Source: a virus
Taxonomy: Duplodnaviria > Caudoviricetes
Virus record (IMG/VR): IMGVR_UViG_3300022933_000012
Coordinates: 1 to 37,909 of that record
Length of the DNA stretch: 37,909 nt
Direction: 5' to 3' (one strand)
Positions 1 through 37,909 of the stretch are shown here, in pieces (positions within the stretch are counted from its first letter, which is position 1; every line of letters begins with the position of its first letter). A program made the translations under genes and the position numbers. The notes beneath the pieces were generated by a model, which was not told where the DNA came from, made no database searches, and saw only the letters and a program-made list of their open reading frames with translations.

Positions 1-55
1 TGGGGGGAGTGGGGGGGGGGGGGGGGGGGGGATATTTTAAAAAAAAAAAAAAAAT
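1..55. repeat. Left terminal low-complexity G-run/TATTTT/A-run, imperfectly matching the right end
   Basis: TGGGGGGAG(G)n-ATATTTT-(A)n here; GTGGGGGGAG(G)n-TATATTTT-(A)n at 37866-37908. Homopolymer lengths differ, which suggests noisy reads through one locus (circular closure or terminal redundancy). Confidence 0.6.
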
Positions 56-150
56 ATGGACCAGTAGTCCCTAGGGGACCGACCCACGTCACACGCGGCT
101 TGTCGCCGGGCCAACCACCTACTTTATCTTTCGGCCTCCCCGGACCAATG

Positions 151-189
151 CCAGTCACAGTGTGACCGTGGATATATATTTTGGTCACG
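151..189. promoter_or_regulatory. Operator-like element, copy 1 (GTCAC-N3-GTGAC...GGTCAC)
   Basis: CCAGTCACAGTGTGACC...ATATTTTGGTCACG recurs with the same spacing at 1951-1989; it lies just upstream of the early promoter. Confidence 0.55.
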
Positions 190-222
190 CGATGACTCTC
201 CCCTATGCAACATCCAGGGTGC

Positions 223-251
223 TTGCATCTAATGCCCAATCGTGGTATAAT
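223..251 (+). promoter_or_regulatory. Early sigma70-type promoter
   Basis: TTGCAT(223-228)-17 bp-TATAAT(246-251) with extended -10 TG; the same TGGTATAATAGT occurs at 4509-4520. Confidence 0.75.
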
Positions 252-304
252 AGTATATGGGGGGAGATTTGCTCCTATCCCAACCACGATAAAGAGGAAT
301 TACC

Positions 305-910
305 ATGAAGTTACGCACTGAGTTAATATCTGAGATCCGCACCCTAGCAGTTACGTTCACCGCTGGCGACGAGTTACGTGAATGGATTGAAGATGCAACC
401 GACCAAGATATCCAAGAGGTGTTGGGTTCACGGGTTCGTACCATCGCTTCAGCAATGTCCCGCCTTGAAATATTCATGGTTGACTACGGGTATGATGCCG
501 CACTGGAAGCACAAGAGGACGAGGAGGACGAGGAAGACGAGGAAGACGAGGAAGACGAGGAAGACGGCGTTGACCCTAAGCGCATGGCCGAGAAGCTAAA
601 GAGAGCTCGCGCCCGTTACGAGCCTACAGTAGCCTACACTGGTCGCCTATCATCAAATACTGGTGACGAGCTTTCAGTATTCCTAGCTGGAATGGCCCCG
701 GTAGACGTTTGCCACTTGGCCGATTTGGTATGTATTGACGAGACTGGTCCTATCGTAATGTTCCATTGGAATAAATATATACATTTAAACCCCGGTTCAA
801 TACGCATGAATGCTGGCAATAAGATTCGTTCACGAGTTAAGGCTGGCCTAGTATCAGTGCCCCAATTACGTGATCTTTTAAATCAGTGCCCCGATTACGT
901 AATCTTTTGA
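305..910 (+). CDS. First early protein with poly-acidic (EED)n tract, function unknown
   Basis: 201 aa; RBS GAGGA upstream; EDEEDEEDEEDEEDEED tract; C-terminal YxHLNPGxxRMNAGN segment resembling a conserved phage hypothetical family. Confidence 0.8.
   Translation: MKLRTELISEIRTLAVTFTAGDELREWIEDATDQDIQEVLGSRVRTIASAMSRLEIFMVDYGYDAALEAQEDEEDEEDEEDEEDEEDGVDPKRMAEKLKRARARYEPTVAYTGRLSSNTGDELSVFLAGMAPVDVCHLADLVCIDETGPIVMFHWNKYIHLNPGSIRMNAGNKIRSRVKAGLVSVPQLRDLLNQCPDYVIF
515..565 (+). repeat. In-frame 9-bp tandem repeat (GAGGAAGAC)x4 plus degenerate units
   Basis: Perfect units at 530-565, preceded by GAGGAC and GAGGAGGAC. Confidence 0.9.
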
Positions 911-933
911 AATCCGAAATTTAATAATAGCGA

Positions 934-949
934 GGGGCCCGAAGGCCCC
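934..949 (+). terminator. GC hairpin (weak terminator or RNA processing/stability element)
   Basis: GGGGCC-CGAA-GGCCCC, intergenic, with no U-tract. Confidence 0.4.
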
Positions 950-961
950 GGGGAAATTATC

Positions 962-1159
962 ATGAGTATGAAAAAGCGTTGGGCAGCTGATGACACGCCA
1001 GACCTATTGAAGCGAGTCAAAAATGTTGATGATCCTTTAATACATGTGGCATCACAAAACGTCACTACCCGGTCTAGATTGTTAAATCTAGGTCATAGTG
1101 AGGAGACCATTGATAAGTTTATTGGGCAAGGCATATATGTGGGGGTGGACCATGAGTAA
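962..1159 (+). CDS. Small hypothetical protein
   Basis: 65 aa ORF filling the gap in a tightly packed + strand operon. Confidence 0.6.
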   Translation: MSMKKRWAADDTPDLLKRVKNVDDPLIHVASQNVTTRSRLLNLGHSEETIDKFIGQGIYVGVDHE

Positions 1160-1355
1160 CTGGATTGCTTGGACAAGCCAAAAACCCGCTGCCATGCAGG
1201 TTGTGTTAACCCACCATGACGGCCACGTTGGGGCCGACTGGGTAGATAATGAAATGTTGCGGGATGCCGAAAGTGGCGTGAAGCCCGTCACTGATTGGAT
1301 GGCAGTGCCGCCCCCACCTACCATGGTGCAACTTGAATTGGACTTTGGAGAATGA
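1152..1355 (+). CDS. DUF551-like small phage protein
   Basis: Start re-called at ATG 1152: MSNWI..QKP...VTDWMAVPPPP matches the WI..P/VTHWMPLP pattern. Confidence 0.6.
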   Translation: MSNWIAWTSQKPAAMQVVLTHHDGHVGADWVDNEMLRDAESGVKPVTDWMAVPPPPTMVQLELDFGE

Positions 1356-1358
1356 GCT

Positions 1359-1568
1359 ATGGACGTTCCACCTCTATTCTGGGTTACGTGCGGCCAAGCC
1401 ACCCGAATCCGAAGGACTCACACAAAGAAGCAAATCGAAGCCACCAAAAGGCGTCGTGCCCTTGAAAGCATGATTGAAGACCATAGGCTGGCCAAAGAAT
1501 TGGACATGCCCTTTGAGGAATTTCAGGAAAAAATTGGGGTTTGCTCCACGATAAAGAGGAAATTATGA
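1359..1568 (+). CDS. Small hypothetical protein (RRR..ED..LAKEL motif)
   Basis: 69 aa; GGAG RBS upstream; motif shared with 12793-12990. Confidence 0.6.
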   Translation: MDVPPLFWVTCGQATRIRRTHTKKQIEATKRRRALESMIEDHRLAKELDMPFEEFQEKIGVCSTIKRKL

Positions 1569-1945
1569 TGGACGCGACAGACAAACAATTAAGAAGTAGT
1601 CATCTATACCTAGCTGGTCTCCACCATATAGAAAAGGAAATAAACATGGAGGGCCTCATAACCGTTGATGGCATGTTAATCACCACTGCAGACATGGTAG
1701 ATATCATGGGCAGGGATGAACTGAATAATATTGCCTTGATGCTTTTGGCAGACCCGGACGAGGCCCTCGAAGAGGCCCGATGCTTAGTGGCCATTGCGGT
1801 ATTAGCGTTCTGTGAGGCCACCCCAATAACCGCCGTCAAATGTGCGCTGGAAAATGGGTACGTTTTGGAAGAACCCTTATTCAAGGACCGGGTGAAGCTT
1901 GGGTTATCGCCCAGCACCTTGGTCGAAAATATTGACTGCAGATAG
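1565..1945 (+). CDS. Hypothetical protein
   Basis: Start re-called at ATG 1565, after GATAAAGAGGAA and overlapping the previous stop (ATGA). Confidence 0.65.
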   Translation: MMDATDKQLRSSHLYLAGLHHIEKEINMEGLITVDGMLITTADMVDIMGRDELNNIALMLLADPDEALEEARCLVAIAVLAFCEATPITAVKCALENGYVLEEPLFKDRVKLGLSPSTLVENIDCR

Positions 1946-1950
1946 GGTCT

Positions 1951-1989
1951 CCAGTCACGGCGTGACCAAGAGGCATATTTTTGGTCACG
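1951..1989. promoter_or_regulatory. Operator-like element, copy 2
   Basis: CCAGTCACGGCGTGACC...ATATTTTTGGTCACG; contains the 9-bp inverted repeat CGTGACCAA/TTGGTCACG; intergenic. Confidence 0.55.
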
Positions 1990-2014
1990 TCCAATCTAAG
2001 ATAAAGAGAACATT

Positions 2015-2182
2015 ATGAATAAATCGCCGTATGTGGTCGAGGGCCAACCTTTTATTGAGGTGGATGTTAAATATTTTGATATTATCCAAAGGGATAGTGA
2101 ATTACTTGAACAGTTGCACTATGTCGGAGTAGAAGAATGGGACGGCTATAAAACTGCCGTTGAGCTGTATGAAAATAACTAA
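2015..2182 (+). CDS. Small phage protein not in the ORF track (55 aa)
   Basis: MNKSPYVVEGQPFIEVDVKYFDIIQRDSELLEQLHYVGVEEWDGYKTAVELYENN; preceded by GATAAAGAG; GVEEWDGY resembles the common phage GVDNWEGY motif. Confidence 0.65.
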   Translation: MNKSPYVVEGQPFIEVDVKYFDIIQRDSELLEQLHYVGVEEWDGYKTAVELYENN

Positions 2183-2192
2183 GGAGAAGGCA

Positions 2193-2507
2193 ATGAGCCT
2201 CATATTCAAACCCCGCATTCCCGAGTCATTCAGCTTTGGGGGCGGAAGAATGCAAGAATCAAAACCCAAGGTAGTTCCACCTGAAGCTAAACCCAAAGTA
2301 GTTCCGCCTAAAGCTAAAGTGTGGACCAATAAGGAAATACAGAAACTCGTGGATTTGAGAGCTATGGGTTGCTCATATAAAGATTGCGGACCACTCATGG
2401 GCAGAAGTGCAACAGGGGTGGCCACTTTTGTAGTCCATCGCGATTTATATGGCGTTATTGCCAAAAAACGTAAAGAACTTATAGCAAATATCACGGGCAG
2501 GTGTTAA
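2193..2507 (+). CDS. Putative HTH DNA-binding protein (GcrA/Myb-like N-terminal pattern)
   Basis: RBS AAGGAG before ATG 2193; WTNKEIQKLVDLRAMGCSYKDCGPLMGRS fits WT.EE..L..L...G.S...IA..LGRS; a 27-bp tandem duplication at 2262-2315 encodes KPKVVPP(E/K)A twice. Confidence 0.65.
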   Translation: MSLIFKPRIPESFSFGGGRMQESKPKVVPPEAKPKVVPPKAKVWTNKEIQKLVDLRAMGCSYKDCGPLMGRSATGVATFVVHRDLYGVIAKKRKELIANITGRC

Positions 2508-2508
2508 A

Positions 2509-2856
2509 ATGGACTACACAATGAAAGAAATACAGGAAGTATTCATCCGGGCAGAGCGACTGCGAATGTCGGCTTTATGTTTAGACATGGAAATCAACCA
2601 TATAAAGGATATGTCTACTATGTACCGCAAAACTATGTTAATGGACACGGCCAAAAGTTGGGGCAATGGGTTCTGGCCCTTCGTTGAGTTGTTAAAAATT
2701 AAGGGCTGCACCAGTGAGGAAGATTTTTATGCTGAGGCTCATTGCCTTCTCCAACAGTGTGTAGATATGTGTAAGACCAAAAATGAGAAACTAGATAAAC
2801 TTTTGAAGGAGATGGATGATGCAAACCCAAGTCAAGCTGACCCAACTGAACATTGA
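2509..2856 (+). CDS. Hypothetical protein
   Basis: 115 aa ORF abutting its neighbours. Confidence 0.6.
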   Translation: MDYTMKEIQEVFIRAERLRMSALCLDMEINHIKDMSTMYRKTMLMDTAKSWGNGFWPFVELLKIKGCTSEEDFYAEAHCLLQQCVDMCKTKNEKLDKLLKEMDDANPSQADPTEH

Positions 2857-4492
2857 GGTCCAGTGTGAGCAATTCGACCACCGGGCGAAAGAAGCCCCTG
2901 TCCGAAAGTGGGAACCTCAAGCCAGAGTTTGGCAGCTTCCCCTCACCGGGGCCACGGCCAAGTATGTATTAAAGAGTTATGCCACTAGGGAAATCTGCCC
3001 AGACGCGGCAGATAGGCTAAGAGAACTCATAGCTCAAACCAAAGTGACTGCGCCTTTTCCCGTCTGGTATAAGTTTAAGAATAAGCCCATGGACCATCAG
3101 AACGTAGCCCTTGAGAAGATGTGGGGCGAAAAGACATTTGCTCTCTTCATGGAAATGGGCACCGGGAAAACTTTTACCATCGTGAATTGGAGTGCGGCCA
3201 TGTTCATGAATAGGGATATTGAGGCCATGTTGGTAGTTTGCCCCACCTCGGTCAAGCCCGTGTGGATAGGTGAAATGGACGCCCATTGCCCAATCGAACA
3301 TTCAGTCTATGTGTTAGAGTCTGGCGGGTCAAGCAAATGTGAAAAATGGATGCAAAGCGCCCCCGGCTTGAAAGTTATGGTGGTGGGGGTGGAAGCCCTA
3401 TCTGCTGGCAGAGCCTATAGTAGTGCTATTGATTTTGTTTTAGGCCACAAAACCTTAATGGTGATAGATGAATCAAGCCGCATCAAAACTCACTCGGCCA
3501 CCCGGACTAAAAGATGTATTAAACTTGGGGAAGCTTGCCAAGCCAGAGCGATTCTCACGGGAACACCAATTACCCAAGGTATGCAAGACTTATATGCCCA
3601 ATTTGCTTTCCTAGATAAGGATATAATAGGTCAAAAGTCCTATTATGGGTTCCAAAACAGATACTGCACTATGGGCGGGTTTGAGGGCCGCAAGATCACC
3701 GGGTATAAGAACATAAACGAAGTTATGGACCTAGTGGCCCCTCACACTTACATTGTGAAAAAAGATGATGTGCTGGACCTGCCGCCCAAGGTATACGAGT
3801 CTATTGTGGTAAAACCAAGCAAAGAACAGGCCAGAATACTGAAAGACGTTGGCGATAAATTCGTCATGGGTTCCAGCTTGAATGGTCTGGACCTAGAGGT
3901 TGAAACCATATTGGAACGGATGATCAGATACCAACAAATTGTGGGGGGCATGTTCCCATACGACGAGGACGGTGGAACCCACGGCATTACACCCATTCCA
4001 GGACCTAACCCCAAACTGGATGCCATGTGCGACATGATCAAAGACCTTGATGTCAACGCCAAAGTGATAATTTGGGCCCGTTTTGTGCCCGAACAAAAAA
4101 TGATAGCTGAATATTTAGATTCAATCTTTGGGACGTGCGTGGCTTGGTATTCTGCGGGCTCCAGCACCAACGAAAGAAAGCAAATGATTGAGGATTTTCA
4201 GGACCCGTATTCTGGTTGCAGGTTTTTTCTGTCTAATCCCACTATGGGCGGCATAGGGCTGACCCTGACAGCAGCGTCATATGTAATATACTACAGTAAC
4301 AGCTTCTCACTGGAGGACCGCCTGCAGTCTGAGGACCGGGCCCACCGCAAAGGCCAAACCAAGTCTGTAACTTATATAGATATTATGATGGACCACCAGA
4401 TAGACCGGGACATCATAACAGCCATCAAAAATAAAAAGTCTGTGGCTGATTACGTGGAAAGTTCTATCATTGAAGCCCAGAACGGGAATTGA
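2816..4492 (+). CDS. SNF2-family (SF2) DNA helicase
   Basis: Motif I MEMGTGKT, motif II IDESS, motif III LTGTP, GGIGLTL, motif VI QSEDRAHRKGQ. Confidence 0.92.
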   Translation: MMQTQVKLTQLNIEVQCEQFDHRAKEAPVRKWEPQARVWQLPLTGATAKYVLKSYATREICPDAADRLRELIAQTKVTAPFPVWYKFKNKPMDHQNVALEKMWGEKTFALFMEMGTGKTFTIVNWSAAMFMNRDIEAMLVVCPTSVKPVWIGEMDAHCPIEHSVYVLESGGSSKCEKWMQSAPGLKVMVVGVEALSAGRAYSSAIDFVLGHKTLMVIDESSRIKTHSATRTKRCIKLGEACQARAILTGTPITQGMQDLYAQFAFLDKDIIGQKSYYGFQNRYCTMGGFEGRKITGYKNINEVMDLVAPHTYIVKKDDVLDLPPKVYESIVVKPSKEQARILKDVGDKFVMGSSLNGLDLEVETILERMIRYQQIVGGMFPYDEDGGTHGITPIPGPNPKLDAMCDMIKDLDVNAKVIIWARFVPEQKMIAEYLDSIFGTCVAWYSAGSSTNERKQMIEDFQDPYSGCRFFLSNPTMGGIGLTLTAASYVIYYSNSFSLEDRLQSEDRAHRKGQTKSVTYIDIMMDHQIDRDIITAIKNKKSVADYVESSIIEAQNGN

Positions 4493-4517
4493 CATATGCC
4501 CCCATATATGGTATAAT
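4489..4517 (+). promoter_or_regulatory. Perfect-consensus sigma70 promoter for the replication module
   Basis: TTGACA(4489-4494)-17 bp-TATAAT(4512-4517) with extended -10 TG, followed by GATAAAGAGGAATTA. Confidence 0.85.
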
Positions 4518-4545
4518 AGTGCACTAGAGATAAAGAGGAATTAAA

Positions 4546-4896
4546 ATGAGCGATATTGAAAATCAAAACGGCCCCCAAGTCTTCGTGACTCAGTTTGACC
4601 CAAAGTGGGATTTTTCATCCTTGGTAAAGCATGGCGAGGTCATCTTCCTTACCCAGACCGAATATCGGCCCGAACCTTCGATGCCGGGATATAATCAGGC
4701 TATTATGGCCGAAATCCTGCGCAACATGAAAGATTACCGCCCCGGCATCGACTATATTGCCCTCACTGGGTCTGCCCTGCCAAACGTAATTTCAGGGATG
4801 GCTCTTGGCAGTATTCTGCGCTATAACAGCAACGTGTCCAACAACATTTTAAAATGGAGTCGCAGAAATAACGACTACGAATTATTTGCATTGTAA
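4546..4896 (+). CDS. Conserved phage protein, possible small Rossmann/CARF-like fold
   Basis: 116 aa; strong RBS; VFVTQ...GEVIFL...DYIALTGS...LKW pattern. Confidence 0.7.
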   Translation: MSDIENQNGPQVFVTQFDPKWDFSSLVKHGEVIFLTQTEYRPEPSMPGYNQAIMAEILRNMKDYRPGIDYIALTGSALPNVISGMALGSILRYNSNVSNNILKWSRRNNDYELFAL

Positions 4897-4908
4897 GAGG
4901 AAGAGAAA

Positions 4909-5307
4909 ATGAGTATTAAATCACTAGCAGAAAAGATGGTCATTGTCAGGACCAAGCTAGAGGCGTCTAAGTCGGCAACGGCTGAGCTGCAAAAAGAATT
5001 CGATGACATCCGGAAGATACAACTGCCCGAAGCTATGGAAGCTGCAGGTATGGAGTCTACCCGGTTGCCGAATATTGGTACAATTTCAATGCGCACTGAT
5101 GCATACGCAAGTATCAGAGGTGGTCAGCAGGACGAGGCGTACGAATGGATGAAGAACAACGGATTTGGTGATCTTATCAAAGATTTTGTTCACTCATCAA
5201 CGTTGAAAGCGTTTTTAAAGGAGCAATTTCGCGAAGGCGAGCAACTCCCGGAAGACATTTTCACCTTTTCACCCTATAGCTATGCAGCTATTACTAAATC
5301 AAAATAG
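4909..5307 (+). CDS. Conserved replication-module protein with N-terminal coiled coil
   Basis: 132 aa; LPEAM...G, WMKNNGFGDLIK and VHSSTLKAF motifs typical of the gene found before phage SSB-like genes. Confidence 0.75.
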   Translation: MSIKSLAEKMVIVRTKLEASKSATAELQKEFDDIRKIQLPEAMEAAGMESTRLPNIGTISMRTDAYASIRGGQQDEAYEWMKNNGFGDLIKDFVHSSTLKAFLKEQFREGEQLPEDIFTFSPYSYAAITKSK

Positions 5308-5323
5308 AACTGAGGATTAAGAA

Positions 5324-6031
5324 ATGAACAAACAACTAAAGACCAACAGTGGTGAAGTAGCACGTCCAGCATTCATGGACCCCAGCAGCGCACGAGGCTC
5401 CGAAGGAGTAGGTATCGATGATATCACGATTCCACGCGTGGACGTACTCCAAGCACTGAGTCCCCAGCGCAAAAAGACTAATTCAGAGTACATTGAAGGA
5501 GCCGAAGAGGGTATGCTTTTCAATACCGTCACCAAGCAGTTGTACGGCTCTAACTTCACGTTTGTCCCAGTGTACTTCCGCAAAGAGTATGTCATCTGGA
5601 AGGATCGCAAAGAGGGCGGTGGTTTTGCTGGTGCATTTGCATCAGAGCAAGACGCCCAGAACGCAATCTCGGACCAAGACCTGAACCCAGAGATCCATCA
5701 AATCTCTGACACCGGGCAACATTTTGGTCTATTGGTGGATGATTATGAATCTGAGACTCCTAAAATTGAGGAAGCAGTGATTTCCATGTCCCGCTCCAAG
5801 ATGAAAGTGAGTCGCCAGCTCAACACAATGATCCGCATGGCGGGCGGCGACCGATTTGAACGAGCCTACACTGTAGCCGCAGTGGAAGCCCAGAATAACA
5901 ACGGAGAGGAATTCTTCAATATCTCAGTTAAGCAGCTGGGCTATGTTTCTGAGGCAGTGTTCAAAGCAGCTGAGGTCGTGTATACTGCGATCACGGCAGG
6001 AACCGCAGACGTTAGCCGCAAAGCTGACTAA
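5324..6031 (+). CDS. Putative single-stranded DNA-binding protein
   Basis: 235 aa; GSEGV..DDITIPRV.VLQALSPQ, GAEEGM.FNTVT and EYVIW motifs; located upstream of the polymerase. Confidence 0.6.
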   Translation: MNKQLKTNSGEVARPAFMDPSSARGSEGVGIDDITIPRVDVLQALSPQRKKTNSEYIEGAEEGMLFNTVTKQLYGSNFTFVPVYFRKEYVIWKDRKEGGGFAGAFASEQDAQNAISDQDLNPEIHQISDTGQHFGLLVDDYESETPKIEEAVISMSRSKMKVSRQLNTMIRMAGGDRFERAYTVAAVEAQNNNGEEFFNISVKQLGYVSEAVFKAAEVVYTAITAGTADVSRKAD

Positions 6032-6038
6032 ATCGAAC

Positions 6039-6054
6039 GGCCCCTCCGGGGGCC
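6039..6054 (+). terminator. GC hairpin
   Basis: GGCCCC-TCCG-GGGGCC between a stop (6031) and an RBS (6059); no U-tract; similar to 934-949. Confidence 0.4.
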
Positions 6055-6068
6055 CATTGGAGAATACC

Positions 6069-6380
6069 ATGGCGTTTGAACAAAGAGAATTGAGTGGCTC
6101 ACTGTTTCGCAACGATTATAAAAAATCGGCCAACCAGCCTGATTATCGCGGGTCGTGTAAAATGGGGGGCATTGAGTATGAAATGTCAGCTTGGATAAAG
6201 CAAACTGGCAAAGGTGACGATTTCTTCAGCATCGCGTACCAAGTGAAGGAAGAGCGGCCAACAACCAACGCTGCGCCCGCCAAAATTAAGGCACCCACCA
6301 TGGCCACGGGAAGGCCCAGCCCTCCAGAAAGGGGTAATTATCCAGAACCGTCAGACTTGGGTGATGATATACCATTTTAA
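6069..6380 (+). CDS. Small SSB-like protein (DUF736-like) with acidic DDIPF tail
   Basis: Start re-called at ATG 6069 after GGAG; GSLFRN..K....PDYRG and SAW motifs; C-terminus DLGDDIPF. Confidence 0.75.
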   Translation: MAFEQRELSGSLFRNDYKKSANQPDYRGSCKMGGIEYEMSAWIKQTGKGDDFFSIAYQVKEERPTTNAAPAKIKAPTMATGRPSPPERGNYPEPSDLGDDIPF

Positions 6381-6423
6381 CCACCCACAACAAAGAACTC
6401 CACTTTAATAAAGAGTATTTACC

Positions 6424-8274
6424 ATGTTTGATTTACCAGACCTCAGCCAGTACCCGGTCATCGCCCTAGATACCGAGACTACTGGACTTTTACAGGGGGT
6501 GGACAAGGCCTTTGGCGTTTCCATCACCCTTCCCAACTTGCAGGATTTCTACTGGGACCTGCGAGTCCACCCTCAAATCATAGACTATTTAAATGACAAA
6601 CTCGGCAATTATCGTGGCATTATTGTGGGCCACAACATCGGCTTCGATTACAGGATGTCACATGCTGCCGGACTTATGCTACCAATCTCCAACCTCGATG
6701 ACACTGTTATTCGGGCTGCTCTCATTGACGAGCATTTACTATCTTATAGTTTGGATGATCTCGCGATAAGATACCTGAACGAACGAAAAGAAACTGAGAT
6801 ATATGAAGAGTTGGCTTCCCTATTCGGAGGCCGGGCGACCCGCAAAGTTCAAATGCCCAATATCAGTCGGGCCCCAGTGAATGTCGTGTCCCCCTACGCA
6901 AAGAAAGACACGAACCTCACTATGCGTTTATGGCAGTGGCAAGAGAAAGAAATCAAAGCCCAAAATCTGGAAGAAATCCATAAATTTGAGCGGTCCTTGA
7001 TACCAACATTCATCAAAACAATGGAACGAGGAATCCGCATTGACTCGGCATATGCCGAGGAAGCAGCCGACAAACTAACCCCTTTGATACTGGAAGACCA
7101 AAAGACTCTCAACGACATTGCAGGTCACGAGATAAACGCCAACTCGTCCGCCCAAATTCGTAAGCTGTTCGAACCTAAAATGGAGATAATTCGTGGCACG
7201 AAACAATGGGTAGCCAATGACGGCACTTTTTTGCTGGAGACCAATAGTGGCAATCCGTCCATCGGGTCAGACGCCCTGCGCCAAATGAAACACCCGGCCG
7301 CCGCCAGAATTCTTTCAATCCGTTCTTTGATCAAGACGAGGGACACTTTCATTAGGGGCCATGTGTTGGGGCACAGTGTGGGCGATAGGGTATATCCCAC
7401 CATAAACCAGAGCAAAGGCGAAACAGGAGGCACTGGCACTGGGCGACTGTCCATCCAAAACCCGGCCATGCAACAGATACCATCCAGAAATAAGACAGTG
7501 GCGGCCATTGTGAAGCCCTGCTTCCTGCCAGACGAGGGAATGGTATGGGTCGATGGTGATATGAGTTCATTTGAGGTTCGGGTGTTTGCCCACCTTATCA
7601 ACAACCCAGTCATCAACAATGAATACATGAGGGAACCGGAAACAGACCTACACCAGTTTGTGGGCGACCTGACCAACCTCCCCCGAAATGCCACATATAA
7701 TGGCCAAGCCAACGCCAAGCAATTAAACCTATCCATGATCTTCAACTCCGGAAACGGGGCAATAGCAGACGAAATGGGAATGCCTTGGGAATGGCAGACG
7801 TTCACTTCCACCGGGGGAAAGGCCATCACTTATAAGAAAGCCGGGCCAGAAGCATTGGAAGTTATCCAACGATACCATAGCCGGGTTCCCGGTGTGAAAG
7901 AGTTAGCGCAAAAGATGCAAAGGCGAGCCGAGAATTGGGGCTATGTTATGAATTATAAAGGGCGTAAACTTAGATTCCCACGCGGTTGGAAGTCCTACAA
8001 AGCATCCGGTCTCTTGATACAATCAACAGCAGCCGACTTGAACAAAGAGAACTGGAAACTGGCCGAGGAAGCTATGGGTGACGACGGCCATCTCATTTTA
8101 AACACTCACGATTCTTACTCAATGTGTATGCCGGAGAATTGGCAGCCAGTCTGGGCGCGAGTCAAAGAAGCAATCGAACAGCCACGCCTAAGAGTTCCTT
8201 TAGTATTAGATTTGAACGGGGCGGGCGAAAATTGGTGGAAAGCGCTACAGGGGGCCAATAGTGGAAGCAAGTGA
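6424..8274 (+). CDS. dpoZ: Family A DNA polymerase with 3'-5' exonuclease, DpoZ type
   Basis: Exo motifs DTETTG, HNIGFD, YAKKD; TGRLS; motif A DMSSFEVR; atypical motif B KQLNLSMIFNSG; motif C HDS instead of HDE; linked to purZ. Confidence 0.88.
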   Translation: MFDLPDLSQYPVIALDTETTGLLQGVDKAFGVSITLPNLQDFYWDLRVHPQIIDYLNDKLGNYRGIIVGHNIGFDYRMSHAAGLMLPISNLDDTVIRAALIDEHLLSYSLDDLAIRYLNERKETEIYEELASLFGGRATRKVQMPNISRAPVNVVSPYAKKDTNLTMRLWQWQEKEIKAQNLEEIHKFERSLIPTFIKTMERGIRIDSAYAEEAADKLTPLILEDQKTLNDIAGHEINANSSAQIRKLFEPKMEIIRGTKQWVANDGTFLLETNSGNPSIGSDALRQMKHPAAARILSIRSLIKTRDTFIRGHVLGHSVGDRVYPTINQSKGETGGTGTGRLSIQNPAMQQIPSRNKTVAAIVKPCFLPDEGMVWVDGDMSSFEVRVFAHLINNPVINNEYMREPETDLHQFVGDLTNLPRNATYNGQANAKQLNLSMIFNSGNGAIADEMGMPWEWQTFTSTGGKAITYKKAGPEALEVIQRYHSRVPGVKELAQKMQRRAENWGYVMNYKGRKLRFPRGWKSYKASGLLIQSTAADLNKENWKLAEEAMGDDGHLILNTHDSYSMCMPENWQPVWARVKEAIEQPRLRVPLVLDLNGAGENWWKALQGANSGSK

Positions 8275-10552
8275 ACAAACAGTCCTAGACCTACGGAGTC
8301 TGGAAGATATATCTAAGTTGGAATCCTACGAACAAAGACTCTACATGGCAGCATTAGAGTATATCAAAGCAGGATTCTATGTGGTTCCTTTGACTAAGAA
8401 TGAAAAGAAGCTGCCTGAGGCCAATAAGGGCGTAAATTACTCCAACGCGTCCAAAAACCACCGGGTCATTGAGAAGTGGTTCCACCCCACAAAGGGCAAG
8501 TTTGCTGGATATAACATCGGCATAGCCACCGGACGCGAGAATGGGGTGTTTGTAATAGATGTGGACCGCCATGGTGAAGATGACGGAATCCAAACTCTCA
8601 AAGCTCTTGAGGCCAAGCATAGCGAACTGCCGATAGGACCCTGCCAAGCCACACCCAACGGAGGGTTTCATTATTTATTTAGGTGGCAAGAAAACGCCAC
8701 CAACAGTACCAATAAAATTGGTTCCGCCATCGACACTAGAGGCGGAAGCGCTGCGGCCTGCAAAGGTCACATAGTGGTTTGGCCCTCTATGATCAACGGA
8801 GTGGGTTATAAATGGACCACGTCCGGTCCACTGCCAAGCATCCCACATTGGGTGGTTGAGAAGATGGGAATTTCTTGGTCCAAGCCTAGGGGCCACATCA
8901 CCGGAGAAGGCCGGGGCAATGAGAACGTCAATGTTGATGATTTCGAAAAGAAAGTCCCCCTAGACCAGATAACCCGAATGATGGAAGCAATATCAATAGA
9001 CGATGCCACATATGACGAGTGGATTCGGGTTGGTATGGCGATCAAGTCACAATACCCGGACGAGGATGGGTTTGAATTGTGGGACGACTGGTCATCGCAA
9101 GGGCATCGATACGAAAAGAATGAATGCCGCATACGATGGGAAGGGTTTAGCGATTTCGGGGCCGTCAGAATGGGCTCCCTATTCTACATGTCAAATGAAA
9201 GTGGCTGGAAGCCTGAGCCAGATGATATCCACATGGGCAGGATACACGGGGAAATCGAAAGAATAAACTCCGAGTATGGGTTCACTGTGGTGGGAGGCAA
9301 AGCCAAGATCATCAGGGAAAGGAAGAAAACACACGCAGCCGAGATGCATATGGCCCGCTATGACCTCATGGACAAAACTTCATTTGAAGCCTACCTTGAA
9401 AATGACAGGGTGGTAATAGACGAGGAAACCGGGAAGAAGATTTCTGTGGCCAAGATATGGCTGGCAAGCGAGGCCAGACGGACATACCCAAATGGCATAG
9501 GTCTTTTTCCAGAAGGGGCCCCTGCCGGGTACTACAACACTTGGGAAGGTTTCGCGGTCAAGTCAGAACCGGGTGAATGTGATATCTTCATTGACCACAT
9601 AAAAAACGTCATATGTAATGGGAATGAAGATGAAAGCAAATGGGTCCTAGACTGGATTGCTGACATGTTCCAAAATCCTCAGGACCCGAAAGGCACTGCC
9701 ATTGTTATGAGGGGTGGTGAGGGCACTGGCAAAGGAACGCTGGCCAACACAATAGGGGAGTTGTTTGGTAGCCACTACATCCACCTCATAGATGACGCTC
9801 ACCTGACCAGCAATTTCAACGCATTTATGATGGACGCTGTCTTAGTGTTTGCAGACGAGATTACATGGGGCGGCAACAAAAAGACTTCCGGCAAATTAAA
9901 GGGCCTAGTGACTGAGAGATTTCTTGTGTGCGAGCGCAAAGGCATAGACGCCCAAAGCTTCCGAAACATGATACACATGATCATAGCATCCAACTCAAAA
10001 TGGGTAATACCCGCCGGCACAGACTCCAGGCGATGGTATGTAACCGATGTCAGCCCCAATAAGAAGGGCAACATACCATATTTCAAGAAAATCAATAAAT
10101 TTATGAAAGAAGGGGGCCACGCCAAAATTCTGAATTTCTTCCTTAATAGAAAGATTACCAGCGATCTGAGGGTGGCCCCGCACACCGAAGCCCTGCAGGA
10201 CCAGCGCGATATGTCAATGTCATCTGAGACCACGGCAAATTGGATATCAATGCTATGCATAAACGAGTCTATGAAAGCTGTTTGTCTTGATGATACCGAG
10301 GGCTGGCCGTTAAGGGTCCAAAAGAAAGATCTATATGAAGACTATACCGAGTGGTGTTCGAAACGTCACAGGCACTCCGACCATATGATGATCTTCTTCA
10401 AAGAACTAAAAAAGTTGGGATTTAGGCCCACAAAGAAAAGACTGCCGGGGGGAGGAAGAGTCCCCGCAGTAGAAGTACCTCTGTTAGATAACCTGATAGA
10501 GTCGATGAAGCAAATGCATAACATGAACCTAAGAGAAGAAGACGATGAATAA
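8261..10552 (+). CDS. Primase-helicase (PrimPol N-terminus, PriCT-2 domain, SF3-like NTPase)
   Basis: NIGIATG, VIDVD, TPNGGFHYLF; YDEWIRVGMAI..WDDWS; Walker A GGEGTGKGT; FADE; RRW. Confidence 0.9.
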   Translation: MEASEQTVLDLRSLEDISKLESYEQRLYMAALEYIKAGFYVVPLTKNEKKLPEANKGVNYSNASKNHRVIEKWFHPTKGKFAGYNIGIATGRENGVFVIDVDRHGEDDGIQTLKALEAKHSELPIGPCQATPNGGFHYLFRWQENATNSTNKIGSAIDTRGGSAAACKGHIVVWPSMINGVGYKWTTSGPLPSIPHWVVEKMGISWSKPRGHITGEGRGNENVNVDDFEKKVPLDQITRMMEAISIDDATYDEWIRVGMAIKSQYPDEDGFELWDDWSSQGHRYEKNECRIRWEGFSDFGAVRMGSLFYMSNESGWKPEPDDIHMGRIHGEIERINSEYGFTVVGGKAKIIRERKKTHAAEMHMARYDLMDKTSFEAYLENDRVVIDEETGKKISVAKIWLASEARRTYPNGIGLFPEGAPAGYYNTWEGFAVKSEPGECDIFIDHIKNVICNGNEDESKWVLDWIADMFQNPQDPKGTAIVMRGGEGTGKGTLANTIGELFGSHYIHLIDDAHLTSNFNAFMMDAVLVFADEITWGGNKKTSGKLKGLVTERFLVCERKGIDAQSFRNMIHMIIASNSKWVIPAGTDSRRWYVTDVSPNKKGNIPYFKKINKFMKEGGHAKILNFFLNRKITSDLRVAPHTEALQDQRDMSMSSETTANWISMLCINESMKAVCLDDTEGWPLRVQKKDLYEDYTEWCSKRHRHSDHMMIFFKELKKLGFRPTKKRLPGGGRVPAVEVPLLDNLIESMKQMHNMNLREEDDE

Positions 10553-11573
10553 AAAAGTAGATGTGATAGTGGACCTTCAATTTGGATCAACTGGCAAAGG
10601 CTTAATAGCTGGGTACATGGCCAAAAGAGGAGGGTACGATGTAGTCATAAACGCCAACATGCCCAATGCTGGCCACACATTCATAGACGACACCGGGAGA
10701 ACTTGGATTCACAAAGTGTTGCCTAACGGGTTCGTGGCTGATTCCGTTAAAACCGTGGGATTGGGCCCGGGATCAGTATTTAGTCTAGACCGCTTGGTCA
10801 AAGAACTATCCGATTCAGAGGACATTATGGGAGGCAAACGTCTAATAATACACGAGGCTGCCGTTGTGCTATCTAAAAAACACGCAGAGATAGAAAGGGC
10901 TACGCTTAGTGGGATTGCCTCTACAATGCAAGGAAGTGCTGCCGCGATGATTCAAAAGATAATGCGCCAAAAAGAGGATAGCCCCCTAGCAAAGGATGTT
11001 TTATGGGGAACTAAATATAGCAAGTATGTGGTAACTCACGCCGAGTGGGTCGATATTATGTACAAGGCCCACAGGATTTTACTGGAGGGAGCGCAGGGAT
11101 ATAGTCTGGGGGTCAATTCCGGGTTCTGGCCCTACTGTACCAGCCGTGATTGCACACCCACCCGGTTCCTGTCGGATTGCGCCATCCCCTTCAGCTGGGC
11201 AGATAAGGTGATTGGAACAGCCAGAGTCCACCCGATTCGGGTTGGTAACACGCCAGACGGTTTTAGTGGCGGCCATTACGATGACCAAGAGGAAACATCT
11301 TGGGCGGAGCTAGGTGAAGTGCCGGAGACCACCACTGTTACGGGGCGGGAGAGAAGAGTCTTTACATTCAGCCGGACCCAAATGAAAGAGGCTATCATGG
11401 CTTGCCAGCCCACAGACATCTTTCTTAATTTTTGTAATTATGACCCGCTCTTGGCGGAAGAAATCATAATCCAGACAAACAAAGACCTTGCCAAAATTGG
11501 GCCCGATGGGGCGCAAGTCACCTACACTGGCTGGGGCGCAAAAGAAGGGGATGTGTTCTATGAAAATCAATGA
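10545..11573 (+). CDS. purZ: N6-succino-2-amino-2'-deoxyadenylate synthase (PurA paralogue)
   Basis: DLQFGSTGKG (Ser replaces the catalytic Asp of PurA GDEGKG), NAGHT, LLEGAQG, YCTSR, PIRVG, TTVTGR, and NFCNY in place of TKLD; 342 aa. Confidence 0.95.
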   Translation: MNKKVDVIVDLQFGSTGKGLIAGYMAKRGGYDVVINANMPNAGHTFIDDTGRTWIHKVLPNGFVADSVKTVGLGPGSVFSLDRLVKELSDSEDIMGGKRLIIHEAAVVLSKKHAEIERATLSGIASTMQGSAAAMIQKIMRQKEDSPLAKDVLWGTKYSKYVVTHAEWVDIMYKAHRILLEGAQGYSLGVNSGFWPYCTSRDCTPTRFLSDCAIPFSWADKVIGTARVHPIRVGNTPDGFSGGHYDDQEETSWAELGEVPETTTVTGRERRVFTFSRTQMKEAIMACQPTDIFLNFCNYDPLLAEEIIIQTNKDLAKIGPDGAQVTYTGWGAKEGDVFYENQ

Positions 11574-12069
11574 TATGCTTAGGGCCCAATATGTCAAAAG
11601 GTTCCATATTGTCCACACCATTAAACACCAAAGCATAGCCGAACATTCATTTAATGTTGCTATGATTGCCCGGGAAATATCCATCCGGTTTGGTTATAGC
11701 GAGGCTGCCATAAACATGGCTGTGCTGGATGGTATATATCATGATCTAGATGAGGTTATAACTGGAGATATTCCAACCCCCACTAAAGAAAGAGCCAAAG
11801 CTCAGGGAGTGGACCTGAATGACAACGGCATTTCTACGCCGTATCGTTGGGATAGTATTAAGGCCATCAGAGAAGTGGTCAAGGCTGCAGATTATATAGA
11901 GGCTGCATGGTTCCTAGGGGAAAATGGAGTGGGCCGACACGCCGATAGTGTGAAGGAGGATATCTTGGATAAGATGGAGGAATACTTCCAAGTAACTTTC
12001 AATGTGACAGAACTTGCACACATAAATGATGTCTGTGCCACCATTTTTAGCGCCGATTTCACCATATGA
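11560..12069 (+). CDS. datZ: HD-domain dATP triphosphohydrolase (YfbR-like)
   Basis: Start re-called at ATG 11560; VKRFHIV, QSIAEHS, HDLDEVITGDIPTP and VKAADYIEA; directly after purZ. Confidence 0.88.
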   Translation: MKINDMLRAQYVKRFHIVHTIKHQSIAEHSFNVAMIAREISIRFGYSEAAINMAVLDGIYHDLDEVITGDIPTPTKERAKAQGVDLNDNGISTPYRWDSIKAIREVVKAADYIEAAWFLGENGVGRHADSVKEDILDKMEEYFQVTFNVTELAHINDVCATIFSADFTI

Positions 12070-12467
12070 ACGAAGCCCGATTCCGGAAATGGGTGGTGGC
12101 GGCCATCAAAGAGGTTGGCGGCCATGCCTCCTCTATTGAATCTCACGCCACAAGCCCGGGAGTGCCAGATGTTGACTTCTGTATAGATGGTATTTCAGGC
12201 CACATTGAGCTTAAGGTTTATGGCAGCAAAGGCTTAAGGCAATCGCAGATATTATGGTTTAAGCAGAGACTGAAAGCGGGAGGAAAGCCTTGGATTTTAA
12301 TATATAGTATTGAGGGAGTTTACCTCATAGCAGGCGAACATTACCGCCTTGTAATAAACATGAATCAAAAAGAGAGATTAAAATGGGAAATAATAGCAGC
12401 ACAAATTTGGCCGACATTACCAACACCACAAAACCTTGCCATTGGCTTAAAGATAAACCAGCCCTGA
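12066..12467 (+). CDS. VRR-NUC/Holliday junction resolvase-like PD-(D/E)xK nuclease
   Basis: MNE..F, GVPDV, IELKV, LRQSQ..W. Confidence 0.8.
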   Translation: MNEARFRKWVVAAIKEVGGHASSIESHATSPGVPDVDFCIDGISGHIELKVYGSKGLRQSQILWFKQRLKAGGKPWILIYSIEGVYLIAGEHYRLVINMNQKERLKWEIIAAQIWPTLPTPQNLAIGLKINQP

Positions 12468-12778
12468 ACTACATGTACGAATTCCCAAACGGGATAGAAG
12501 GAATCTGCCGCACTCTGATGATGGGGGAGGGCAAATATACTAGGGGCGAATGGAAAGGCGATAGTAACACCCGGTACACTCAGTTTTCTATTATAGATTC
12601 AATGAATCGCCACCTCATGGCTAGCATAAATGGGGAAAAAACAGACCCGGAATCGGGCCTAGATCATTTATATCATGTGGCAGTGAATGCCTTGATGCTG
12701 GCCGAAAAATACGGAGTCCAGCCCCAGACCCTCAGGCAGGCATATCCATGGCCTATAGACGGTGACGAGTCAGATTAG
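12383..12778 (+). CDS. mazZ: dATP/dGTP diphosphohydrolase (DUF5664-like; MazZ role)
   Basis: G..KY....WK, RHL and GE..DPESGL.HL.H...NALML motifs; lies in the Z cluster. The start codon and gene symbol are tentative. Confidence 0.75.
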   Translation: MGNNSSTNLADITNTTKPCHWLKDKPALNYMYEFPNGIEGICRTLMMGEGKYTRGEWKGDSNTRYTQFSIIDSMNRHLMASINGEKTDPESGLDHLYHVAVNALMLAEKYGVQPQTLRQAYPWPIDGDESD

Positions 12779-12792
12779 GCTAGCAGCTACTA

Positions 12793-12990
12793 ATGAGCTA
12801 CCAAGATAGCATCACCGTCAGCATTAACAATGCCCTGCGCACAAAGCTGCGTAGGGAGGCAAAGGGCTTAACCAAGGCTGAAACAAAACTACAACATCGC
12901 AATGCAACCCATGTTGCGAGAAGGCGTCACGCAGAGGATGTGGCCCTTGCTAAGGAACTTGGCGTTGAATTAGAGGAGTTATTAGAATGA
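12793..12990 (+). CDS. Small hypothetical protein (RRR..ED..LAKEL motif)
   Basis: 65 aa; C-terminus resembles 1359-1568. Confidence 0.6.
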   Translation: MSYQDSITVSINNALRTKLRREAKGLTKAETKLQHRNATHVARRRHAEDVALAKELGVELEELLE

Positions 12991-13358
12991 CAACTGCCAA
13001 TGCAACAACAAACGAAGGTGGTTACAAATTAGTTGGGGCGGCGGCAGTTGGTAAACCACTGACACCAAACCAGATGTATTCTGAAAGAACACCAGCAAAT
13101 ACGATTTGGAATTACCGATATTCTGATCTATTAACAACACTGAGATATAGTAAAAACTCACCAGTTTCAATTGGCGCAAGCCACCTTCTTGATAAATTAA
13201 ATTATTCAATTGTTAATAATTGCCATGTTTATACTTCAAATACACCACGGCATTGGGCTATACATTGCCCCGACATTGGAAAAGTTATAATTCTAATGCA
13301 ACAAAATGAATTTGTCGTTGATGACGATTCATCTTTTACAGGGAGGATACCAAGATGA
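12987..13358 (+). CDS. Hypothetical protein (AT-rich)
   Basis: 123 aa; GAGGAG RBS; ATGA overlaps at both ends. Confidence 0.55.
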   Translation: MTTANATTNEGGYKLVGAAAVGKPLTPNQMYSERTPANTIWNYRYSDLLTTLRYSKNSPVSIGASHLLDKLNYSIVNNCHVYTSNTPRHWAIHCPDIGKVIILMQQNEFVVDDDSSFTGRIPR

Positions 13359-13483
13359 GTGCAAAAGCCAAACCAGTAAGCAAGCCGATGAGCCAACAAT
13401 TCGCTGATAACTATGACAGTGAAAAGATGTTTGACCGTTTCAGGGTTAGCCATTGGATGCCGTTTGCAGAAGCGCCCAAGTGA
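13355..13483 (+). CDS. Small ORF not in the track (42 aa) with DUF551-like C-terminus
   Basis: RBS GGGAGG and ATGA overlap; MSAKAKPVSKPMSQQFADNYDSEKMFDRFRVSHWMPFAEAPK. Confidence 0.5.
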   Translation: MSAKAKPVSKPMSQQFADNYDSEKMFDRFRVSHWMPFAEAPK

Positions 13484-13491
13484 GAGGAAAG

Positions 13492-13935
13492 CTATTTGGC
13501 CTTTAGGAATCCGAGCTTTCCTGACACTAGTTTGGTGAGTAGCCCCCTCAGCCCGAACTTGACTACATAAATCCCTATGACAAGGTACTGGTACCAGTCT
13601 GGCATGGCAGCGAATGACTCAAATGCTGCTGTAACCTCATCTTGGTATCCTATGAATGAGGCAGCAATAGGCAGCAATAGCAGGGCAATCATCATATCAT
13701 CCACAGAGGACTTGTCCATCTGCTGCATGGCAATGTAGTCTAGATTGTAATCTTGTGTTTGTCCATTGTCAGCTAACTTGTGGGCAGCTTTGGCATTGGC
13801 AACCTTGACATCAGCTTCTGCTTCAAAACCTATAATAGCTGCGGCCTGTTTAGCCTTGGCAATATCATTCTTTCCGCTCAAATAGGTCTTGCCTAAATCA
13901 GCTATCGGGCCAACTATTGATGAAAAGATACCCAT
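13492..13935 (-). CDS. Putative holin (3TM/GTA-holin-like)
   Basis: Start re-called at 13935 (MGIFSSIVGPI); hydrophobic segments MIALLLLPIAASFI and PDWYQYLVIGIYVVKFGLR; adjacent to the endolysin. Confidence 0.7.
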   Translation of the reverse strand: MGIFSSIVGPIADLGKTYLSGKNDIAKAKQAAAIIGFEAEADVKVANAKAAHKLADNGQTQDYNLDYIAMQQMDKSSVDDMMIALLLLPIAASFIGYQDEVTAAFESFAAMPDWYQYLVIGIYVVKFGLRGLLTKLVSGKLGFLKAK

Positions 13936-13936
13936 A

Positions 13937-14323
13937 TTAATCCTCCAACTCAAAGTGCGGCATGTCCTGAAAACTTTTCCATAGGCCACCCCATTGAAGT
14001 TTGTGACCCAGTTCTGCTGAAGCTTGCATCATAGCAACTGCAATTATAGCCAGATGCTCTTTCTCCCAACTGGCTTTACCGTCAACGTAAGCGTACACGT
14101 CCAGTGCCCTTCCTGTTTGGTGGTAGCTCTTGTTGTTGACTCCATCAGCCTTAGATTTTCCGTCATCGAACAGCTTGGCTTGATCTTCAGTGGAGCGCAA
14201 GCCACCAGTGCTAGGGATACCAAAATCAATGATACTAACTTGAATTGCACGGTCACTGATCTCTATAAGACGGGGATCTACACCAGCCCTATTGTTAAGT
14301 GAATTATTACCTAATTTAAACAT
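13937..14323 (-). CDS. Endolysin, M15 family L-Ala-D-Glu peptidase (T5-like)
   Basis: GLRS.EDQ, SYH.TGRALD, WGG.W, DMPHFEL zinc-binding motifs. Confidence 0.92.
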   Translation of the reverse strand: MFKLGNNSLNNRAGVDPRLIEISDRAIQVSIIDFGIPSTGGLRSTEDQAKLFDDGKSKADGVNNKSYHQTGRALDVYAYVDGKASWEKEHLAIIAVAMMQASAELGHKLQWGGLWKSFQDMPHFELED

Positions 14324-14327
14324 ATTA

Positions 14328-14609
14328 CTACCTCAGCATAAACGCTGCACCAGTAACTAGAGCAGCAATTAACAATCTTACAAACCACTCATTAGCGCCG
14401 CTTGATTTGCTGACTGTTGCCAGCTTGACCGCGTGGTTATCAATTGCTTCCGAGTGTTTATTGAGCCTATTATCCTGCGTATTATTGTGGGCCACTAGCC
14501 CATCAATCTTGGTGTCTATAGCCACTAATTTAATCATGGCGTCCGATAGTTTGTCTATCTTAGCTTCCAGCCTATCGAATCGTCGGTTCGCATCATCCAT
14601 CATAATCAT
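14328..14609 (-). CDS. Coiled-coil protein with C-terminal TM helix (lysis-associated, XhlA-like)
   Basis: RFDRLEAKIDKL heptads; C-terminal WFVRLLIAALVTGAAFML. Confidence 0.65.
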   Translation of the reverse strand: MIMMDDANRRFDRLEAKIDKLSDAMIKLVAIDTKIDGLVAHNNTQDNRLNKHSEAIDNHAVKLATVSKSSGANEWFVRLLIAALVTGAAFMLR

Positions 14610-15037
14610 CTCAAATAAATAGCCACGCCGAAAAGGGCAGCTAGTATTATACCTAGTATAGCAAAAACCTTGATTGCTATCGTCATGTTTTCTTCTATTG
14701 CCGCTGCACGTTGATACTTCTTTCGTGCCTGAGCCTTGGCTGCTTCTTTTTGTTCTCTTGCAAACTGTGCTTTGAACTGCAAGAAGTCGTGATACCCCAT
14801 TAAGCCCTGCTTGTTGAGCATCTGCTTCAACTCTTCTTCCTGTTTATCTAGCTGTTTCTTTGCCTGAAACGCTTCGAGTGCATTACTACTACCCTTAGCT
14901 GCTTCCTTAGCAATGTCTTTCTCAGCTTGGAAGTAGTCAGTGACTGCTTTGCCTGCATCCATTAACTCTTTGCCATTACAGAGAGTTTTCTTGATGATAG
15001 AAAAGGCCGCATTTGCTGCTGCTAGTTCGACTAACAT
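14606..15037 (-). CDS. Membrane-anchored coiled-coil protein
   Basis: 143 aa; helical; C-terminal IAIKVFAILGIILAALFGVAIYL. Confidence 0.7.
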   Translation of the reverse strand: MLVELAAANAAFSIIKKTLCNGKELMDAGKAVTDYFQAEKDIAKEAAKGSSNALEAFQAKKQLDKQEEELKQMLNKQGLMGYHDFLQFKAQFAREQKEAAKAQARKKYQRAAAIEENMTIAIKVFAILGIILAALFGVAIYLR

Positions 15038-15259
15038 TTATCCACCAATAACGGCTGCTGCTGTGGTTAAGTCCTCTGTTGTCCAGAAGTCCTTGGCCAG
15101 CATGATGTTTAAATGTTTTTTGTTCCGTGAGATAGCGTCAGCCACTTCATCAGCACTCAGGTCACTGGGTGGGCTGCTCGCATATTCGTTAATTAAATCA
15201 ACACTATCACCTAATGCGCTGTAGTGTTGTGCAATTTCTTCCACTGTGACTTCTCCCAT
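15038..15259 (-). CDS. Small tail-fibre-associated protein
   Basis: Start re-called at ATG 15259; EEIAQHYSALGDSVDLIN...RN..HL.IM.AKDFWTTED pattern seen near marine phage fibre genes. Confidence 0.6.
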   Translation of the reverse strand: MGEVTVEEIAQHYSALGDSVDLINEYASSPPSDLSADEVADAISRNKKHLNIMLAKDFWTTEDLTTAAAVIGG

Positions 15260-15269
15260 ACCTATGCCC

Positions 15270-15962
15270 TCAAATCGAAAAGTTAAAAGAAAGGGATTGT
15301 GATCCACTTTGGCTGGCTTGCGGATCAGTTCCAATCAAAAGTTTGTCTGTCATGTTGCCAGATGTCACAGTGTCTGGCATCCAATAAAAATAACAAGCAC
15401 CGATATTTGCACCATAGCTCCCAACAGTCGCAGTTAGTGTGTGCGACCCTGGAACCATATCAAAGCTTGGTGATCTGGCAACAAACGCAATCCTTGAATT
15501 GTTGGAAGTCTCAGCATAAATGAAATAAGTCCCCATCGTGATCCCAGTGTTTGATGATGGTGTATTGCCGCTATCTCTGTTCCATTTGTACGAAGCAGTT
15601 CCAGTGGTGATGGCACTATAGGTGGATGACCCTGTATAACCATTTGCAATTTGGGATACTGTCCCTGAAGTATAAGAAATATAGCCCCAATTTTCCACAC
15701 TGCTATCAAAAGTATAAGAAACTGTGCCTGTCACTGCAATTGAATCTATTTGATAGTCACCCCTGTAACCATTTCCATTTGGGGTATATATACACACGAG
15801 CTTTCCCGACACTGGTTGAGGTGCGTCTGGGTCAGTCCATGATGAAGATTCGGCCCCGTAATAGTCAGACAGCCTGTGTGGGGTATAGCTTGCATTGCCG
15901 AAATCAACTAGCATTTCTGAAAATGAATAACTATCACCGCTGCCAATAGTCGGACGTGTCAT
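15270..15962 (-). CDS. Putative fibre-tip adhesin, MAM-like, paralogue B
   Basis: 230 aa; GDYQI, WNRDSGNTPSSNTG, FIYAETS, ARSP, YG.NIG, YWMP; collinear with 16299-16904. Confidence 0.65.
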   Translation of the reverse strand: MTRPTIGSGDSYSFSEMLVDFGNASYTPHRLSDYYGAESSSWTDPDAPQPVSGKLVCIYTPNGNGYRGDYQIDSIAVTGTVSYTFDSSVENWGYISYTSGTVSQIANGYTGSSTYSAITTGTASYKWNRDSGNTPSSNTGITMGTYFIYAETSNNSRIAFVARSPSFDMVPGSHTLTATVGSYGANIGACYFYWMPDTVTSGNMTDKLLIGTDPQASQSGSQSLSFNFSI

Positions 15963-16288
15963 GCGGCATCCCCCACTAAAGCAGAAGTTATCACTTCATC
16001 AAATTCTGCTGCTCTTTCTGAGGCCAAAGCAGTCAAAGTCTCCGTTGCTCTTTGATAGGCTTTATCCCACAATTCATCTAGCGTCCCCACATAATTCAAA
16101 TTGTCACTAAGTATGCCTATCGGGTTTGCCTCAGTATTTCTGTCTTCTTTTGAGGGTGATATATAGAGCTTAAAGTCAGCGCAATATTCCCCCTGCCCCT
16201 CCTTAGACACCACCATTAAGCCTATCCGGTGGTAAGCGTCAGGGTGCTGAACCCCGTCCTCATCAATGTAACTTCCTGTCAAAGCCAT
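15959..16288 (-). CDS. Putative tail fibre assembly/accessory protein
   Basis: Start re-called at ATG 16288 (MALTGSY..GV..PDAYHRI) after GAGG; 109 aa, between the two paralogues. Confidence 0.55.
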   Translation of the reverse strand: MALTGSYIDEDGVQHPDAYHRIGLMVVSKEGQGEYCADFKLYISPSKEDRNTEANPIGILSDNLNYVGTLDELWDKAYQRATETLTALASERAAEFDEVITSALVGDAA

Positions 16289-16298
16289 AATTATTGCC

Positions 16299-16904
16299 TC
16301 ATGCCGTATATGACCAACCGAGATTCCTAGACGAATTTGAGCTGCTAGCAGAATCAGTTCCAATATGTCTTTTATGGCTGCTTGATCCTGACCCCAAATG
16401 GGTAGGCATCCAGTAATAGGCGCAATCCCCAACATTTGATCCGTATGACGCAACTCTCGCTGTAAAAGTATTTAGGGCTACAGACAATGTTATTTGTGGT
16501 GATCTAGCCATGAAAACAGCCCTTGAGCCGTTGGAAGTCTCAGCATAAATTGTGTATTCTGAATAATTATACCCTGTTGAACTAGAAGGGGTGCCGCCAT
16601 AATCCCTGTTGAACCTAAATTGCGCAGTGCTTGTGCCAATAGTTGAGTAACTATCTGCCTCTGCATAATCAGCAACCTCCGAGGATATTGTGCCAGAGGC
16701 AGCACTGGCCCAAGCCCAGCCATCGTTGCTTGACTCAAATCCATGGTCGAATTCCCCAGTTACTGCGATATTAGCTATTTGGTAATCCCCTTGCCAATAA
16801 CTGGTAGCTGGTGCGTAAAAAACGACAAGCCTCCCTATCAGGTTGTTCACTACTGGGACGTAGAAGTCAGAGAATGATATTGCACCACTGGTTGGTATTG
16901 TCAT
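16299..16904 (-). CDS. Putative fibre-tip adhesin, MAM-like, paralogue A
   Basis: 201 aa; N-terminal MTIPTSGAISFSDF typical of proteins encoded after S74-chaperone fibres; FNRDYGGTPSSSTG, IYAETS, YWMP. Confidence 0.65.
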   Translation of the reverse strand: MTIPTSGAISFSDFYVPVVNNLIGRLVVFYAPATSYWQGDYQIANIAVTGEFDHGFESSNDGWAWASAASGTISSEVADYAEADSYSTIGTSTAQFRFNRDYGGTPSSSTGYNYSEYTIYAETSNGSRAVFMARSPQITLSVALNTFTARVASYGSNVGDCAYYWMPTHLGSGSSSHKRHIGTDSASSSNSSRNLGWSYTA

Positions 16905-19900
16905 AATTGAGCTACCTTCTTGGTCAATTCATCTATCTGGGCTTGTTGCTCTTTTATGGCTTCAAGCAGTAACCCAACTATGTTTCCATAAGCCACTGAC
17001 TTAGTGCCAATTTCATCACCAGCCGTATGCACCACTTCTGGGATCACTGCCTCTGTCTCTTGGGCAATGACGCCCATCCCACGTTTGCCGTCCTTGTCGT
17101 AGGTTACGCCACGGAGTGCCAATACCTTGTCTAAGGGCGATTCTATTGTTTTGATGTCATCCTTTAGGCGTTCATCAGAATAGGCTGTGATGTCACCAGT
17201 TGCAGTCAAATCGCCATTAATAGTCGCATTAGTAGTGCCGTTGATGCTTAGTCCAGATGAGGTAACTCTCAATCTTTCTGTGGCGCCTGCTCCTATTATC
17301 ACAGTATCAGACAAAGAAGTTGGGGAACCGGACATCTCCCCAATAATGGTGTTATTACTGCCAGTGGTTAAGACATGGCCAGCCTTATAGCCAATAGCTA
17401 TATTCTTATGTCCTGTCGTCAGATTAACTAGCGCATCTTTGCCGACAGCCGTACACCTTTGTGAAAGGGTGTCATTAATCATAGCACCATGCCCAACAAC
17501 AACGTTGTCGAATCCACTGACATTCACTCGTAATGCTTTCTGACCAATTGCCACATTATTATATCCTGTTGTGGCTGATCTGAGGGAATCAAATCCAACA
17601 GCAACATTCTCGTCGCCTGTGGTCAAGGTTTGCATTGAAGATTTGCCAATCCCTACGTTCTTGAGAGCTGACGAAGCTCCTGACATGCATGAGTTGCCAA
17701 TGGCAATATTCTCAGTCCCTGTAGTTGTGCTGCCCAACGCACCATCACCAATAGCGAGGTTGTGATTGCCTGTGGTCTGCGCATCGAGTGTGTTGACGCC
17801 AATCGCTATGCTAGAATGCCCAGTGGTATTGGAAGAAAGGGCATTATACCCAATAGCCGTATTGTTGAAGCCTGTTGTGTTGGCATACAATGACTTGGGT
17901 CCGAGAGCTGTGTTGTATCCGCCAGTGGTACACAGCCTCAAGGAGTAATATCCGAATGCACAGTTGTAGGTGCCTGTGGTGATTAGGTGTCCGGCCATGT
18001 ATCCCATGGCTGTGTTTTTGTTGGAGCTTCCATCATCATTAGTCAGTGCTGCGTAGCCAACACCAATCGATTGGCTATCAGCAGTAGCCACCATGTCAGT
18101 TATATCATTCAATGCATAAGAAGGTGTTGCCCATACCGCAGTGCCAGACGCAGAATACTTTAAGAATTGACCTGCTGCTCCGCCAGTAGGTATGTGCTTG
18201 TTACCTGCTGCTGCACTGTGGCTTATAGTACCTGTACCTGTTATCGTTCCACCTGTTATAGCACCACTTGTAGCTACCGAGGTAACGCCTGCATTATCGC
18301 CAGTGTTAGTACCACTTAGATTTGACCCTGTAACTGTGCCACTGAAAACTGCCTCACCAGTTGAACTAATAGTTGCTGCGGTTCCATCTATACTGTTTAT
18401 AAAATTAAACCCGTTTCCTGTAACACCAGTTGTTGCTGACCATACACCACCATAGTTACGGAATGAAGCGGTTGAACCTGTATATACATTAGTAGCAGAC
18501 GTAATACCTGCTGAGTTAAAGAACGCTCTCTGTACTCCTGCGGTTCCAATATTTAACGTATCATTTGACGATGAATATATACCAGTATTAGTATCGTCAG
18601 TGAAAGTTATAGAGGGAGCTGCCGCAGAACCATCAGAATGTTTTACAACACCATCAACAGTTAATCCACCGCTGGAGTCTATGCGCATCTTTTCGCTGTT
18701 AGCTATACGGAACTCTAATGTGTCACCCGTGTTAGCAGTGTCAATAACTCCTGAATTATTACCAGCACTGTAGGTTAACTTAACACCTCTAGTTCCATCC
18801 CCAAACTCAGCTTCTCCAATAACGTCAAGAGCTGAACTAGGCGAACTCGTACCAATACCCACGTTGCCTGAGTTTGTTAGATATAAAGTATTACTAGGCG
18901 TAGCCGCTTGAATTTGGAGAGGATAGGTAGTGCCAGCAACTGTTGTGTCTCTAAGAGCAATAGTTCCCCCGTAGGAGCCTAATGTCCATGTTTGGTTTCC
19001 TGTATCAGTTTCCTGTAATACAAAGGCGGGGGCGGCTGATGAACTTCGTATTTTTTTAGTCGCATCAATGCTATAGGATGCAGAGGGATTAGTAGAACCA
19101 ATACCCAAACTCTCAGCACTAGCATCCCAGAAGAACTTTGGCGTTGTGCCTGTGTCTTCGTAGAATGAGATGTCTCCTGTAGTACCTTCAATAAACATAC
19201 GCTTCTTATCCGCTGTGTCTAAGAAGTAAATTCCTTCTCCAGCACCATTAGCTTTTGTTTTAAAGGATAGATTTCCGTTTGTTTTACCTTCTAGCAAACA
19301 GTTATAAGTTGCATCGTTGGTTATTTTTAATACTTGAGTTAAACCATCGCCAGAATAAAAGGAAGCAAGAGTACCGCTATTATCAACAACAAGCCCATCA
19401 GCAGTCACCGTACCAGTTACGTCTACGCCTGTGGCTGTGGTGGCTAGTTTGAGATTACCAGAATGATATAGTTTTACATCCCCGCCAAAAATAGCCTTCG
19501 CAGTAGAATTGTCTGCCGACCTAATAGCTGTATCTGCATCTGCAAGAAGGCGCAAGCCGCCTGTGCCGCCATCTTTAATATAACTATTACTACCATCATG
19601 ATAAATCTGTAAGTCATCACCCGCACCAAACTTAGCCTTGACGTTATCACCGTGGGATACATCGCCCGTTAGTGTGCCGCCAGCTAGGGGTAGGTAGCTG
19701 TGGGTATGGCTATCAGGTGGGAATGTCGTAGGCTTACTAGTTACTTCTGACCAAGTGGGTGCTGTGTGCGTATGGTTAGTGGATGCCCATGTCCTATCGT
19801 ATGCAGACTTGACAGCTTGTGATGATGCTGCGGTTGTCGAGCTTGTGGAGTTAACAACGTCAGATATAGGCAAATGCGTGTCAGTATCAGATGTAATAAT

Positions 19901-21337
19901 TACCCAGTTAGTCCAGCTACCATTGTAGTAGTATCGTTGGTATGTATCATTGGTGCTGATCTTGGTGTATCGTTGTATAGTATGTGACCCAGACCTAGAT
20001 TTGACCACTTCCAATATGCCAGCATAGGGTACAGGGTAATTAGTGCCTGCGTTTGCCTCAGTGTTTGAGGTTTGGGAATAGATCCCGGTCTCCCTCAGTG
20101 TGCTTAGGTTTACGGCATTTCCTATCTCCCAACCATCAACACTAAATTCGCCACTACTAAGTTGCAGCCCATCACCTGCTGAGTAAGTGGTGTTTGTATA
20201 ATTACCCGTATGTAAGTTAGTCGAACCTTGGTCTGTGGTCCAGTCAATGTGCTCATTGGCTACAAAACCAGTTAAGTCATCATGGGTGAAATCGCTAGAT
20301 GAATACGTAGTGTCAGTATAGTTGCCACTGTGGAGGTTAGTCGACCCCTGATCTGTGGTCCAATCTATGTGCTCATTGGCCACAAAGCCAGTTAAGTCGT
20401 CATGGGTAAAATCACTAGATGAGTAGGTTGTATCAGTATAGTTGCCACTATGGAGGTTAGTAGCGCCTTGGTCTGTGGTCCAATCTATGTGTTCATTAGC
20501 AACAAATCCAGTCAAGTCGTCATGGGTGAAATCACTAGATGAGTAAGTGGTGTCAGTATTGAGGTAGTTGCCACTATGAATATTCGTTGAGCCTTGGTCT
20601 GTGGTCCAGTCAATGTGTTCATTGGCTACAAACCCAGTTAAACTATCATGATTGAGGGTTACTACACCAGTCGCACCATCAACACTTGTGACAGAATCTG
20701 TCGGAGTGGCTAACAGGGTGAAGTCTGCCATTGTTCCTGCAGAACCACCATTATGCATATAAGTTTTGTTTTCGTCTGAACGAACAACAACATCACCCTC
20801 TTCTGCAGTGAGTGAAAGCTGAGCAGCTTGGGTGGCGGCTGTCTGTACAGTTGTTAGGGCTGTGGCAGGAAGATTATTCAGATGAATATTAGTCGAACCC
20901 TGATCTGTGGTCCAGTCAATGTGTTCATTGGATACAAACCCAGTCAAGTCATCGTGCGTGAAATCGCTAGATGAATAGGTGGTGTCAGTATAGTTGCCGC
21001 TGTTGATATTAGTAGCACCCTGATCTGTGGTCCAGTCAATGTGCTCATTGGCTACAAACCCAGCCAAGTCATCGTGCGTGAAATCACTAGATGAATAGGT
21101 GGTGTTGTTGTCTGGGACAACTACTGACTCGGAGGTTCCATCACCTTTATATAGAGAGACAGTGTGCCCATTGATGCGAAGTGCATCAGTTGCGTGTAAA
21201 GCTCCTGCCTCATCGTCAAGCACGACAGTAGAAGGCAAGTTGCCACTATGGATGTTGGTAGCGCCTTGATCTGCAGTCCAATCAACTTCTGAGTCAGAAT
21301 CAAGGATGCCAATATTAGTCTTGCCTAAATAACCCAT
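16901..21337 (-). CDS. Long tail fibre with 40-aa repeats, knob domain, NTAIG/GxxAL repeats and C-terminal intramolecular chaperone (peptidase S74)
   Basis: 1478 aa; pyocin-knob-like TGIY.Q...NYP..AGILEV; GNVGIGT shaft motifs; YSDERLKDDI, GVIAQE and VAYG..VGLLLEAIKEQ. Confidence 0.92.
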   Translation of the reverse strand: MGYLGKTNIGILDSDSEVDWTADQGATNIHSGNLPSTVVLDDEAGALHATDALRINGHTVSLYKGDGTSESVVVPDNNTTYSSSDFTHDDLAGFVANEHIDWTTDQGATNINSGNYTDTTYSSSDFTHDDLTGFVSNEHIDWTTDQGSTNIHLNNLPATALTTVQTAATQAAQLSLTAEEGDVVVRSDENKTYMHNGGSAGTMADFTLLATPTDSVTSVDGATGVVTLNHDSLTGFVANEHIDWTTDQGSTNIHSGNYLNTDTTYSSSDFTHDDLTGFVANEHIDWTTDQGATNLHSGNYTDTTYSSSDFTHDDLTGFVANEHIDWTTDQGSTNLHSGNYTDTTYSSSDFTHDDLTGFVANEHIDWTTDQGSTNLHTGNYTNTTYSAGDGLQLSSGEFSVDGWEIGNAVNLSTLRETGIYSQTSNTEANAGTNYPVPYAGILEVVKSRSGSHTIQRYTKISTNDTYQRYYYNGSWTNWVIITSDTDTHLPISDVVNSTSSTTAASSQAVKSAYDRTWASTNHTHTAPTWSEVTSKPTTFPPDSHTHSYLPLAGGTLTGDVSHGDNVKAKFGAGDDLQIYHDGSNSYIKDGGTGGLRLLADADTAIRSADNSTAKAIFGGDVKLYHSGNLKLATTATGVDVTGTVTADGLVVDNSGTLASFYSGDGLTQVLKITNDATYNCLLEGKTNGNLSFKTKANGAGEGIYFLDTADKKRMFIEGTTGDISFYEDTGTTPKFFWDASAESLGIGSTNPSASYSIDATKKIRSSSAAPAFVLQETDTGNQTWTLGSYGGTIALRDTTVAGTTYPLQIQAATPSNTLYLTNSGNVGIGTSSPSSALDVIGEAEFGDGTRGVKLTYSAGNNSGVIDTANTGDTLEFRIANSEKMRIDSSGGLTVDGVVKHSDGSAAAPSITFTDDTNTGIYSSSNDTLNIGTAGVQRAFFNSAGITSATNVYTGSTASFRNYGGVWSATTGVTGNGFNFINSIDGTAATISSTGEAVFSGTVTGSNLSGTNTGDNAGVTSVATSGAITGGTITGTGTISHSAAAGNKHIPTGGAAGQFLKYSASGTAVWATPSYALNDITDMVATADSQSIGVGYAALTNDDGSSNKNTAMGYMAGHLITTGTYNCAFGYYSLRLCTTGGYNTALGPKSLYANTTGFNNTAIGYNALSSNTTGHSSIAIGVNTLDAQTTGNHNLAIGDGALGSTTTGTENIAIGNSCMSGASSALKNVGIGKSSMQTLTTGDENVAVGFDSLRSATTGYNNVAIGQKALRVNVSGFDNVVVGHGAMINDTLSQRCTAVGKDALVNLTTGHKNIAIGYKAGHVLTTGSNNTIIGEMSGSPTSLSDTVIIGAGATERLRVTSSGLSINGTTNATINGDLTATGDITAYSDERLKDDIKTIESPLDKVLALRGVTYDKDGKRGMGVIAQETEAVIPEVVHTAGDEIGTKSVAYGNIVGLLLEAIKEQQAQIDELTKKVAQL
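20183..21110 (-). repeat. 120-bp coding tandem repeats in two blocks (about 20183-20652 and 20880-21110)
   Basis: Six NEHIDWTTDQG-containing units (YTDTTYSSSDFTHDDLTGFVANEHIDWTTDQGSTNLHSGN), exact 120-bp period at 20221/20341/20461, plus a degenerate copy near 21250-21285. Confidence 0.9.
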
Positions 21338-21661
21338 CTAGCTCACCTCCAAAACACTGCAAACAGCCTCAATGTCTCCTGTGGCGTTTGCTGTAATTCC
21401 CAGTTTGTCGCCAGCTTCAAGATTTAGTGGCTTGTCCAAAATAACTGTACTCCCAGCAGGCACTGAAATATCTTTGCCTATGTGTCGGTAGGTTGTACCG
21501 CCATCAACTGTGATTTCAATCGTCACTGTGGCATCATTTGTGCCATCAATATTTGATATATAAAGTGAATTCACTAGGGCTTGTGTAGCTGCCGGACAGG
21601 TGTACAAAATCGTCCTTGATGTGCCTACTGAAATGCCTGCATTTTTAAAAGTATTAGCCAT
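21338..21661 (-). CDS. Small virion tail protein (beta-sandwich connector)
   Basis: 107 aa; MANTFKNA..., LYTCPA, ISNIDG and LEAGDKL pattern; follows a gene ending in IALG. Confidence 0.7.
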   Translation of the reverse strand: MANTFKNAGISVGTSRTILYTCPAATQALVNSLYISNIDGTNDATVTIEITVDGGTTYRHIGKDISVPAGSTVILDKPLNLEAGDKLGITANATGDIEAVCSVLEVS

Positions 21662-21664
21662 GTT

Positions 21665-24412
21665 TTATCCTAAAGCAATTGTTATGGGTAGCGGGTCATT
21701 TTCAGCAGTGATTACTTCGTGTCCCTCAGCATACAATTTGCCGGAAGAGGAAAAAGAGCCAACAACCCCAGCAGTGTTTGCAGATTCACTAATGCTCGTT
21801 AATGAGCCTTCATTCTCAGGCTCGTACACCCTCATTTCTGCAAATTCGTGCATACCATTCCGCAAGTTTATTCGCACACGGACTTGGCCTGAATCAATTG
21901 AGCCGTGGTCATTGGTGTCGTCATCAACTGCCAACTTCCATTTGTTGTCTTGGTAAACATAAGCCAAGTAGCCTTCTGTTTTTAGAACAACTCGATATCT
22001 ATGCCATGAGTCTCTTGTCGTGGTTATTCCAGACGCGGTTATTCCAGATAGTTCAGTTTCATTCACATGGCCATGAACAACACTTCTAACATGAATCAGA
22101 TTAGAATAGCGATAGCCTGAGCCAGATAGTGGTGAGGCTGTCAAATTACTAATGGGGGAAAACCCAATCATGCCTCTGGGGTCAGAATCAAAATCTTGTC
22201 CTAGTCCCCCAAAAGTGCCCGATGAATTAGGCTTGTATAAAAACTCCAGAGTTAAATTTGGGACTGCCTGAAATACATGATAGGAAAGCAAAGCATCACT
22301 CCATGCGTTGCTTCCACTATTTGCATTATCCTCTGCAACATACCATGCCCCCGTTTCACCGCTTGCAATTCCCATGCTTAGTTCTGTTTCCGTCCCTATT
22401 TCAAAGAACCCTTGAGGTGCAACCCCTCCCAGAATGGGGAATTGCTTAAAGTTCAAATATTTTGATGTTCCTGATGCTGCGGTTGTCCACCCCGAAACAT
22501 TGCCCGTAGCATCAACTGCTCTAATCCAATAGTAGAATTTTTGCAACGAGCCAACATTGTCCACAAAAGTTGTCCCTTTAATTGTAGCAATTTGGGATGC
22601 ACTGGAAAATGTGCTGGTGCTGTGACGTCTTATCTCAACATGGCTAAAATCATTGTCTGTCGGGTTCGTCCACTCCACCACAAGAGTTTCAAGCTCACCC
22701 GTAACACTAGGGCTAGTGGGGTCGGCTGGGTTGGTGGTTTTGCCACTAACTGTGTGGGCAGATGATGTTACACCTGTTGACTTAATACCTAATGAGTTAA
22801 CGGCATAGACTTTAAATGTATAAGAAGCTGCAACATTAAGGCCGCGTATTTCATAGCCAGTTGTTGATGTTCTTAGCTCCTGAATTACTGTGCCAGATGA
22901 AATAACCTCAACATTATATTCTTCAACAAAGATATCTGCTGAGGCTGTCCATGATAGCTGCACCACTGGAACAATTGACCCGTCTTCATTTAATACGGCA
23001 TTACCACTAGATACAGCAGTTAGAGCAGTTGGGTCTATAACTAAGCTAGGGTCATGGAGTGTAGTATCTGAATGAGCATCAAGCACCGTCTTTGTTGACC
23101 AAGGGTAGATGCTATCATCATGTTCAATAAGGCTTAAATCTATTGTTCCATCAACAGCTAATGTGGTTGAAAGAACCCTGAATTTTTTGGATACCCATGC
23201 TGGGGTAGAGTGAGTGATACTAATTATATCACCAGCCGTTAAGATCAACGCCTCAGAAGTAACTTTAATACTTACTGTTTTACCGAAACGTGACCGTTTT
23301 AATATAGCCTCAGCAATTCCCATTGCTGAATATCTATCAGTGATTGTGGGTAATGTTGCTTTACCTAGTAAAATCTTCCCGCCATCTGCTGCTCTAAACA
23401 AAGTTTGGTCTGAGCTGACAGAAGTATCAGCAGGTGGATAAAAAACATCATCTGGTTGCCAATCAGCATCTGGATTGATAAAAGTGACTGACACTTGATT
23501 ATAACGGCCTGATTGATTGCCGCTGTTAATGCCAATTCCTCCAATAATATGAGACTCATTTAAGTCTAGTACATTAGCACCTACCTGTTCTGATTCAATG
23601 ATCAGGCCATATTTGCCTTGAGAAAAGGGCATAATCCCGCGCATACCTGACAACAAAATTTTTGTGTTGTCCATTAGACTTCTTGATGTATCAAGAACGG
23701 CGTTGCACTCAAACTCTTTTATCCAAGCACCGCCTGTGTAATTCATTACGCTAGTATCACATCTGGTCTTTGCAGCATTGAACAGCGTATCATCTATTGA
23801 GCTTGCTGGCAGTCCTTTGCCATAAACTGTATTTGTGAGGTAATCTCTGAGGCATAATGCGGGGTTTGCTGAGTAAGCTGTAACCCCTGTCGCTGGGTTG
23901 TATACTTTTTTGCCCAACACATCACAAGTGATGACGGGTATATTAGAAAATGCTTTGCTATCCCATTTAAGCTGAACAGCATAATATGCCAAACCATGTA
24001 ATCTTCTAGTACCATACTGCGTTGTTAGAGATAAGTTGGCTTGTGGATTAGAGCCAGTTCTTTTGGATTCTTTGGCAACAAGACCTGCAAACTTGCTATC
24101 TGTGTTAATGACTCCATCATAATAAACATCGCCGATTGAGTCGATTTCGCCCTCGGCTAAAACTAAAATAATGTTTAGATATGCCCTATTAGCGCCAGCA
24201 GCATTCACAAAAATTCTAGTGCCTCCCACACGGCGAGCACCGTAAATTACTGGGATAGGGGCATTGCTTGACTGCTTATTTATCAACACCCCGTCTAATG
24301 AAGCAGGTTTTTCAGGTGACGGCATCATCCAAGATATAACATCCCTAAAAATACCAGCTGTATAACTAAATGGGTTGCTTAAAAACTCTCCTATTTCGCC
24401 AAAAAAACTCAT
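21665..24412 (-). CDS. Tail tip/central fibre protein (lambda J-like) with FN3-like domains
   Basis: APIPVIYGARRVGG, LAEGEI, NPALCLRDYLT, L.WTAS, Y.FKVYAVN and YYWIRAVD; start at 24412 or 24424. Confidence 0.88.
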   Translation of the reverse strand: MSFFGEIGEFLSNPFSYTAGIFRDVISWMMPSPEKPASLDGVLINKQSSNAPIPVIYGARRVGGTRIFVNAAGANRAYLNIILVLAEGEIDSIGDVYYDGVINTDSKFAGLVAKESKRTGSNPQANLSLTTQYGTRRLHGLAYYAVQLKWDSKAFSNIPVITCDVLGKKVYNPATGVTAYSANPALCLRDYLTNTVYGKGLPASSIDDTLFNAAKTRCDTSVMNYTGGAWIKEFECNAVLDTSRSLMDNTKILLSGMRGIMPFSQGKYGLIIESEQVGANVLDLNESHIIGGIGINSGNQSGRYNQVSVTFINPDADWQPDDVFYPPADTSVSSDQTLFRAADGGKILLGKATLPTITDRYSAMGIAEAILKRSRFGKTVSIKVTSEALILTAGDIISITHSTPAWVSKKFRVLSTTLAVDGTIDLSLIEHDDSIYPWSTKTVLDAHSDTTLHDPSLVIDPTALTAVSSGNAVLNEDGSIVPVVQLSWTASADIFVEEYNVEVISSGTVIQELRTSTTGYEIRGLNVAASYTFKVYAVNSLGIKSTGVTSSAHTVSGKTTNPADPTSPSVTGELETLVVEWTNPTDNDFSHVEIRRHSTSTFSSASQIATIKGTTFVDNVGSLQKFYYWIRAVDATGNVSGWTTAASGTSKYLNFKQFPILGGVAPQGFFEIGTETELSMGIASGETGAWYVAEDNANSGSNAWSDALLSYHVFQAVPNLTLEFLYKPNSSGTFGGLGQDFDSDPRGMIGFSPISNLTASPLSGSGYRYSNLIHVRSVVHGHVNETELSGITASGITTTRDSWHRYRVVLKTEGYLAYVYQDNKWKLAVDDDTNDHGSIDSGQVRVRINLRNGMHEFAEMRVYEPENEGSLTSISESANTAGVVGSFSSSGKLYAEGHEVITAENDPLPITIALG

Positions 24413-24963
24413 CCTCTGCCCCATTTCATATCTTTGACTATTCTTGCAGCAAATTGAAAACCGTTGTTCTCGAAACCAGCAGCCCTTTGGCTTTCAATAT
24501 TTGTTTTTCTGCCTGCTACTTTATTAAAATCAGCCCAGTGAGATGCAGCAGTCAATAATATAGTGCTGGATGTTTTATTGTCCTTAATAGAAAAACCCTG
24601 CATTCGACCTTCATAAATCATAACAGGGTCGCCAATTATTGCTGCCGAAGCATTAAGAAATATACGATTAATAATAACTTGCCTATTAACATAGGTTTGA
24701 TTTAGTAAAATACTGATATAAGCTCGATTTACGCCAGATAGAGTTAAATCAAGAGATGATAATTTAACCTCAGAAGATTCTGTAATTGCTGCTAGGCCCA
24801 TTAAGTGACCACCAGCATCATAAGTGATGCTGTTATGAACAATATCGTGTGGTGCATCTGTTAAATAAACAGGTGTTTCAAAGTCTAGCTTTACTAGGTG
24901 AGCCATGGTAAACGAATTTTTGGCCAATTCAGTGACCACATCCGCATGGATAACGCGGCTCAT
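24409..24963 (-). CDS. Minor tail/hub protein (lambda L/DUF2163-like)
   Basis: YLTD, Y.GR, ASHWADF....GRKTN and MKWG; position between Dit and J. Confidence 0.7.
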   Translation of the reverse strand: MSRVIHADVVTELAKNSFTMAHLVKLDFETPVYLTDAPHDIVHNSITYDAGGHLMGLAAITESSEVKLSSLDLTLSGVNRAYISILLNQTYVNRQVIINRIFLNASAAIIGDPVMIYEGRMQGFSIKDNKTSSTILLTAASHWADFNKVAGRKTNIESQRAAGFENNGFQFAARIVKDMKWGRG

Positions 24964-25532
24964 GATATTACTTCTATAAAGTCTACTTCAAATTTATGTA
25001 ACATGTCCACTCCAATAGCATGTTCTTGTACATCATTGTTTAGTCTAACTGTGAAAGGCACATCATTATAAGTCACAGTATCTGTGGTCACTGCTGCTAT
25101 CAGAGGGGGAACAATACTCAAATTTCCATTACCTGACAGATCAGCAGTCAGCCTGTATACTTTGTCGTGGCCTGAAAATTTAATAAAATCTCCTGCCTTT
25201 AGAGTGCCAGATAGCCCTGTTGTTGCTACAGTTGAGTCACCTATTGCTGCGGCTGTACAAGTTACTGTACTCACCGTTGCAGTACCAGTTGTTGATGAAA
25301 TTTCTGTGGGGGTAACAGTGAACACTGTATGCCTGCCACGCAAAGAGTCAATATAGGCACTAACAGGCTGAAACTCAGCTCTAGTTAATGGCGGGTAAGA
25401 TGCACTAAATTCCCATACTTGAGCAGCTATCTTCCGACTTTGGGTACGTCCATTCAAAGACTGAGAAAAATAGGTAGGGTCATTACTTCTTACCCTCATG
25501 GACGAAAATTTGGGGGTTGTTGGGTATGTCAT
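24960..25532 (-). CDS. Distal tail protein-like
   Basis: Immediately after the tape measure gene; SLNGR.Q, YPPLT, L.GR and LKAGDFIKF..H.KVY motifs. Confidence 0.7.
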   Translation of the reverse strand: MTYPTTPKFSSMRVRSNDPTYFSQSLNGRTQSRKIAAQVWEFSASYPPLTRAEFQPVSAYIDSLRGRHTVFTVTPTEISSTTGTATVSTVTCTAAAIGDSTVATTGLSGTLKAGDFIKFSGHDKVYRLTADLSGNGNLSIVPPLIAAVTTDTVTYNDVPFTVRLNNDVQEHAIGVDMLHKFEVDFIEVIS

Positions 25533-27955
25533 GCTATTGCTGGCCTCCCACTCTCATTTAATGCTTGGTTTATCACACCTATTATTGTACCACGTTGGGA
25601 TACTATAAGTCTAGTAGCGTCTGATGTGTCAATGGCGTTGATATTGAAGGTAACATTGGCTGCCCCACTGTTGCCTCTTTGACCTTTAGTGTGATCTGTA
25701 ACAGTTTCGTTGGGGTGTAAGATAGCAGGGAAGCCACCTTTTCCATCTACTCCACCTGATCTTGGACCAGTGCCTGTAAAGCCGCCACCCTCAAACGATG
25801 CTTTAGATAAGCCAGCCGATAATGCAAATGCGGAAGCCATACCAGCCGATGCAGGGACAGCATTTGTGCCCATGGTGGCTAAGGATACTGCAGCTGCAGC
25901 TGGTGCCCAAGCTGATGCCACGACTCCCGCTTGTGTAACGGATAAAGCTGTGCCTGTAGTTGCAAACATCTTGCTAGCAACGAAATTGACGGCTTGTTGG
26001 ACACCTAATGATATAAGAGAGGATAATACTTGGTGTGTTATGGTTCGGGCAAGAGCTTTCATGGCATCACCGCCACTCTTGCCAAGCAATACCATGTTGG
26101 CTATTGAATCACCTATGCCCTTAGCGAATGTTCCTCCTGGGGCGAAAATCTCAGCCAACTTGTCGCCCATACGCTGCATGATAGGCATAGAGGATTGCTC
26201 CATTTCAATCCATTTATCGGTGAATGATTGAGAGAATTCCTCGAAAGCAGTCAGCTCTTGTCCCCAGTCCATAGCCTTATTAGCTGCGTACACTCCAGCT
26301 TGCTTCTTCAACCAGAGGTCTGTCTGCTCTAGCATCAATGCATCGTGGGCTCTTTTGGCATCGAGTTGGGATTTAAACCGCTTTTCGCCGTACAAACTTT
26401 CCACGCCCCAATACATTAACTCGAGGCTCTCTGCAGCTTCTTTGCTCATCTGTGCCTTCAAAGCCAGACTTTGCTCCAATGCCCTACGCTTGTCTTCTTC
26501 TCCCCCAATGAAGGTTTGTGTGGAGGCAATGACAGCTTCTTGCTCTCGCAGAGCTACTGCTTCTAGAGCATAGTTTCTTTTGTCAGCTAATTTGTCCAGC
26601 TCGTCAAAAAAAGCAGTTGCTTTCTGAGTCCATGTATCTGCTATTGGTGGTGGGGCTATGGATGGCAATTCTAGTTGTGCAGTTTCATCCTTTCCTATTG
26701 AGTCTGGGATATCTCTAGCATCTTCTGTGCCAGTTTGCTTCATGTATTTTATTCTTATAGCCAACTGCTCATTTTGTTGTTTGTAACTGGCGAGAATGTC
26801 GCGCTGGTCTTTTGTTACAAATAAAGCTGCTGCGTGTTGGGCTTCCAATCCCGATACTAAGTTTTGCTGGATCCTTAGAGTGTTCTCCATAGAGGACAGA
26901 TCTATTGTGTCGTTTCCGCCCATCAGATCTTTTATTTGCCCTATGCCAAAAATGATGCTAGCTATGAGAAATTTCAACTTGGTTCCGCCCAGCAAAGCTC
27001 CTATGATGCCCACTGATTGAACAAAAGTGGGGAGGCTCCGATAAGTGTCCCAAAGGTTAGATACTTGTGTTCTGATGAATCTGATGTACACACCTATGGA
27101 GTCAACAAAAGCCGCTGTGCCCAAAACAGCAGACCTAACAAAGTCAACTATAGACTGGCCTGCTTTTCTTGCATTTTCTGAAACTGATTTCTCATCACCG
27201 AATAGCGATTCGGACATGGAATTTATCAGCCCTTTGGCCAAATCAAACGGACCACTATTCATCAACTCATCTTGGAATAACGTCCAACTGCCTCTGAAAT
27301 TAGACAAAGCACCATCCATTGTGTTCATCTGATCAGCCATAGCACCACCGAACTGGTTGTTGCCTATGTCCATCAGATAACCCTGAATGTCCTCAGCGTT
27401 CTTCTTAACAGTGGTGGTTATTCCCTGGAAGGTGAACTTAACGAAGTCGCCCTCTTGCTTGGACTTGATGCCAAACTCTTTCAGACGTTCGAATTCCATG
27501 GTGGCTGCATCGGCCACAGCTTCAATCATCTGATCAAGGTCTTTACCCATCGCAGAAGCTGTGTTGCCAAATGAGGTCATTGCTGCCTCACTAGGGTCCA
27601 AGCCAAACGCTTTCAGCTTGATAAAAGCAGAGGCCACTTGGTCGACTTCATAAGGGGTACGGGTTGTAAACTCAGTTAGCTGCTTAAAGGCTTTGTCAGC
27701 ATTTTCTGCCGAGCCAGTAACTGTTTTGAGGCTTACTTTGAGCTTCTCCAAAGAAGAGGCTGTGGTGAGGAAACTTCTAACAACCAAGCCTCCACCTAAA
27801 GCGACCAAGGCACCTTGAAGTCCGAAGACTTTGTCCTTGATGCTCGAAGCTGTGCGTCCTATTCCTTTGATGGCAGTATTGGCACGACGAGCTCCTACAA
27901 TAGCCTTTCTAGGGTCTACCACAATGCCTAAGATTGCCAGTCTATTTATCGCCAT
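25529..27955 (-). CDS. Tail tape measure protein
   Basis: 808 aa helical Ala-rich protein; TPYE...AFIKL, FGNTAS and ERLKEFGI tape-measure domain; C-terminal GGFTG. Confidence 0.9.
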   Translation of the reverse strand: MAINRLAILGIVVDPRKAIVGARRANTAIKGIGRTASSIKDKVFGLQGALVALGGGLVVRSFLTTASSLEKLKVSLKTVTGSAENADKAFKQLTEFTTRTPYEVDQVASAFIKLKAFGLDPSEAAMTSFGNTASAMGKDLDQMIEAVADAATMEFERLKEFGIKSKQEGDFVKFTFQGITTTVKKNAEDIQGYLMDIGNNQFGGAMADQMNTMDGALSNFRGSWTLFQDELMNSGPFDLAKGLINSMSESLFGDEKSVSENARKAGQSIVDFVRSAVLGTAAFVDSIGVYIRFIRTQVSNLWDTYRSLPTFVQSVGIIGALLGGTKLKFLIASIIFGIGQIKDLMGGNDTIDLSSMENTLRIQQNLVSGLEAQHAAALFVTKDQRDILASYKQQNEQLAIRIKYMKQTGTEDARDIPDSIGKDETAQLELPSIAPPPIADTWTQKATAFFDELDKLADKRNYALEAVALREQEAVIASTQTFIGGEEDKRRALEQSLALKAQMSKEAAESLELMYWGVESLYGEKRFKSQLDAKRAHDALMLEQTDLWLKKQAGVYAANKAMDWGQELTAFEEFSQSFTDKWIEMEQSSMPIMQRMGDKLAEIFAPGGTFAKGIGDSIANMVLLGKSGGDAMKALARTITHQVLSSLISLGVQQAVNFVASKMFATTGTALSVTQAGVVASAWAPAAAAVSLATMGTNAVPASAGMASAFALSAGLSKASFEGGGFTGTGPRSGGVDGKGGFPAILHPNETVTDHTKGQRGNSGAANVTFNINAIDTSDATRLIVSQRGTIIGVINQALNESGRPAIA

Positions 27956-28085
27956 CTTCCTTCTTCCTATAGTAGGCTACCCAGCCGTTGAACTCTTCCA
28001 CTGACATCTCTGCCAGCTGATGTATGGGAATGCGAAGCCGATCGCCCAAGGCATAGAGTCCCATCAACTCAGGGTCGGCTGCTAG
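27942..28085 (-). CDS. Tail assembly chaperone -1 frameshift extension (gpT-like)
   Basis: The -1 frame after GGGAAAC reads LAADPELMGLYALGDRLRIPIHQLAEMSVEEFNGWVAYYRKKEDGDK*. Confidence 0.75.
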   Translation of the reverse strand, partial: LAADPELMGLYALGDRLRIPIHQLAEMSVEEFNGWVAYYRKKEDGDK

Positions 28086-28402
28086 TTTCCCTCCATCTCC
28101 TCAACTGAGGCAGAGGAGGTGATGCTAGTGACCACCCTAGTGATAACATCAGGATCTACCTTGTTCATCAAAGACACTTTGTCAGCAAGGTCAAACATTG
28201 GCTCGCCCTGTGCATCCTTAGCTTTCATGATCAAAGCCCGAATCAGGAACTCCAGATCATCGTCCTTAGCCACTTTTAAGAGCTTACGCTTCTCGTTCAT
28301 GGTGAATGGGGAACAGTGGATTACTGTATCCCATTCAGGGACTTCAATCTGACGAATGCCCTTGGTGTCAAAATGGGCTACCGCATTGTCTAAGACGCCC
28401 AT
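28082..28402 (-). CDS. Tail assembly chaperone (gpG-like)
   Basis: 106 aa between tail tube and tape measure genes; EVPEW; ends GAG GGA AAC TAG. Confidence 0.8.
   Translation of the reverse strand: MGVLDNAVAHFDTKGIRQIEVPEWDTVIHCSPFTMNEKRKLLKVAKDDDLEFLIRALIMKAKDAQGEPMFDLADKVSLMNKVDPDVITRVVTSITSSASVEEMEGN
28085..28091 (-). other. Programmed -1 ribosomal frameshift slippery site G GGA AAC
   Basis: XXXYYYZ heptamer in the correct phase just before the stop, as in lambda G/GT. Confidence 0.75.
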
Positions 28403-28791
28403 TAGACAGTATCCGTAACAACGGCACCTCGTGACTCCCAGCTAAAGCTGGTTTCAACCATTCCATCAAAAGTCGCACTGCGAGAAACGCTGGTTATGAT
28501 TGCTGGGATAGTATAAAAGGTGCTTAAAGATGCCACACCCTCTGGATAAAGCACCATGCTCACCTCAGTGCCAGCAGTTAAGGCACCCTGTCCAGCAGTA
28601 TCAGTTTCATCCCAAAATGCATTAATTGAACCAGATGCAGAGGTCAATGTTGCCTTCCGAGTTCGCGCTGCATCGCCCATAACAGTATCTTCAGTAGTAT
28701 CCGCAGTCTCATCAAAAGACCAGTCCTTTACTTCTGCCACAGTGTTGGAGCCAACTTTTACTACACCTTCACTACCTTTATGATTCGCCAT
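28402..28791 (-). CDS. Major tail tube protein
   Basis: 129 aa; G.EGVVKVG..VAEVKDWS, T.MGD and LYPEG; expected position. Confidence 0.8.
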   Translation of the reverse strand: MANHKGSEGVVKVGSNTVAEVKDWSFDETADTTEDTVMGDAARTRKATLTSASGSINAFWDETDTAGQGALTAGTEVSMVLYPEGVASLSTFYTIPAIITSVSRSATFDGMVETSFSWESRGAVVTDTV

Positions 28792-28936
28792 CTTTATTTA
28801 CCTCTTTGGTTGGTTTGGCTTTTTTGCCAGTTTTGGGGGCAGTTTCTAACCAACCCTTGTTTTTCATGTTTTCCACTTGGGAAGCGTGGGCCAAAACTGG
28901 CTCGCCCCCCGCAGGCGGATAAAGTTTAGTGCTCAT
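28778..28936 (-). CDS. Small virion-module protein not in the track (52 aa)
   Basis: MSTKLYPPAGGEPVLAHASQVENMKNKGWLETAPKTGKKAKPTKEVNKDGES; RBS GGAGG; fills the gap exactly. Confidence 0.6.
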   Translation of the reverse strand: MSTKLYPPAGGEPVLAHASQVENMKNKGWLETAPKTGKKAKPTKEVNKDGES

Positions 28937-28937
28937 T

Positions 28938-29318
28938 TTATGTGTCCCTCCGGTAAGGAATGCTTACGTTTGTCTGATGCCATACATCAGATGTACCAAC
29001 ATTGGTAATAGATGCTACACCACAAACTACATCGTCAAAATTTTGATCGTCAAAGATTGCAGCGAGTGTATCGCAATAGCCTCTGGCAAGTGCAGTGCCT
29101 GTGTTTATTGGAGTGAATACTTGTATGGCAATAATTCCTAAATGCTGCTTTTTAGCTTGTATGACTCTGTAATCGGATGCACCATTAATTATTGAGAGGC
29201 GAATCCAAGCAGTGTTATTTGGCGTATCAAAATCAACATTTTCCCAATCAATCGTAGTGGTTGACCAGTTGTCACTTAGGCGCGCCTCAATACTTGCTCT
29301 TTCATCAGCCCAAGACAT
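28938..29318 (-). CDS. Tail terminator-like protein
   Basis: 126 aa; WENV.F, WIRLSI, G.I.IQVFTP..TG and WHQ.NV.IPY. Confidence 0.75.
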   Translation of the reverse strand: MSWADERASIEARLSDNWSTTTIDWENVDFDTPNNTAWIRLSIINGASDYRVIQAKKQHLGIIAIQVFTPINTGTALARGYCDTLAAIFDDQNFDDVVCGVASITNVGTSDVWHQTNVSIPYRRDT

Positions 29319-29670
29319 TTTTAATTCCCGCCTCTAATTCCAACATTGAAACATTCACCATTCCTCGTGGCGCTTGTTTGCTGCTGCCATCTTCCAATTC
29401 AAATATGTAGTCTAAATTGTTGGTTATGTATATTGCTTCTTCACCATCGCCCTTTGACAAAGAGGGTGGTGGTGAAGATTCTCCTGCTTCGATGGTGCTT
29501 AAATCTGGTTTCCCCGCGCCCACATTCCAATTAGCTCTTGCTCGGCCTGTGTCCACTGGAGTCTTACGAGTAACCCTTGCATATGCGTCTAGGGCGATCT
29601 TCCGAGTCACGAGCTCTAGCTCTAGCTCGGTGGCTTTCGCAAATTCTTTGATGTCTAGACTAAAGCTCAT
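29305..29670 (-). CDS. HK97 gp10-like tail completion protein
   Basis: TPVDTGRARANW, NNLDY..LE.G.S.QAP.GMV. Confidence 0.85.
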   Translation of the reverse strand: MSFSLDIKEFAKATELELELVTRKIALDAYARVTRKTPVDTGRARANWNVGAGKPDLSTIEAGESSPPPSLSKGDGEEAIYITNNLDYIFELEDGSSKQAPRGMVNVSMLELEAGIKNVLG

Positions 29671-30044
29671 CCCATGCGCCTCACTATTAATCTATATGTG
29701 GAACCCGCTGGGTCAAATATGATCTGGGTGATTTTATGTACTGCACCACCCCTAGTAATAGTGTCAGAGCTGTCTGGCGTGACTGTAAGATCAGCACTAG
29801 CAAACAATACTGATAAAGCCCCAGTGTGCTCTGGTTCAATTTGTGTGCGATCGTCTAAGCCAGCAGCCCCAAAGGGCGCGACAACCGCCTTAATACTATA
29901 ATCAGTGTCCGTTTTTGTAAGAACACCTGTTGCTGTATTATAAGATGCAGCAGCCTTAGCAGTGTAGGTTATGGTTTCAGCAATATCACCAGTGGCGACG
30001 ATGGCTGATTGGACAGCTGATGCAATTGCAGCTCGCAAGCCCAT
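29667..30044 (-). CDS. Head closure/stopper protein
   Basis: 125 aa beta-rich protein; YN..TG; position after the adaptor. Confidence 0.65.
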   Translation of the reverse strand: MGLRAAIASAVQSAIVATGDIAETITYTAKAAASYNTATGVLTKTDTDYSIKAVVAPFGAAGLDDRTQIEPEHTGALSVLFASADLTVTPDSSDTITRGGAVHKITQIIFDPAGSTYRLIVRRMG

Positions 30045-30045
30045 G

Positions 30046-30552
30046 CTAAGTCCTTATCACAGCTACTGAGCCGAATTTAGCTCTAGCGTGAATTATGCCC
30101 CAGCCCCGCAACATTTCCTGAACTATGGAGGGCAATACATCGGCTGTGTCGGCCTTATCAAATGTTAAGGAAACTGAACCAACAGCTAAGTTAGTTATGC
30201 CCTTTCCCTGAGCTTCGCCAGTGGAGTCTGAGCTGATTAGGTTGCGAGCAAGCTCTGCTGTAGCATTTTGTATAGCTACAGGAATTTCAGTGGTCAGCAC
30301 AGCGTAGCCATCAATATCGGTTGCAGAACCTCTGGGCCAACGCAATGATTGCTCATCTGTGTGCTTAGTGCCAATCCATGTGGTGCGCTCGTCTAACAAA
30401 CGAGTTGCGGTCTTAAGACCCCGCTCTTTGTCATCTGTGCTCGCTGCTGTCCATGCAGAAGCGTATAAGTGGGTGCCGTGATAAGTATCAGCATCAGCCA
30501 CAGTTGTGTAGCTGTCTGAGCTAGTACCGCCTATGGTTGCATCTAATGCCAT
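30046..30552 (-). CDS. Head-tail adaptor (DnaT-like family)
   Basis: DSY.TVADAD.Y, Q.L.WPR, IP.AI..AT.ELA and VGSVS. Confidence 0.8.
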   Translation of the reverse strand: MALDATIGGTSSDSYTTVADADTYHGTHLYASAWTAASTDDKERGLKTATRLLDERTTWIGTKHTDEQSLRWPRGSATDIDGYAVLTTEIPVAIQNATAELARNLISSDSTGEAQGKGITNLAVGSVSLTFDKADTADVLPSIVQEMLRGWGIIHARAKFGSVAVIRT

Positions 30553-30553
30553 G

Positions 30554-30679
30554 TTACTTGACCTCTACCCAATTGCCTTTTATGTAGCTGGCAACTTCGT
30601 CAGGATGAACATTTGCGATTTTTCCGTCTCGCTCCATCTTAACCATCTTAGGCTTTTTGGAAGATTTCTTTTCAGACAT
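30554..30679 (-). CDS. Small virion-module protein not in the track (41 aa)
   Basis: MSEKKSSKKPKMVKMERDGKIANVHPDEVASYIKGNWVEVK; RBS AGGGG; stop lies just before the adaptor start. Confidence 0.6.
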   Translation of the reverse strand: MSEKKSSKKPKMVKMERDGKIANVHPDEVASYIKGNWVEVK

Positions 30680-30699
30680 CTCAATCCCCTGCTAGGTTT

Positions 30700-30726
30700 A
30701 AAAATAGGCGGGTTTTTACACCCGCC
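30700..30726 (-). terminator. Rho-independent terminator after the major capsid gene
   Basis: GGCGGGT-GTAAAA-ACCCGCC followed by TATTTTT on the - strand. Confidence 0.8.
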
Positions 30727-30734
30727 AAGTACTA

Positions 30735-31877
30735 CTACCCAAGGAGAAGAGCAATATTGTCTGGCTTCCAAGCCTTGACGCCCCAAGTGGCTGCCACTTC
30801 AATCATCTGCTTACGATAACCTTTGTAAACACGGATCTCAAAGATCAAACCGGAGTGAGGGTCTTGAACTAACATGGAATCAACAGCCGCATCGGAACCG
30901 CCGGGAACTGCAGGGGCTCGCATTGCTAATTCAATGGCTGATTGGTGGAACATCACGTTGGCGGCAAAGCTATTGCCAACAGTCATTGCCGCGTTGTCAG
31001 CTGCTGCTGAACGCAAACCGGGAGAACCGATAACCAAATCGCCACCAGACAGAGCTGTGTTGACAACATACTTGTTGGTATCGCCTGCAAAGGTAACAAC
31101 ATCACCCGCCAATACAGTGCCTGTGCCGCCATCTACTGTTAAAGTAGTCTGATTGGCTGCTTCTGCGCCATTGATCAAGTAGCTTGCGCCACTGCCTTTG
31201 GTGTGAGAAGCAACTTGGCCAGATTCGCGGAGCATAGCACCTTGAAGGTCTAGTAAAGTGCCCTGACGCAACAACGATGTGCTGCCTGCTTCGTTGGCTT
31301 TCTGTAATTGAGCCAAGTTGCGCAACAATGTGCCAGCTGAAGTATTCATTACAACACTTATGCGGCCGTCGTTAGTTGTGCCACCATTGTCAACGATGAT
31401 TTGACGAGCTTCCGCTACCAAGTCAAAGTTTGAAGCGAATGGAGTAGTGCCAGCTGTACCAACAGCACGAGATGCACCCTGATAAGCAGCAGTGGCCAAG
31501 TCTGTTTCAACTTCATTAGTCAATGTGCGCATTGCCTGAGCTAGTTGATCACCATACACAGTTTCAAAACCTGCGCCATTGGCAACATGCTTCATATCTT
31601 CGCCAGTCCATGGGATTTGAACAGAACGAGCTTTGTTGATAGTCATGGTCTTGTTATCAACAGTTTGATCAGTTCCTTCTGGAATGGTCATTGACTCGCT
31701 GATATCGCCTGCAGTTGCAGAGCGAGTAAAGTGTGAACGTACAACACCATCTTTGGCAACTCGCTCGGAGCTGTCAGAGTTAATGGTAGATGCTGGGATG
31801 AAGCCAACCAATTCACGGCCGACAGTGTCGGCTGCTTTGTAGATGTCGGCTGCTAAATCGGTTAGGACGTTAGCCAT
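30735..31877 (-). CDS. Major capsid protein (P22 coat-like, HK97 fold)
   Basis: Start re-called at ATG 31877 (MANVLTDL) after GAGG; follows the scaffold gene; insertion GTVLAGDVVTFAG; C-terminal WGVKAWKP. Confidence 0.88.
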   Translation of the reverse strand: MANVLTDLAADIYKAADTVGRELVGFIPASTINSDSSERVAKDGVVRSHFTRSATAGDISESMTIPEGTDQTVDNKTMTINKARSVQIPWTGEDMKHVANGAGFETVYGDQLAQAMRTLTNEVETDLATAAYQGASRAVGTAGTTPFASNFDLVAEARQIIVDNGGTTNDGRISVVMNTSAGTLLRNLAQLQKANEAGSTSLLRQGTLLDLQGAMLRESGQVASHTKGSGASYLINGAEAANQTTLTVDGGTGTVLAGDVVTFAGDTNKYVVNTALSGGDLVIGSPGLRSAAADNAAMTVGNSFAANVMFHQSAIELAMRAPAVPGGSDAAVDSMLVQDPHSGLIFEIRVYKGYRKQMIEVAATWGVKAWKPDNIALLLG

Positions 31878-31989
31878 TGGGAAATTCCTCAAAAAGTTTA
31901 AGTAATGAGGACAGTAGCGCCCTCAATATTTTTAATCTAGACTCCACTGGAATCTATAAAGGGTCAGTAACTCCGCTACTGTTACTGAC

Positions 31990-32019
31990 ATTATAACACG
32001 AAAAGACATGCCTAGTCAA
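31990..32019 (-). promoter_or_regulatory. Late promoter for the capsid gene
   Basis: TTGACT-18 bp-TATAAT with extended -10 (TGTTATAAT); the 14-mer TCGTGTTATAATGT is shared with 37668-37681. Confidence 0.7.
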
Positions 32020-32755
32020 CCACTTTGCCGCCTTTTTTGGCAAAGTTTGATCGAGAGTATTGGTCCATAGAGTCAAATTCGGCTCTAGTTGCGGTGTTTC
32101 CTCCACTGCCTCCTCGGTTATCGTGGTTCCCACCTGCTCCCCTTGAGGGGGTGAATAGGTGGGGTGCTGAACCCGTAAGACCTTTTACCCACTGGTCCAC
32201 GGACATCGGGTCCGAAGACCCAGATCCATAAATTATATCTCCATTGGCATCGAATGGAGTAGCCTGACCATTTTTCAATTTAAAAACCGTCTTGGCTCTG
32301 AGAATGACATCATCCATAGCTGTCGCGGCCACGCCTTGCTTGGTCGCACTATCGCGGACAGAGGCATCTATCATCAAACCCTCAAGCTGGCGTTTGTGAG
32401 TTTCATTTTCACCCACGATTTTTTCCATTTCGCCATTATGGGCATCACGCATTCTCTTTGTGCGCTCTTCCAACAACTCTTCAATTTTGCCCTCATTTAT
32501 GAGCTTCTTGTCTTTGTTGTCTGTTTGGGCTTTTACCAAAGCAGCATATTGGTCCACGTCCACGCCCTTATATTTGACCTTCATGGTCTCAATATCCTTA
32601 AGCAATTTGACGTTGTTGGAGCGAAAATCGTCCAGTTTTGATTTGTCAACCATGCCGTCCACATCTAGGTGATATGCACCATCTTTTTCAACATAAGCTG
32701 AACGAAGTGCCTCAGGCACACTATCTATTTCTGTCACTGTAGCTTGTAAAGCCAT
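32012..32755 (-). CDS. Capsid scaffolding protein
   Basis: 247 aa; Y.E.DG.Y.LDVDG, coiled coil, APHLF..S.G.GG and EFD.M. Confidence 0.8.
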   Translation of the reverse strand: MALQATVTEIDSVPEALRSAYVEKDGAYHLDVDGMVDKSKLDDFRSNNVKLLKDIETMKVKYKGVDVDQYAALVKAQTDNKDKKLINEGKIEELLEERTKRMRDAHNGEMEKIVGENETHKRQLEGLMIDASVRDSATKQGVAATAMDDVILRAKTVFKLKNGQATPFDANGDIIYGSGSSDPMSVDQWVKGLTGSAPHLFTPSRGAGGNHDNRGGSGGNTATRAEFDSMDQYSRSNFAKKGGKVVD

Positions 32756-32794
32756 TTTGAACCTCCGGTTCTCTAGTTTTGCCCCACTGGGGCT

Positions 32795-34474
32795 TTAAAT
32801 ATCGTCTAACACGAGGACAGCATCATATTTGGCCATGCCACCTTGTTTGTCTATCTTGGTTATCATGAGTTTGTACCCACGGGGAAGTAATATCTCCGCC
32901 TCGTGCGCAAAAGTGGACAGCCCGGCTATGGGGCCCACTTTAGCCCCGGTGGGGATGGTGATGTTATATGAGACGTTACCAAATCCTATGTCAACTATCC
33001 TAGTAGTTGTGGAGCCATAAGCGTCATCAGTCACAATGTCACCCACTTTGTGTCCCAAGTCCTTATGTCTGCTCCTGTACACTTTAAAGGGAGCAATGGT
33101 TGGGGGCCTGGCATCTATGAAATCGTCTATGTGGCCAACGTAGAGTTTGATTTGGGGTTGGTCAATAATGGGAACTACTTTCCCTCGTAAGTGTTTATTG
33201 ATAATATTGAATGCTGTAGAAGTGTACTTATTGACGGAGTTGAAAATGTCCTCTCCTACAGCATCCCTTCTGAGCGGCATCTTGCCCGTGACTTCTCGCA
33301 CTAATCGGGTATGATCATCTACGCCCTCCGTTCCCGCCGAATTCAAAATCTCGACTTTGGCGGGTTTGGCGGGTTTGGCTGGCTTGGGTATTTCACCATA
33401 CTTCAATTTAAGCTGGGCCACAGTGAGGGGGTTGCCCATTGCGTTGGTCAAATCCTTAAACCCAATTTTCTTGGCTTTCCATAATTCAAATTTGCCCGGG
33501 CCCAAAACTTCTTTTTGAAATTCTTGGCCCTTGGATTCTAGCCAGTCTTCGTAGCTGATCTTAGAGCTCACTTGCCCGTCCATGCTAGACCGGGTAGAAG
33601 CTGGTATTTCATCAAATTTGCGCTTAGAACCAAGCTCTTCCCAAGATTTTAGTACCGGGACTTGGGTGGAGCGGCAGTTCCAATGGGCCGTGGGGCCGGG
33701 AAATGTCTGCCTGTTGGGGGCCTGCGGTTTATGCTCCGGAACGGTCCATTTTTTGCCATCTAATCCTTGACAGGTTGAGCTGGTGCGAGAGTCTAGGGTA
33801 GACACCCATTCAATATACTTTACAATATCATGGTTGGCGTTATACGTTCGCATCCTAGCTTCGTTGGCCACCACCTGCACTGAGGTTCTGACTAGAGCTT
33901 CCGCCTTGTTTCTGGCTGTCTGCATCAGGCCGTCTTTATATCGCAGGGCTTCCGTACCAGCCACCAACTTCACAATATTACTGGTGGTTTCGCCCGATAG
34001 CATGGATTGTCGTATAATATTCTTAAACCCACTCTGGAGAGAGGTTGCTTGACTAGACCACCACTCTCGGCTGGGGGCACCTTGAATAAGGGTGTTTGAG
34101 GCAATGGCCCCCAACGTCTGGTCAGACATCCCAACACTGAGGACTTTTGCCTTGATAGACCCGTTTATTGCCCCCACTGCTTGAGTTTCGGCAATCCCAG
34201 CCACGCTGGACATATTCGTGGCTTCTTTAGCATCTATTTTGGCGTAGGCTTCTTTTATTGTCTTTTTTGTTTGTACTAATAAAGTCTGCATTCGCTTGCG
34301 CTGAAGAGGCACATTGTTTGCTTCCAGACCCGCATTTTTGAGCTTCTTGACGAGGTCTTTTTCCAAAATTTTCAACTGTTTAATGACATCCACCCGCAGA
34401 GACGCCTCCAGCCGAGTTAAATCGACTGAGTGCCCCGTTATGGCATCAAGTATTTTGTCGTTGACAGTTGTCAT
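32795..34474 (-). CDS. MuF/SPP1 gp7-like minor head protein with C-terminal ADP-ribosyltransferase domain
   Basis: MuF motifs LVRT, W.STLDSRTS..C..LDG, P.AHWNCRS; PAK linker; ART motifs YT...F..IN..LR, VYR, STT and EAEILLPRG. Confidence 0.85.
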   Translation of the reverse strand: MTTVNDKILDAITGHSVDLTRLEASLRVDVIKQLKILEKDLVKKLKNAGLEANNVPLQRKRMQTLLVQTKKTIKEAYAKIDAKEATNMSSVAGIAETQAVGAINGSIKAKVLSVGMSDQTLGAIASNTLIQGAPSREWWSSQATSLQSGFKNIIRQSMLSGETTSNIVKLVAGTEALRYKDGLMQTARNKAEALVRTSVQVVANEARMRTYNANHDIVKYIEWVSTLDSRTSSTCQGLDGKKWTVPEHKPQAPNRQTFPGPTAHWNCRSTQVPVLKSWEELGSKRKFDEIPASTRSSMDGQVSSKISYEDWLESKGQEFQKEVLGPGKFELWKAKKIGFKDLTNAMGNPLTVAQLKLKYGEIPKPAKPAKPAKVEILNSAGTEGVDDHTRLVREVTGKMPLRRDAVGEDIFNSVNKYTSTAFNIINKHLRGKVVPIIDQPQIKLYVGHIDDFIDARPPTIAPFKVYRSRHKDLGHKVGDIVTDDAYGSTTTRIVDIGFGNVSYNITIPTGAKVGPIAGLSTFAHEAEILLPRGYKLMITKIDKQGGMAKYDAVLVLDDI

Positions 34475-34476
34475 GA

Positions 34477-35781
34477 CTAAACCTCGTCTGGTAGTCCTGT
34501 TTGAACGTCTATGCGGTCTCTCTCTTCCTCAATGCTAACATCAGGGGGAATAATCTCACCCCGTTTCATATTATATAATAAAGACTCGTGGCTTATTGCA
34601 CCAGACTGCCACAACCCCATCAATGATGTCATCTCGTCAGAACCTATCACACTATTTGCAAAATCAGTGTTGAGAGTAATTTGCATTTCGGCTGAGCCAG
34701 CCCATTCTGCCATCAGGGCCAGAGATTTGTTTAGTCCTTCCTCAACGGATTTTACCGCTCGCATAAGGACGGATGTCTCGGAATTTTGACGAAGCTTCAC
34801 GGTTTCGGTTGCCTCGACGCCATTCTTTTGGCCCTCCAGAAGCTGCGCCCCCAGACTGGCCATCATAGACCGCTTTTGTTCCATTGCTGTGTCTAGGGCG
34901 GCCAAACCATTTCCGCTAAACTCTAAATACCCGGCCCTAGATGACGAGTCAGGCAGGACCCAAGCCGACTCTGCGCCAATGGACAACTCGGAATCTACAT
35001 CTACCCCGGTTACATAAGGAGTTGGCAGGGCCGTGAAATGACGGCCATGTTCTAAATCTGCAGACGTTCGATAGTGGGATAGGTTCATGTCTGCTAGGTT
35101 CAGTAAAGGTGGCGATTTGGGGTTCATGTGAGATCCGTCAACGCTTATGGGGACAAAGGGTATCTCTTCCAAACTTCTGCCCCGGTTGCTGGGGATTATT
35201 TCATCATAAACGGCCCACTTGCCTTTAATTTCGCGCCAAATCCTAACTATGTATGTGTTTTCCTCAATCAATAACTCCCGATATTGGGTCTCGTATGTTG
35301 AATCATACATATCATCGGGGTTAATTTCCCGATACTGCTCCATTAGAACATTTCGGTCATCTAGCCAGTTGGTCATTTGCTCAGTCGGATATCCCACTAG
35401 ATAGGGCCTAGACCCGTCATGCTCGACCAACACACCCTGACGACCAGTCAGTAACTGCTCAATAAGCATGTAATATATGAAATCAGAGAGGCCCATGCCT
35501 GTGGTGGTTATGTTATCTTCCCATTCTTCTGGGACACCCTCAATAATAGGGTCAATTCGCATCACTGCCCCGGCCAAACCGTGAACGGTTCTTTTAACAG
35601 TGTTATAAAAATTGGCTCGCTTCATATATGCTGCATACGAAGAATCGCTCTGCTTAGATAACTTGGGCAGGTATTCGGTTTTTTTATCCTTGACAGCATC
35701 TTCGCCATCATATGTGTCCCGGCATCTGGCCCACTGAACTTCTTTTTCTTTGTAACGAGGGTGTTTGCTTTCTATGCTCAT
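34477..35781 (-). CDS. Portal protein (DUF4055-like)
   Basis: 434 aa after TerL; YLPK, Y..RA.FYN, IPFV, PPLL.LA.MNL.HY..SAD. Confidence 0.88.
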   Translation of the reverse strand: MSIESKHPRYKEKEVQWARCRDTYDGEDAVKDKKTEYLPKLSKQSDSSYAAYMKRANFYNTVKRTVHGLAGAVMRIDPIIEGVPEEWEDNITTTGMGLSDFIYYMLIEQLLTGRQGVLVEHDGSRPYLVGYPTEQMTNWLDDRNVLMEQYREINPDDMYDSTYETQYRELLIEENTYIVRIWREIKGKWAVYDEIIPSNRGRSLEEIPFVPISVDGSHMNPKSPPLLNLADMNLSHYRTSADLEHGRHFTALPTPYVTGVDVDSELSIGAESAWVLPDSSSRAGYLEFSGNGLAALDTAMEQKRSMMASLGAQLLEGQKNGVEATETVKLRQNSETSVLMRAVKSVEEGLNKSLALMAEWAGSAEMQITLNTDFANSVIGSDEMTSLMGLWQSGAISHESLLYNMKRGEIIPPDVSIEEERDRIDVQTGLPDEV

Positions 35782-35782
35782 T

Positions 35783-37024
35783 TTAAATTCCCACCACTTT
35801 GGCTATTTGAGGTTTTCTATTTACCACAGGATATTTCCTATGGATAAAGTACCCGCCAGAATCTGGCAAGTGGTCGTGACCGGAACTTTTGTCCGGGTCT
35901 CCGTTATCTGTGTATGTCTGCTGTTCCAAGCACAACGCGTATTCCGGGCATAGCTCAACGTTGACCAGATATTTGCCAGTTACGAACGCGCTGTTCATGG
36001 AAATCACCCGGTCCCGCACAAAAGGGTTGGCTTTGGGCGCGTCTACTTTGAAATTTGCTTGCTTCAATAGAGAAATATCTGATTCGCTGGCGTTGTTTGA
36101 TTTGCGACTATTGCCACTGGCGTCCGGGTAAACGACTATAGAGGACCCCGGGTATCTCTCTTTGATAGTTCTGATCATGGCCGGGGTGTCTAGGACTTTG
36201 GTTATCTCATTTACCGCCAAGGCTTGGCCAGCCCGTATAACGTGGACGACTGCAGACATATTGCCCACGTTAAAGTCCATACCAATATGTACTGGTTCGC
36301 CAGAGGTTCGGTCCCACTCAGCCGGGGTGTGATGTTCAACCCGGTCAAACGAATCATAGACTGAACCTGTAGTCAGGTTGACGAATTTGCCTTCAATGTA
36401 CGCCTCCACCAAGTTTGGCGGGTAACTGTCCATCAAGCCTTTGATGTAGTCATCAGGCAAGAATGGGTTGGCGCGGGTCGATACTCGGATATAATTATAA
36501 TCCGGGCCCGGGTTCTTTTCCCATCGATCATAGGCAAAATTGAATCCTTCCGGGGTCGTGTATGCCGAGACTTGGTTGGTCAAGCCTTCTGCCTTAAAAC
36601 GGTTACGGGCTATGATCTTCTGCCACACTGCTTCTGCGTGTTTGTGCCTTAAAGTGTCTATTTCGTCCACATGACTTCTGAAGGATTCATAGCCCACGAT
36701 ACGAGCCGGGTTGTCCAAAGTCCTTAATATGAATTGACCATACTTTTTGGTATAGATGATATTTTCGGACTTATTATAAGTGTATTGAATCTTATATTCG
36801 TCAAGCTTCTCCTCCAGCCGTGGGGCTAAGATAAGCCGAACAAGGTCATACGTGGGCTCGTAACAGGCAACAGGACCTTGGGGGCATAGGAGTTTGTCAG
36901 CAATGGCCCTTTGAACCAACACTTCAGTTTTGCCCGAACCAAACCCACCTATGAAGGCGGGATATTTGCAAGCAAGGTTGTGGAAATCTAGCTGGGGGCT
37001 AGTTACCGTAAAATCGAGGTTCAC
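35783..37024 (-). CDS. terL: Terminase large subunit
   Basis: Walker A GGFGSGKT, Walker B HVDEID, TTPEG, nuclease GMDFN, DHLPD..GY. Confidence 0.93.
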   Translation of the reverse strand: MNLDFTVTSPQLDFHNLACKYPAFIGGFGSGKTEVLVQRAIADKLLCPQGPVACYEPTYDLVRLILAPRLEEKLDEYKIQYTYNKSENIIYTKKYGQFILRTLDNPARIVGYESFRSHVDEIDTLRHKHAEAVWQKIIARNRFKAEGLTNQVSAYTTPEGFNFAYDRWEKNPGPDYNYIRVSTRANPFLPDDYIKGLMDSYPPNLVEAYIEGKFVNLTTGSVYDSFDRVEHHTPAEWDRTSGEPVHIGMDFNVGNMSAVVHVIRAGQALAVNEITKVLDTPAMIRTIKERYPGSSIVVYPDASGNSRKSNNASESDISLLKQANFKVDAPKANPFVRDRVISMNSAFVTGKYLVNVELCPEYALCLEQQTYTDNGDPDKSSGHDHLPDSGGYFIHRKYPVVNRKPQIAKVVGI

Positions 37025-37482
37025 GGGTTTTTAGCCTCAACAACATGGAACGTGATGTTGTTAACTGGAGTGTCTTGGTCGTCCGAATATTCTTCGATAA
37101 ACTTGGACATTTCGCTCAATACACCTTTCATATTGGCCGCATCAAACTTCCGGGCGATAACCTGCTCACCTTCTTTATTTGCACCCAGTGGAACGGCAAC
37201 TTCACCCATCAACATGGGCATTAAATTCATGTATTGAACCATGACGTATTCTTTGGTTATATATCCAACTGTGGCTTGGTGTTGTTGTTCGGCATTTATA
37301 AAAGCTGCAGTAAGGGGGTGTCGCAACATTTTGAGACCTTGGGAGGGGTCTTGTCCAGCTTCAACAGCTGCGCTGCGATGGTCATAAGTGACTAAAAACG
37401 AATACGCAAAGGCTTTTTGGACAGCAGTTAAGTCATCCCAGCCGTTGGCTTGGTTGCGTTTGATGAGTTCTGGGTCTGTCAT
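37021..37482 (-). CDS. terS: Terminase small subunit
   Basis: LT..QKAF...F...D...AA..AG HTH pattern; immediately upstream of terL. Confidence 0.75.
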   Translation of the reverse strand: MTDPELIKRNQANGWDDLTAVQKAFAYSFLVTYDHRSAAVEAGQDPSQGLKMLRHPLTAAFINAEQQHQATVGYITKEYVMVQYMNLMPMLMGEVAVPLGANKEGEQVIARKFDAANMKGVLSEMSKFIEEYSDDQDTPVNNITFHVVEAKNP

Positions 37483-37483
37483 T

Positions 37484-37663
37484 CTACCTTCTGGTTATGA
37501 GCGGAATAAGCCAAGGGGCATTTAACTGCAAATCTTTAATGAGAGCACAATGGACCCGCTGGGCTATGGCTACAGGCGTGTTAAGTAGTTCTCTTTCTAG
37601 CCTCAATTCTCTCGCCTTTAACGAAGCTTGCGACTTGAGGTCGTATTCAGTTAAAGTCATCAT
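37484..37663 (-). CDS. Small hypothetical protein, probably leaderless
   Basis: MMTLTEYDLKSQ...; ATG lies 6 nt after TATAAT; stop abuts terS. Confidence 0.5.
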   Translation of the reverse strand: MMTLTEYDLKSQASLKARELRLERELLNTPVAIAQRVHCALIKDLQLNAPWLIPLITRR

Positions 37664-37669
37664 GATCAC

Positions 37670-37699
37670 ATTATAACACGAGAGGCGGTTCTTCTGCAA
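37670..37699 (-). promoter_or_regulatory. Late promoter heading the packaging/structural operon
   Basis: TTGCAG-18 bp-TATAAT with extended -10; same core as 31990-32019. Confidence 0.7.
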
Positions 37700-37865
37700 C
37701 TGTTCTGCCATATGGGGGGCAAAAAGGCACACGGTCCCATTTCCTGGGCCGCATGGTGGACCACCCACAGGCCGCGAAGGACGGGGCCTCTAGCCAAGTG
37801 GGGCCTCTCCCGGTCCGGGGGCCAGACTACTCCCGATATCGCTACAAAAAAATGCGGCGATTACG

Positions 37866-37909
37866 GTGGGGGGAGGGGGGGTATATTTTAAAAAAAAAAA
37901 AAAAAAAAG
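37866..37909. repeat. Right terminal G-run/TATTTT/A-run matching the left end
   Basis: See 1-55. Confidence 0.6.

What the first reader, a model, noticed from the sequence alone, without database searches (positions are those of the whole stretch)
6424..12778. Complete 2-aminoadenine (Z-genome) pathway: dpoZ, primase-helicase, purZ, datZ, nuclease and dNTP diphosphohydrolase
Seen: a PurA homologue with Ser15 in GSTGKG and NFCN in place of TKLD, followed by an HD hydrolase and a DPESGL-type diphosphohydrolase, downstream of a PolA with HDS. Established: in phages such as S-2L and phiVC8, PurZ makes the dZMP precursor from dGMP, DatZ removes dATP, MazZ supplies dGMP, and DpoZ prefers dZTP; host PurB and kinases complete the path. 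Inference: this virion DNA has Z instead of A and resists restriction enzymes whose sites contain A. The pathway is known, but this phage may be a new carrier.
Basis: partly seen in the sequence, partly recalled or inferred. Interest (0 to 1): 0.9.

Follow-up and report, generated by a model that had tools for sequence, protein, structure and literature searches.

The report
Z-DNA phage cluster lacking MazZ
This uncultured marine phage carries intact genes of the known pathway that swaps adenine for 2-aminoadenine (Z) in DNA, so its genome is likely Z-DNA; it has no mazZ gene, and a stand-alone DUF5664 hydrolase likely supplies the pathway's starting nucleotide instead.

Summary
Confirmed, with one correction. 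6424-12778 encodes a phiVC8-type DpoZ and an ATP-type PurZ, both above NCBIfam cut-offs (864/500 and 345/300 bits). It also encodes DatZ, an Hjc-like nuclease and a stand-alone DUF5664 (PF18909). Published PurZ specificity residues match phiVC8, and trees reject PurA and PurZ0. Z-DNA is likely (~0.9) but inferred, not measured.

Correction: no mazZ was found in this closed 38-kb genome, although mazZ was published as always lying between purZ and datZ. Among 80 related purZ+datZ clusters, 13 of 13 without a MazG-type gene carry DUF5664, against 15 of 67 with one. The tree-corrected test is not significant (4 pairs, p 0.25). A stand-alone DUF5664 from phage Wayne is published to turn dGTP into dGMP, so DUF5664 likely replaces MazZ (~0.6). 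DUF5664 and DUF6378 share one slot and never co-occur.

The scan noted the same DUF5664-for-MazZ swap before on another genome (e1-3415090). New variant of a known system; interest modest.

The parts
2816..4492 (+). SNF2-type helicase, conserved upstream of the module in phiVC8-like phages
   Evidence: Pfam SNF2-rel_dom and Helicase_C; 49% to phiVC8 p34
4489..4517 (+). Perfect sigma-70 consensus promoter with extended -10; likely start of the replication and Z operon
   Evidence: The only 12/12 match among 25 sites in 1-14400; function not shown
4546..6031 (+). Three conserved replication-module genes (Pam3 gp32-, gp33- and gp34-like; 4546-4896, 4909-5307, 5324-6031)
   Evidence: Pfam PF23992, PF23984, PF23977; gp33 and gp34 homologues in phiVC8, ZP6, SH-Ab 15497, Bm1
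6072..6380 (+). Single-strand DNA-binding protein (open frame from 5943; start inferred)
   Evidence: PHROG 18154 and 7364
6424..8274 (+). DpoZ, phiVC8 type (family A polymerase with 3'-5' exonuclease)
   Evidence: NF038380 863.8 bits against cut-off 500; PDB 7pbk E 5.7e-217; residues and insertions 1-3 present, exonuclease insertion 117-127 absent
8261..10552 (+). Primase-polymerase / PriCT-2 / DUF5906 primase-helicase
   Evidence: Pfam; 40% to phiVC8 p28
10545..11573 (+). PurZ, ATP-using type
   Evidence: NF038379 344.5 bits against cut-off 300, all PurA models below cut-off; F13, S15, T263, N295, F296, N298, Y299 match phiVC8; tree
11560..12069 (+). DatZ (HD-domain dATP triphosphohydrolase), overlapping the end of purZ so that no gene lies between
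   Evidence: Best PDB hit S-2L DatZ 6zpa E 6.5e-14; PHROG 7076; H29, H61, D62, D111, I17, P74 kept, F15 in place of W20
12066..12467 (+). Small nuclease-like protein, likely Hjc/VRR-Nuc type; conserved after datZ; no known part in Z synthesis
   Evidence: PHROG 2165 and 93; no Pfam hit; one Atlas cluster with Hjc in 11% of members at rank 18
12383..12778 (+). Stand-alone DUF5664 (PF18909, dGTP_diPhyd_N); likely dATP/dGTP diphosphohydrolase standing in for MazZ
   Evidence: Pfam 65.6 bits against cut-off 27; alignment with the Wayne and SH-Ab domains; co-occurrence counts

Best explanation
The window holds an intact phiVC8-type dpoZ-primase-purZ-datZ-nuclease cluster with no mazZ and a stand-alone DUF5664 gene at its end, so the phage likely replicates a genome in which 2-aminoadenine (Z) replaces adenine, with DUF5664 likely doing MazZ's job. 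Steps: (1) DUF5664 would cut dGTP to dGMP + PPi, and dATP to dAMP [inferred from the Wayne enzyme and from co-occurrence]. (2) PurZ would join dGMP and aspartate to dSMP using ATP or dATP [family membership shown; activity inferred from phiVC8 and S-2L]. (3) Host PurB and kinases would make dZTP [published for phiVC8; no such gene was identified in the window]. (4) DatZ would drain dATP to dA [inferred]. (5) DpoZ would favour dZTP opposite T [membership shown; selectivity inferred]. (6) Z would block about half of the restriction enzymes with A in their site [published in vitro]. Odds: Z in virion DNA about 0.9; this full version with DUF5664 as dGMP supplier about 0.6.
For: Curated cut-offs are passed by PurZ and DpoZ, and by no PurA or Pol I model. 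PurZ groups with phiVC8, ZP6, 69E27.1, Bm1 and BUCT555 (91/96); AU tests reject grouping with PurA (p 0.0011) or PurZ0 (p 0.0001). Polymerase identity falls in two bands: 45-56% to listed phages of the PurZ groups and 26-28% to the others, in 60 listed of 88 records. MazZ-1 and MazZ-2 profiles find nothing in six frames of the window (best E 1.8 and 0.22), and nothing in 12 of 12 whole records that lack it locally, while 3 of 3 and 2 of 2 controls ring. The genome closes: one 17,380-nt contig covers 21029-37872 and runs on into 17-556. Of 80 purZ+datZ clusters (95% identity), 13 of 13 without a MazG-type gene carry DUF5664, against 15 of 67 with one; Fisher p 1.2e-7, uncorrected for kinship. 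MazZ absence changes 7 times on the tree, and no independent pair goes the opposite way. Stand-alone Wayne DUF5664 hydrolyses dATP, dUTP and dGTP to dNMP (PMC12884076). The DUF5664 model (pLDDT 87) has 2p06 AF_0060 as top fold hit (Z 6.8, rmsd 5.5, 85 aligned), with S-2L MazZ at Z 3.9; this is weak, and that AF_0060 is MazG-like is recalled.
Against: No base analysis or assay exists for this phage. The tree-corrected test has only 4 supported pairs (on average 2.9 the same way, 0 opposite, 1.1 no difference; median p 0.25). Five of the 13 clusters are this phage and four close kin. If L088 and L090, recoded by eye as holding a third MazG-like ORF, count as MazZ-less, the figure is 13 of 15. 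DUF5664 also sits beside MazZ in 15 clusters and matches 415 phage records, the 50 listed being groups not among the listed PurZ carriers, so it has uses outside Z synthesis. The Wayne enzyme is slow on dGTP (apparent kcat 0.053/s against 0.48/s on dATP) and only 24% identical to this one. DatZ has F in place of W20, and DpoZ lacks the 117-127 insertion. The genome still avoids A-containing sites (GATC 0.59 of expected, CCWGG 0.14), and GC-only palindromes are not specially avoided.
Confidence: 0.6

Rival explanations
1. The genome is Z-DNA, but DUF5664 mainly removes dATP and dUTP as a back-up to DatZ. PurZ draws dGMP from host pools or from degraded host DNA, so MazZ was simply lost.
For: Wayne DUF5664 has about tenfold higher kcat on dATP than on dGTP and also cuts dUTP. 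Incomplete clusters still give some Z in E. coli (PMC8342488). DUF5664 co-exists with MazZ in 15 of 67 clusters.
Against: It does not explain why 13 of 13 MazZ-less clusters keep DUF5664 and none has DUF6378 or nothing. In L092 DUF5664 sits in the mazZ position itself.
Confidence: 0.27
2. Substitution is only partial: without MazZ, and with a DpoZ lacking the exonuclease insertion 117-127, the virion DNA is a mix of A and Z.
For: Incomplete clusters give lower substitution in E. coli. A-containing restriction sites remain depleted.
Against: SH-Ab 15497, a characterised Z phage, also lacks that insertion. All catalytic residues checked are kept. The module is conserved in relatives (DpoZ 93%, PurZ 88%). 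CCWGG is cut in Z-DNA by PspGI, so avoiding it fits full substitution too.
Confidence: 0.1
3. The PurA homologue is an ordinary auxiliary adenylosuccinate synthetase (IMP to AMP) and the DNA is canonical.
For: It matches Pfam Adenylsucc_synt, and some sources label close homologues 'adenylosuccinate synthase'. Two PurZ-like genes with the same residues occur without datZ or dpoZ nearby (L039, L121).
Against: Ser stands in place of PurA Asp13. All PurA models are below cut-off. The AU test rejects grouping with PurA. A dATP-destroying DatZ next door makes no sense for canonical DNA.
Confidence: 0.03

Closest known systems
Vibrio phage phiVC8 (Enhodamvirus) and Alteromonas phage ZP6 (Mareflavirus) Z modules
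   Same: Gene order helicase - gp33 - gp34 - ssb - dpoZ - primase - purZ ... datZ - nuclease. PurZ 52% and 56%, DpoZ 54% and 55%, DatZ 42% and 33% identical; same PurZ specificity residues.
   Different: They have mazZ-2 between purZ and datZ and DUF6378 after the nuclease; this phage has neither and has DUF5664 there. This phage has a long non-contractile tail module (tape measure, tail tube, Dit); phiVC8 is a podovirus (PMC8342488). Its DpoZ lacks their 117-127 insertion.
Acinetobacter phage SH-Ab 15497 group (also PMBT28, PSA28, Kokobel2, VLCpiS6a): DUF5664::DUF550 fusion
   Same: ATP-type PurZ (41-45%), DpoZ of the same clade (45-47%), DatZ, and a DUF5664 domain in the cluster.
   Different: There DUF5664 is fused to MazZ-1/DUF550 and lies between purZ and datZ (5 of 5). 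Here it is alone, downstream, and no DUF550 is present.
Arthrobacter phage Wayne DUF5664-1 (PurZ0 system)
   Same: Stand-alone DUF5664 next to a PurZ-family gene; the only stand-alone DUF5664 with measured activity that I found (PMC12884076).
   Different: Wayne uses PurZ0, DutZ/DmtZ and the other DpoZ clade, with no DatZ. Its DUF5664 is 24% identical and not close on the tree.
Cyanophage S-2L triad purZ-mazZ-datZ
   Same: PurZ 38% and DatZ 31% identical; DatZ metal ligands and I22/P79 kept.
   Different: S-2L has MazZ-1 and a non-selective PrimPol, not DpoZ.

Membership tests
PurZ (ATP-type) | Score above the curated cut-off of NF038379, below PurA models | tested here: met
   344.5 against 300; PurA models 43-144 bits, all under cut-off
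PurZ (ATP-type) | Ser in place of PurA Asp13; dGMP pocket F12, S14, T262 | tested here: met
   F13, S15, T263; residue roles from bioRxiv 2025.10.22.683976
PurZ (ATP-type) | ATP pocket N294, F295, N297, Y298 (phiVC8 numbering) | tested here: met
   N295, F296, N298, Y299; roles from PMC8342488
PurZ (ATP-type) | Falls in the PurZ clade, apart from PurZ0 and PurA | tested here: met
   16-row tree; AU p 0.0011 and 0.0001 against the alternatives; only one PurA used and its branch is long
PurZ (ATP-type) | dGMP + Asp + ATP to dSMP activity | not testable with these tools
   Needs an assay
PurZ0 (GTP-type) | Groups with Wayne and Archimedes; dutZ in the genome | tested here: not met
   AU test rejects; no dUTPase hit among 47 ORFs in PHROGs or the ORFs scanned in Pfam
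DpoZ, phiVC8 clade | Score above the cut-off of NF038380 | tested here: met
   863.8 against 500
DpoZ, phiVC8 clade | Insertions 1-3 and L455, F459, G548; exonuclease D26, E28, D85; R161, M165 | tested here: met
   All present (definitions)
DpoZ, phiVC8 clade | Preference for dZTP over dATP | not testable with these tools
   No single residue predicts it (PMC8599892)
DatZ | HD metal ligands H34, H66, D67, D119 and I22 (S-2L numbering); position after purZ | tested here: met
   H29, H61, D62, D111, I17; I22 role, the metal-ligand roles recalled
DatZ | W20 sugar-selecting residue | tested here: inconclusive
   F15 here and in L003; the other 6 of 8 aligned rows have W. Y20 variants are reported in dZ-enriched contigs
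Z-cluster triad (purZ-mazZ-datZ, Czernecki 2021) | mazZ (variant 1 or 2) between purZ and datZ | tested here: not met
   purZ and datZ overlap by 14 nt; MazZ-1 and MazZ-2 profiles negative on the whole record with controls ringing
DUF5664 / PF18909 | Pfam score above gathering cut-off; conserved G, W, RH, GE..D | tested here: met
   65.6 against 27
All-alpha NTP pyrophosphohydrolase (MazG-like) fold for DUF5664 | Structural match to MazG-type folds | tested here: inconclusive
   Top hit 2p06 Z 6.8, rmsd 5.5; 4qgp Z 4.0; 7ody Z 3.9; Foldseek no match at E<=0.001; no profile match to MazZ
Z-genome phage | Z in virion DNA | not testable with these tools
   Short-read assemblies do not record it

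The most novel reading that the evidence does not exclude
The Z pathway has a fourth, swappable slot after the nuclease. DUF5664 in that slot is a full substitute for MazZ and let mazZ be lost about seven times independently. DUF6378, which fills the same slot in 32 clusters including phiVC8 itself, never occurs with DUF5664 and always occurs with MazZ; it is an unrecognised nucleotide-pool enzyme of the textbook system.
Probability: 0.25. Interest if true: 0.55.

Novelty: new variant of a known kind. Interest (0 to 1): 0.33.

Why it matters
The pathway itself is well described. What this genome adds is an exception to the published rule that mazZ always lies between purZ and datZ, and a testable candidate for what replaces it. 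If DUF5664 alone feeds PurZ, it is one more convergent way to supply dGMP, it shows which half of the DUF5664::DUF550 fusion can suffice, and it offers a 131-aa part for making Z-DNA in cells. The phage is also an uncultured marine long-tailed lineage (PurZ at most 56% identical to any isolate), whose sequence turns up in an RNA library of another study.

Tried and rejected
1) PF04447 search of 13 whole records found nothing but had no positive control. I replaced it with profile searches that had controls.
2) Prediction that a Z genome avoids only GC-only palindromes: not seen. GGCC 0.84, CGCG 0.79, GCGC 0.87 and CCGG 1.03 of expected, against GATC 0.59 and CCWGG 0.14. No comparison genomes were run, and no formal test of Z-sensitive against Z-resistant sites was made, so this says little either way.
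3) DUF5664-DUF6378 homology: no profile match (probability 0.2-0.6%). The DUF6378 model (pLDDT 96.5) gave only generic helical hits, Z<=6.3, and no MazG-type entry among the 50 listed. Neither shows that the folds differ.
4) DUF5664 against PDB by sequence: one chance hit. Foldseek: nothing significant.
5) The DUF5664 tree (36 rows) does not resolve whether this lineage is a separate acquisition.
6) The careful 90-row PurZ tree did not finish; a quick tree and FastTree were used.
7) Host: the genome collection gave 4 loci in MAGs, 32-57% identical, so no host. The nearest endolysins are from Pseudoalteromonas phages (59-61%), a lead only.
9) PMC12697855 passages had nothing on these families.
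Full report
Observation. The window is a whole phage record of 37,909 nt. Six ORFs lie head to tail on the + strand from 6424 to 12778. Pfam and PHROGs call them family A polymerase, Prim-Pol/PriCT-2/DUF5906 primase-helicase, adenylosuccinate synthetase homologue, YfbR-like HD hydrolase, nuclease-like protein and PF18909 dGTP_diPhyd_N. The operon likely begins further left, at a 12/12 sigma-70 consensus at 4489-4517, and includes three conserved genes and an SSB.

PurZ. The best PDB hits are phiVC8 PurZ (E 2.5e-108) and S-2L PurZ (1e-62), then PurZ0 7vf6 (8e-24) and PurA (about 1e-16). It passes the PurZ cut-off (344.5/300) and no PurA cut-off. phiVC8 F12, S14, P233, I234, T262, N294, F295, N297 and Y298 are all matched; P144 is K and S273 is T. 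In a 16-row tree it groups with phiVC8, 69E27.1, ZP6, Bm1 and BUCT555 (91/96). AU tests reject grouping with Salmonella PurA (p 0.0011) or with the two PurZ0 (p 0.0001); the outgroup branch is long.

DpoZ and DatZ. The polymerase scores 863.8/500 on NF038380. It has the three clade insertions, L455, F459, G548, the exonuclease triad and R161/M165, but not the exonuclease insertion 117-127, which SH-Ab 15497 also lacks (definitions from PMC8599892). Among 60 listed of 88 phage records, identity is 45-56% for phages of the PurZ groups and 26-28% for the rest. DatZ keeps the HD ligands, I22 and P79, with F for W20; its best PDB hit is S-2L DatZ.

The missing gene. [quoted passage not shown] All 12 PurZ isolates I opened obey this; they are 12 of 63 near-full-length records, the rest unopened. 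Here purZ and datZ overlap by 14 nt. Profiles of MazZ-1, MazZ-2, a third MazG-like type and DUF6378 give best E 1.8, 0.22, 2.9 and 1.1 on six frames of the window. Whole-record searches are negative in 12 of 12 records (the window, plus four rated 99-100% complete among the others), while 2 of 2 and 3 of 3 controls ring. CheckV rates the window 88% and 'linear'. However, one 17,380-nt contig of run X2, which may be the source, covers 21029-37872 and continues into 17-556, and in relative G001 the two ends are adjacent. The genome is therefore closed and the absence is real at this sensitivity.

What stands in. I gathered 180 purZ loci plus the window (keep only the best 80 of 150 and 80 of 188). 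I dropped 34: the window's own record, and 33 with under 1,700 nt downstream or short PurZ coverage, SH-Ab among them. The 147 left form 87 clusters at 95% identity, 80 with datZ. Thirteen have no MazG-type gene and all 13 carry DUF5664 (12 after the nuclease; L092 in the mazZ position). Of 67 with such a gene, 15 carry DUF5664, 32 DUF6378 and 20 neither (Fisher p 1.2e-7, kinship ignored). L088 and L090 were moved to the second group by eye: their slot holds a 103-106 aa acidic ORF with no Pfam hit and one MazG-labelled Atlas cluster at rank 21 (29% of members). Without that move the count is 13 of 15. Two dropped loci, L080 and L127, also show DUF5664 without mazZ. On an 82-row FastTree, MazZ absence changes 7 times. 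Four supported independent pairs go on average 2.9 the same way and 0 the other; median p is 0.25, so the association is not established after correction.

Activity. In PMC12884076, stand-alone Wayne DUF5664 converts dATP, dUTP and dGTP to dNMP, tenfold faster on dATP than on dGTP. The paper says PurZ phages carry MazZ-2 or DUF550 'often fused with' DUF5664. I could not see its Fig. 5, which maps presence and absence and may show unfused cases. [quoted passage not shown] The AlphaFold model is helical (pLDDT 87) with AF_0060 as top fold hit at Z 6.8; this is below the tool's trust level, and the MazG-like status of AF_0060 is recalled. DUF5664 also matches 415 phage records, and the listed ones are groups not among the listed PurZ carriers, so its presence alone proves nothing.

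Mechanism. Most likely: DUF5664 makes dGMP; PurZ makes dSMP with ATP or dATP; host PurB and kinases make dZTP; DatZ drains dATP; DpoZ favours dZTP. Gene identity and the absence of mazZ are shown; every activity is inferred. Z in virion DNA about 0.9; DUF5664 as dGMP supplier about 0.6. Protection is partial at best: 47% of 147 enzymes cut 98.6% Z-DNA (PMC12944874). The genome avoids CCWGG (8 seen, 57 expected) but not GGWCC (56 and 57). In that paper's Table S1, PspGI cuts CCWGG in Z-DNA and AvaII is blocked at GGWCC, which fits. But GATC is avoided (0.59) although MboI and DpnII are blocked, and GCWGC and AGCT are not avoided although their enzymes cut. This is no evidence either way.

Context. 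The structural genes are those of a long non-contractile-tailed phage. The capsid is at most 48% and the terminase at most 52% identical to isolates. Close kin have PurZ 81-90% identical. Holding runs are labelled seawater or marine. RNA run X3, of another study, holds exact-match contigs over parts of dpoZ, datZ and the nuclease/DUF5664 overlap, and one of 5.8 kb over the capsid-tail block. DNA carry-over is not excluded, so transcription is not shown.

Novelty. The pathway is known. I found no paper describing a PurZ+DatZ cluster without mazZ in six searches. The 2021 Science papers and the PurZ0 paper were not seen and are known to me only through citing papers and recall. Papers seen: PMC12884076 parts 1-5 of 7 and a supplement search; PMC8599892 passages and section 12; PMC8342488 passages and section 11; bioRxiv 2025.10.22.683976 abstract, one third of the results and passages; PMC12944874 part 2 of 4 and Table S1; PMC13128860 abstract; PMC12697855 passages. 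Verdict: real, a new variant of a known system, interest 0.33.

Noticed in passing
window 32795-34474 (-): The minor head protein MuF has a C-terminal ADP-ribosyltransferase domain (PF03496, E 8.8e-14; R, STT, ExE motifs). In relative G001 the MuF part is 87% identical but the tip only 40%, as in the polymorphic MuF toxins of phages (family recalled).
   Followed up: partly
slot after the nuclease; e.g. L002:11464-11760, L001:11219-11491: DUF6378 (PF19905) fills the slot in 32 of 80 clusters, including phiVC8 and ZP6, always with MazZ and never with DUF5664. It has invariant K, R, D, D and Y. No homology to DUF5664 was detected.
   Followed up: partly
L088:5047-5367, L090:5008-5319: A third small acidic helical ORF type lies in the mazZ position, unrelated by profile to MazZ-1 or MazZ-2; weak MazG lead from the Atlas.
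   Followed up: partly
L047, L058, L059, L130: purZ-mazZ1 clusters with no datZ nearby; a DUF7220 gene lies in its place in the two checked. Close kin at 80% identity keep datZ, so the loss looks recent. Whole records were not searched.
   Followed up: partly
L039 (119.9-kb contig), L121, L180: PurZ-like genes with no datZ, mazZ or dpoZ within 4 kb; L039 keeps Ser and NFCNY and is 60% identical to phiVC8 PurZ. Role unexplained.
   Followed up: no
window 37870-37909 and 1-55: A G-run followed by an A-run lies at the junction between terS and the early genes, and is conserved in G001. G001 has about 500 nt of imperfect short repeats next to it, where the window has about 130 nt. Possible origin or packaging region.
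   Followed up: no
whole window: Strong avoidance of CCWGG (0.14 of expected), CGWCG (0.42), CCCGGG (0.43) and GATC (0.59); may reflect host restriction-modification systems.
   Followed up: partly
window 13937-14323 (-): The M15 endolysin is nearest to Pseudoalteromonas phages H40/1 and H6/1 (59-61%); a weak hint at a marine gammaproteobacterial host.
   Followed up: partly
window 12793-13358 (+): Two ORFs after DUF5664 have no family hit and are absent from the close relatives G001 and G002.
   Followed up: no
window 16901-21337 (-): A 1,478-aa tail fibre has several imperfect repeats of about 30 aa near its N-terminus and a Peptidase_S74 chaperone at its end; it is not shared with the relatives tested.
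   Followed up: no
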